Positions 1 through 63,960 are shown, counted from the first letter of the whole stretch. The stretch is 63,960 nucleotides of DNA, filler included, from Perkinsus olseni (GCA_013115125.1; 3 parts of 3 records of this genome joined end to end with filler, not necessarily neighbours in it); one strand, 5' to 3'. Translations and numbers: made by a program. The notes: a model not told the origin generated them from the letters alone.

Positions 1-751
1 ACTGTTCTCAGTATCACTCAATTTTTATCCCTCACTATGATGATTCTTGCACTCCTATTGATATCTTGTATATTTCTCATTCGCCCTAACGAAACGGCTA
101 GAAGCGTTTCGTGGGGTACTGCAATCAACTACTGCGACCAACTACTATTGTTATTAATCTGTCATCATTCACTCACCATGGTTTCGGGTTCATCAAACAA
201 CACAGGGTCTTCATGGAACTACAACAATCTGCCTGCCTGGCGGGCACATTGTAGCTTCTCCACAGTTCTAAAACCCGGTCTGAATGATGCGAATGGGTGA
301 TTCTCGCAGAATGAGATATCGCTTCGGGAAAACGCCTGGGCGAAGAATGTTGGTATCAACGGCATCCAAAAAATTATTTTGTGGTTGATGGGCCACTGGA
401 TACAATGTATCCGATACATCTTCTATTGCCTTCGGTTCTTTCAACGTCCTTGTTGCCAACACATCACCGGCACCGATACAGCTGAGGAGCTACGAGCTCA
501 TTGGCCGGATTGTTAATAGTGGTGCTGAGAATCTCTCTCAATTACAGGAGAGAGGAGAGATAGAGGAGACACCGATACAGAGTATGCAGCTTTAGTACTG
601 AGGGCGTATTTTAGCTACGCGGGACATAATCGAGGTGTCATCATGTAACCGTTAAATTAGTATCGCTTCCGAGTGCATGGTCCTCAGGTTGGCCTTCTCT
701 ATGTAACTGAGCCTCTGTGATTAAGCAGTTGATATCTTTGACCTATTTTAA

Positions 752-1534
752 ATGAATCATCACGTAGGTTATCGACAACATCATCACTACGTGAGGCTTA
801 CCTCGAGCAAGAGCGTCTGTGTTGGATCCTTCCTGGGTTTATCCACCTTATTAATACTAACATTATTGCTTTCATCATCCTTTGATCATGCAGGCTATCC
901 CGTGGCTACCAATGATGATGTATCGGTAGATACCATAACGATGGTCGTTGATGTGGAACCAAGCAGTATGAAGTATCCTTATTCTCATGATACTTTTGTC
1001 TTGGTTCATAACAATGCAACATGCGCTCACGTGAGGCGTATACTCAAACAGATTACCGTTGATCATCACGCTAATCCTGGGAATGTTGATGATGATGCCT
1101 ACCATCTTGCAATAAAATCCCCAAAGGGATGCTTTGATTACTGTCACAGCACTTACAGCTGTGAGGCATTCGTGTATATTAAAGATAGATTATGTGAACT
1201 GTATGATGGTGAATGTCCCTATCCTATAAGACGTGATAACAATAAGGACATCGATACTGTGGTCCCATTGCATAATTTTGGTGATTTATATAGACGTAGT
1301 ACTCTGGGTAGCATAGGATTGGGCATAGAATGATGTAGTTATTATCCTCAGGAGTTGATGGTGCAAGGCGGCCTATCAATGGTATAGTGCTATATTGTCC
1401 ATGTAGAGGTTGCAAACCTAATAAATGTTTCAGGTAATAGTACTCAACCTGACAGCTTGTATTATTCTCAGACGTGTCAATCATGTATCATTCTTTTCCA
1501 GCTTACCTGATAGAAGATGTATCCTATCAACGCG

Positions 1535-1565
<31 letters not shown>

Positions 1566-2784
1566 ACTTCTACTCATAGGGGTATATCTGCTGATGTAGT
1601 CTACACATGGGTTAATTATAGTGACCCAAGATGGCAGAAACGATGGGGAGGAAAGGATGCTAAAGGACTTGGTAATGACTACTACCACAACAACAACAAC
1701 AACAGTGGGGGTGTCTTGATGATGATGATGCTGTTAGGTTGGCGTAATTGGAGATCATTAACATCTCTTGAAAATACATTCAATGAGCTTCGTTGGGCAA
1801 TGAGGGGTTTACAGTATAATGGTAATAATAATAATCACTACGACCGCTGTTAGTTGATAGTACCCTCATAAATACTGCCATACAGCGTGTTTATTAGAAG
1901 AGGCAGGCTGATAATATAATCATCATGCTCATCATCATCACCATTATCATCATCATCATTATCATCATCATCATCAGGTGCATTGATGTTATCATCAGCT
2001 AGCGGTGATAATAAGAGGTCAAATACTCGTGATGGATTCATAAAGGATATTTATATTGTATATGCTGATGATGTTAATAATCCACCTCATTATTTACGTC
2101 AACGTCAGCAGTATTCTAATGGTAATAACAATAATCCCCGACTAACGCAAAGCACTCATTGTTATTATTATCAGAAGAAGGAGTACATATGATCGGTCAC
2201 TCTAATATAATGGATAACAGAACATATCCGGGGGTTATACCATCTAATAACAGAGTGGCTATAAGATTATCAACAGCTAATATACCTAATATATCTAACT
2301 GGTAATAATAATAATACCACTACTACAACTATTCATGCTCTGCTGCTTCTTGTTATAGCTTGTCCATGCTTCCAGGTACTTGGCAATGGATGATGATATA
2401 TTTTTGGCTTCTAAGTTGAAGTTAGACTATCTCTTCGATGCAGCAGCAGCAGAAGCATCGTCGTCGTCGTCGCATAGTGGTAAACCACCACATATTGGTT
2501 ATATGGAGGCGCCACCTCGGAAATGCCCGAAATCAGTAACTAACGGTGGCCATAAGAAAAAGAAGATGAGTAGATACGAAGCATCGTCGTGTAACGGTGA
2601 CAGGATAATACGGGAATATTTTGGTATTCATAAGACTATGGGTGAAACTGATCATATACCCGTATGGGTCAATAAATGCATGTAATAGTATAGACATCAT
2701 CATCATCATTGACAATAATAGTGATAGTATCGTACGTGTCATACTATCGTAGTCGTACTATCATTATGATGATGATGATGATGC

Positions 2785-2824
<40 letters not shown>

Positions 2825-3519
2825 CAGATACAATGCTGGTAGTAGAGTATTTAATGATACAGGAGAAGCATGGAGAGGTTCAATGACATCTGTTATTAAT
2901 CCAACTAATGTTCAATGGAATAGTTTTAATAATAATCTATTATATTATCTCGGTCTTCTGCGTCTTAAAGCAACAACACCTTCGAAGTAGTAGTAATATT
3001 ATTACTACTACTAATCATCATTGTTATTATCAGGTTCAAGTATGAGATACATTCCAATACCCCATCATTATGTCAACATACCGCTCCTACTGATGATTAT
3101 GATGGATACGCAAGAGCAATGATATTAGGGGATCCTAACAAGGTAATGCCCCCTGTACTGTCGATTATATAACAACAACAACCGCGGCCTTTCTCCTCCT
3201 CCTCCTCCTCCTCCTCCTCCTCCTCCTCCTCAGTTTAGACATGAGTATCCATTATGAAGTGTTCATTAGTTGCTGTTGTTGTTGTAGGCACAGTCATTAT
3301 TAGACGATATGTTATTCACATCATCTAGTCAGTGGGTGAATATACAAGGACCAGGATATTCTGATGAATATGATCCGTGTCCACAGTTCCGTAGAATGGT
3401 ATTCAACAATCTATTGAAAGTAATACTATCACAATGTAACCATCATCATCATCAGCACCACTACTTTTAAGGCCTTCCCGAAGATGTCATCCTACGAGGT
3501 CAATGACTTTCACCAATAA
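752..3519 (+). CDS. Stealth-family phosphotransferase (GNPTAB/CpsY-like) with N-terminal hydrophobic anchor and PAN/apple-like domain; multi-exon
   Basis: Stealth CR1 DVVYTWVNYSDPRW; CR2 NELRWAMRGL...YPSNNRVAI..STANIPNISNWYLAMDDDIFL; CR3-like DHIPVWVNK; C-terminal FPKMSSYE. Cys pattern CFDYCHSTYSCEAFVY...CELY upstream; first exons join in frame through GT-AG introns. Confidence 0.8.
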
Positions 3520-3676
3520 TGCTATCACATCATGTACCCTATCATCATCATCTACCGATTATTATATAACTGCTCTCCATGCTCTGCATGTACCCTTTCC
3601 TCATCATAATCATTTCGTTATCAGTAGTATATCAATGATGATGATGATAGTCTCCATTCCTGTTATTCCTTCCGTT

Positions 3677-4952
3677 ATGTCTGCTCCAACCTCCTCTTTC
3701 ACTTCACCGGTCATCATTACTCCTGCACAAGCACTGGCGTCTGCAGCTGAGTATCGCAAGTTGATGAGTTCGGGTAGTAGTAGTAAAAATAGTAGTAATA
3801 CGAAGAAGGATAGGTATGTTGATGCTACATGGTATCTGAATAGTAATAGAGATGCTGATGAGGATTATAAAATGAGAAGGATAGCTGGATCCATTCGTTT
3901 TGATATTGATAAAATACGTGATACGTCTAATGATCATGTATCATCGTTACCTCACATGCTACCTTCATCTCATGCTGTTAATCAATGGTTACGTGATAAT
4001 AAGGTAATAATAACAACAGTGATACTCAAGTACTGGTGTTGTTGTTCATTAGTAGTACATCATAATAACAACCATTGTTATTATTGTCAGGTTGATATCT
4101 CGAAGGAGAGGTTAGTAGTATATACTCATCCTGGTAGTTGTGCTGGACCCAGAGTATGGTGGATGTTCACCCTTTATGGTCTAGATGCAGTGTAATAATA
4201 ATAACATTAGCCACTACTACTGGACTACTTCTAATAGATACCTTCAAGGGGGTTTAATAGCATGGGAAGCTGCTGACGGTGATGTCGAATGGGGTTGGAA
4301 TGATAATGATGACTCTGCTGCTGCTGATGATGGTGGTGTTGTTGTTGGATCATCAGCATCATTAATAGATGAAGCATCGGCCAATGATGCAGTAAAAGAA
4401 TATGTTGCTACGTTACAGTATATCAATGATACTAATAATAATAATGATGATATCATAATAGATGCTAGGCCTGCTGATAGATTCAATGGTAATAATATCT
4501 TCATAATCTGTAAGCAATAATAATCATATTTACTATCGTTTTTGGTCAGGTGTCGCACCCGAACCTAGACCAGGCCTTAGGAGAGGTCATATCCCAGGTT
4601 CTATCAATATCCCATTCACTAGTGTATTACAACCTGATGACCCTACATCATTCAATATGGATAAGATACTCAATGATGATAATAATACAAAGGTATCTTC
4701 ATTATTGAGGGAGGATAAGAAGTTGAAGATATTTACATGTGGAAGTGGCGTGAGTGCTGCTGTAGTATTATTGGCTGATCGTATTGCTAATAATACTAGA
4801 TCATTGAAGGGAACCAAACTGTAATAATAATAACAACAGTAAGTGTCCTCGCAACACCACTTATGGTTATTACTAGATACGATGGTAGCTGGTCGGAGTG
4901 GGGTAATCCTTCTAGTAACACCCCGGTCGAGTCTACGACAGATAATCAATAA
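3677..4952 (+). CDS. MPST: 3-mercaptopyruvate sulfurtransferase / rhodanese (two-domain), multi-exon
   Basis: DATWYL, RFDID, LPHMLPS, RVWWMF, DARPADRFNG, PEPRPGLRRGHIPGSINIPF, active-site loop CGSGVSA, YDGSWSEW. Confidence 0.92.
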
Positions 4953-5061
4953 TACTCTTGTGTTGTAGGACTTTTCCCGTTCATACTTATCATAATGTTG
5001 CGTTATCAACCTCAACTCGGCAGTAGCTTTCCTACAGAAAATACCATTCAAAATGATTCAT

Positions 5062-6288
5062 TCATCTTGGATTATTTATTTTGATTAAAAGATCGGGACG
5101 ATTCGTACCTGTAACAATAGTGTAATGATAGTAGTAGATAATTACTATTACATAGAACATCCACTCCAATGGGAGGAATCCCATCATTATGGACTTCTAC
5201 ACTCATCAACTTGTTAAGTAATAATTTAATATTATCCATACTATCATCCCTGATGAAGCCTTTGGATGGTATCTATCCTTAATAATTATAATTATTATTT
5301 TTGTCGTCGTTACCGTAGGGAACCACACCATAACATCAAGACCTTCCTTTTTAGCCTCGTTTACATGATTTCGTGTTATACCTAAAATAATAACAATAAT
5401 GCAGGTTCCTCACTTGTCGTGTTGGGTATCATCATCATCACATTCAGAACATATGTTAATACTATCTCCCTTCACTTTAGTATATCCCTCATCATCCATC
5501 CATGTTACATAATCTATTGGTAATGGTATCCTCATATCTTCGTTCTCCTTCACACCTGATAATAATCATCATCCTGCTGCTGATGCTGATGCTGATGCTA
5601 GTCATCCTACTGTACTAGTATTACGGTTATTATATATGGTACCAATAGGTATGGTAGGTCTGGCACTTCTAACATACCGTAATATATCACGATTAAATGA
5701 TGATACACGTATAATGATATTATTATCATAGAACATCCCTTGGTATTTGTCCAAAACTTGTAGAATGATATGAACCCTATCATTCAACGAAGGTTGGGTA
5801 CACAATGATAAGGACGACGACCTGATACATTACAAAGTGTATAATGATCACATCTTTTACTACCCTGTAGTTGTTGGATACTTAATCTCAACGTTTATAG
5901 CATGTAAGACATGACTGTTCTCCGGTGTTGTTGTTGTTGTTGTTGGTATTAGAACCTCAGTGATGGTATTCAACATATCATCTAATGTTGGTATATGATG
6001 TCCATCTCCAATATCAATACATTTAACCTGAAATAGGAGTAGACGACGAGCTGCTGCTGCTGCTGTTGATGATAATAATAATACATCTTTCCATAATTTA
6101 TCCTCAACACCATGACCATCATGAAACCCTTCTGGTCCATGGCTCACTACAGCAACACCATCTAATGTAACTATAACAACAACAAGAACAACTAGTACTA
6201 CTACTACTTCTACCACTACTAACATCACCTCTTGCATCAAACTCGATACTCAGTGGTACTATATTATTATTGGTAATATGTCCTTCAT

Positions 6289-6364
<76 letters not shown>

Positions 6365-6519
6365 CTTCTTATTTACTGTTCTGAATACATCATGTATAAC
6401 ATGTATCTAAACAGTGGTGTATATTAATTATTACATAGTATTATTATTACTGCCGATAATGTGTTGAAGTACGGGCTCAGATCACCGCATATACGATGAC
6501 CTTGAACTTCAACAACCAT
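5062..6519 (-). CDS. Glycerophosphodiester phosphodiesterase (GDPD) family protein, multi-exon
   Basis: VEVQGHR, SIEFDA, TLDGVAVVSH, IPTLDDML, INVEIK, VSSFNRDIL, VMVW, GVDVLCTNRPD. Confidence 0.85.
6290..6364. repeat. (GTT)n microsatellite
   Basis: Direct reading. Confidence 0.95.
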
Positions 6520-6749
6520 AACTCAACTTATTATTATTCACAGTCCATCATGACATCTTGCACGCTTACAATGTCTTGGACTTCCTCCACGTAATAAACC
6601 ATCTACATGGTACTACAGTAACGGTGCAGTGTTCATGTTGAACCCTCGTGAGAATCATGACGTTAGCTGCTTCTGTCTTGAGGGGTGATCCTCATCCATC
6701 TGTAGTTTTATACAAGTAGTCATCATCCACTACTGCTAACAGCGTCATC

Positions 6750-7744
6750 ATGATGTTGTTGTGTATGATGATCATCAGCAGCATACTGGCAGTCTTGGTA
6801 GTATCATCAGATGGTACGGATACTATTATTACATGTGGTAGTGTTGTTAAACTAGAGTCATTGTCTACGAAGGTAATATAATAATGTTGATCTACTTATG
6901 TATAGTAGTAGGATCCATGCTCTTCGATGATCAGGATGATGCTGTTGTACATGATCATTATTACCTGAGGTCCAGTGGTATATCGTGGGGTTCTGGTGCT
7001 GGACAACAGATAGTAACGGTAAGAAAGGATGATAACCAAGGAGCAGGGGATTCGAGAAGTAGTAATGGTACTACTAGTAGCCATATGAGTATTACTATCA
7101 TTATATAGGTACTAATGATGCATATTGGTTAGTGGAAGGACCCTCCTCCTCATCATCATCATGTGTTAGTGGTGATAATATCAAATGTGGATCTATCATT
7201 AGATTGAAGCATGTATCGACTAATAAATACCTTCACAGTCATAGGTAATAATACTGAGGAATGATGATGTATCTTAGTAACCATTGGTAGGGATATATCT
7301 AATTTATCGGGGCAACAAGAAGTGACTGGTTATGATGGTGGTGATGATGGTGATGATTGGATAATAGATTGTATCACAAAAACTGGGGTAGTAGATGATG
7401 ATGATCATTGGTTGTATAACACAGCAATATCATTACGCCATAGAACTACTGGTAATAATAATAGTAATATCATCACAACTGCTGCTATGGTGGTGATGTT
7501 GGTAATAGGTAAATATCTAACATCATCATCCAAGTATCAATATCATGAGGGTAACTGTCCAGGATGCCCTATCATAGGGGATAGAGAGGTGGCATGTGGT
7601 AGTAGTAGTAGTAGTAGTAGTAGTAGTAAGGATAATGAATGGAAGGTAGCAGGGGGTATGATAATAACACAACAGACATCAGATGAAGGGGATGATAATA
7701 ACGATAATGATGAAGGGAAGTCTATGAAAGAGGAGGAACTGTGA
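6750..7744 (+). CDS. SDF2: SDF2/SDF2L1-like MIR-domain ER protein, multi-exon
   Basis: Signal peptide, then ITCGSVVKLE, YLRSSGISWGSGAGQQIVT, CGSIIRLKHVSTNKYLHSH, NLSGQQEVTGYDGGDDGDDW; ends in EEEL (ER-retention-like). Confidence 0.88.
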
Positions 7745-7882
7745 GATGATGGGCAATGGTGATACCAGTAGTACCACCGTTTTTATTATGTACAATCGTA
7801 TCAGCCGCAAAAGTCTTCCTGTTGTTGTGTTATCATCATTAGTAGTAGTTGTGAAGTAGTATTACTACGTCATACAAGCTAG

Positions 7883-7922
<40 letters not shown>

Positions 7923-8163
7923 GCTCAAAATAATACGGATAGGTTATACAGGAGAAGGCCCCACTACTGATGATACGGTTTCGATAATCTCGGTATAGAT
8001 GTCGCCTAGTGCAGTTATCATTGGCCCGCAGTGTTATTATGCGATCATCATCATGGCTATTGTCATATTAATAATACTAATCATTACTATTGTTATAGAC
8101 TATAACTTATAGTCGAGTTTTGTCTAGTGATGATATTAATATCATATAGTACATCATTATTTA

Positions 8164-8716
8164 ATGGCACAAACAGAAGCTAACAGGAGGAGGCAGCAGG
8201 GTGGTAGTACAACTACAACTACTACCACCCCTACTACCACTACTCTCACTACCGGTCCTGACGGTAATCTTGAGCCCTCTACCATTCCTTCTAGTGCTGC
8301 TGCTGCTGCTTGTTGTTGTTGGTGGTTTATTGACAATAATAAGGGTGGTAGACAACACTTGAGGGGTCCTTATACTGTATCACAGATGGGTGTGTTGTTC
8401 GATGTTGGCACATTAACAGATATAACACAAGTAATGCTCTTCACTACTTCTTCTTATTTTCTATGATAATAATAATAACAATGGTTATAGGTATGGAAAG
8501 CACCTGATGGTGAGTGGAGAGCATTGAAACAGGCTAAAGATTTAATACAGGATATGGATACACAAGTAGCTGATGATAAGATTCAGGAGGAGAAGAAGCA
8601 GGGAGAACAGCAACAGCAGCAGCAAAGGTTACCTCTCGATAAGGTACTAATGTATTCTCGCGACCCTTGTCATTCCTATCAACGTATCATCATCATCATC
8701 GTCCTACTTCTGTTCG

Positions 8717-8784
<68 letters not shown>

Positions 8785-10800
8785 AGATACCATCCACAGA
8801 GATACGGCAGTGCACGTCGTGTATAACAGCACAAAGGGAGGGTTATTGTGATTTAACCTATTTCTGGGATAGACCCAATAAGGTAGTAGTAGTAGTAGTA
8901 CTCATTGCGATGAGTATCATCATTGTGTTGACATTAGATGTGGTTGTTGTGGGATGAATATGAGATATTATGTCGTAATACTGGTATAACGGAAGGCCTT
9001 ATCACTAATAATAAAATACTCAGAGGAGGAGGGAGGGATATCATCAGTACCGCAGGGATACAATCCAACCACGATACACGACAAAAGCAGAAGAATAATG
9101 ATAATAAAGACGCTGCTGGTGCTGCTGCTATTCACGTCCCATTGGATGATCCAGAGAAGGAGGCCAAAAGGAAGAAACGACGGGAATATCGAGCTAGGAA
9201 GAAGCTGAAACAACAGGTGATAACCATAATCATCATAATCATCCAAAAGTACTATCATTATTATTGTTGTTAATCAAATTGATTAAATTAGTACTTATTG
9301 TTCTACTTACTATTATCATCGATGAACATAATACTGATTATGATTAACAGGCTGGAATATGGAAAGCAAGAGTGAAGGAAGAGAATAATACTAGTATATA
9401 TATTAGTGGCCTGCCTGATGATTCTACCGTTGAGGAATTGTAAGTGGGACCTAGTTGGACGAGAATAAATTATATCTTATTAATTTTTATAGATACGATT
9501 TATTCACGTTAGCCGGTGCTATCAAGAGAGACCTTGAGACGGGACATTATAAAATAAAGATATACGGTTTGAATGATGATGATAAGAACAACAAAAATAA
9601 TGGGAGTAGTTGGGGTATGGAACAAGAGGAGGAGGGAGAGAAGAAGAGGGTCTCTACATCATCATCGTCATTACGTCGTACTGGTGATGCACTAATATCA
9701 TATCAATCAGTTGAATCAGTACCGATAGCTATTGATAGATATGATGATTATAAACTGAGGGAGGATTGCAGGTGATACACAACAACAACAACAGCAAAGA
9801 GTAGTAGTACTGCTATTGTTACTATTACCATAGGATACACGTAGCAAGAGCGTCGTTCGATCATCATTATGGTGACAGCACCGTCAAGCCGGATAAGGTC
9901 GATAATACGCCTGATGATGATGTTGCCAATCATTTGGATAATGATACATTAAAAGTGATGGCCAGCAGAAATAATAAAAGAAGACTAAAATTACTAGAGT
10001 TGCGGAGAAAGGAGGTGGAAGCTGCTGCTAGTTGGGAGGATGATCAGGCTGGCAGAGATAGAGCATGGAAACCTATCATAGTACTTAAAGGTACTAGTAC
10101 CGATAATGCTACCAATACTACTACTACTACTGATGAGGGCGGTGGTGGTGGTGATGTTAGGTATGTATACTGTACAAGAGGCTAACAGCGATCATGCAGA
10201 AGAGATATACGCAGCGATCAAACAGGATGTCCAATCTGGTAATAACAACAGCACTGTTAATGGTTATAATAATGATCCTAATAGTAATGATGATGATTGT
10301 GCTTTTCAGAGATGTGTAAATTTGGCGAAGTTAAGAAGGTAGTCGTCATAGAGGATTCCCTTGACGCTTATGTCTGCATCAAATTCAAGACAATGGACGA
10401 AGCGCAGAATGCAGCAGCAAATTTGGCATCCAATAATCTAACAATACCATCAACAGTAACATCATCTACAGCTGCTGTTGATCGAAAAGCTAGTGATATG
10501 TTCTTCCACGACGGCCGTGATTTGAAGTCTAGACCGATAATACCACCTCCTACCCCTTCTAATAACAGTGTTGCTGGTAGTAGTAGTAGCAGCATCAGCA
10601 ATAATACTAACAGTATTTATGATGATATTAATACCGTAACAAGAGTAACTGATGATAAGGCTACTGAGCGAGAGAAAGACTGGGAACGCTATTTGGACGG
10701 AGATGATGATTCAAGTGATGATGAAGATGAAGATGATGATGAATTTATCATACACGAAGAAGAAGGTGAAGAAGAAGATACTCTTCATCCGCCAGAATAA
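8164..10800 (+). CDS. HTATSF1: HTATSF1/Cus2/Uap2-like U2 snRNP-associated factor (GYF_2 + RRM + UHM), multi-exon
   Basis: NTSIYISGLPDDSTVEEL..LFTLAGAIKRDLETGHYKIKIY..GDALISYQSVESVPIAI; UHM EMCKFGEVKKVVV..VCIKFKT; N-terminal WWFID...GPYT...LFDVGTLTDITQVWK. Confidence 0.85.
8716..8784. repeat. (GTT)n microsatellite, intronic
   Basis: Direct reading. Confidence 0.95.
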
Positions 10801-11133
10801 CTTATTCCTATTATCATCACCATCATCATATTCTTATCATTGACGTACTTATTATTACTGTCTCAGTAGTATGCGGATTGTTGTGTTATCGCCCAGCTGT
10901 ATCCCCTGTTGTATATCGTCGTGGCCGCCGCCGCCCAGCTTATTGTGTCGAGGTGTCCCCTTCCAGGTCGTTTCTAGCTATCTGTCTCCCTTTCACCTAG
11001 TGCTGCTGTTGTTGTTGATGCTTCTCTCGTGGCTGTTATCGTTAATACTTAGTGTTGCTTTTCAGTTTTCCCTCAGTGTTATTCTCATCCCCTCCTCCTC
11101 CCCTTGTATTATCCTCACTCACCAGTAGCAAGA

Positions 11134-12635
11134 ATGACTACAGCAAGAACTGATGCTATATCATCTATGGTTGAAAGGGCAGTTGATACATCATATAGTG
11201 AAGAGAATGATGATGAGCATGCTAACCATACATCTCCCTCCTCATCATCATCAGTAGCTTCATCATTTGGTACGCATGTATTCTCTACACGTGTTATGGA
11301 GTCCAGACTACCATCACATATCTATCATCATATACTATCATGCATCAGAACACGTTGCATGATAGATGCACAAGTTGCTGATACGGTTGCATCAGCGATG
11401 AAGGATTGGGCACTACACTATGGTGCTACCCATTTTACACATGTATTCTACCCTTATACAGGATCAACTGCCGAGAAGCATGATAGTTTCATCGAACCAA
11501 GAGGTGATGGCACTGCTTTCACCAAGTTTGATGGCAAAGCCTTAATGCAAGGTGAACCAGATGCAAGTTCATTCCCTCATGGTGGTATTAGAGATACTTA
11601 CGAGGCTAGAGGCTATACAGCATGGGATGTAACATCACCTGCATATCTTATGGATAAAGGTGGTTGTTTAACATTATGTATACCAACTGCATTTGTATCA
11701 TACAATGGTGAAGTTATTGACCTTAAAACGCCTTTATTAAGATCTATGGATGCTGTATCTATCGCGGCCAAAAGATTGGTGTCACACTTTGTTGGTGATG
11801 ATGAGGATGTTGATGAAGTCGTAAGTTATGTTGGTCCCGAACAAGAGTATTTCTTGGTCGATAAGAAGTTAGCGGTATTGAGACCAGATATCATGACCTG
11901 CGGGAGGACTCTGTTCGGTGCTACACCATCTAAGACTCAGCAATTTGATGATCATTATTTCGCCTCTATACCCGATAGAGTGCTCAAGTTCATGTCGGAG
12001 ACTGAGCGAAGACTCTATACTCTCGGGGTACCTATCAAATGCCGTCATAATGAGGTGGCTCCTGGGCAGTTCGAGATAGTACCACTTTATGAAACGGCTA
12101 ATATTGCATCTGATCATCAACATTTGGTTATGCAAATATTGAGGAATACTGCAAGTAAACATGGCTTCAAATGCATGCTACATGAGAAGCCTTTTACTGG
12201 TGTTAATGGTTCTGGTAAGCATATCAATTGGAGTCTAGGAAACGCTAATCAAGGTACTACTCAGGATTGGATTAATAATAGTCTCTCGTTGTCATTGTTG
12301 TTGTTAGGTAACTTCTTCAACCCTACTGAGAACCCTGCTTCTAATACATTATTCCTCATGTTTGTATCGGCTGTCATCAGGGCAGTTGATATCCACGCTG
12401 GTTTACTCAGAGGTTGCGTTGCATCAGCTTCTAATGACTGTAGACTAGGTAATAATAATACTAACATCTTCGTTATTAATACATTCATTAATAGGTGGTG
12501 AAGAAGCGCCCCCAGCTGTTATATCAGTATATCTTGGTGATCAGCTTGGTGATGTATTTGATCAAATCAAGCATAGTGTACCTGCTCATGAAAGGAATGG
12601 TTCGGGTGATTTCACATTAGAGACCAGAGTAAGTC

Positions 12636-12697
<62 letters not shown>

Positions 12698-13716
12698 GAG
12701 CCTCATGATCGCTACTACCTATTATTCTTATCATACTCAGGTAAGACGTAGTTCCCTCTCATTGGGTGCTAGTACTCTTCCTGATATCAATAAAGATGCT
12801 GGTGATCGTAATCGTACAAGTCCTTTTGCTTTTACCGGCAATCGTTTCGAGTTCCGTGCTGTTGGATCTGAACAATCCCTTGCTCCTGCTACCATCGTAC
12901 TCAATACTATCATGGCAGAGAGTCTTGATGTGCTCACTGATATGCTGGAGGAACGTTTACATTCTAAGCAACACCCTGCTACAGCCTTAGAGTATGCCGC
13001 TAAGGCCGTTATACGGGATAATTATCGTGAGCATGGCCGTGTGGTATTCAATGGTGATGGTTATTCTGATGCATGGAAGGCCGAGGCACATAGACGTGGT
13101 CTTAAAAATCTAACTCAAGCTCCCCAAGCTATAGCGGAATATGGTGCACCCGAGACTATAGAAATGTTTGAGAAGTGCAGTGTGCTCAGTGAGAGCGAGC
13201 TAATGGCCCAAAAGGAGGTATTCCTGGATAAGTACACTAAGAAGGTCGGTGTCGAGGTTAACTGTGCTTTGAGGATGGTACGTAGTACGATATTACCGGT
13301 TTGTCGTCGTTATCAATCACAATTGGCCCAAGATGTTATTAATGTGAAGGAAGCACTCGGTGTTGAATCCGCTGCTGCTACTGCTAAGGATGAATTGATA
13401 GATCTTACCAACACTATTGATGATATGTGTGATAGAACGAGACATCTTGAGAAGGAGAGGGATGCTCTACAGGATGATGATGATGATGATGATGATGAGA
13501 TGGCACGTGCAGAGTAAGTCAGCTCCTCTTCGTGATGCTCTAGTCTTCCCTCGAAGATGACCAATTATCGCTATATTATCATTGTTCAGATTCGCTGCAG
13601 AGCATTTGGTGCCTTCCCTAGAGGCTTTGCGTGAACCAGTCGATCAATTGGAGACTATCGTCTCCAATGATATGTGGCCTTTACCTACTTATCAAGAGTT
13701 ACTTCATATGAAGTAA
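11134..13716 (+). CDS. glnN: Glutamine synthetase type III
   Basis: [119 protein letters not shown]; four short introns. Confidence 0.95.
12635..12697. repeat. (CAA)n microsatellite in a GSIII intron
   Basis: Direct reading. Confidence 0.95.
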
Positions 13717-14399
13717 TCCTAGGCTGCTCATGCTGCTGCTGTTGTAATGTTTATGTCACTTTGTTTTCTACAGATCTTCTACTGCACCATAGCCTTACTA
13801 CTAGTGGTTCTCTTCGATATAATATCGTCGGTTGTTCTGCTGTAGTAGCTATCGGTATTTTACTATCTTTGTCGTTCTCGTCGTAAAGGTATATTCTTCA
13901 TGAGTTTTCCGTACTGGAAAAGGTCGACGTTCCCGCAGCGTACAATCGTATTCGCTGCTGCAGGTTTGGTAGTCCTCTCACTGTGGGTCCGTCATCCTTA
14001 TCGTCATGTTGTCAATACCTTACCATCAATACCTTTTTCTGCATTGTCTTTTCCCGACGTTCGCGGAGTTCGCCGCCGTACGGTGTCATCGATTGTTGAG
14101 TTTTCGTCAAGTTCGGAGGGGAAGATATTAGTTAATTTATCGGGATACATAGAAGCCGCAGCGAGGGTGAAAGAAGTTAAATACGCATTTATTGTCCTGG
14201 CGCTAGTATTGTCTTGAAAAGCTTTCCCTCACACTATAACTCAATAATGCTTCTCGTTGCAACGATAAATCATGCTGCATGTGTCAGCAGGGGTGTGGTA
14301 GCAATACGGACGGTATATGTGGTCTACGAAGTCTCGAGAGGTGTATATCATGCCGGATCTGATGATGATCGATGATATACCTCCTACCTAATCATCATA

Positions 14400-15567
14400 A
14401 CCTTACCAATGGATCATCCCCACCCCTCAATACAGATTGAGGATTCAACACCACCTCTAAAGCGTCCTTCAACCATAGGCATCGGAGAGGTACCTCAGGA
14501 GAGCCTCCCTTGGGTGATGGAGGGGTGGCAGGGTGGTGAGCTACACCATCATGTTGATGATGGTCTCCTGCAAAGAACCATCCAAACTATGAGAAGGCTC
14601 CTCTTACCCAATGTATGATCGAAAGCTAAATGATCCAGAAGACGTAGGAATTTCGATAATGGTGGGATAGCGGGAGCAGCGGAGGGCATTGGAGGTAACG
14701 ATGGCAGATAGCCAATACCATATATGATGTCATACCTAAACACGGGGGAGGGTGGAGTCAGCGACCGACCATACATCATGATGACCGTACAGTGATATTA
14801 TCGTTATAGCCTCTTCTTCTGCTGCTGCCTCCTCTTCCGTACGCCTTATCAGTAATACATCCCCAAAGGCCTGTATCAAGTCCTTGATACTATCAGATAA
14901 CGATGTCTTTAGGGTGAGATAGAACATTGCCCGCTGTACAAGAGGGTGACATCTCTTAGTTACCTGCAATAGATACACACCATCAGCTAACATCTTATAC
15001 CCTATTAGTGACATAATCACATCATGATGGCGATAGCTGTCTGGGGAATATCTTATACAATCTGTTCTTGTTAGCTTCATGTTGTCATCATCATCATCCT
15101 CCGTGTCCGATAGTTTGTATTTTTCGGCATTCCTCTTCGATCGTCCAATGAGGAAGTCGCTCGGCCCATGGTGCTGCCCATCTCGCTGCTGCTTCTCGGA
15201 CCTTCAAAGAGAGTACCACTCCAACCGCTGCTTGTCGCTACTCCCATCTCCTCCATTCCTCTGCTATGTTCTGTCTGATATCGTCTGGGGACACCTCCTC
15301 CTCGACAGCCGATCCAACCTCGGTGAGGTATTCGCACCTTCGATGGTACTGGCAGGAACCCCTCGTGATTATTAGACAACACTACCACAACTTGATAGCC
15401 CACTCTGGTAGTGGACGACTAGTGGACCCATCATCAGACCAGAGGGGTGAAAGAATATCCACTAAGGAGGAGGTGTTGGGAGATGAGATGTTGAGTATCT
15501 GCTGGTGAGGACTACTTCAAGCTTCAGAGAGGTGACAGGTCGATACCGTAATGTCTCTAACTTTCGG

Positions 15568-15605
<38 letters not shown>

Positions 15606-16068
15606 GCCATGCTGCCTTACATAAATGCATGAGGATTGTAATAAAAGCAGCAGCAGCATCCATGATACATGAGCATGTACATCGTGCCATATCATCTTCA
15701 ATGGGATGACGTAACGATAATAGATCAGTGAATAAGACTTTTATATTATTAAAAGGTAGAGTATACCACGCCTTCGGTATCAATAATATCGGGCTACTCG
15801 TTCCCATTGGTAATAGATACCTGATGATGTCGATGATAACGTATCGTGAGTCCCCCTCCTCCTCATACTACTTTGCTGAATAAAGGTTGGATCTCCATAT
15901 TTCATACACTTCCACAGGGTCAATCCATGATGATGATGATGATGATGATGAGCCTCGGAAGGAGGTGCTCATCTGTAATTACGACACATGATACTACTAC
16001 TCATAATCATCATGTAGTCCATTATTACGATATAGGTTATGACATCTCTCAGTTCACGACTGTTCTGC

Positions 16069-16108
<40 letters not shown>

Positions 16109-18594
16109 AGACAACTGCCAGTTGGTCATCAGCATTCGGGCCGTCATTATTCTCATCATTCGTACGTGCTTCCCTTCCATTCACCTAACATTGGCCAATA
16201 CTGATACCTCCTCCTCCTCCTACCACCACACTACAGCACCGTTCGGTGAGTATCCTCATCATGGTGGAGGTTGCCCCTTACTCCACCACTGATATTATTA
16301 ATATTCAACTTATCAATAGTATCAGCAACAACACCATCTAGAGTGTGCAAGAGATCTGTGATAATGCTATTGAGCTCCTGTTGAGTATTGGTCTGAGTAT
16401 CATGTACCATCCCTTCATTCAGTAGGAGTATCATCATTACCATCCAATATGTGATATGCTGTACCCTTTGCTGTAATACCCGCCTTTCTACTCCAACTAC
16501 ACCATCACCTAATGCCTCATTATCGAATATCGAGAGTACCTGAGCGGAGTGCCTCCCAAGTGATGAGCGAGAGAAGAAGCAGTAGTGGTGTACCGTATCA
16601 GGTATGGAATCCTTCTTGTAGTTATCATCGTGTCCTCCTCTATAAGGCGTCCCCTCATCCAGCGCTGTATGTGCATCATCAACTTCTGTACCTCCTCCTT
16701 TTTCTGCTGTTGTTGTGGTTGTTGTGGTAGTGGTAGCCAGGTTGGTCCATTGAATGAGTTGCAATGATAGTTTGAGCTCGTTGAGTGCCAAAGCTCTGCA
16801 TCAATGATGAGTAGTAGTAGTAGTAGGAGTAGTAGTAGTAGTAGTAGTAGTAGTAGCATCTTACTTCCCGTAGGCAGTGGTATTATCATTCCATCTACGC
16901 ACCAATTGTGGTATACAATCTTCCTTTATCTGCTTATACTCCTCGAGGACTTTCTTATCTGACAATAATAGACATAGAATGACTGATAGCAGCAGGTACC
17001 GTTACATATAGACAGAGATACATGCATCCACAATGTTGTGGTAGTGCTGCTACGTTCTTGTTGCTGTTCATAGTAGCTACCAACCTCTTCCGTAATGTAT
17101 CGGTCTACAGTCTTCAACTGCCACCATCATCATAATAAGATTCATCATACTGGTCATGATGATGATGATGATGATGTTGGTTATTACGAAATGATCTTCC
17201 ATCTTGGACACCTCACGTCTGACATCATTCTCTCGCCAAAGCGTCATGTCCCGGAGTTGCATCTTGAGTGTAGCAAGATAGCGTTCAAGCACCTGTAGCC
17301 AGCACTACTACTACTACTACTGCTGATGATGATGCTGCTGGTGGTGGTAGTATGTTGTTGTTACTTTATCGATGAGCTCGCGGCCTAGACCACTCACGGG
17401 TGTCGGTATATGATTGGTGTAACTTGAGGATACACATGAAGCTAGGACTTGATGTAGCATCGGTACCCAACACGACCAGCAGTAGGATTATTATTATTAT
17501 CATCATCGTCCTCCTCTTGTTGCTCCTGTCCCTCCATATTCTTAAGTGATGATGCTTGTGTGGTGCTGCTCGGTAGGTCGGGTAGTTGCCTCAACATTGA
17601 TATAACACTATCAATGAGCATAACATCATAGTTATTAGCATCATCCCCCTCATCATCATCATTGATAGTGAGTAATAGCCTCTCTGCTACTGGTATACCC
17701 ATAACCTGCTCATCATTATCTACCACTATTGGTATCAGCATTACTACCTTGTTGAATATTAATATCAGGTTATCATCTTCCTCTTGTCTATCCCTATACT
17801 CTTCACAATCAGTATACACTCTTATTACGGCATGGACTGCTGATCCAACTGCACCACTACTGCTGCTTCTGCTGCTGGGTAGGGTATCATATACCATTGA
17901 TGGTGGTAGTAGACATCTACTAGTGAGCACCACCACCACTACCATACTATAACAATACTACTACTACCTGCATACTTCCCTAGCCTCCGCGATATGGCTA
18001 GTAGTAGTCGGTGATGAATGCACCTCCTCCTCCTGTTGCTGCTGCTGCAGTAATTGTATAATTGAGTAGATGGAATCATTGGCTTCAACGAGTGATGTAG
18101 CATTACCATCCTTGAGGGTGAGTAGATCACTATCAGTCATCAATATGAGTATCTATTATTATTATCAGTAGTAGTAGCGTGATATAAAGAATAATACACG
18201 ACATCAGTGTTCTGTTTTATCACTACCGGGACAACTAACCGCTGCTGCTGCTGCTGCTGTTGCTGCTCCTTGCTGTTGTTGTTGTTGGGTTGATCATCAT
18301 CGTCTTGCTCCTCTCTTGAGGCTACCATCTTCATTATAACCTCCTTCCACATATCCTGTATATACTCATACACTTCTCCAGGTGTACGACCACGAGTTGG
18401 ATCACCATCATTGGAAGTGGGATGATTCATGTATCTACAGCATATGTATCCTCTCTTGCACCGTACTAACACTTCTATTATTCATCATCATGCCAGTACT
18501 CATCAGTATTACTCATGTATATCCATTATATGCCATATAAGAGGCGATACAGCATCATCGTGGATATCATCCTCTTGGGTAGAGGTGCTGGCTG

Positions 18595-18628
<34 letters not shown>

Positions 18629-19338
18629 AAGTCTGCTTACTAGATTATCATTGTATACTATATCCGGTATAATAATCATAACAAACCTATACATATGAAG
18701 ATGATGATCACTAGTAATCAGCAACTACCACTATTACTTCAACGTGTGATTATCTTTATTAATCGCTGCCTGATGTTCTTGTTCATCCAGTAGGGTATGC
18801 AGTATGGCATCACCAGTAATGGTATTGATAGCCCTGGTCCTTAGATCATATCCCGATCGCAGGAATTGGGGATCTCTATACAGTAACTATAGTAATATGA
18901 CATTATCATTGGAATAGTGTTAATAACCTGCCATAGTAGCAGTAGCAGTAGTGGTTACATAATTCATGACGTTGGTGATGATGACGGCGACGACGCCCTC
19001 ATCATCATGTTCATCTTCCCTCTCTGTTCTTAAACCGATAGTCGGAGTGTTATTGAGCTTGGTACCCCATCCTTCGTGATGATGATCACTATCATCACTC
19101 TGAGCAGGAATGAATGATATACTCATCATATGCTTCTACTAGCGGCATGATGATGATGACGATGAGCATTATCATCCCTACCACCTCTCCTTCATGATGA
19201 CGATGATGAGGATTATTATCATCATTATCCATCCTCATAAAATCATTACACCATTGCCTCCATGTTTCCATCTATTGAATTATAATCATCAATACAAGAG
19301 TGATGGTATGATATTACACTAGTAGTAGTGGGAATACT

Positions 19339-19385
<47 letters not shown>

Positions 19386-21029
19386 GCTGTGCTGACTCGA
19401 TGCTGTTCTTGTTATTGTTTTTGTTATTGGTGTGGTATAAGTATGCCATGTCGACTAGATGCTGTATTATATTGGTAACACTTGGGGCATGCTTAGCGAA
19501 ATACACCTGATGATGATGATGATGATGATCATACAACAATAGTCCTATCACTACTGCTGGTAGTACTACCTCCTTAGCTCTCCTTAATGCTTTTAACCTC
19601 TCTCTTTGTTTAACTAATAATTCACCTCTATGGATTGGATCATCTATCAGAATAATGATACTGAATGGTCATGATGATGATGATATACTTTGTCTTTGCA
19701 TCCACCAATCACCCTTATATGCTACTCTCATATCATCACCATGCTCATGATGATGGGGCTCTATGGTATCATCATCATCACCCATCTAACACCACTATAA
19801 CTATTATGATTAGTGCGGATTATGGTATGATGTTGATGTTGATGACCTGGTGTTTAGGTAATAAGCTCCTCATCCGTTGTAGCCAGGTTCCCTTTATCAT
19901 CCTTGTATCATTGCTTGTCCTCACACATCGTAATAGTAAATCCTATACTATCATCATCATCATGATGATGATAACGTTCTCGTTGTTGGTGTCGTGCTGT
20001 TATGACCTGTATCTTGTCCTCAGCTTCTGCTTTCTTCCTTTCCTCTTCCCCTTCACGCATAGCATCATCCGACCTATGAACAGTACTGCTCTTCCGACCA
20101 TGATGATGATGATGATGATGATGATGATTACGATCATGCTTGTTGTTGTTGTGATTACCTTATACTCTTTGCCATCCTATCCTCTCTTAATATACATCGA
20201 CGTTCCCTCTGCTGTTGTGTTATCCTGTCTACTATACTGCTCACTACACTCTTCTGTCTGGACTCTACTACTGATGATATACGGGATAGTTCCTGGAAAC
20301 AGAAGAAGAACAGGTAGACAGGAACAGATGGTCGGCAGAGTACTACTACCTCCATGAAGGCACGAGAATCATCATCATCCTCCACAGCAGCAGGAGTATC
20401 ATTATGATGGTGTAGCAATGATTGACGTAAACCTTGAGACCTTGTGTGAGACCTGTGAACTCCTATGATGGTAGTAGTAGTCTATAATGGTACTATGACT
20501 ACTACCTGTGTTGTAGACTGGACACCTGCTCTGTCAGACTACGCTTTACTTCTTCTTTCTTCTTCCTTCTTCCGTCTCGAATACTCTCCTCAACCTACAA
20601 CAGCATGATGATCATCATGATGCTCAGCATGGACACTAGATCTAGTTGCCATCACTACCTTTATATCATGTTTAATACGATTAATCATCCTGCCCATACC
20701 ACTCCTTGCCCAATTCCTCATACATCTATCATCCCATGCTTTATTAACCATCCTACAATGACCATTGGCCGTTACTACTACTAATGATGCTACCTATTAG
20801 CGATCATCCTGTGTATTGTATGATCCCGATGTATTGCCCTGTTCTCCTTTATTATATACTCCTCTACCTCCTTCAGCATCTTATTATTATACTCTGATCT
20901 CACCCTGCCACCATAGTCACTAGTGGAAGTATGGTGATATCACCTTTGTTGTATAAAAGGTTGACGAGCATGTTCAGAGGCGCCCTCGTCGTTATGATAC
21001 TGCCCAGCATCAGCAGCAGGGTACGACAT
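14400..21029 (-). CDS. Large multi-exon coiled-coil protein, possibly SPEF2/KPL2-like flagellar central-pair protein (boundaries uncertain, may be more than one gene)
   Basis: Chain of minus-strand exons with GT-AG introns. Segments RERLKALRRAKEVYFAKHAPSVTNIIQHLVDMAY and LERYLATLKMQLRDMTLWRENDV resemble SPEF2 from memory; not verified. Confidence 0.35.
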
Positions 21030-21222
21030 GATTAGTATTGGGGAAGGTAACTCCTAGAATAGTGATGACACTAGTACAGTAGTGGGATGAAGGATCGGGA
21101 ATACCTTTTTACCTCTTAACTCGATATTATTGCTATACAGAAACGGTGGTAGTCATGATGAGTAATAACGATAGCCGGGTACCACTGGTGATGATGCTCC
21201 TATCATCACTGTTGATCGTAGT

Positions 21223-22657
21223 CTATAGCTTACTAATACCTGAATACCACCTCATTAGTAGTTATCCATCTACTAAAACTATTATCATGATAATGATCAA
21301 TACATTACCATTCACCACAACATGCTGCTTATCATCCTCAGAACCTTGCGGCCCCTTCATGGAGTCTTCTTCTTGTTGTGCAAGGGATGGTATGTTAATA
21401 AATCTCCGAGGAGGGTTACCAAGCCTTACTAAACCTTCTTGTATTGCTGTACATATCATAATACCATCACGGGTAAATACATGACATACACCTGATATGA
21501 TCCATCTTCATGATGCTGATGCTGATGTTGTTGTTACACACTGCACGAGCATGAGACGCTACCAAACATCTCATATCGAATAGCATCCATTCATCAGCCC
21601 GTATCTGTATAGTTATTATATATCATGATCATGATGATGATGATGACAGTTATCATCATTACATTAGTTTTATGAAAATAAAGAGTATGATCCAAACTTG
21701 TTAATTTAGTGGTATTACTGCAGAAGATACCCCCCAACGGTTCCAAGGATGTTGCTATCAGATTGAAGTCAGACATGTAGGCCAATACCTAGCACAATTA
21801 TAATCATGATGATATAGGTGTAGGGGTGCACCACCCACACTCTTATGAGCAGCATCAGTATTGCCAACATCACCTCGAGCTCTTAGCCAAAATCTACAAG
21901 TATTCTTACATCCAGAGTAATGATGATGATAGAACTACTCATGCTTACTGTCTCTTAGCCAACTCATGTTTAGGTTTACTATCATCCAGCATCAGATGAT
22001 GATTAGGTATAATATTGTCCAACTACAACAACAACACCACAGTCTAACGTGGTGCACCACATCATAATGCTGTTCTTGCTGCTGTTGATGTTGATGATGC
22101 TATATCGATGTATCTATTACATCATTCAACCCTTTGTCTTCTTTGCCCTGTCGTTTTAGATTCAACTCAGCCACCGGACGGCGGTCTACTGGTACTGAGT
22201 CATCGCTATATTTACGTAGGAATCTACTCATACATCACGTTGATGAGTGTCTCATTGTTGTTGGTCTACTCTCTAGCACCATGTGGTAACCCATGGTCAT
22301 CTTGGGTGGCTATACGCGCGGCTACACTGAAGAAGAGGCAACAACAACAACATCATCATAGACATGAGTAGTAGTTACTATTCCAAGGGTATGAGGTCCT
22401 CTGGTTGATACTTTACTTTAGGCATTGGTATTGAATATGTAAGATGTGGTGAACCATCCTCAAACGTATGGAATTGCACCTTTGTAATAATACGCCAATG
22501 GACTTTCATCAATACTGTTGTTATGATAATAATAGTACCATCATTTTAAATATAACTTTACCATTTTGTCGACCTTCAACACTCCGTGTTAGGAACGATC
22601 TACCATCTCGAAGCTTCTCTACATAGTATCTACTCCAGTAGGAGTGAGTGGTATTCC
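21223..22657 (-). CDS. ACOT8: Acyl-CoA thioesterase II (TesB/ACOT8), 5'-truncated by contig end, C-terminal SKL
   Basis: YYVEKLRDGRSFLTRSVEGRQNGKVIF, FWLRARG, LAYMSDFNLI, TSLDHTLYFH, WMLFDM, FTRDGIMICTAIQEGLVR; last exon gives GISKL-stop. Confidence 0.9.
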
Positions 22658-22672
22658 TACCTTGCTGCTGCT

Positions 22673-22675
<3 letters not shown>

Positions 22676-22746
<71 letters not shown>
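22676..22746. repeat. (GTTGCT)n hexanucleotide repeat at contig end
   Basis: Direct reading. Confidence 0.95.
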
Positions 22747-22846
22747 NNNNNNNNNNNNNNNNNNNNNNNNNNNNNNNNNNNNNNNNNNNNTTAATTAATT
22801 AANNNNNNNNNNNNNNNNNNNNNNNNNNNNNNNNNNNNNNNNNNNN
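22747..22846. other. Artificial contig linker (N44-TTAATTAATTAA-N44)
   Basis: Six-frame stop cassette centred in Ns; flanked by microsatellite contig ends. Confidence 0.97.
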
Positions 22847-22917
<71 letters not shown>

Positions 22918-22921
22918 TTAG

Positions 22922-23601
22922 GGATGAGTTCGTAGCAGGCAATAGAATAGTAATGGTAGCATACATATGCATGTGTTTGGCTGTCGTATTATCATTCCCC
23001 AGTAATATACTACCTATTAAGTTTACTGTTGAACAAATGCTATGGTAAGAACCGAACAACAACAACAGCATTACGGAAACAGATAAGTAGAAGAATTATC
23101 AGTTACTACTATGCAGACATGAGCCATGACACCCGTACTGCCATACCAATGCTTATTGCTATACTAACCTGCATTCTTAGCCTACTACTAGCAATTGCCA
23201 TACCACAAGTCCGCCGCCTCATCGTCAGCAGAAGCCCTTATTCTTGTTGGTACTCAGATATCAATTGTATTCGAGTTGGTAGGAGCATATGCTGGATCTA
23301 TCATAGCGTTCGTATGCCCAGCAACTTTCTATATAACTATCGTGCCTGGTAGTGTATTATCAAGGAGAAAGAGGAAGGCTGCATTCATCTTAATGCTCGG
23401 GTAATTTACCTTCATTCGTGTCATCCACGGAAGACTCCCCTCAGGATTCTATTTTTAATACTCGGTACGACAACAGCGATCATGAACATAATGAAAACTA
23501 GTGCAGCTGCTACTCCTAATTCAAATTCTAGTACTATTGCACCTGATAGCGTTGGTGGTAGCAGTATGAACTATAATGATGCTATCCGTATAAGATATTA
23601 G
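22922..23601 (+). CDS. Amino-acid transporter (AAAP/SLC38-like), 3' part only
   Basis: AYICMCLAVVLSFPSNILPIKFTVEQM, LLAIAIPQISIVFELVGAYAGSIIAFVCPATFY, terminal TM helix. Confidence 0.8.
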
Positions 23602-23726
23602 CTGTAACATGCTTAGTTTAATAATTTATTACTATCATCCTCGCCATACAGTTTCTGGAAGCAGGTCGATGGTTGTTGGTATTATAACAATGCTATTCTA
23701 CAGTGTTTTCCATCACCGCTATAATT

Positions 23727-24715
23727 ATGAGTACGGCTCATTACGGTAGGGCAGTACCAGTGGGCCTACGACGATTCCCTAATCTTAAGGCAAAGATGAT
23801 TAAAGATTCTAAAAGGGTTAGATTCCCTACAGACCTACCGCCAGGCTTCCATATTGTTATACTCATGTTCAAGAATAATCATCATTGGGATGCTGGTAGT
23901 AGTAGTGGTAGTAGCATTGGTATTGTAGTTGTTGTGAGGTACATGGCATGGGTTGTATGATAAAGTGTCTCAGCTCGTTGATCATGCTCATAGATCTATA
24001 TTAAAGGAGTATGAAGGAGTGTGTCCTGTTGATGATGATGATGATCTGCCACCGTTTACACCTCCCAAACTATATTACTTATGGCTGTTCGGAAGGTAGC
24101 ATCGCAATCATCATCATGGCCATCACCACCATGATAGTGGCACCTGCTCAGGTTCCGATGGTTGTGGAGCTACTTTTGGATAAGACGATGTCGCAAATGG
24201 GCAACGACAGCAGCATCATCATCGAAAGAAGGAGGAGAGGGGCAGCCCATCATGCCAGGAGAGGATAGGATCTTAGTAGCATACACTGATAAGGTAACAA
24301 CCCCACCACTCATGCTGCTGCTGGTAGCACTGCAGCATCGTATAGAATCATCATTATTGTTCAGGAATGGTTTGAGAAGAGATTAGGTATCATTAATGAT
24401 GGTCGGCCATACGTTTTATTAATGAAGAATAATGGCAAAGTGCTGTTGAAGGGGATGAGTGTGTTGTTGTATTGATCGGTGATTGTACAGGTGCTCTTCT
24501 GCCATCATGGTCATTATGATCCAAACCTTCATGATTATGGTATTAGGAAGGCAGTTCGGGAGGAGATGGAAAGAAGGGAGAATGCTATCATTAAAATAGC
24601 TGCTAAGAATACTGCCCCTAACCCCGTGTTAGAAGCGCCCTCTACATCGTGTCGTACCACCAATGCTGCTCATACAACAACATCTCATGCTGACGATGCT
24701 AGCGATGAACGATGA
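23727..24715 (+). CDS. ATP10-like mitochondrial ATPase assembly protein (putative), multi-exon
   Basis: FPNLKAKMI..VRFP, WLWSYFWIRRCRK, EKRLGIINDGRPYVLLMKNNGKVLF pattern resembles the ATP10 thioredoxin-like fold. Confidence 0.5.
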
Positions 24716-24901
24716 TGCTCCTCATGATATTCGTTTCTGTGTATTCCGGTCCAGCTTTGAGTTGATTGTAGTAGAAGAGTTGAAAGGGAGACCTTGTACA
24801 CCGGACATAGTTACTTATGATAACCATTATTCAGAGAGCTGGGTTTAGTAGCAGTCAATTAATCAGAACCTATTCAGGCTCATAAGACCGTCGTGCTGTT
24901 T

Positions 24902-24998
24902 NNNNNNNNNNNNNNNNNNNNNNNNNNNNNNNNNNNNNNNNNNNNNNNNNNNNNNNNNNNNNNNNNNNNNNNNNNNNNNNNNNNNNNNNNNNNNNNNN
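24902..24998. other. Assembly gap with 66-bp duplicated flank
   Basis: 24836-24901 is repeated at 25000-25065 across the Ns. Confidence 0.9.
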
Positions 24999-25214
24999 CG
25001 AGCTGGGTTTAGTAGCAGTCAATTAATCAGAACCTATTCAGGCTCATAAGACCGTCGTGCTGTTTATCATCATCAATCCGCTACATTTCGTCGCACACGT
25101 GGCTCCCCCACCTCCCAGCAGCTCATAATTTTCAGGGCGAGCGCTTTTCTCATAATTGATCGATCAGTCGATCGATAGCCCTTCGAGGAAGTGTGATTGC
25201 ACCCCCTATCCAAG

Positions 25215-26000
25215 ATGGCAACCGCAGCAAGTCAAAAGCAGGTCTCCAAGAAGCGTAAGTTCGTCGCTGATGGCGTGTTCTACGCGGAGCTTAACGAACT
25301 CCTTACTACTATCCTTGCTGAGGATGGTTACTCTGGTGTTGAGGTCCGTGTGACTCCTATCAAGACCGAGATCATCATCCGTGCTACTAGGACTCGTGAG
25401 GTCCTCGGTGAGAAGGGTCGCAGGATTAGAGAGCTCACTGCTCTTGTCGAGAGACGTTTCGATTTCCCGGAGAACTCTGTCGAGCTCTTCGCCGAACGTG
25501 TCGACAACCGTGCTCTCTGCGCCCAGGCTCAGGCCGAGTCTCTCCGTTACAAGCTTCTCGGTGGTCTTCCCGTCCGCAGGGCTGCCTATGGTGTATTGAG
25601 GTTTGTTATGGAGAATGGCGCCAAGGGTGTTGAGGTTACCGTATCTGGTAAGTTGCGTGCTCAGCGTGCTAAGGTTATGAAGTTCGCTGATGGTTATCTT
25701 CTCTCTACTGGTACTCCTAAGGAGATGTATGTCGACCAAGCTATCCGTAACGTTGACATGCGTCAGGGTATTCTCGGTATCAGAGTTAAGATTATGATGG
25801 CTTATGATCCCGAGGGTAAGAGTGGTCCTAAGACTCGCCTTCCTGATGATATTACCATTCATGAGCCTAAGGAGGATACCGTCTTCCCTGTTGAGGCCGC
25901 CGCCACCGCTGAGGAGCAGCCGACTGAGGAACAGCAGCAGCAGCCGACTGAGGCCGCCGCCGCTGAGGAGGCCCCTGCTGCTGTCGAGATCACCGCCTAA
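25215..26000 (+). CDS. RPS3: 40S ribosomal protein S3 (uS3), intronless
   Basis: [64 protein letters not shown]. Confidence 0.98.
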
Positions 26001-26182
26001 GTAGCCTCATGATGACGATGATTATGGTCAACATTCCCATTGCCTACCACTACTATTGAGACCAATGTTGACGAGCCGCTACTTGCTATCCTGCTTCGGG
26101 TATATTCTTAACTTGTGTTTAGTACAATGATAATGTTGGGGCCATTGGGGTCTTACTGAACTCAACATTCGGGAATAGTCTC

Positions 26183-28443
26183 TTAAGGTCGTTCAATAGA
26201 TGGTTGGGGCGGCAGCCGCTTTGACATATCATCAACTTTCCCGTTATCAACTGCGTTGATAACTGTGTGTGATAATGTTGTATTCTTTGTCTTATGATGT
26301 TGTGGTGCCCTATAAGCTACTGCAGGCAATTGGGTTGGTATATCATTCTTCTGTAGCTGACCATCAGCAGCCTTAGATTTGTCTATCATTGTTGAAGGTT
26401 CGTCATCATTATGTAATAGAAGATTGGATACATCTGAAGGGAATAATCGAACTATGAATATCAACAGCATTATTACAATCTTTTGGAAGAACTTCGTCGT
26501 TCCGGTCTAATGCATCATCAACAGTTGCTGCTGCAGTAGTTGTCTCACGGAATATCTCGTCGTCGAGGCCCTTGGGTACTTGCCGTTGAATTCCGTGCTG
26601 TTGACGATGTTCGCTCTTCTCGTTATCATTGATAATCCCAAACCGAGCCGTTTGCTGTAGTACCTCATCATATTTATGAAAGTCCCTGATAATATTATTG
26701 AAGGCATGGATTAGGAGTAGTAAGTCATGAATAGTACCCAGTGGTGGAGGGGGTCCCTTCAAGTGCAATCATATCGTTCTTGTGTGCTGCAGCGGTATTA
26801 TCATTATGGTGGAATGCGTTTGTATGTGCGAGTGCTTCGTGATGATGATGATACTCATCTGCAAACAGCCAACGTCAGTGCCCCGTCCGCGCGACTCTCT
26901 TATTCTCACTCCTTTCCCCATTCCCCTGCATCTTAACATCTTGTCCTTGGGATACAACATAGTAACCTAGTAGATGTCCTACACAAGCGTATGCTGACAT
27001 TAATACCATCTTCTCCCCTTCTCCTATTATCCAATTGTTCTGCCACATGATGGTTGGCTTCATCAAGAGCTCTCTGCCACTGCCTCACTCTATTAATGCT
27101 ATTACCCCCCTGGGCATGATACTGTTGCACACTCTAACAGTAGATAGTGATGCATATGAATCACCAGCCCTATCGGTAGTATTACATGATTCACTTTATC
27201 TCTTTTTCTGAGCATCCTCTCAACAGCGTTAGTAACTTGTTGTAGGGCGTCTTTATGACCTCCTAGTTCACGATAAAGATCAGCTAATGAAACGTATCTA
27301 TTGAGCATAGTAGTTCGTACACCAGCAATGACCACCTCCTCTTACCCTGATGAGATTGTTTTATTATTATCGACACGAACTGGTGGCCCCCCTTGCTGAT
27401 TTGCACGTTGCGGAGCTCTCCCTCTACTATTGTTAGGATGCTGAGGACGCCTTGAATGCTGTTGATGATGGGTATGATGCCCAGGTGTATGGTGATAATC
27501 TTGTAGCATTGTTGATTGTCTGTACTGATGACGTTAATTCTCATTAAAGCAGACTAGACTTACCCTCGTGTCACCACTTCATCATCTTCATCATTTTCAG
27601 TATTCTCGTCCCTCTCATCTCCTATTACATGATCATTAATATTCATATCCGGTGATTCTACTTCGACTGTCGTATTAACCTTCCTTAACGAGTGTATACG
27701 CTCGTAGTGGTGGTAATGATTCAACTGATTCTTATTATTGTTACTGTCGTTGTTATTCTCCTGTCTAACCAATAATAGAGTAGCTTCACGTTGTAAGTAC
27801 TCCAAGCCTCGTCTATGACGTGCTAATGCCTGTTACACAACAACAACCACCACCACCATGATCGCCGTCATCAACAATACCGCTATCATTACCTTAGCCA
27901 ATCTAAGATCTCTTCCCTTAGCCTCCCGTATTAATGTGACAATGAGTTCATGTCTTAAATTACGATTAGACATCATCACATTATTCCCGGCCACGATAGT
28001 GATAGCTTCCGTATGACGATTGTCCAAGTCCAGTATGTGCAACCTATGGTCTTCTAAAGCCTGATTGTGATCATCATGAGGCCTTCCTTCATAATACATA
28101 ATGTTCACCCTCTCCAATGCTGTCTGCCATTCAGTGGCACTCCTCAAGAGGTTATTCATCTCACGACGGCATTCCCTTGTTGGTAGTTTACGTCGAGTTA
28201 ATCGATCAACTAAATCATGATGTGACTTCAGTACCTTTCATGAGAATAACAATAACAAGACGCTCGACGATGCTCCGCTATTATCACCCTTCCCATTTCT
28301 AACTCCCTTCTTTTGGCGTTCATCATGGCTTTATTGAACTGTTCCTCGTCAACATTCCTTGCTGATACTCTTCCACGTCTGAGGTCTGCGTAAAACCGCC
28401 CTCTCCATGTTCCCCATCAGACTACCTCATTTTGGCACTCATC
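26183..28443 (-). CDS. Hypothetical multi-exon helical protein
   Basis: Spliceable minus-strand exons (e.g. MNNLLRSATEWQTALERV..., YVSLADLYRELGGHKDALQQ); no family recognised. Confidence 0.45.
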
Positions 28444-28989
28444 CTTTCTGGTGATTCGCTGTCACTGTATCGAGATGTCACTCGAGCAGCATGATACGAT
28501 CCACCTATCGTTCAGCTACACGCAGGGGTCATCGGATGAGTATTACCGGGATGAGGGGTATGACGACTCCTTCCTCCTGTTGGTATCCACTGTGATGATG
28601 ATGTTATATCATGATCATCCTCTGGAGTGGGATATGAGACAATCATCATTATCACACTAATGTTAAGGTAGTAGTAGCCCTCATCATGACAACACTACCC
28701 GGACAAACATACTAGAAGCAGCATCATCACCATCATCAATAACAATTACTTAATATGACCACCATAATATTAACACACATGAGATGATAATAAGAACATC
28801 ACACTTAGTAGAATAGAGTGCACGGTTCACCTTCCGGCTGGAACCTCAGTTCAGTGGTCTTGGTAGCATCAGCAATAACCCCATACGTAATACCACTAGA
28901 TGACGATAATGATGATGAGTAGCAGTAGTAGGAGCGTGATGATGATAGTGTTGTTGTTGGTGGTCGTGGTGGTGGGGTTGTTGTTGTTA

Positions 28990-29775
28990 TCAATTCTGAT
29001 ACTTCAATAATAATGGGTATATGCTACGGAAAGCATTACTTATATCATCTCTATTTTTAGCACCAGTAAATACAATCTTTCCTGATACAAATATTAACAA
29101 AGCAACTTTAGGTTCGAATAAACGGAATACCAGACCAGGATATATTTCCGGTTCATAACTACAATAGGAACGATGTTCATAAGCTAAAGCTTCCAAACGT
29201 ATTGGGAATCTCACATCCGCTGATGCGACCATATTCTCAATTTTAAATTTCCTAAATCTTGCACCAGGGTAACCACTTTTTATTACAATTTTCGCAACCT
29301 TCTTCGCCGCATCTTTTGCTGTTATTTCAGAATTACTACCAGTGACCATAACCTTACCAGTGCCATATAACATAGCAGTTGCTTTTGGTTCTCTGAATCT
29401 TATCACCACTGCATTAACTTTCCGAGGATTATATTCAGCATTACGTGCTTTGAATGCTACTTTCTTCAAATCAATAAGACCACCACCATCATCATCGCCG
29501 CTATGTCGTCCATTGATACCCAATTCAACTGATGCTATAACATTCTCTAATACTGGATATACCGATTCTGGTATGATACCATCTTCCCCATCATCATTAG
29601 TAGTAGTCATGATAATGTTGTTATCATCACTACCATTTGGACTTGTTGTGGTACTTGTAACTGTTTCATCATAACAACCATCTCGCTGTGCTGATGCTAA
29701 CACATTATTATCCGATCCATCAACATTACCTGAGGATGATCGACGATTGAGAAAGAAGTAGATGATCATCGACAT
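28990..29775 (-). CDS. TBP: TBP-like factor, copy 1
   Basis: LENVIASV..IDLKKVAFKARNAEYNP..IRFREPKATA..GKVMVTG; KIENMVASADVRFPIRLEALA..SYEPE.YPGLVFR..PKVALLIFVSGKIVFTGAK. Confidence 0.95.
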   Translation of the reverse strand: MSMIIYFFLNRRSSSGNVDGSDNNVLASAQRDGCYDETVTSTTTSPNGSDDNNIIMTTTNDDGEDGIIPESVYPVLENVIASVELGINGRHSGDDDGGGLIDLKKVAFKARNAEYNPRKVNAVVIRFREPKATAMLYGTGKVMVTGSNSEITAKDAAKKVAKIVIKSGYPGARFRKFKIENMVASADVRFPIRLEALAYEHRSYCSYEPEIYPGLVFRLFEPKVALLIFVSGKIVFTGAKNRDDISNAFRSIYPLLLKYQN

Positions 29776-29825
29776 GAGGACCAGCAGCCCCCACAGCGTT
29801 GCATGCCACTAATACTTCAGTGAGT

Positions 29826-31206
29826 TATGTACAGTATATCGGATATCTTAGAGTAGCCTAAAGGCCTACTACAATACCGGGAATGACGACACCAGACCGC
29901 TAACTCGAACATTTGGACACATAGCGATGTTGATGGGACTTCGTACGGAGCACACCACAAACGGCAGAACTTCGGTTATGGCGAGGGAGAAAGGATAGCT
30001 GTATACTCTTCATGGGGATTGCTCAGCCAACTCCTCCTCCGCCTCCCCATTCGATCTGCCTTGAGTGGGTGGTGACGGTTGAGACGTTAAACTAGGATGA
30101 ACATTGAGGCGGCTGAGGTCTCTCTAAGCCAACCACTGACCGCTAGGACCCTGGGTAGTGTTCATGATGCTGTCGGAGGAGATGCAATCATGTTCTTCCA
30201 TAACTCCAATACACTACTGCGCTAGGTCCACAAAGAATCTCGAGGCAGCAGCAGCAGCAGCCTGACTCACTGGTACCACCGAGCTCATCAATAGTAATCA
30301 TAGGATTCATAAGGATGGTGATTATAAAGAAAGAAAGAAATACCATGGGCAATAGTCTATACGATCAGTTGATGATGCCAGGGTGCTGCTGCTGCTGGTA
30401 ATAGTAGTAGTAGTATCATACATTCTCAGGAAGTGCCCACGGGGCCCCTCACTACCATCATGACGATAATAATGACAACATATACAACACGATGTTGGTA
30501 ATCGAACAGCTCGATGAGCATCTATCATTACCTTCGGTAGCAGTAGAGCCTCTTCTGAGAGTCGGTACTGAGCGTATTGCTGTAGATAATGCATCCCCAA
30601 CATCACCTGAATGGAGATCCTATAGATCATACTGATGATGATGATGATGATGCTGGTGGTAGTGTTATGAGTAATACCTCCTCCACCACCTTCCGATCCG
30701 AGCAGGTCCAATAGGAACTCATCAGTGGTGGCCGTAGTAGAAGGAGATGATGGTATGTCTATCATAGTAATATTCAAGACGATATTACTATCATTCTGGA
30801 CGGATTTGGTAAAAAAGTGGTATGATGATGTACTCATCCATCCCTACCCGAAGGATTACCAATCATGATGAGAGAATGGTATCACTGGCAGATTTATCAC
30901 AACCAAACAGCATCTACTTTCAGATATCGTTGCTGTTATGCTAGCAGCAGCAGTGATAGCAGAAGAAGGGAGTAACGGTGACGTGATGAAGGACGACGTA
31001 ATGGTAATACCTGTTGTTGTTGTTGATGCCGCTTAAGGATAGCAGTATTGTTGTTGGTGTTATCTACTATTTAGTTACAATAATGTAACGTATGGTACTA
31101 GATACGGTAGAATACATAATACTACCACTCCAATAATAGACAACAACAAGAAGAAGAAGCGAAGGAAGAGTAGGAAGGGTAAGGGAAGTATTGATGAATG
31201 TGAGCA
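29826..31206 (-). CDS. Hypothetical multi-exon protein with hydrophobic N-terminus, between TBP copies
   Basis: ORF 30322-30837 plus spliceable exons; probable stop after ATLRYPIYCT. Confidence 0.3.
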
Positions 31207-31394
31207 TTTTGTGATAATGGTGATAATAACAATACTACAGGTAGTATGGAATACAATAGTTATACCAATCCGGCTGGTAGACGTTACATGACTCTATAAT
31301 CTTCGTACCATCCCATACGTAATACCAGTACATGACGATAATGATGATGAGTAGCAGTAGTAGGAGAGTGATGATAGTAGTGTTGTTGTTGTTA

Positions 31395-32291
31395 TCAATT
31401 CTGATACTTCAATAATAATGGGTATATGCTACGGAAAGCATTACTTATATCATCTCTATTTTTAGCACCAGTAAATACAATCTTTCCTGATACAAATATT
31501 AACAAAGCAACTTTAGGTTCGAATAAACGGAATACCAGACCAGGATATATTTCCGGTTCATAACTACAATAGGAACGATGTTCATAAGCTAAAGCTTCCA
31601 AACGTATTGGGAATCTCACATCCGCTGATGCGACCATATTCTCAATTTTAAATTTCCTAAATCTTGCACCAGGGTAACCACTTTTTATTACAACTTTCGC
31701 AACCTTCTTCGCCGCATCTTTTGCTGTTATTTCAGAATTACTACCAGTGACCATAACCTTACCAGTGCCATATAACATAGCAGTTGCTTTTGGTTCTCTG
31801 AATCTTATTACTACTGCATTAACTTTCCGAGGATTATATTCAGCATTACGTGCTTTGAATGCTACTTTCTTCAAATCAATAAGACCACCACCATCATCAT
31901 CATCGCCGCTATGTCGTCCATTGATACCCAATTCAACTGATGCTATAACATTCTCTAATACTGGATATACCGATTCTGGTATTATACCATCTTCCCCATC
32001 ATCATTAGTAGTAGTCATGATAATGTTATCATCACTACCATTTGGACTTGTTGTTGTACTTGTAACTGTTTCATCATAACAACCATCTCGCTGTGCTGAT
32101 AACACATTATTATCCGATCCATCAACATTACCTGAGGATGAATGATAAGCTACCCCCTGAAAGACAGCAGGTTGTTGTTGTTAACCCTTACCGGATGGTA
32201 TCATCTGCCGTCCTCCCCCTCCTTCTTCTTGTTGTTGCTTCTGGTCGTCATGACCAACCAGCAGGGAGTCGATATCAAAATCTGCCAGCAT
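31395..32291 (-). CDS. TBP: TBP-like factor, copy 2 (near-identical core to copy 1; one 5' intron)
   Basis: Same core as copy 1. First exon MLADFDIDSLLVGHDDQ...MIPS splices in frame (gtaagg...tttcag) to GVAYHSSSGNVDG. Confidence 0.95.
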
Positions 32292-32405
32292 ATAAGGGAG
32301 ATAACAACAACTATTAGAGAATGGCATACAGTGGTCGTGGTGGTGGCAACGCAAGAGTAGGGATGATATCCACAGATCAACACTATAGTGTGGTGGCGGT
32401 GATGG

Positions 32406-33236
32406 TCAATGTTTGTATTGTGTTAATAATGGATATATACTGCAGAATGCTTTGGTAATATCTTCTAATGTCCTGGCACCAACAAAAGATATCTTACCAG
32501 ATACATATATCATAATAACCATCTTAGGGTCGAAGAGTCGGAATGTTAACCCAGGGGATAACTCAGGCTCGTATGTAGCATACGCACTATGATCATAGGC
32601 TAACCTTTCCAAACGTATTGGGAATCTTACATCAACTGATGCTATCATATTCTCAACTTTAAAGTTATTCAACTTCATACTAGGATTATGTGTAATCTTC
32701 CTAAGGAGCTTGACTACTTTTTTACCAGCCTTCTTCGCTAATTCAATAGTATATGCACCATTAATCATAACCTTGCCATTACGATAAATGTGGCAAGTGG
32801 CCTTAGTAGGGTTAGTAAATCTGATTACCGCACAATTCTGTTTACGAGGGTTATACTCACAATTACGGAGTTTAAAAGCAATGTCTTTGATATCAATAAT
32901 ATCATCAGCATCATCATTTATGCAGAGCTCGAAGGATGCGATAACATTGTCCAATACTGGATTCATACCATCAGGTATCATATTATTGGCAACATCATCA
33001 ATATCATTAGTAGCAACATAACCATTATTATGCTTAACCATAACTCCATCCTCTCTAGACAGAGCATGCTGCTGATGCTGGTCTTCTTCTTCTCCTTGTT
33101 GTTGTTGATCGTCAGTTGTTGCTAGTAATGCATCGTCGATTGATGTGAGGTTATTGCGGTTATCACCACCACCACCACCACCACCTTCAAAAAAATAGTC
33201 CGGAGTGAGAATGCTAGATGGACCAGACATACTCAT
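32406..33236 (-). CDS. TBP: TBP-like factor, copy 3 (divergent paralogue), intronless
   Basis: LDNVIASF..IDIKDIAFKLRNCEYNP..GKVMING; KVENMIASVDVRFPIRLERLA..YEPELSPGLTFRLFDPK..VSGKISFVGAR. Confidence 0.93.
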   Translation of the reverse strand: MSMSGPSSILTPDYFFEGGGGGGGDNRNNLTSIDDALLATTDDQQQQGEEEDQHQQHALSREDGVMVKHNNGYVATNDIDDVANNMIPDGMNPVLDNVIASFELCINDDADDIIDIKDIAFKLRNCEYNPRKQNCAVIRFTNPTKATCHIYRNGKVMINGAYTIELAKKAGKKVVKLLRKITHNPSMKLNNFKVENMIASVDVRFPIRLERLAYDHSAYATYEPELSPGLTFRLFDPKMVIMIYVSGKISFVGARTLEDITKAFCSIYPLLTQYKH

Positions 33237-33404
33237 AATGCCAGACGCAATCATCAAACAATCTATGATAGGGAGTAGACAGCAGAATAGTTGCGCCCAT
33301 ATCGATTGGAATGGCGTGCGCTAGTCGTATTTATGACAGGGGGCCTTGTGTGGTGGGGGAGTTTAGTAGAGCTTACGTTCCTTGTAGTAGTTATTGTTGT
33401 GATT

Positions 33405-35301
33405 ATGTCTGGTGTTATTGGTATTGATTTGGGTACTGCTGATTCTATTGTTGCATCAGTTGGGCGAGGTGTGGTAGACATTGTACGGAATGAGGTGTCA
33501 GAAAGGAAGACTCCCTGTGTGGTTGGATTTACTGATAAGAACAGATTAATTGGTACTAATAAGCATGCTGCTAGTGATGATCAGGGGACTCTTGTCATCA
33601 TCATCAGGCGAAGCTGCTATGACGTCCATAAAATCAAATTATAAGAATACGTGCCGTAACCCTAAACAACTATTGGGAAGATCATCGCCTGATGATGAGG
33701 AGCTCAAGAAGGAGAAGTTCTTCCAGATATGTGATAATGCTATTGCTGATGATGGTAACAACAATAACAACAGTAGGAGTACTTGGTAATGCTTGTTAAT
33801 AAGCAGGTACTGCTGGTTATCGTGTATCCTATCTTGGTGAGGAGAGGGTATTGTCAGCTACTGTCGTTACATCTATGTTATTATCTAAGTTGAAAGATAC
33901 TGCTGATGCATTTACCTCATCCAATAGTAAAGATGTTGTTATCGCTGTACCATCATACTTCCAAGATACCCATCGCCATGCTGTACTGGACGCTGCTCGT
34001 ATTGCTGGCCTCAACTGTTTGAGGGTTATGAATGATTCCACGGCTACTGCACTAGCATACGGTATTTATCGTTCTAACGAGTTCGGTGATGATATTACTA
34101 AACCAACTATAGTAGCATTCACTTCCGTTGGTGCGTCACACTTCGGTTGCTCCGTCGTCAAGTTCACTAAGAGCCATCTTACTGTACTTGGTGAGGCTAT
34201 TGATACCACTGTTGGTGGTCGATATATTGATCAATTGTTGATGGAACATTATAGTCAAGAGTTTACTAAGAAGACAGGTTTGGACCCTCTGAAGAATGCA
34301 AAAGCTAGATTTAAGCTCGAGGAGGCTGTGAACAAGGTGAAGAAGATCTTATCTGCCAACAATGAGGCGGTATTGGGGATTGAATGCTTGATGGGAGATG
34401 AAGATCTTGTAGGTCCTTATCATCATCATCATCATCATTTACGAGTGCTATTCATTAGTATTCTTTTTCTTGTTGTTTTCAGAATGCTGTTGTAACTCGT
34501 GATAAGTTGGAGGAGTTATGTACCCCAATGATTGGTAAGATGCAATCAGTAATGGACCGAGCATTGAAGGAGGCCAATGTTACTGCTGATGATCTACATT
34601 CTGTTGAGATCATTGGTGGTGTATCTCGCGTGCCATTCATACAACGTACCATTGTTGATACCCTCCACAAGGGTCTATCCCGAACCCTTAATGCTGATGA
34701 ATGCGTTGCTCGTGGTTGTGCACTGCAAGCCGCTATGTTGTCACCGTTATTCAAGGTTAGGTAATATACAACACTCCCACCAAACCGCTTCACTCATCAT
34801 TCCTCTTTTCAGGGACTTTGCTGTCACTGATTTCTCCCAGCAAGGTGTTGAGGTTGCATGGAAGGCAGCAGCAGCAACTAGTACCGGTGATGATAGTGAA
34901 CAACAACACGAACGAGCTGATGATGATACTGCTGATGGTTCTGCATCTATTAAAAGGACAGAAGTTTTCCAACCACGGTCGACGCTGAATATGGTTAAGA
35001 TGCTCACCTTCTATCGCAAGGATGCCTTCGATCTATGGGCCCAGTATCCTAACTCGAAGGACGCGTCGCTCGGAAGATTCACTGTGCAAGTCCCTCATAG
35101 TGATGGTGCTCCCAAGAAGATTAAAGTTAGAGCTAAGCTCAGTCTACATGGTACGTTCAGTATAGAGAATGCCACTATGATTGAGGAAGAGGAATATCAA
35201 GTTGTTGAGAAGGAACGTCGACCTAAAGACAAGCAACAACAACAACAACAACAACAACAACAACCTGCTGCTGGTGCTGGTGCTGGTGCTGGTGCTGCTG
35301 G

Positions 35302-35339
<38 letters not shown>

Positions 35340-36556
35340 TGAACATGCCGGACGCATCCCCTTCAGCTACTACCACTACTAATGCTGATCATGATGTTAA
35401 TATGCAGCCTGCTGAGGTGGTAGTGGTAAACACAACAACAATACTGCTGCTATCAATGTGTCATTATTATTGCTCGTTGCTTTCAGACTGCTCCTAGTGA
35501 TAAGGAAGAGTATGAAGAGGTTGAAGTTACGAAGACCAAGACACGTACCGAGAAGACTGAGATACCTATCATACGTAATGCATCGTCATCATCGCTATTG
35601 TTGTTATTGTTTTATGTGGCAGGTTGTGGTGTACCCGGCATGACGGAAGAGCAGCTTATTGCTGCTGAGGATGATGAGTCCAAGATGAGAGGTATTGATA
35701 GAGAAGTTGCTGAGACTGATGAGAAGCGAAATGAATTGGAGAGTTATGTATTCGAGAGCAGGTAGGTGATGATGATGGTGGTACTCATGATGCTAGTATC
35801 ACTACTACTGCTGATCAGGGATAAGATAAGTTCACCATCATCTAAGTGGTATGAGTTCCTGAGTGCTGCACAAAGAGATGAACTATCTAATATACTTATG
35901 CAAACTGAGGATTGGATTTATGACCATTACGATGTAATAACCCTTCATCTCTAGCAGATGATGATTATTGTTATCATGGTCTTCAGGCTACCAAGGCCGA
36001 GTATATGGATAAGTTGATAGCGATACGACCATTGGGAGATGGAGCTGAGTATCGTGCATCAGAAGCATCCTTGAGACCAGAGGCAGAAGCTAAGACACAA
36101 GATGCTATGCAGAAGTATAGATCCTTAGCACAGTCACCTGATGTTGCTTACTCACATATTGCTATTGAAAGGAAGCAGCATATCATTGATGAGTGTCAGA
36201 AGTTGGAATCATGGTTATCTCAGCAGAAGGCATTACAGGCACGTCAACCTCTCTATGATACCCCAGTTTATACTGTAGCTGACCTCAATGCTAAGACTGA
36301 TGCTCTTATTAAACTAGCTGATGGTATATTATCTGAGAAGCCCCCCAAGAAGGAAGAGAAGCAGCAGAGCACCACGACCAATGATGCGTCCGAGTCCCCT
36401 TCTGCTGATGATACTCCTGCTGCTGGCGGCGATAATGGTGAATCTAGCGAAGAGGAGGGAGGTGCTGGCGGCCCTACTGTTGAAGAGGTCGATAGTTCCT
36501 CGCCTGATGCTTCTACTAAATATGAGGCCTCCCCTAAGGATATGGATGTTGATTAA
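33405..36556 (+). CDS. HSP110: Hsp110/SSE (Hsp70 superfamily nucleotide-exchange factor), multi-exon
   Basis: VIGIDLGT, DIVRNEVSERKTP, AARIAGLNCLRVMNDSTATALAYGIYR, KKILSANNEA, RTLNADECVARGCALQAAMLSP, KVRAKLSLHG, KRNELESYV, terminal MDVD. Confidence 0.95.
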
Positions 36557-36966
36557 TCCTCCTATGATAATTATGATATGCTTTTGATGTGACCTCAGTA
36601 TTATATTATCAACATCGTCATCATCATCATAAGCATCAGCGTCAGCAGCGGCAGTGGTAGCATTATTGCTCCTCTATACCAATACTCGTACCATCTCTCG
36701 TAGCCCCATCGAGAAGGCAATGGTTAATCAACAACAATAACAAACACTGTACTAAGAAATGTAATGATAAGACACCCCAAAAGGCGATGATTCCACCGTC
36801 GTTATTCCTATTACTACTTTCATCATTGATAGAAGTAATAGTGCTAATCCATCGTCGTCATCGTCGTCGAAGCTTTCATCCAACAGGACGTTGTTGTGTT
36901 GTTCTAGTAGATGGATGGGCAAATGGATTACAATTGTGCAGGGCGGTTATACTTGTTGTTAGAAGT

Positions 36967-38128
36967 ATGTCAAACTTTAAGAGTATATCGTCCTTCGATA
37001 ATCCATTACAAGCCTTCAATTATTACTTTGATAATATTTATATACCAGCAGGGCATCCTGACCTAGCGAGAGGACAGCGAGTTGATCATGATGATGGAGA
37101 AAGAGGAAAAGAAGGATGGTGGAGATCTCTATGTGAAGCCTTCATGGACCTACAACAATCATTGCAGTCTGAAGGATATACATTATCTAATAATGAAGAC
37201 GATGATGTCGAAGAAGTTCATACAGATTCTTTGTTACTTCTAACTTTACCTTATGTAATTGCTGATTGTATGAGCCATTATATAGATTGTATGACAATTA
37301 CCAAGAGGAGCAGTAAGAATCTTATGAAGGTTAAAACTTACTTGAAACAGTTTATAACCATCATAACAGCAAGGTTGAAGATCATTGATTATCATTCGTC
37401 ATTAACGGGAACTGGTGACGACAGAGATGCTAAAATAAATAGACGAAGAGAGGAGAAGCGGCTGAAACAGAAATATGTGAATATAAAGTATCATCTTAAC
37501 GAAGGCAAGGATGATGATGAGGAGGAGTTCGAACGAGATTGTTATATTTCCCTGATCAAATACTTTACGTTGTTATCTGTTGATGAGGTTAGAATGCTAG
37601 AGATCGAGATTGAGTGTCTTCAACAGAGAGAGGCCGATTGTGACGATGATGATCGTGGTCGTGGTCGAGAGAATGAGTAAGGTTATGCTCCCGTCGTCTA
37701 TGAGTAATTATCATTAGTCTTCAGCCTACGCCATGCACCGCCGACCATGGAGAGGCGACAACCATGGGTTGTACGATTGGATGCCCCTAATGTTGCTGAT
37801 CCTGAATCAAGAAGGAACAGATTGAATGTTAGAGATCAAGTGTTCAAGTAATAACATCATATTGGAAGTTAATAATGTAGTTGATAATTACCTCAGACCC
37901 GACATACCTATGCCAACTATGACTCTTGATGAATGGGCTAGACTTGAGCAGCAGAATCTCATCTCATCGTCAAACAATCAACAAAAGCAAGCCCGAGAGG
38001 GTGATGCTTCCGATAGCAGTAGTGATGACAACAGCGATGAAGAAGCTGAGTTGAAGGCGCGTGAATGGGATGATTGGAAAGATGATCACCCCAGAGGAGC
38101 TGGCAATAAAATGACCAATATTGGTTAA
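36967..38128 (+). CDS. TAP42: TAP42/alpha4 (IGBP1) PP2A-type phosphatase regulator
   Basis: SNNED..EEVHTDSLLLLTLPY, RDAKINR, RPDIPMPTMTLDEWA, KAREWDDWKDDHPRGAGNK. Confidence 0.9.
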
Positions 38129-38505
38129 ACCTATTACCATTCTGTTTCTATATTTGCTGTGTCGTCGATGAGTTGATGACAGTGATGATTGACCACTCCT
38201 CCTCACACAAGTCAGTAGTACTCATGGAAACTGGTCTTGTCCCCTCAGACAGGTAAGTATAAAAACTCTACTACGATCTTCTACTACACCATAAGTGATG
38301 ACTGATGTGGAAAAACCCATATTCGATATTAGCAAAAAATCAATGACTGCTAGGACGGCTGGCGAGGACACAAGTCCATGGTAAAACTATGATAATAATA
38401 ATAACCACCTTCTCCTCCCCTTCATACTCCGGTGATTGTGTGATCAACGTATCAACAAAACGATGAGGATTATGATCAGCAGCAGCACCTTCCTCGTCTG
38501 TTCGT

Positions 38506-39807
38506 CTATAACCTGCGTTTCTTATTCTTTTCCTCATAACCATTAGACACAGGAGTAGGGGTGGTAGTAGTTTCATTCTCGTAACGAATACTCCTATGTT
38601 TATGATACTTCGAGGCTTCTTCGCTCCCCTTCGTTGCATCACCTTGAGTATAAGAATGTTTACCAGCACCAGCAAGATGACCTTTATCAACAATAAGATA
38701 CTCATTACGTAGAGGCTTACCATCAAAAAAGGCTTCGAGTATCTCAGCAGTACCAGCAGCATAACGTGTTTGAGCTGATAGTGTAGTACCACTCACATGA
38801 GGTGTCATTGCATGATGTGGCATATCTCTCCACGGATGATCTTCTGGAGCAGGCTGAGGGAACCATACATCACCAGCATAACCACCCAGATGACCCGCCT
38901 CCAATGACGCCCTTATAGCATCTCTATCGCATATCTTACCTCTAGCTGTGTTAACTAGGTAAGCACCTTTCTTCATTTTACTTAGGAGAGTAGCATCAAA
39001 TAGATGTTCAGTTTGAGGATGTAGTGGGCAATTTATGGTAACAACATCACATACTTTAACCATATCCTCAACATTATCGTGATAGATCAAACCAAGCTCC
39101 TTCTCAACATCTTCCGATAGACGATAATGATCAGTATAATGAAGATGCACATCAAACGGCTTTAGACGCTTGAGTACAGCTAGTCCAATCCTACCAGCAG
39201 CAACAGTGCCAATGTGCATGCCTTCAACATCATAAGATCTACTAACACAGTCGGCTATGTTCCAACCACCTTCAACGACCGTTTTGTAACAAGGTATGTA
39301 ATTGCGTACCAGACTTAAAATGAGCATAACAACATGCTCGCTAACGGATATAGAATTAGAATATGTGACTTCAGCTACGGTAACATTATTATTGCAAGCT
39401 GCTTCCAAATCAACATGATCAGATCCAATACCAGCAGTGATGCATAGCTTCAACTTGGATGCCATCTGGATACGCTTTTCGGTCAAATAAGCAGGCCAAA
39501 ATGGTTGACTGATAACGACAACTGCATCAGGTAGATGCTTCTCAAATTCACATCCATCACCATCCTTATCAGATGTTACAACAAACTCATAACCATGCTT
39601 TTCCACCAACTGACGAATACCAAGTTCACCGGATACACAACCGAGTAGAGTACCAGCCTTGAAATGCACATCTTTAGGGGTTGGTGCAGTCTGGCCACCG
39701 GGATAATTACTTATAGTGGGTATATCATCTCTAGCATACTTAGGTGGATACCCAGTAAATGGATCATCATACAACACGCATACAACCTTACCAAGACTGG
39801 CCGGCAT
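38506..39807 (-). CDS. fdh: NAD-dependent formate dehydrogenase, bacterial type, intronless
   Basis: KVVCVLYDDP..GYP..YARDD, SQPFWPAY, TAGIGSDHVDL, AAGRIG, NTARG, GDVWFPQPAP, MTPHVSG. Confidence 0.96.
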   Translation of the reverse strand: MPASLGKVVCVLYDDPFTGYPPKYARDDIPTISNYPGGQTAPTPKDVHFKAGTLLGCVSGELGIRQLVEKHGYEFVVTSDKDGDGCEFEKHLPDAVVVISQPFWPAYLTEKRIQMASKLKLCITAGIGSDHVDLEAACNNNVTVAEVTYSNSISVSEHVVMLILSLVRNYIPCYKTVVEGGWNIADCVSRSYDVEGMHIGTVAAGRIGLAVLKRLKPFDVHLHYTDHYRLSEDVEKELGLIYHDNVEDMVKVCDVVTINCPLHPQTEHLFDATLLSKMKKGAYLVNTARGKICDRDAIRASLEAGHLGGYAGDVWFPQPAPEDHPWRDMPHHAMTPHVSGTTLSAQTRYAAGTAEILEAFFDGKPLRNEYLIVDKGHLAGAGKHSYTQGDATKGSEEASKYHKHRSIRYENETTTTPTPVSNGYEEKNKKRRL

Positions 39808-40027
39808 GATAATAAAGATGAGCACTACCTCCACTACGTTCCGTATACGCGTGCCATTACACGCGTACGTACACCATCAAGCGTTCGCCATCATGATCGA
39901 ACCAAACCCCCTTTTCACTTTCTTGCTATCGACATGGTAATGGACCATCGGCTTTTTCTTCGCTCGCCTCACTTCGTGCGGTAATACATTTCCATAAACC
40001 CCCAGTCATTATAAATACCCCAGGAGA

Positions 40028-41040
40028 ATGCAGACCATGAATAAACATGACCTGCCATACGCCACAACCGTCATCGCTGTTGGTATGTCGATGAGGTAGG
40101 TAAGGCTAATGGCATCATGGTTGTATGGTGTTGTGGATTGTAGCGTATACCTAAGTGGATGCTACTCTTATGGTGGTATTAATGTGAGAAGGTTCGGAGT
40201 AGGTTCACCAGAGGCAACAGCAACAGCAGCAGACCATGTTGCATCAACAGTAGTCGTGTATAGGTAGAACTACTAATGATGGTTATTTATCAGGTTCATG
40301 AAGATCGCTGTTATGCTGAGGTATTCGGTATGCAGGTTGCATTCACTTCTACTCAAGCCGCTGTTGATGATGGTGTCTATCAAGGTGTTGAAATTAAATG
40401 TGGTAATCATTTAGTAAACCTTAATGATGTTGAAGGTTATCCGCTTATGAAGGATAACCTTTTACGTAATAATAATAACAGCAGACTTAACACAACTGTC
40501 GATGATGATAGTATTCAGGTATTGAAGGTGCCCACGACTGTAATGATGTACATAATACATTGCATCATGGTCACCACCAGATGGCATCAATTCCCACTTC
40601 ACAAATGTATCATCAGCTCGAGGTGAATGTTCGGGATTATATTACTATCGTAGACATGTCATCGGCAGTAGGTTGTATTCAAAACAATGAAGAGTATCTG
40701 TAGTAGTGGTATCGATACTACACCACGACAAGATGGATCATTATGCTATATACCGTATATGGATGGTAAAGGTGAAGTTACATTAAAATACTCCGAGTAT
40801 AATGATGGTTATATGTTTCATAGTGGACAATGTCTCAATGCCCCTATTGATGGTAATAAATTTATCAAGTATTCGCATATATCTAAGAAGATATCTAAGG
40901 CTGATATACCGTCGGTATACATGGGTATACCAATGACCTGTGATGTTATCAAGAGAGCCATTGATGCCCCTAGGAGGGGAAGTGATGATGATCTTAATAG
41001 TAGACAGATGGAGGGTATTTGTAAAAAGATGAGCATGTAG
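40028..41040 (+). CDS. Hypothetical multi-exon Cys-containing protein
   Basis: ORFs 40276-40626 and 40687-41040 with splice signals; no family recognised. Confidence 0.4.
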
Positions 41041-41130
41041 TTGTGATGGTGTTCACATGATTTATCTGTTGTTATTGTACCACTTCCGTGTTATAGTACA
41101 CAACATGCTGTTTAATGTGATAATGATACG

Positions 41131-42616
41131 TTATGTTGCAGATGATGGTAAAGTTGGACCAATTATTCTTTGCCTTGATGAGGACGATGACAGAGTAGAA
41201 TCCACAGCTGCTGCTGCTGCTGCTGCTGCTGTTGCTGTTGACAGCCGTTGTCTTTTATTGTCAAGGACAGGTGGGGGCGCTGGCCCTAGACACTGATGAC
41301 GCCTTTTAACCTCTTCTTGACGAGGCCTATGCTGCTGTGGTGATGCAATCGATGCATAATCCTTAGTAACTGCTGAAGGACATATAATGACTTGATAGCA
41401 GGGATCAAGGCAGGAAGTACTTCGTAATTGCCTTGATAGTTTGATAAGCTGTTTACAGAATGACTCATTCGGTACGGCCTCTGGTCTAGCCTTCTGTACT
41501 GCTTCCAATGCGCCTTCGTATGAATACCGATAATATCTGACTAGTGCTAGTCGATGTTGTATCAAGATGATGATTATTATTACTTGATAAGGTAACTTAT
41601 TACTATACTAACTGATCTGGATTGTCCCCAATTACAATGTACTAGTATCTGAAGAATGGTAATAACACTAGTATATATATAATCATAATAGTAGTAAGAA
41701 TGATGATATTGCTACAGTATCATGCATTACATTGCCATCTTCCCTTATTCGGCATCTATCAATAAGGTTCCATGCAGAATCATACCTAGTTATGATAGGA
41801 TTACTATCGAGTATTATTGGTATTGTTATTATTCTCACCATAAACTCAGACTCTCCGTGCCGTTGTCCTGCATCGGTAATCTACAGTACTCGAATACCAC
41901 ACCACCACTGCTACTACTACTCATATGATAATTTGGTACACCCCCTTCTGTCTTTGTAGGTGTACAATTTAGTATCTACGATTACATCATGATGAGTATG
42001 ATCGCCATGATGATAATCGTGGTGTTATTACGTATTTGATATCATGTTTTCTCAGATTGATCATATTCTTGGCCATATATTTATCCCCAAAATATAACCA
42101 TGGTAAGCCAATCTACGATGGGAATGATGATAACAATAATAACATGATCGGGTGTACATCACCGAGCCCTCAGTTGTTTGATGAAAGGATGCCTTTATAC
42201 ATGAGGCGATGCAACATGATGATATCACGAGTATGACTATAACCTGCTGATGATGTGCTAATGATGATGATACCCTCTAGATACGCGATTCCTCGTCATG
42301 ACATCCGAAATCGAGCATCATTCATAGCGCTATATCCGAGAGGAGCAGCTAGTGGAAATACTCTGCCGGATGATGATGATGAATAGTATGGGCATAGTGA
42401 TAATAATGGTATTACATCTTTTAACGAGGTATACGTATCCTGCTGCTGCTGCTGCTGCTGCTGCTGTTCCTCCTTCTTCTTTCCCTCGGTATTAGAGTTA
42501 GCATCAGCATTGGTGGGCCGCATGGTCACAGCAATATCATCATCATCATCGGATGACGATGGTCGTTGTAGATTCGGACGTGTTGTTGTTGTGGTATGAT
42601 GATGATGATCATCCAT
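41131..42616 (-). CDS. Dual-specificity protein phosphatase, multi-exon
   Basis: LPWLYFG, ILVHCNWGQSRSVSIVISYLIK, ALEAVQKARPEAVPNESFCKQL. Confidence 0.88.
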
Positions 42617-42786
42617 GTTAGTATAACGAGTCTGAGATGTATATGGAAATAAGATAACCCAAACCATAACAGAACTACGAGGAGTAGGAGGAAATAATCA
42701 TTATCTATAGGATTATAGTAGGATAATAATATTACAGCATAAGACAGATGATATCAACGTGGTAGTCGTATTCCTTCTCCTGGTCA

Positions 42787-44829
42787 TCATCCTTCCTTCA
42801 TCTCCTCAACTCTCTTCATCACGGCCTTCAGTTGAGCACTCTCGCCCATCTTTGACTTCTTCTTCGTACCATCTTCATCATCATCATCTAACCTAACGAT
42901 AATTATATGTACCTCCTCCTACTCCTCCTGTACACCCTCCATCATCATTGTTACCCCTTTCGTTTATTCCTCTTATTATTCTTATTATTCTTATTCTTAG
43001 ATAACAACTCCTTATCGACACCAACATCCTGTCCAAACCCCTCCAATGTACCATAACCAACGTAACATTCATCATAATCACCCCCAGCGAGGAAATCTGA
43101 TTATAACAACGATAATAATGTCACATCAATTACTACATGATCACTAATACCTCCCCTCAGGGACATCCTACTCTTCTCTTCCTTTTCTATCTTTTTCGCC
43201 ACAAGATGCTCATGTACAGCCCTTGTTAGTCTAGTAACTGGTGATATGTACTGTATAGACCCCCAATACTGTTATAATAGACATTGGTACCTTCATCATT
43301 GGTATCTTCCCCCTCCTGCTGTTCCTCATCACCTCCGAAATAGTTCCGCGATGATCTCGCTTCGTTTGATTGTTGCCACTTATTCGTCTAGCAGTTATGG
43401 CATTACCAAGGAGTGGTGTCGTACTCCTACCTTCCCTGCAAGTACACCCTGACTGCTGCTGCTGCTGCTGTTGCCTTTGGTGTCATCATTCCTAGCATCT
43501 CCACCATCATAAGCGAATATATCAACATCACCATCAACAGCTGCTGCCTCCGACACTGGTTGTTGTTGTTGTTGTCGTTGAGATGATAGCCTGGTGCATA
43601 CGGTACGATGATGACACTCACAACAACCACCACCCGTAGTACTACTACCTTCCTTCTGTTATATTATCTTCCCTCTGCTGCGGAATATTGTTATTATCAG
43701 CGTATTGCCCAGGCGCTCTTTTGCCAGCAGTCTTCTTGCGCAACATAGCAGCGATCATCTCTGTTACTATCTCCTCGTTATATCTAATACCGATGATGAT
43801 AATAGTAGCAATACAGCAGTGGTATTAGCTCATCACCTGGCGACGTATAATTTAGTATCACAATCCTCATTATTATCTTGTACTGGCTGATATACTTCTA
43901 TCGGTACTGATTCCTCAACATCATTAGGATCAATATTCATATTATAAGCACATCTACCATCCAAGAATCTGATACCATAATAATGGATACTCCTAAGCTT
44001 GTATTATGAATACTACTACCGTCTTGATGCGCCCTTGATCTTTGCATTCAGCCCCATTTGCCCGATCTGTTTCGTCTGCTTCTGTATTATGATCGGTATA
44101 CCATAACGATGAGGATGCAGTTGCCCCGGCCCGAATAATGATCTGATGATTATGTTAACTTGCGTCAATCTATCACTACTGTCATGCTACTACCATTATT
44201 ACCTCGTTATGCCACTCCCCATACTACTATGTTGGCTAGTGGTGTGCGGAGGTATGGCGGTCGATTTATTCTTATTATAATGCTCATCATCATCTCGATG
44301 TCCTCCTCTTCTTTCTTGTACCCCTTGTTGGGCCTTCTTTCTCATCTCATCTTTAATCCTATTGGCCAATTGTGTATCCAAGCCCTTAACAAGATGTGTC
44401 GTCGCCTCATCACCACCAAGATACATGGACTCTTCAACACTCAGTTTATTGTATTTATCCCAATCTGCCTCAGCTGCATTGATCTCGTTTGATATACCTA
44501 TCATCATTATTATCGTCATTATTATTACCATACCACTCCTACCCTTCTTCCTCTCCAAAACTCTATCCCTATAACCTAGTCCCTCGAGGGTAGGAGCAGC
44601 CTCCCCTTCTTTGTCATTTGATGATGTTGATGTTGATTTCGCCTTATTGATAGCCCTCTGTCTTAAACGATACCTAATAATGATCATAACATCAATAACA
44701 GTAGGATAAAGACTCTTCTCACTTTTCCTTCTTCTTAGCTTGTGCTAACTTCTTTTTAGTGATGGCCTCCTCATCTGCTTTACTCTGCTCTATTAATGAA
44801 GCTTTGAAGGCTTCGTTACTGGATATCAT
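42787..44829 (-). CDS. IK: RED/IK (SMU-2) splicing factor, multi-exon
   Basis: SNEAFKASL, GYRDRVLERKKG, LSVEESMYLGGDEATTHLVKGLD. Confidence 0.85.
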
Positions 44830-44835
44830 GATGGC

Positions 44836-44875
<40 letters not shown>

Positions 44876-45514
44876 GGATCACAGAGCATCACCAACGCAT
44901 TAGGAGATGACAAGATATTGCAAGAATGCAAGATTGGCGCAACCACGGAGTTAGAGACAGAAAGTGATGATAAGAGTGCAAGATTGGCGGTAGTGCGATC
45001 GTAGAAGCAGTTATTGGGCAATCTGTTGTTCAGCTATTACTCTTCTTCTTCTTCTTGTTCATGGTACTACTATGATGATCCCATCTATGAGTCTGGTATT
45101 ATTATATCTACTGATAGTAGTAGCAACTTCCAATAGCAGTATTGAAGTATGGCCTGCTGTATCACCATCATCACCCGACGATGACACTAATCAACCTAGT
45201 GATACAGGTAGGATTACGGAATGTTGTGGACCACAACTTGTGGTATTATAAATATCACTCTTATCCGCTGCACGTACTCATTACTAGTTACCCTTGTGTA
45301 CGATTCGACGAGCCTTGAATCTATCAAGGATGAAGATGATGCAACTCCTCTTACTAATAATAAAGTGACTACCAATCTTGGTAATACCGTTATAATACAA
45401 CTGTCTCAATGCCTGCATCAGGTGCATGGAGGAAATGTTCGGATATTACCGGGGATTATTGTTCTTGCGATGGTAACATCAGACTAGGGGATACTGCACA
45501 AGGAATGTAAGCTA

Positions 45515-45517
<3 letters not shown>

Positions 45518-45588
<71 letters not shown>
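45518..45588. repeat. (CTA)n microsatellite at contig end
   Basis: Direct reading. Confidence 0.95.
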
Positions 45589-45688
45589 NNNNNNNNNNNN
45601 NNNNNNNNNNNNNNNNNNNNNNNNNNNNNNNNTTAATTAATTAANNNNNNNNNNNNNNNNNNNNNNNNNNNNNNNNNNNNNNNNNNNN
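45589..45688. other. Artificial contig linker (N44-TTAATTAATTAA-N44)
   Basis: Identical design to 22747-22846; base composition changes abruptly across it. Confidence 0.97.
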
Positions 45689-45723
45689 CCTAGGCCCTCG
45701 CGGGTCCTTCCCCGCTCGGGCCG

Positions 45724-46209
45724 CTACATTTGTGAGGTACCCCGCATAGAGCGAGGCCTCCTTACCACCCAGTCGCTCTGCTTAACGTCAGCCGGCTTCC
45801 CACTGGCAGGTCTGCGAGGAAGGTCATCAGGGTTTAGGACGTTCACAGCTTCGAGAACCCGGTCATCAAAGTCCGCTTTAGCCTGACCTGTGCTAGCTGC
45901 GATGCTTTCATCTTGGTCAGAGGGCAGTCCTTCCTCAGCTGGAGGACTTGGCTCACTGCTCTCCTGAACTCTGCCTCCGCCGGTCACGGCGGAAGACGAG
46001 GAACTCGGAGTAGACTTCTTTCCGAAATACAGGGCGATGCTTGGGTACGATGAGCTCTTTCTTTGGCGCTTAGCCGGCCGAGAGCCTTCAGAAGTACTCA
46101 TAGGGATACTCAGAGGCTCCTTGTAAGCGTAAACCAGCCAGGTAGTTAAGGCCAAGATAACGAGAGTAAAGGCGAGGGTTTCGAAGGACGCTGCGATTTC
46201 GAACAACAA
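45724..46209 (-). CDS. Orphan ORF (hydrophobic N-terminus, basic NLS-like RPAKRQRK, low-complexity), possibly mobile-element derived
   Basis: 161-codon intronless ORF at the contig edge, downstream of the palindrome cluster. Confidence 0.35.
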   Translation of the reverse strand: MLFEIAASFETLAFTLVILALTTWLVYAYKEPLSIPMSTSEGSRPAKRQRKSSSYPSIALYFGKKSTPSSSSSAVTGGGRVQESSEPSPPAEEGLPSDQDESIAASTGQAKADFDDRVLEAVNVLNPDDLPRRPASGKPADVKQSDWVVRRPRSMRGTSQM

Positions 46210-46267
46210 AATTAACTAGGCAAACCAGGCGCTACAGGCAACCGGTAAAAGGCTTCGGATCGACGCC

Positions 46268-46629
46268 GCCCCGTAGTACGGGGCCCGTATGATACGGGCC
46301 TTATCACACAGCTGCATGCTTTCTCAACGACGAGTCAGTGCGGCCCTCGTGCATGCGTGCACCGCTGTACACGCGTGCTACGACCATTTTAGTGTGCGCG
46401 TTAGCGCATGTCGCGCCTCACCGTGAGGCACTCACGGGTCTCGAGAATTATGAGTCATGATTCATGACTTGCAAAAATTCGTCGATGGCTTCGGAATTTC
46501 CGAATCGGAGAAAACCACGACCCCCCGGGGAAAACTAAGACCCCCCAGACTCTCAGGTGCTAGAAACATCTTTAGGGGGTGGGGGGGACCATCACTTATG
46601 GTCTTAAGCTCTCAGGGGGCCCCCCTGAG
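46268..46629. repeat. Cluster of six perfect 7-9 bp inverted repeats, each with a 1-nt spacer
   Basis: gccccgta-g-tacggggc 46268-46284; ggcccgtat-g-atacgggcc 46282-46300; gcctcac-c-gtgaggc 46415-46429; agtcatga-t-tcatgact 46453-46469; ttcggaa-t-ttccgaa 46490-46504; ctcaggggg-c-ccccctgag 46611-46629. Confidence 0.9.
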
Positions 46630-48135
46630 TGGATTGAGTCAACCGTATATCATGTCAATGAGTTCGTCCACAAAGTCTGAGATATCGAATCACCGCCCTT
46701 ACGTGGATCCATTCGACCGTGGCTTCGGGTTTGCGTGGATTGAGAGGCATTGGGGTGAGAAACGAGACTGGAAACTTATCTCACGTTAATCAGCGGACTC
46801 GGAAACCCCTAGACAAGATCAATTCGAAGGAAAAAAAATTTCAGTGTTCCACGGCCCTTGTGACGTGATGAGCTCTTTTGGCGGTCACGCCTTGGAGAGC
46901 ACGAACGGAAATGCCACTTTTGCCATGTTCATTCCTCACGATATTGACAATAAGCTCACAAAGTTTCAGTCTTGTACGGTCGGTCGTTGAGAAATTTCAA
47001 GAGTTCAAAGTTGTTCACGAAGTTTTGAAACTCCCTTTACCCAGAGTAACATGACCCTCATTTCACTCGCACAGCGCGGCCTCTCGTGTGGGTAGCAAGA
47101 GTCACTTCTGAACCGAGGGTACGAGCATTGTGGGGGATGTCTCACCCGAGACCCACTCAATGGCTCTGCTAAATGGCCATCGTGTTGCACGCGTTGAGCA
47201 GCTCAATTGGAGCTGTTGGAGTGCCCTACTCCTGAGGAAGAGGGTACCTTTGTTAGAATCCACTGGGGTGTAATGAGGCTGGCGACTATGAGATACTGGG
47301 CTGCGTTCTCTCACCCGCGTCATCCGTCCTACGGCCTAGTGCGAATGGAGACGTTTTACTCGAGCTCTGCGAGTTCGCTCGCCCTCTGATAGAAGCGCCC
47401 TTGGGCCTATTTCAAAAGTCTCCTTAAAGAGGACTTCTTAAAGTTCTTAAGCATGAAACGGCTGGATTTTTTTTTAATCCGAGTTTAAAAGGCCACCTTA
47501 ATTACCTAAAGAAGGCTTACTTTATCCATCTGCTTCCTACGGGCTAAGAAGCACTCCTTTAAGAATGCTTCATGAGGCAAAAATCACCCGATAAACCCGT
47601 CAAGAAGCTCAAGAAGCTTCAACTTGTTCAGTTGGACAGCACAGAGCAAGGAGACGCTGCCCAAGATGATCTCTGAACGGTGTTGCGGTTGTGGTCGGAT
47701 TGATCTCCTTGGATGAGCCTCTACTGTAGTTCGGGTATCAATGCCTCCTGCCGGATTGCCGCAGCCCGCGCGACTATCCTAATTTGAGATTACTAGTGCA
47801 GAAGTACGTAGTGAGCACCTGAAAGAGTGAAAAGCAGTCGTATCGTGAAAGAGCGCCTGGCGAAGGTCCTGGGTTGCGTCGGGGGCTGTCCCCCGTTGGA
47901 GCCTTCTTGGAAGTTCGGCTCCTTTGTGTCAACCCTGTCCCACTGGGTAGGCCTGGAGGGCGCGTATCCTTCCGCTGAAGTTGAGAAGGCTGATGATAAG
48001 CTAGAACCGTATTCCGGCGCGCTAGCTACGAGGTCGTTGCTGGAGGATGCTGGTCACTTCTCTCCAAAGAGTGGTCGTCTACAACATGTTTTCGTATCAA
48101 CAGTCTGTTCGCTTCACTCCATTATCGACATCGCT

Positions 48136-49011
48136 ATGGTAGCTGCTTCTACAGCCAGTTCTTCGACCTCTGAGGAGAGTGACCCCACCTTGGCCCATCG
48201 CGTTCTCTGCGTCCATGGCCATGCTCAGAGTCCCGAGGGCTTCCGTCAAAAGACGGGAGGCATCAGAAGGCAGTGTAAAAGACTGGTCCATTTTGAGTAA
48301 GTCCATCATTATGGCCGAACCTTCGGGCAATCATGGTTGCTGCTGTTCCTTCAGCTTCATCCAAGGACCCTTCGAAGTGCCACCTGATGACGTTTTCGCC
48401 AAGCACGACCCTGATAGCGAGAAAACCTACACCTGGGTCGACCCCGCAAAGGAGAGTCCAGTAATAATATGACAGTGTGTAACACAGATTGTTTTATTGT
48501 TCTTGCTGCAGGAGAACTTGGGGGAATTTTATGTAGAAAGCATCGCTAAGGCCATGACCCCGGAGACACAGGGTTTGTTTGGCTTTTCTATTGGTTGCCC
48601 CGCCATCCTTCTCGCTATGGCTCGGTATCCCAAGGCATTCGAAAATGTGAGTTATCGTTCAGTTCGCTTGAAGGGGATAACCTCGGCCATTTTCAGGTTA
48701 AGTTTATCATTCTGTGCGGTGCATTCTTCCCACAGAACAATTCTGAGCAGGAGGCCGAGATACGTGCCTGCCCTCTTTGGCCCAAGGTAGTAGTAGGCTT
48801 CCAGCTCCTATTCCAATCACTGTGTCTTGCCTAGGTTCGAGCCATGTTCATTTGCGGCAAATCGGACCAAGTAGTCGCCGAAGACCGGAGTCTCAGCGTT
48901 GCCAAGATGTTCACTGATCCAGTTATATTCGAGCACCCCAAGGGCCACATGGTCCCCGCTGAGGCCCGGAAGGACGTGAAAGCGTTCGTTCAGAGTGCTC
49001 TTTCTGAGTAA
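48136..49011 (+). CDS. FSH1/OVCA2-family serine hydrolase, paralogue 1
   Basis: RVLCVHGHAQSPEGFRQKTGGIR, GLFGFSIG, GKSDQVV, EHPKGHMVP. Confidence 0.88.
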
Positions 49012-49190
49012 CCGGCTGATACATTGGTCTTAAGTTTCTGTTACTAAAAGTAACTGTACAGTGGAAATCACAGTGGTGATGATGGTGTTAAGTTGATAGT
49101 GACTTCATCACGCATTCACCCCTCGCTACGGTCTCTAGGCTGCCGTCGCTGGCTCAATCGCCTCTCCTCTCTGATCTGTTGAATTCGGCA

Positions 49191-50065
49191 ATGTCTTCTA
49201 AGTCTACAGGGTCCGCCAGCTCATCATCTTCAGAGGTAGGGGAGCACACTAACAGGCTGTTGTGTGTTCATGGCCATGCCCAAACTCCCGAGCGGTTCAG
49301 CAACAAGATCGGACCGATAAGGCGGAAATGCAAGTCTCTGGTCCAATTCGAGTACTAAGGGTTGGCTCTGGTGGGTTCGGGTCAAAACTTTTGACTCAAA
49401 AGCCTTCTTCTCGTTTTTATTTCGCTGTCCTCACAGTTTCGTGAAGGGCCCCTATGTGGTGCCGCTAGAGGACAGATTTTCCCACGACTCGGACGACGAA
49501 GATTTGCTCACTTGGCGCCAGCCCGGCATCCCTCGGGGTCAAGACAAAGTCGGTGTGACTAACCCCCGCGGTCGCCTCATCCACTCCGTCTCAGATGGAC
49601 GTCTCTTCGATAATCGAAGGCATCACTCCTGACACCAAGGGTGTCTTCGCCTTCTCTCTCGGCTGTGCGGCCGTCCTTGTAGCGATGGCTGAGCACCCCG
49701 AGGCCTTCGCTAATGTAATTCATCGCTTCTCGGGCCCAGGGAAACAGTTAACTTGACGCTCAGGTCAAGTTCCTTATCTGCGCCAGTGGTAATTTACCGC
49801 AGAACCCAACACTGGTTGAAGAGATAGAGAAATCCCCCCTAGTCAAGACTGTAGTACTCCTGCTCCCTCCCTCACCGAAACAGCGATCTCTCAGATACCG
49901 GTTATGCTCATCTACGGCAAGAAGGACCAGGTAGTCCCCGAGGAGCGTTTCAATACCTTCAAAGGCGTGTTCCCTGATCCACTCATTTTCTATCACGACG
50001 GCGGCCATGTAGTGCCCGGCTCTTCCCGTCAACAAGTTCGCGAATTTATGGAGAAGTACATCTGA
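49191..50065 (+). CDS. FSH1/OVCA2-family serine hydrolase, paralogue 2
   Basis: RLLCVHGHAQTPERF, GVFAFSLG, YGKKDQVV, HDGGHVVP; same intron layout as paralogue 1. Confidence 0.88.
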
Positions 50066-50188
50066 GCCCTCCCGACTCGCTGCGGCGGTCTACGGAATTT
50101 CTGTTCCTTGCACCCCTTGGGTTTTGCGTTGTCCCTCTCCCCGGTCGGTGCCGGCTAGAATGCTGTTCTCGAAGGCTGTTACTTTCTG

Positions 50189-51443
50189 ATGCGTCGGAGT
50201 CGGCTGCATCCGAGACTACTGCTGGTAGCCTTTGCCCTGGCTTACGGAGGGCCGCGGCTGATGTGGAGCCTGGGTGACGCTGTGAAGAACGTCCCGAGTC
50301 TGCTCATCCTACCAATAGTGTGGCCCATGGCCTCCTTCAGCGCTACAGTCAGGGCCTGCCCTGTCATGTCGGGCCTTCTTATGGCCGCTCTGGGCTTCTA
50401 CTGGCTCCAGTGGTTGGTGGGCATCGTTAAACCCCGAGCAGCTTCTGTTAAGGGTGGGCAAAATTCATTGGCATTATAAATCTTATTTCTCCTTCTGATC
50501 AGATGAGTTGACCTTCCAACCAACTCCGCTCTTCCGACGCTTCCAAGTCTGGCGGCTCATCACGTATCCTCTGGTCCATCCCGACTTCGCCAGCCTCATG
50601 GTCTGCACCATCCATCTACTCTTCAGCCTAGATCTCGAGTCCACTCCCGATATCGATCTCCCTGGCGGTGCCAATCTGCGATGCGGTACAGCCCCTATCT
50701 CTGCTGGGTTCTGCTACCCGCTTTGTGGTATCGGTTCGAAGCACCTGGCTGCCCTTGTTGTACTAGCAACGGCTACGTCAGTCGTCGTTGGGTCTTGTGG
50801 TCGTCTAAGAGACAACTGGAATATCGTCTTCGGTGGTCTCTCTACTGTATGCTATGCAGTCGACGGTGCAATAATAACCCTCTATGTTTTGTTCGCCGGA
50901 GCTGGAGTGACGCTGCCACCCGACCCCTCGTTCGTCTCCGTCAGGCTGTTCATAGCCGCGCTGCAACTATGCATGGATCTAGTCACCTCTGAACCTCGGA
51001 AGTCTTTTCTCGACTTCGGCTCCCTGGCCCACTCTTCGGCCTTTCTTTGCGGTGTGGCCTATGTGACCGCAGTAACCCCTATGTTGGGATCCAGCGGTCA
51101 CTCATGGCCAGAGCGACTCTTCCGGCCTGCCCTCGCAGTGTATCCACGGTATGTCGTACCATGCCAGGGCAGCTCGTCGAGGTGCCTCAACATCCTGCAC
51201 CCGAGTCTTCAAGTGTCTTTGCACACCGTGCGCGTCTTCTGGTTGTTGCTGAGCATCGCTGCTGTCATGCTCGTGACCTTCGCAATCTCACGGAATGTGC
51301 CAGGGAGGCCTCAACGTCTACCAGTGGTTTCAGAATTAGACCGGCTGATGGGAAGCTACTCGACTGAAGGTAGACGTGCCGCTCAATCGAAGCGTCCCAC
51401 TATGGACGAGCAGCCGACAGGGGGTTTGGGAGATATCTTTTGA
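50189..51443 (+). CDS. Rhomboid-like intramembrane protease family protein
   Basis: FQVWRLITYPLVH, GGLSTVCYA, GSLAHSSAFLCG, multiple TM helices; one intron near 50454-50502. Confidence 0.7.
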
Positions 51444-51728
51444 ACGTAGAATTCTTCTGTACCATTTGTTTCGATGATCTTGCTGATTGTATTGCGTTAA
51501 GATAGTGCAGTAGAGGTTGGAGAAGCCGCGGATTGAACGATTCGATATCGAGGACATCCAACTCACAAACCCGACACGCTGTTGCTGTTGACGGAACGTA
51601 CTCGGCCGAGTCGGCGTACCAACAAAAACTCGCCCAATGAGGGTGTCCGATTCCGTACTTGAAACAAATCTCTCTGTCAATAACTGTTTAAATAATTTTG
51701 CATGATTAATCTGTGCCGCAATCGCCTC

Positions 51729-52844
51729 TCATTCCCTTCCGACTATCTGTGGAGCAACTCCACTGCTCACAACTGGGACTTCCACTGCTTCAGGGGGCTG
51801 ACGAGTTTTCTTCCAACCGAAGATCTTCTCTAGGAGTAATAAGCAAGTTGAGATGACAATCATGACGGCACCCACAATGCTGAGGGCATAAACTGGCGAG
51901 GGCGTGGCTATATGCTGCCATACAAAAGCAAAGGCGACGTCGAGTTGTCGAAGCATGGCGCAATTCTGAGGCTTCTCGATTTGCATTGCCTTGTTATAGA
52001 GGAACTGGGTGCCCACACCGAACATGCCAGCCACAATACCGAGCTGGTAGGCCCGTAATGCAGATGAGAGCGGCGGCAGGTGGAACGAATTAGCATTCGA
52101 GATCGCCATCACAACGCTCATGATGGTACCAGTAGCTCCCCAGTAGAAGACCATCACGTAGTGGTGAACAGCGCTCCCGACATAGCGGACCACGATGGGG
52201 ACGAAACCTCCAACTACCGCACCTAGTAGAGTGGCAAAGACGGCCGAGACAGTCGTCTCCTTCCCGCCTTCCGAAGTCACGGATGAACCGAACAGGAAAC
52301 TCGGCCTGGCGATGAAAACAACGCCAGCGAAGCCGAGGAAGAGGGAGCAGATCTCCAGCCTTGTCGAGGGTTCGCGCAAGAGGCAGACTGCATAGACCAT
52401 TGTGAAAAGGGGGTTGGTGAAGAATATGGCGTTGGCATCGGCCACGGGCATCCCACCGATGGCGTAGTAGAGGAGGAAGTTGGAAAATGCGCCGAGGAAG
52501 CCTCGGAAGAGACACACTAAGCGTATGCCGTGAGGGCCTAGTGGATTCACCCCCGCGCAGTAGCAGGCTGCCAGGCACGCCACTAGCTGTATTAGAGATC
52601 GTACGAGCATCAGTTGGGCACTGGAGAAGGTATCGCTCGCTAGGTGTGCACAGACTTGCATCAGGGAAAAGAAGAGGGCGGAGATGACGCACAGGCCACT
52701 GCCCAGAAGAGAGGTGGGACCGAGTATGGCCCTAGGGGGAGGCTGAGCAGCATCGAGGTTGCCGGTAGGTCGGGAGACAACGACCAGCTCTACTTCATCC
52801 GACCGAGGGAACGAGGATGGCGAGGAGGAACGAGGGACGGCCAT
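51729..52844 (-). CDS. EamA/DMT (SLC35G-like) transporter, intronless
   Basis: About 10 TM helices; LFRGFLG, MPVADANAIFFTNPLFT, LLREP, GVVFIARPSFLFG, AMQIEK. Confidence 0.9.
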   Translation of the reverse strand: MAVPRSSSPSSFPRSDEVELVVVSRPTGNLDAAQPPPRAILGPTSLLGSGLCVISALFFSLMQVCAHLASDTFSSAQLMLVRSLIQLVACLAACYCAGVNPLGPHGIRLVCLFRGFLGAFSNFLLYYAIGGMPVADANAIFFTNPLFTMVYAVCLLREPSTRLEICSLFLGFAGVVFIARPSFLFGSSVTSEGGKETTVSAVFATLLGAVVGGFVPIVVRYVGSAVHHYVMVFYWGATGTIMSVVMAISNANSFHLPPLSSALRAYQLGIVAGMFGVGTQFLYNKAMQIEKPQNCAMLRQLDVAFAFVWQHIATPSPVYALSIVGAVMIVISTCLLLLEKIFGWKKTRQPPEAVEVPVVSSGVAPQIVGRE

Positions 52845-53246
52845 AGACTATTCAAAACTTCACTACGGTGCTCAGGGTACTATGGCGAATGCATCAATTG
52901 CTGTGGACTGCCACCTTCCCTTTAAACGATTCTGATTCCCTTTGCTTTCTCCTTGCGCACAACAAACTCTCAGCGAAGTGAGAGACCATAGGGATGAGGC
53001 TATTCAACGTCGGAGTATCCGATATGGCCCTCGAAAGGGAATTGCCACCAGAATTCGGGCATGGCAATGCAGCGAGGAGATCTATGAGATGACCACTTCT
53101 CCCTTGAAGAGGTTCTTCAACGACCACCCCAAGGGAAAAGTACACCAGCCAGATATTCTAGCGATAGTTGCTAGCATATTTGGCTGCTGACGAGTACGAT
53201 TGGATGAACTCTCTCGACACAACAACGATGTTAGAGAAAAAAGGCA

Positions 53247-54089
53247 TCATAGCTCAGTGGTAAGGCTTAGGGATCGACTACGTACATTCGCAATAGCTGA
53301 TAAAAAATTGATCGGGCCTGGGACTGCGGAGGCTTCGACAATCACTGCTTGAACAAAAGACCGCCGAGCTTCAAAGGGGCTAGCACTAGCATCAATAGAG
53401 TCACGGTGAGGACGTAGGAGAACAGCAGGACGAAGACGACGAGGAGGAGTCGAGAGCATAGCCCGGAGGGGAGAACCTGGGGAAGAACATAGCCAGAATT
53501 ACGAAGAGACAGGCTCACGAGTCTAGTCCCGCTGATGTGCTCATCCAGATACCCTTGCAAGTTGTAGAAGAGAAGATCGACGTGGGAGTCGCCCTCGACA
53601 GGGTAGGTGACGGGGTCGGAGGCAGGCCCCCAGACCAGGCCCTGCTAGTGGAACGCTGTCCACCCCGGCCAGGAAGATGAGCCCTGGACTTACCGAAGCA
53701 GCGGAGATTATGGGGGAGGTGATGTTGCGGGCGGTTGTTATGAACCGCGTTGAAGCAACTGAGCCGAACATTCTGCCAAAGGCGTCGTCTAGATTGATCT
53801 CAGTGAGCCTTCTGCCACCGCCACTAGCAGATTCGCACACTGAGACAACGGACAGATGGCCGCCAGTCTTCTGCCGCCGAGCTTCGTGCTCACTTTCCAC
53901 TCTTCTTTCCAGATCCTCCATGCTCCTCTGGAGCTCGGCTAGAGTGATGATCTTCTGATTCAGTTCGCTGTGAACACCGCCGAGATTCTCCGCGTGTGTT
54001 TGGGACATTGCCTGAGCCAATCTTAACCCGTACTGACGGCCTCGGAAGGCCCAGTCGTTCCAGAGCTCTCGCTTATCATACCTCGACAT
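53247..54089 (-). CDS. Hypothetical coiled-coil/membrane protein
   Basis: ORF 53541-54089 (coiled coil) with downstream hydrophobic exons. Confidence 0.4.
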
Positions 54090-54393
54090 GACTGCTTAGG
54101 TGAGCTACTTGGGCTTCAAGCGCTTCATTCTGACGACCAAAACGAAGGGTTTCACGACACAAGGCTTGCCCTCTGCGCAGTCACCTTCTCTTTGCACTGG
54201 GCTAGCTCAGTGGGCTTCGCAACTAACACCTCTGCCATCCCCTGTGTCGTGCAAAGAGAAAGGAGAATGCTCAGCAGGAATAGCACAAGGGCAGCGCTTG
54301 GTGATGGCACCATTGCTCAGGAAGGAAGGCAAGCACTTTCGGTAAGCACGCTCAGCCCTGCATTGCAGCGCAACACAGCCCCTTCAGGAAACG

Positions 54394-54984
54394 TCACGCT
54401 CTGCCGACATCAACGAATTCCGTTATCGAGTGTCCACCAATACCCCTCCAACTGAGGTAGGCGTTCCAACCCACGTCCACCACGCAGTCCCAGGTTGGGC
54501 GGGCAGCCGGGAAGATCCTCTGGACCACTGTGAAGTTGAAGGTATCAGAGACAGGCCACACAAACCATGAGGCTAGGTAGGCCTCCGCCCACTTCTTCTC
54601 TGCGGTATCCCACCCTCGACGGGCGGAGTCCCTCACGCCTTCTCCCAGTAGGAGGCGATGGAACATCGTGGAGAGAAACAGGAAAGATGGTACAGAAATC
54701 GGCATGTAGATGAACTGCATTGCGAGGAGCTTCCGTCCGACCACCCGGAAAGTCGGCTTGGTCCCAATGCGCCTGTCTAGCGCCTCATAGAAGAGCGTCA
54801 AGGGGAGACCGTTGAACAGCGGTCCGCACGCCGAAACAGCTGCCACTCTCTTCTTGTCAACTTTCTCGCATTTCTCGGCCTTCTGTGCGAACCAGTCACT
54901 GAGGGCGAAGAAGAAGAGGGAGGAGATTGAATTCGCTAATACTGGCGATTGCCGGTATGTTCGAGCCACGGCGGCCGCCACCAT
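54394..54984 (-). CDS. Mpv17/PMP22 family membrane protein, paralogue 1
   Basis: SPVLANSISS..ALSDWFAQ, DKKRV, YLASWFVWP...FNFTVV, VGWNAYLSW. Confidence 0.9.
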   Translation of the reverse strand: MVAAAVARTYRQSPVLANSISSLFFFALSDWFAQKAEKCEKVDKKRVAAVSACGPLFNGLPLTLFYEALDRRIGTKPTFRVVGRKLLAMQFIYMPISVPSFLFLSTMFHRLLLGEGVRDSARRGWDTAEKKWAEAYLASWFVWPVSDTFNFTVVQRIFPAARPTWDCVVDVGWNAYLSWRGIGGHSITEFVDVGRA

Positions 54985-55257
54985 AGAGTAAGAAGGAAAA
55001 ACTGCGAAAGGTACAACTCGGGTTACTGGACTCCACTCCCGCTGAAGCCAACTTAGTGTTGTTGTTGTTGTTGTTGCGTCACGACGCCTACAGAGGCGTG
55101 CAAATTCGTATGAGAAGATATGGAAAAAGAAGTTCTCGGAGGTCGATCAGAACTTTGAGATTGAACGCGATAGATCTTTGGCATGCACAGCGCAGTTTCT
55201 ACCAACACCTCTCCCAATTTTGTCAAGAAACTCTCATGCACTTCTCAGAGGATCTTT

Positions 55258-55878
55258 TCATACATCATCCATGCGAGCTGGGCATGAAAATTCGGTTACA
55301 GAATGGCCGCCGATTCCACGCCAACTTAGGTAGGCATTCCAGCCGACCATCACAATGGCATCCCATGTTGGTCGCGCCGCTGGCATGCGCCTCTGCATGA
55401 CCGTAAAGTTGAAGGCGTCAGAGATGGGCCACACGAACCACGACGTCCAGTAGGCCTCCTTCCAGCGCTGATTCGTGACGGCCGAGGCTTCCGTGCACGC
55501 AATGGTAAATCCCTCGCCGTCGAAGAGAGCGTTGAAAGTCGAGGAAAGGAATATGAAGGCCGGCACGGAAAACGGCATATAGACGATCTGCATGAAGAGT
55601 ATCTTCCGTGAGGCAACCCTGAAGGTATGGCCAGAGCCCAGAAATCGATCAAGATTCCTGTATAGTTTGGTCAGACAGATACCACTGAGAATCGGGCCGC
55701 AAAGGGCAACGGAGAGAAGCCGACGCTTGTCGATATCGTTCCCATGACTTCCTTTAATATCGGTATCGTCAGCCCGCTGCGCTATTAGATCACTGAGCGC
55801 GTAGCAGGCGAGAGACGTCACGGAGTTAGCAAGCACGGGGGAACTGGTGAAGACGCCTTTGAGACGAAGAAACACCAT
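55258..55878 (-). CDS. Mpv17/PMP22 family membrane protein, paralogue 2
   Basis: SPVLANSVTS..ALSDLIAQ, DKRRL, YWTSWFVWP...FNFTVM, VGWNAYLSW. Confidence 0.9.
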   Translation of the reverse strand: MVFLRLKGVFTSSPVLANSVTSLACYALSDLIAQRADDTDIKGSHGNDIDKRRLLSVALCGPILSGICLTKLYRNLDRFLGSGHTFRVASRKILFMQIVYMPFSVPAFIFLSSTFNALFDGEGFTIACTEASAVTNQRWKEAYWTSWFVWPISDAFNFTVMQRRMPAARPTWDAIVMVGWNAYLSWRGIGGHSVTEFSCPARMDDV

Positions 55879-55999
55879 GGTAATGTGAAAACAACTGACT
55901 GCTCTCAACTCCTATCCACTACCCCAATCGGTCGGGATTCATAGTTAGCAGCAAATGCGGGTGGACTCAACACATAGCAGCGAAGAAACTGTTCTTGAA

Positions 56000-58428
56000 T
56001 TATGCCATAGCCACATGAGCTTCCTCCTGTACGGCAGTTCTTGAGAGGCGCTTTAGCTTGGCTCGGCCGACAGCGAGTCGCTTCTTCAGGCTGAACTCTC
56101 CCGCCTGTGTATGCCCCCCGGCGGCTAGCCTGGCCTCTAGGTCTCGGATCTGTCAACGATGATCGACGGAGCTCAAGGGAGAGGCGCGGACTTCTATCAG
56201 GCTTGGAAGAGGCCTTGAGTAATCCTACCTCTGCCTCGACGACGCCTCTTCCGTCATCATCACGCTGTGCCGCGCTAACATCCCTTCGACCATTCTCGTC
56301 TACCGGAGGATATCGCTTGCGTAAGCAGCTCAGAATCGCCGCGGAGCCTCCCCGGATCACGGCCTGCAAGGGGGGGGGGGATGTCGGGTATATCCTCGGC
56401 GATCGTTAGTCGACTGGCAACTACTGCTTCCCCCTGCGTACTTGTGATATAGATCGTATTGGGTTGCCTTCTAGCGTGAGACTATTCAGCGCTGTAGCTC
56501 GACCGAGTGATGGAGGCAAGGCGGTGATGTTGTTGTTGGAGAGCAGGAGAACATGTAGGCCTGTTCGGGAGGCTTTAAACAGCGAAGAATATCAATCTGC
56601 ACCTACCAGGTAGACGGCCCGGTACCAAATTATCCGGAATCACTGTGATTCGGTTATCCGATAGATCCAGAACTTCTAGCGTGTCATGGGGACGATCGAG
56701 ATCCGGTAAGAAGTCCCAGCTGTCTATACGACAGTTGTTGGCCCTCATCTCTCGCAACTGCACACTGCCCTTCAGCAGGCCTTTCGGGAGCCTCGTGAGC
56801 TCCCGGTTGCAGCTTGCATCAAAGGAGAGCAGTTGCGGTAGGGATACCTCACAAGGGAGCTGCGTTAGGTTGTTATTACTAATATCCAGGTCCTGCAAAG
56901 CTGGGTACCTCAGCGTCTCGATACTCTTGAGGACGTTTTTGGCCATCGCCAGCCGTACCAAAGTCTCTCGACTCTTCAACTCTCCCAGCCTTGCTATTCT
57001 ATTGTGGCTCATGTTCAACAGCACTAGGGCCTCGGCCTGCTCAACCTCTGGCGGCACCTCTGGGCCCAATCCGCGATCGGAGAGATCGAGGTGTTTGCTC
57101 CCGTGAACAGCATTGCGGATGTCCAACAACAGCGCTCCTCGCCCACTGCCATCATCATCAGGCCCGAGACGTTCTCGAAGCAACTTCAGGATCCCCGCAC
57201 TGCCCCTGTGCAGTACAGCCATCGGCACATTACGGACGGGGTTCCCGTCCAGTGCGACCCGGGTCAGCGAAGCGAGTCGTCCGAGCTCATTTGGTATCCG
57301 ACAGATATCATTGTTGCTCAGATCGAGCGTCTTGAGCTCATCCAAAGCGAACACCGCCCCTGGTACAGCGTCCACCTTATTGTTATCGAGTAGCAAAGTG
57401 ACAAGGCTGGGTGGTAGAAGCAGAGTTTCCGAGGCAGATCTTAGTCGGTTGTGAGAGAGGCGCAGTGTGTGTACCTTGTCACCTACTTCAGGCCAATGCA
57501 CCAGCTTGTTATACCCACCATCCACGCTGCCAAGGTGGCTACAGTCACGAAGGCAAGGCATCCTCGTGAGATTGTTCCTCGATAGGTCGACTTCTTCGAG
57601 ACACCGAAGGCCATCAACGCCGTGCGTAGACACGATCTCGTTGTTGCTTGCAAGGAGGACTCTGAGTTGGCTCGGGAGGGGCTCGTCCAGGCTGCGCAGT
57701 TTGTTGTGATCGATAGCCAGGACTTGTAGACTGGGGAGACTTCCCGCAAAGCCTCGAGGTAGCTCGCACAGATTATTGCGCGAGAGACGTAGTTCAACGA
57801 GGGAGCTTTGGCAATCGGACGTCGGGAAGGTCGTGATCGCGTTACGCACCGCCAGTAAAATCTTCAATTTCTCCAAGTGGAGGAGAGTGGCCGGGAGTGA
57901 CTCAAGCTTGTTATCGCTAGCGTTGAAGGCTCGGCAGTCCGGAATTTTCCCAGGGAGGTCAGGTGGCAGCTCTCGGATATCGTTACCGGAAAGGTCGACT
58001 TTTTCGATAGTATTGCACTCCCACCAGTTTACACCGTCAAGAGATATACTGTCCAACTGTAGCAGTTGCGGTGGGACCTGAGGAGCTTCGGTGCAAGCTT
58101 ACTTTTCTACAGGGTGCCACAAACATCAGTGTATCCAGCGGCTCGAGCGCTATCATCACTAACACTAAGTTCGGAACTGGATAGCACCATCCAGGGTGAA
58201 TCGGCGTCACGCTCGCAAAGACAATTGGCAGGTGTCGAAAAGAGATTCATGACAGGCGTGAAGATAATCGCCGAAATTCTCTCGTTAATGGCTTACCTGA
58301 GTCAATCCCGCAGCAGCAAGGGTCAAAGATCCGCTTGTGAAGGCTTTTTTCAAAGCAGCCTCTACTCGGGCCTGATGACTCCGTTCTTGCACGACCACCG
58401 ACGACGAGGAAGGAGGTTGAAAAACCAT
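56000..58428 (-). CDS. Leucine-rich repeat protein (LRRC40-like)
   Basis: Many LxxLxLxxNxL repeats; two LxGNP(V/I)R...GS..IL..LR.R caps; N-terminal ALKKAFTSGSLTL and NWWE. Confidence 0.88.
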
Positions 58429-58689
58429 AGGCTTTCGACAGCAGACAAACTGTTCTGGTAAACACATGCCTGACCGGTACTCTCGGAAGTTGATACCGGA
58501 ATTTTTACTGGGCGCGCGCGAAATCCGCGCAGAATTCCGGTTTACTTTTTCCATCCGCAATGGAGCTCCATTCGGTAGAATGGGGTTCAAATCTGAGTCT
58601 GTTGAACAGCCCCTCACCTCTGTAGAGCATTTCAAATAAGAGGACCCTGCGAGGAATGTTGTTATTGATAGTTGGCCTGTCTAGTTATC

Positions 58690-59518
58690 ATGGGAAAGAA
58701 GGCTGGCGGGAAGGGGAAGAAGGGGAACGCGGCAGCGGCACCTGCTGAAGTTGAACCGCCCAAGTGAGAACACGAGTATTTTCGATGACGGGCAAGGGGC
58801 TTTAAATTCATCGTGGTTAGATCTCTATATTTTAGAGGGGGGGGGGTTGCTGTTCCGTATGGTATCTTGGGTCAGGTTTTCGCACCCCGACATCAAGCCA
58901 TCACGACTGGACCCCCGCGTTGTTCATGCAACGATCAAGCTAGCCGCGCCAGTCTGCACCCTCCTAGAGTTCACTACTACACTAGCTCCAGTAAGGACAC
59001 ACATACACACCTTTCTTGATGGCCCTTTCCAGTCCACCAAGATCTCGCATATAATAGATTTGATAATACGAAGGCACGGCGGCAGCATACGTGAGCTTTC
59101 CGTGTGCATCAATAGGTCAGTGAACGGCGGAGGGCAGGGCTAAGGCCGTTCCGAGATATACAGTAGAATGAGCCTGTTACTTGGCTTCGATCCGGGGAGC
59201 GCCTAAGGTGTGCACAAGTCCGTCACTGGCTTGGGCTTGCTTGAGAAGAATCTTTTCACTCAAGAATCTTCTCAGAAGATACTAGGGCAACCTAAGATTC
59301 CCGATGGTTCTTCGTTATGCTATTATTATGACTCTCCTCTAGATTCCATCCGGAAGAGATTGTCAGACCTGATGAGACGTTAGAGGTGAGTGGGCGCGCT
59401 ATGATGAGCAGCAGCAAGGTGGATGCTCAGCGTCTTGTCTCAGGATTGCGGAGTGATCGGAGGGGAGTGTGTCGTCTACTACGACTTCGTACCGCTAACA
59501 GGGGCGTTGCTCCAATGA
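58690..59518 (+). CDS. Small hypothetical protein (Lys/Gly-rich N-terminus, possible ubiquitin-like fold)
   Basis: MGKKAGGKGKKG...STKISHIIDLIIRRHGGSIRELSVC...FHPEEIVRPDETLEDCGVIGGECVVYYDFVP assembled through GT-AG introns. Confidence 0.55.
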
Positions 59519-60044
59519 TGAAGCAATCGCTGAGATACTTTAGTCGTACCATGACCTGCATCAGCTACTTGATGTCAACTGTCTCACTTGCTTCGTGTTC
59601 ACAATTGCACGGTGAGGAGACGGACACACTCGGACAGACTCGACTCAGTGAGCATGAGTGTCGCGGAAACTTGGCATGATGGAAGTGCTTTAAGCCAGCC
59701 ATTTTAGTGGCCAGTGCATGACACGCACAGTACGATGAGAGGCTACTGGAGGGCAAGATTCGCTGAGCATCGTGAGGTACGCCACTTTCACCCTTGGGCG
59801 CTCGGATTACTAGTTCTACAGTGCTCTTAGTCGGCAGATGGTAGCGCAAGCGCAGCCTCGTCCAGCTCTGAGTCCTCTTGTAGCGGAAGCGATGCACCTG
59901 TCGAAGGTGGTACCGAGGTAGATGGAATTCTATTACAACTCGCGGTAGAGCGTTAATGCAGGGCTCTCCGAAGTTTAACAGTGAGTTCCCCAGTATAACG
60001 AGTACACTACGAGCAGTGGGCTTAGCGAGGATTGCGGTAAGGCA

Positions 60045-62961
60045 ATGGTTGCGGTGTTGGGTCGTGTAAGGAGGCTTCAGAGAGTGATCGATCGAAAGTC
60101 GGCCGAGGTGGCAGCAGAGGACTACTCACCGCGACTACCCCGCGTATGGGAGCTGGTCAACAGTTTACAGTTCGACGTGGCCATGGGTAGTTGGCTGCAA
60201 AGGGGCTGTGGACTGTTAGCCGCAGGCTAACTATACATGTATCTGGCATGCGTTACGATGCAAAGTGTCTTCTTCACGCTTCACTTGGCGCTTTTCCTCG
60301 CGTAATTACGCGGCCGTAGAACTGTTTCCACAATAGGGCAGGCGCGTAGCCGCTGCTGCCAGTAGGTCTCGTGTTCTGAGAACACTGTTCTCGGTAGGGA
60401 TCCTCATCATACTCAACTGTCTAGCCATCGCCTGGCAATCAGCCTACTATCCGAAGGAGCCTGCTGGGGCTGTCGAGGACCTCTTCTTCGTCGTAGAACA
60501 GGCCTTCACTCTTGTACGGAGGCCGACACTGGTCTGCCTGAGCGGTGATTCTCTCGGCAGATTTTCTTCCTCGAGTGGCTGTTACGACTCCTAGCTAATA
60601 CGTGGATCTGGCTGCTCTATCCGGTCAACATGATAGACACCCTCATCGTCTTATCGGGTGACAATACTTTCCACGACCTCCTCCTGCATGCTTCTGGCTG
60701 CTCAAGCCCTCCAAGACTGAATGGCGTCTACGAGAATAGCTCGTCTCAGCCCTCCTCCAAATTCGTGGAGCGTATCCAGGAGTATCCTGGATCGACCTGT
60801 CTCGAACCTCTCTTGTAGGTATATGCGTCTCTTGGATCCTCACGCCCCTCAATCTAGAATCCGATTGGATAAGGCAACTGCAGGTATTGGCCCGCTTGAT
60901 GATGCACTCACTCCCTGGTGCCTCTCGCCACTTAGCCGCAGAGTGGAAGTAGACCGGCGCCGTGCTGTTCATCATTCGTCCCTCTCCAAGGTCCTCCGGG
61001 CCATTCGTCTGGTCCGCATTGCGAGAGCTGTTAGACTGATACCTGAGTTTAGGGAGATGTGGATGATGGTTCGGGGATTGCTGGAGAGCAGTCTTACGTT
61101 ATTTTGGACGTAAAATTGCCTTTGGTTCGGTTGGCTTGGTGCTGGTGGCACTACCTCAGGTATGTAGTGATAGCCGCTGTGTGCTTTGTGTTCGGCATGG
61201 CATGTACCCTCTTCATAGGAAGATGGGAGGGAAATGAGTAAGCTACTCATGGTGCTGCTGCTGCTGCAGCATGCTCCGTTATAGTAATAAAGGAAGCTCG
61301 TAAGAGCAGTGGCAGGGTGACCGTCGTGACCGGCAGTTGCACAGTAAACCCTGGCTCGGGGTCCTGTCCAAGGGAACACAGCTGCGCTTGTCGTTTGAGT
61401 GCGCTGTGCTCTGATCAGCAGTAAGGTTTCCTCATTCAGGGGGAATAGTGAAGTACAATCCCTATTCGGAGACGTGCCCTTATCCATGTTCGCCTTGCTT
61501 CAAGTATGCTCACCTCCTGATTCCCTCAGCGACCCTCACTACGCAGATAATGACCCTGGACTCCTGGACGGCAGTAGTCCGGCCTCTCATGGCCCGGCAA
61601 CCCATGATCGAATGGTTATTCCTTGCCTTCATCTCCATCGCCTACTTCGTCCTGATGAACCTCATCACGGCCGTGATAGTGGAGAATGCCTTCAGCATAG
61701 CCAAGGAGGATGACGAGCAGCTGGTAGTCCGGTGAGGGGCGGCTCACGGCTCCCCAGAGCGTGGCCTTAGGCGATTGAGGCAGAGAGGAAAAAGATGAAG
61801 GAAGTTGCCGACCTTGGTGATCTATTCGCGGATCTCGATACGGATGGTAGCGGCGAGGTGGGCATGGGAGGGGTGGGGCTAGTAGGCCCTACTAAGTAGG
61901 GGGTGCATACAGAAGAGGCGAATTCGGCTGCAGCTTCGGTTAATTTCTCGTTGCTTTTGGACGCCTTGACACCCACTCATCTCTGATGACGTTACGATGT
62001 TCTGATTACGCTGCAGGGCGGTAGATTTCATTGCTCGATTTATCGTAGTGGCATCATTGAGTTCTTCCCTATATCAACTAGTGTCTACTGGTAACTTGTA
62101 CATCTCCTACCAGTTTTCCTCATTGCCACAGTTGAGTCGAGAGGAGTTCGAGGAGGCCCTAGGCAGTCGCCGTGTCCTTCGGAAGCTGGCGTTGCTGGAC
62201 GTGGATGCTCATGAGCTGGATGAGATCTGGTACATGCTGGACAATGGTGAGTGTCATCCCCTCGACGGGGGTACGACTGATGATCCTCATCGACAGCGGC
62301 CTGCATCCCGGAGTTTCCATGCTAGTGAGGGCTCATCATTCCGGGTAGTGTTGGCAGGTGATGGCAGTTTGACGTTGGAAGAGTTCACTACGGGAGTCAG
62401 GAAGATGCGCGGTGAAGCACAGAGCAAGGACGTGCTTCTATGTTTGAATCATCTGAGGCATCTGGAGACCAGAGTCGATCGGATCGTACTACCACACGCC
62501 GCCCGAATGATTAGGTGGGATATGCTATCTTCAGATGGCTGCCATTGACGGTCTTCATGAGTTCATAGCCCAACTCACAGAGGAGCAGCTGCCTGCAGTA
62601 GCTGTGACGCGTATCTTAGCTTCACAGACGGTACTCGCGGCAGGTGACGCAGCGTGCTAGGCTGCTCCATCGAACGCTAACAAGGGTGTCAGCGACGTTA
62701 GAGTATTCTGCCGAGTCCCTGGGTGGGCTCTTCGATACAGTGAGGGACATCGAGCTGGGAAGGGAAGGCTTGAAGGGTCCTACCGGAGCTGAGGGGGTTG
62801 ATGCATCTACGAGAGTTAGCCAAGGAGAGGTATGTTGGGTTGTGGGAGCCTTCCTTCCCCGAGGGGGCTGTCGACGAGACGTATCAAGCAGGCACACCCT
62901 GGTGCTGCTGCTCACGGGAGGCGTACGGGCAGCAGTCCTCGGGTACGATGATGAGTGTTGA
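60045..62961 (+). CDS. Single-domain (6TM) voltage-gated cation channel with C-terminal EF-hands (3' end uncertain)
   Basis: S1 FDVAMGILIILN, S2 FFLEWLLR, S4 LRAIRLVRIARAVRL, pore LLQIMTLDSW, S6 FVLMNLITAVIVEN, EF-hands DTDGSGELSREEF and DNGDGSLTLEEF. Confidence 0.9.
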
Positions 62962-63155
62962 TGAGTAGTACTTGTCTTTATGCTTCCCATGGTCCCTGCT
63001 GCTGTCATTATAGTATTGTCTCAACAACAAGGATTTCAGTTGGGCCTGTGGAACTGAGCTCGGCTTCTAGAGGGTTTGTTGTCGGCGTGGTCCTCCTATC
63101 CCGCTCGAGGTCGTGTCGTTCCTCAGCGGCTCATTCAGAATACTTCTAATTGTTG

Positions 63156-63470
63156 ATGCGTCTCTCCCCTTCAAAAGCCTGGCTCTGGACCGCCGCCCTG
63201 GTCTTCATCTGCCAATGCCCTCCTGTGGTTCCATCCAAGCTGAATGTAACTCGGCAAACCTTTTCTGCGGAAGTGCATTATCTGAGGTCTCAGGTTACAG
63301 AGGTGGATGGCATGAGTCGGGATAGTGGGTTCTGTAGGGTCGATGCGGGCAATGCTACTTTCAACTGGCGAGGGGGTAGCAGTCTAACTGATTGGGTGAC
63401 CTATGGTAGACGTCAAGCTGTACTTATTGAACGCCTCACGTGCAAGGGAGTTGAAGTCTTGTCGAAGTAG
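63156..63470 (+). CDS. Hypothetical secreted protein, first exon
   Basis: Signal-peptide-like MRLSPSKAWLWTAALVFICQC; ORF ends near a possible splice donor. Confidence 0.3.
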   Translation: MRLSPSKAWLWTAALVFICQCPPVVPSKLNVTRQTFSAEVHYLRSQVTEVDGMSRDSGFCRVDAGNATFNWRGGSSLTDWVTYGRRQAVLIERLTCKGVEVLSK

Positions 63471-63892
63471 GCGGGGGTTAGCGGCGGCAGCGGCGTACTT
63501 TGTGGGAGGGTTCTCCCCCTTTGCCTCCTTGTTGTTGGGGCGCATACTTCACCTCGCCGCCTCCCTTGATACCAGTCACAGGAGAGGCTAGTGGGATGGT
63601 GGGGTGACGTAGGTGTTATCCCAAGTATCTCAGGTCGAGCGGATGTCCTTATGGCGATCGCTCATGATAAGCTTGGCATTGGCGAGAGTGTACCGCTGTA
63701 TCTAATCTAGGGCGATAGAAACGTCTTCGTGGAAGGCTCTGCAACTCAGGATCGACTCCGGAATTGATGTTCATGCGCGCGCAAAATGCGATTACAGAAT
63801 TTGCTTCGCTCAGCATAGCTAGTCTCTTGAAACACATCTTTTCCAGTGGACTTAGTCGGCGGCGATGGGTCCGCGTTCCTGTGCTTCGCCGC

Positions 63893-63959
<67 letters not shown>

Positions 63960-63960
63960 G
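63893..63960. repeat. (GTT)n microsatellite at window end
   Basis: Direct reading. Confidence 0.95.

Follow-up and report, generated by a model that had tools for sequence, protein, structure and literature searches.

A cluster of three TATA-binding protein genes in Perkinsus olseni, one of them without the four intercalating phenylalanines

What is to be made of a locus at which three neighbouring genes encode TATA-binding proteins (TBPs), none of which has the full set of intercalating phenylalanines? The window, that is, the whole stretch of DNA analysed, is 63,960 nucleotides long, filler included, and comes from Perkinsus olseni, a member of a genus that parasitizes shellfish. Its TBP locus consists of three minus-strand genes, each encoding a two-repeat TBP domain, with TBP-domain ORFs at 28990-29775, 31395-32105 and 32406-33257; we call the genes copies 1, 2 and 3. 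An initial annotation saw here a graded loss of phenylalanines across three TBP-like factors, likened them to the TBP-like factor (TLF) of dinoflagellates, and suggested that the paralogues serve different promoters, polymerases or spliced-leader (SL) RNA genes, a suggestion that is pure inference. We propose that the locus represents P. olseni's cluster of TBP genes, and that P. marinus has the same cluster, in which copies 1 and 2 supply the general TBP and copy 3 a TBP-related factor that would read DNA differently. As a whole this account seems to us reasonably probable. Its descriptive part, taken by itself, we hold with considerable confidence; the function proposed for copy 3, drawn from its sequence, is tentative.

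Three TBP genes and two core types

Does each gene encode a TBP, and were the phenylalanine positions assigned correctly? All three copies contain the two tandem repeats of the Pfam PF00352 core, which matches each protein in two stretches (E values of 1e-51, 2.1e-51 and 4.4e-41 for copies 1, 2 and 3; the curated cut-off is 22.9 bits). Copy 1 matches 35 distinct solved TBP sequences, and copy 3 likewise 35. At the four positions the residues are V,Y,Y,F in copies 1 and 2 and Q,Y,S,Y in copy 3. Residue-by-residue alignment to solved structures fixes all four: copy 1 and E. cuniculi TBP (4wzs_D, E 4.2e-59) pair as NPRKV with NPKRF, AMLY with ALIF, PEIYPG with PELFPG and LLIFVSG with LLIFVSG, and copy 3 and Arabidopsis TBP1 (6njq_B, E 5.4e-43) pair as NPRKQ with NPKRF, CHIY with ALIF, PELSPG with PELFPG and IMIYVSG with LLIFVSG. 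A profile alignment of 285 rows, made up of the three window copies and 282 collected TBP-family proteins, reproduces both patterns; 206 of its rows read FFFF. The PF00352 and PDB alignments bear out the tandem trio with the residues first listed for it, and the positions were not misassigned. A tblastn search of the window found exactly three TBP places and no fourth; among the best 120-150 matches listed there was no further Perkinsus TBP beyond the known trios, which is no evidence of absence.

None of the copies has the canonical set F99, F116, F190 and F207 (yeast numbering). Replacement of all four, which characterizes dinoflagellate TLF, is seen in copy 3 only; copies 1 and 2 retain F207. 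Copies 1 and 2 have an aromatic residue, Tyr or Phe, at three of the four positions, and copy 3 has one at two. The residues given in the initial annotation stand, but "loss" is a poor word for copies 1 and 2, where the change is mostly from Phe to Tyr. Nor are the V at position 1 and the Y at position 2 novelties of this locus. Apicomplexan TBPs have V or I at position 1, and Amoebophrya and 36 uncultured relatives have Y at position 2. We take the minor-groove contact positions to be the 14 known from the yeast TBP-TATA structures; six of these differ in the core of copies 1 and 2, all by conservative changes, and that core keeps N69 and N159, the YEPE stirrup and a nearly canonical second repeat. 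To judge from these residues, it is most likely the organism's general TBP.

Gene structures, transcripts and duplication

Where do the genes begin? The genes do not start where the ORFs do: in copy 2 there is an upstream exon, copy 1 probably has one too, and copy 3 has its ATG at 33236. In copy 2, exon 1 (32192..32312, minus strand, ATG at 32291), known from spliced contigs, is joined across a 60-nt GT..AG intron (32132..32191, minus strand) to exon 2 (31395..32131, minus strand), an ORF matching PF00352 that holds the V,Y,Y,F core and the stop codon. The whole protein has 278 aa, and its N-terminus, MLADFDIDSLL, matches MLSDFDIDSLL of P. marinus XP_002782410. The joint skipping the intron is present in all four runs, two of them recorded as RNA. 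Since all the runs are assembled contigs, they give no measure of expression levels and do not resolve single transcripts. Contigs of the RNA runs X4 and X16 cover 30918/30919-32127, with a 3' UTR reaching at least 30919. Read on the minus strand, a loose end at 32312 in run X4 together with the genomic AG gives the final 11 nt of the Perkinsus SL, a 22-nt sequence found in PMC9399869; this SL remnant on copy 2 was seen in one run. The SL acceptor AG lies at 32312-32311 and the 5' UTR is 19 nt long. We considered the 30918/30919 end of the X4 and X16 contigs as the copy 2 poly(A) site and rejected it, because at the same place run X19 has a 45-nt indel or joint, at which an assembly graph would branch.

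Exon 2 of copy 1 (28990..29729, minus strand, stop codon included) is an ORF that matches PF00352 and holds the whole TBP core behind the acceptor catcctcag/G at 29729. Upstream are a putative 948-nt GT..AG intron (29730..30677, minus strand), whose donor GGAGGAG/gtattact at 30678 has the same phase as that of copy 2, and a putative exon 1 (30678..30837, minus strand) encoding ...TTDEFLLDLLGSEGGGGG. The evidence for this exon is the peptide DEFL(L/I)(D/N)LLGSEGGGGG, common to it and the N-terminus of P. marinus XP_002782409 (P0127), and the single open frame formed when the two exons are joined, with a predicted protein of 299 aa. Contigs of X1 and X19 pass unspliced through parts of the putative intron. 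Neither the spliced junction 30678/29729 nor copy-1-specific letters were found among the contigs; at the sites that tell copy 1 from copy 2 (29404, 29407 and 29575) the sole X1 contig has the copy 2 letters, and the copy 1 exon 1 bins have no cover in X1. As rare variants are lost from contigs and repeats that are nearly identical are collapsed, the absence of the copy 1 junction is uninformative either way.

Copy 3 is a single-exon CDS of 276 aa (32406..33236, minus strand), identified by PF00352, by the PDB alignment and by a gapless contig, and followed by a 39-nt 3' UTR (32367..32405, minus strand) that ends at a poly(A) site. An X1 contig over 32367-33221 has 25 non-templated T (plus strand) before 32367, that is, a poly(A) tail; the genome there is not A/T-rich. 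The poly(A)-tailed contig occurs in one of the four runs, and small contigs occur in one run recorded as RNA; X1 and X19, which bear the copy 3 evidence, are RNA only by guess or of unknown kind. With this qualification, the possibility that copy 3 is untranscribed can be set aside. The SL acceptor of copy 2 lies downstream of the poly(A) site at a distance of 54 nt, and one X19 contig spans copy 3, the spacer and spliced copy 2. This hints at a common precursor of copies 3 and 2, although a two-gene contig is not the same thing as a single transcript.

Is the arrangement found in another species? One 675,648-bp contig of P. marinus ATCC 50983 carries XP_002782409, XP_002782410 and XP_002782411, all annotated as putative TATA-binding proteins and having, respectively, a first exon of the copy 1 type, a first exon of the copy 2 type and a core of the copy 3 type. 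As in P. olseni, two V,Y,Y,F cores, here identical, stand behind different first exons and are accompanied by one divergent core, here H,Y,S,Y. Copies 1 and 2 are 81% identical to XP_002782410, and copy 3 is 74% identical to XP_002782411; with P. olseni KAF4654816, copy 3 has 100% identity over 87% of the query. Between the species, core identity is 94.9% for copy 2 and 87.5% (154/176) for copy 3. The P. marinus proteins also appear in the Fig. 4 phylogeny of Roy and Morse 2013 (PMC5029490), the excerpted text of which lists the accessions without remark on their Phe status. Because the genes are already annotated and stand in a published tree, the gain here is one of interpretation and not of discovery. 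Public P. olseni gene models at the TBP locus are chimeric.

How have two genes with different first exons come to share one core? Copies 1 and 2 are identical at 175 of the 176 match columns of the core, and their second exons have 99% nucleotide identity with three indels, all in frame; the graded series of three factors gives way to two core types. The homology sets in about 10 nt ahead of the exon-2 acceptor and extends about 100 nt beyond the stop codon, about 1.6 kb of unique sequence lies between the copies, and the first exons are distinct, each being conserved in P. marinus. The cores cluster by species (97/85); the first exons cluster by copy. Such grouping of the cores indicates that gene conversion keeps exon 2 near-identical within each species. 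The duplication itself would predate the split between P. olseni and P. marinus, conversion having acted on exon 2 since then.

Origin and DNA-facing surface of copy 3

Where did copy 3 come from? In an IQ-TREE mixture-model tree of 54 rows and 176 columns, with no core-dinoflagellate TLF row and no TBPL1 row, there is a clade of 39 rows without Phe at position 1 (support 98/98), an apicomplexan subclade of 12 rows (99/99), and a subclade of 27 rows with Y at position 2 that includes Amoebophrya and Perkinsus (92/91). The seven Perkinsus rows form one group (97/98). The copy 3 stem has a length of 1.01 substitutions per column, where the branches to the pairs of copies 1 and 2 have 0.026-0.027, and so long a branch makes placement delicate. 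A FastTree tree of 274 rows put copy 3 in a clade of 45 rows within the group having Y at position 2, the other 41 rows of that clade being its sister; we set this placement aside in favour of the mixture-model tree. In the latter, copy 3 appears to be a Perkinsus-specific paralogue, and the initial view of it as truly divergent holds. It is not an orthologue of the metazoan TRF2/TBPL1 clade, judged by nesting alone, since it is nested in the Perkinsus/Syndiniales/apicomplexan TBPs (98/98, 97/98). An Atlas search with the P. marinus copy 3 orthologue found generic TBP clusters only; the Atlas model of the orthologue has TM scores of 0.70/0.75 with a TBP cluster and 0.66/0.90 with a TBPL1 cluster. 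Among the matches listed in a phmmer search of 1.84 billion representatives, only this orthologue is more than 52% identical to copy 3.

Might copy 3 instead be the Perkinsus orthologue of dinoflagellate TLF, the TBP/TLF pair predating the perkinsid-dinoflagellate split and the TTTT preference being shared? The comparison is an apt one, as Perkinsus is the dinoflagellates' sister lineage. Passages of PMC5029490 and PMC11453091 describe, after Guillebault et al. 2002, a Crypthecodinium cohnii TLF that is without the four TATA-contacting Phe and prefers TTTT. Copy 3 is likewise without all four, the same passages of PMC5029490 recognize two TLF clades in dinoflagellates, and P0125, an uncultured protein with V,Y,S,Y at the four positions, has PELSPG and IIYVSG in common with copy 3. 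In the mixture-model tree, built without TLF sequences, a lack that may itself draw copy 3 to copies 1 and 2, copy 3 nevertheless groups with these Perkinsus proteins at 97/98 and P0125 falls outside; Amoebophrya, itself a dinoflagellate, retains F at positions 3 and 4; and the portion of PMC5029490 dealing with TLF calls it unique to dinoflagellates, although its tree includes all three proteins of P. marinus. No named core-dinoflagellate TLF was among the listed matches of the sequence and profile searches, the profile search having scored the 8000 candidates that share most words. We consider this orthology quite improbable.

Is copy 3 then a working protein? One could suppose that it is a decaying, functionless duplicate, and that either copy 1 or copy 2 is an artefact of assembly or a dead copy truncated at its 5' end. 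The very long copy 3 branch would fit, as would the chimeric public models and the lack of copy-1-specific letters or a spliced copy 1 junction among the contigs examined. However, four P. olseni models (P0121, P0122, P0131 and that of the window) have the copy 3 frame open, as does P. marinus; between the species, conservation is far stronger in the core of copy 3 than in its N-terminal region (47/82 identical, 57%); and copy 3 has the poly(A)-tailed contig. As for copies 1 and 2, the unique sequence between them, the restriction of their differences to in-frame indels and the conservation of both first exons in P. marinus all speak against an artefact. Decay and artefact together make a highly improbable explanation.

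The DNA-facing surface of copy 3 is much altered. Twelve of the 14 contact positions are changed in both Perkinsus species, ten of them to the same residue, and polar residues have entered at F99 (Q/H), L114 (H), T124 (N), F190 (S) and V213 (S). Does such a protein still bind promoter DNA? It may have ceased to bind double-stranded promoters and become a decoy that titrates TFIIB- or TFIIA-type partners, which its intact, TFIIB-facing YEPE stirrup would allow, or a single-strand binder; a 2025 paper (PMC12209930) reports that Giardia TBP, which is without the key Phe, prefers single-stranded DNA. Yet N69 and N159 persist in copy 3, as do R105, K120, R196 and K211, which are basic, and conservation of its changed contact residues between two species suggests a binding surface that is maintained and not abandoned. 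We think such a decoy or single-strand binder improbable.

Our preferred reading is that copy 3 arose from the same gene as copies 1 and 2 inside the Perkinsus lineage, passed through one very fast phase and was then conserved. With the stirrup, R105 and R196 in place it would still nucleate a TFIIB/Brf-type complex; it would read DNA differently, by a non-TATA sequence or shape or possibly as single strands, and would serve a subset of genes. We infer a division of labour between the paralogues, and likewise co-transcription of the three genes. A more elaborate scenario can be drawn, in which Perkinsus has a two-factor initiation system of its own: a Tyr-rich general TBP made from two genes with different N-terminal exons, and the Perkinsus-specific, Phe-less copy 3 with a rebuilt DNA face for a separate class of genes, for example SL RNA or stage-specific genes, the trio forming one transcription unit whose products are separated by poly(A) addition and SL trans-splicing 54 nt apart. 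In this full form the scenario is speculative and rather unlikely.

Relation to known TBP-related factors

Animals, trypanosomes, Giardia and dinoflagellates are known to have TBP paralogues without the Phe wedge. The trio is a real addition to these TBP-related factors, though a moderately new one only. To our knowledge the route by which a lineage gives up the wedge is not well documented, and the locus, placed in its tree, would offer an ordered series. Position 1 would have changed in the ancestor that Apicomplexa and Dinozoa have in common, from which copies 1 and 2 inherited their V; position 2 in the ancestor of Perkinsus and Syndiniales, the source of their Y; position 3 in Perkinsus; and finally everything in one fast-evolving Perkinsus paralogue. 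Perkinsus grows in culture, so that both core types are directly comparable for DNA specificity and genomic targets, a comparison that would bear on promoter recognition in dinoflagellates and their relatives. If the two-factor scenario were true, Perkinsus would be a culturable model for the stepwise evolution of dinoflagellate-type, TATA-independent initiation.

The TBPs of Apicomplexa (Plasmodium, Babesia microti, Cyclospora and Selenidium) and of Amoebophrya belong to the same clade and share the first steps of the series. Amoebophrya TBP has A or S at position 1 and Y at position 2. The apicomplexan and Syndiniales proteins have F at positions 3 and 4, except that of Selenidium (VFSF), and none has the Q/H,Y,S,Y pattern. 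The TLF of C. cohnii, compared here by its description, resembles copy 3 as a TBP homologue of the sister lineage that is without all four Phe. Copies 1 and 2 differ from it in retaining one Phe and two Tyr, and copy 3 differs from dinoflagellate TLF in that it appears, in the tree without TLF rows, to originate inside Perkinsus. Metazoan TRF2/TBPL1 and trypanosomatid TRF4 are lineage-specific TBP-related factors without the Phe set, the latter in organisms with SL trans-splicing. Together with Giardia TBP they resemble copy 3 in what its residues suggest, a TBP fold with a remodelled concave face and no reliance on Phe intercalation; the origin of copy 3 is independent of theirs, as it is nested within the Perkinsus TBPs.

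The locus and its public counterparts

An ORF scan of the window finds three TBP-domain ORFs (copies 1, 2 and 3) that follow one another head to tail along the minus strand, each ORF matching Pfam PF00352 (cut-off, 22.9 bits) in two stretches, with E-values of 1e-51, 2.1e-51 and 4.4e-41 in that order. No fourth TBP place was found in the window by tblastn with copy 2, copy 3 and yeast TBP as queries. The cluster is flanked by common eukaryotic housekeeping genes, among them those for type III glutamine synthetase, ribosomal protein S3, an Hsp70-family protein, TAP42 and a 2-hydroxyacid dehydrogenase. At about 46 kb, G+C rises to 0.51-0.56 from about 0.41 and remains at that level up to the window's end (46000-63960), where the ORFs still look eukaryotic (an EamA transporter, two Mpv17/PMP22 proteins and an LRR protein).

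The locus is a conserved Perkinsus TBP cluster that has already been annotated. Over 87% of its length, copy 3 shows 100% identity to P. olseni KAF4654816; its identity to P. marinus XP_002782411 is 74%. For copy 1, the figures are 81% with P. marinus XP_002782410 and 92% with a partial protein from P. olseni. XP_002782409, XP_002782410 and XP_002782411, consecutive accessions on one 675,648-bp contig, are of the copy 1, copy 2 and copy 3 types, respectively. All three are listed in the Fig. 4 legend of Roy and Morse 2013 (PMC5029490). The portions of that paper considered here call the dinoflagellate TBP-like factor (TLF) unique to dinoflagellates and are silent on whether the Perkinsus proteins keep the four Phe; full-text literature searches found no paper on this point among those listed. 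The new element is the reading, in which the Phe replacements form a nested series and one paralogue, specific to Perkinsus, has none of the four Phe. A phmmer search of 1.84 billion representatives with copy 3 gave 4115 matches at E up to 0.001, the closest being the P. marinus orthologue (77%) and the copy 1/copy 2 type (52%); no other exceeded 47% identity among the matches listed. Public P. olseni gene models here are chimeras: in P0121 and P0131 a copy 3 core that breaks off after MIYVS is spliced to exon 1 of copy 2 (DFDIDSLLVGHDDQK...; 32192-33236), and P0130 (644 aa) fuses the first half of a copy 1-type TBP to the downstream gene.

Gene models and transcripts

Copy 2 begins at an ATG at 32291 (minus strand) with an exon encoding MLADFDIDSLL..., separated from exon 2 by a 60-nt GT..AG intron (32132-32191). 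Contigs with this intron removed occur in all four sequencing runs, two of them RNA on record, from two studies. In one of these, X4, a contig ends at 32312 with nine extra letters which, with the genomic AG and read on the minus strand, are identical to the final 11 nt of the Perkinsus spliced leader (SL), a 22-nt sequence printed in PMC9399869, so that copy 2 mRNA is trans-spliced 19 nt before the ATG.

Copy 3 is a single exon (33236-32406, minus strand). Its transcription, which the initial annotation had singled out beforehand as a point on which its reading could fail, is seen in two runs. A contig of X1, a run that is RNA by guess, lies gapless on 32367-33221 with 25 non-templated T before 32367, marking a poly(A) tail 39 nt past the stop codon, and X4 gives two small contigs on copy 3. 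The poly(A) site is only 54 nt upstream of the copy 2 SL acceptor, and one contig of X19, a run of unknown kind, passes from copy 3 through the spacer into spliced copy 2. Both are compatible with possible co-transcription of the cluster, a two-gene contig being no proof of a single transcript.

Homology between copies 1 and 2 is confined to exon 2, the ~10 nt of intron just before it and ~100 nt of 3' flank, at 99% identity, with three indels in the coding part, all in frame. About 950 nt upstream of copy 1, an open frame whose last residues read ...DEFLLDLLGSEGGGGG runs up to a GT donor of the same phase as that of copy 2, and its motif DEFL(L/I)(D/N)LLGSEGGGGG also opens XP_002782409. On the basis of this donor and motif, we propose a putative copy 1 exon 1 at 30837-30678 (minus strand), followed by a 948-nt intron; no spliced contig confirming them was found among the runs examined. 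One X19 contig skips 45 nt at 30878-30922. The skipped stretch is bounded by GT..AG when read on the plus strand, the reverse of the TBP gene orientation, and could be a strain indel or an antisense intron; copy 2 contigs of the RNA runs X4 and X16 stop at 30919 and 30918. In X1 and X19 contigs, 28957 is joined to 30245 with 8 other letters between, a join that would delete copy 1 entirely. It may be spurious, or reflect a haplotype lacking copy 1; 30245-30263 is a CTG/CAG-type run that draws unrelated contigs too.

On the plus strand, at 33389-34000, the Hsp70-family gene diverges from copy 3, its contigs beginning ~150 nt from the copy 3 ATG. All four runs confirm two introns in it (33552-33606 and 33754-33805), both of them short and with GT..AG ends. 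Downstream of copy 1, a minus-strand gene has two short introns within 28379-28544, which X1 and X19 contigs show as skipped stretches of 47 and 42 nt bounded by CT..AC on the plus strand. The protein that this gene encodes corresponds to the C-terminal part of P0130.

At the start of all three paralogues stands a short motif of acidic, aromatic and hydrophobic residues, with a glycine run after it (30690-30740, 32255-32291 and 33165-33205, minus strand): DEFLLDLLGSEGGGGG, DFDIDSLLVG...EEGGGG and PDYFFEGGGGGGG. Uncultured relatives that read VYFF at the four Phe positions carry EIEKFFLVDD at the same place. The motif may serve as a conserved module for partner binding or self-inhibition.

Residues at the four Phe positions and their order of change

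HMMER alignments to solved TBP structures place the residues exactly where the initial annotation had them. Against E. cuniculi TBP, copy 1 pairs NPRKV with NPKRF, AMLY with ALIF, PEIYPG with PELFPG and LLIFVSG with LLIFVSG; against Arabidopsis TBP1, copy 3 has NPRKQ, CHIY, PELSPG and IMIYVSG. In a core-profile alignment of 285 rows (282 collected proteins and the three window copies), 206 rows read FFFF and 36 VYFF at yeast F99/F116/F190/F207. VYYF is the pattern of copies 1 and 2 and of the two P. marinus relatives of copy 2. Among copy 3 rows, the four from P. olseni show QYSY and the two from P. marinus HYSY, which bears out one remaining Phe in copies 1 and 2 and none in copy 3. The 36 VYFF proteins are uncultured TBPs (P0006-P0031, P0041, P0046, P0047, P0081, P0132-P0136 and P0138), the nearest relatives of Perkinsus copies 1 and 2 at 52-69% identity, some on contigs up to 285 kb.

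The three graded types of the initial annotation reduce to two core types, as copies 1 and 2 are identical in 175 of the 176 core columns. In the tree, the cores from each species group together (97/85), with no difference between the two from P. marinus, while the first exons pair across species. The simplest reading of these sequences is an old duplication with the second exon homogenised by gene conversion.

What order of substitutions accounts for these patterns? An IQ-TREE analysis (LG+C20 PMSF, 1000 ultrafast bootstraps and SH-aLRT) used 54 rows hand-picked from the 285: every Perkinsus row apart from fragments, three public models that are fusions and a duplicate row of copy 3; every row named as Amoebophrya or apicomplexan; eight of the uncultured VYFF proteins; rows with other unusual patterns; and outgroups. 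Rows without Phe at position 1 form a 39-row clade (98/98). Within it, the named members of a 12-row subclade (99/99) are all apicomplexan (Babesia microti and Cyclospora VFFF, Plasmodium IFFF, Selenidium VFSF, and Theileria back to FFFF). Tyr at position 2 marks 27 rows (92/91), among them Amoebophrya (A120 and A25: AYFF, AYFF and SYFF), many uncultured proteins and Perkinsus, and the seven Perkinsus rows fall in one group (97/98). From these clades, Val at position 1 is of myzozoan age, Tyr at position 2 of dinozoan age and Tyr at position 3 specific to Perkinsus copies 1 and 2; from the Perkinsus grouping, copy 3 appears to have arisen by a duplication within the Perkinsus lineage and to have changed at positions 1, 3 and 4 since then. 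This placement of copy 3 carries the caveat of a long branch, its stem being 1.01 substitutions per column versus 0.026-0.027 on the branches to the copy 1/copy 2 pairs, in trees that hold no core-dinoflagellate TLF rows. Copy 3 sits one node deeper in a 274-row FastTree tree (rows with <150 filled columns and six fused models dropped).

The DNA-contact face

Copy 3 has an open frame not only in the window but also in P. marinus and in three other P. olseni models. Between the two species, 154 of the 176 core residues are identical (87.5%), as are 47 of 82 (57%), with many gaps, in the N-terminal region. Contact positions were assigned in yeast numbering anchored on F99/F116/F190/F207, using 14 residues that we take to be the minor-groove contacts: N69, V71, F99, L114, F116, V122, T124, N159, V161, F190, L205, F207, V213 and T215. 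In copy 3, 12 of the 14 are non-canonical in both species, 10 with the same new residue in both; in list order P. olseni has I, Q, H, Y, M, N, I, S, M, Y, S and V, and P. marinus differs in having H for Q and I for the final V. Copy 3 retains N69, N159, R105, K120, R196 and K211 and the YEPE stirrup, which contacts TFIIB.

The observed gene structures, residues, phylogeny, conservation and transcripts are consistent with a scheme in which copies 1 and 2 would be the general TBP with two alternative N-terminal modules. They would probably still wedge DNA, the second repeat by means of an aromatic pair and the first by means of Val and Tyr. Copy 3 would be a lineage-specific TBP-related factor that kept its partner-binding convex side and may read DNA another way. 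The initial annotation, which saw in the cluster a diversified non-TATA initiation system, stands in its observation and in part of its interpretation, the divergent DNA reading being proposed here for copy 3. In copies 1 and 2, six of the assumed contact positions differ, all conservatively (I, V, M, Y, M and Y); by the same list Plasmodium differs at five and Amoebophrya at four, versus the 12 of copy 3.
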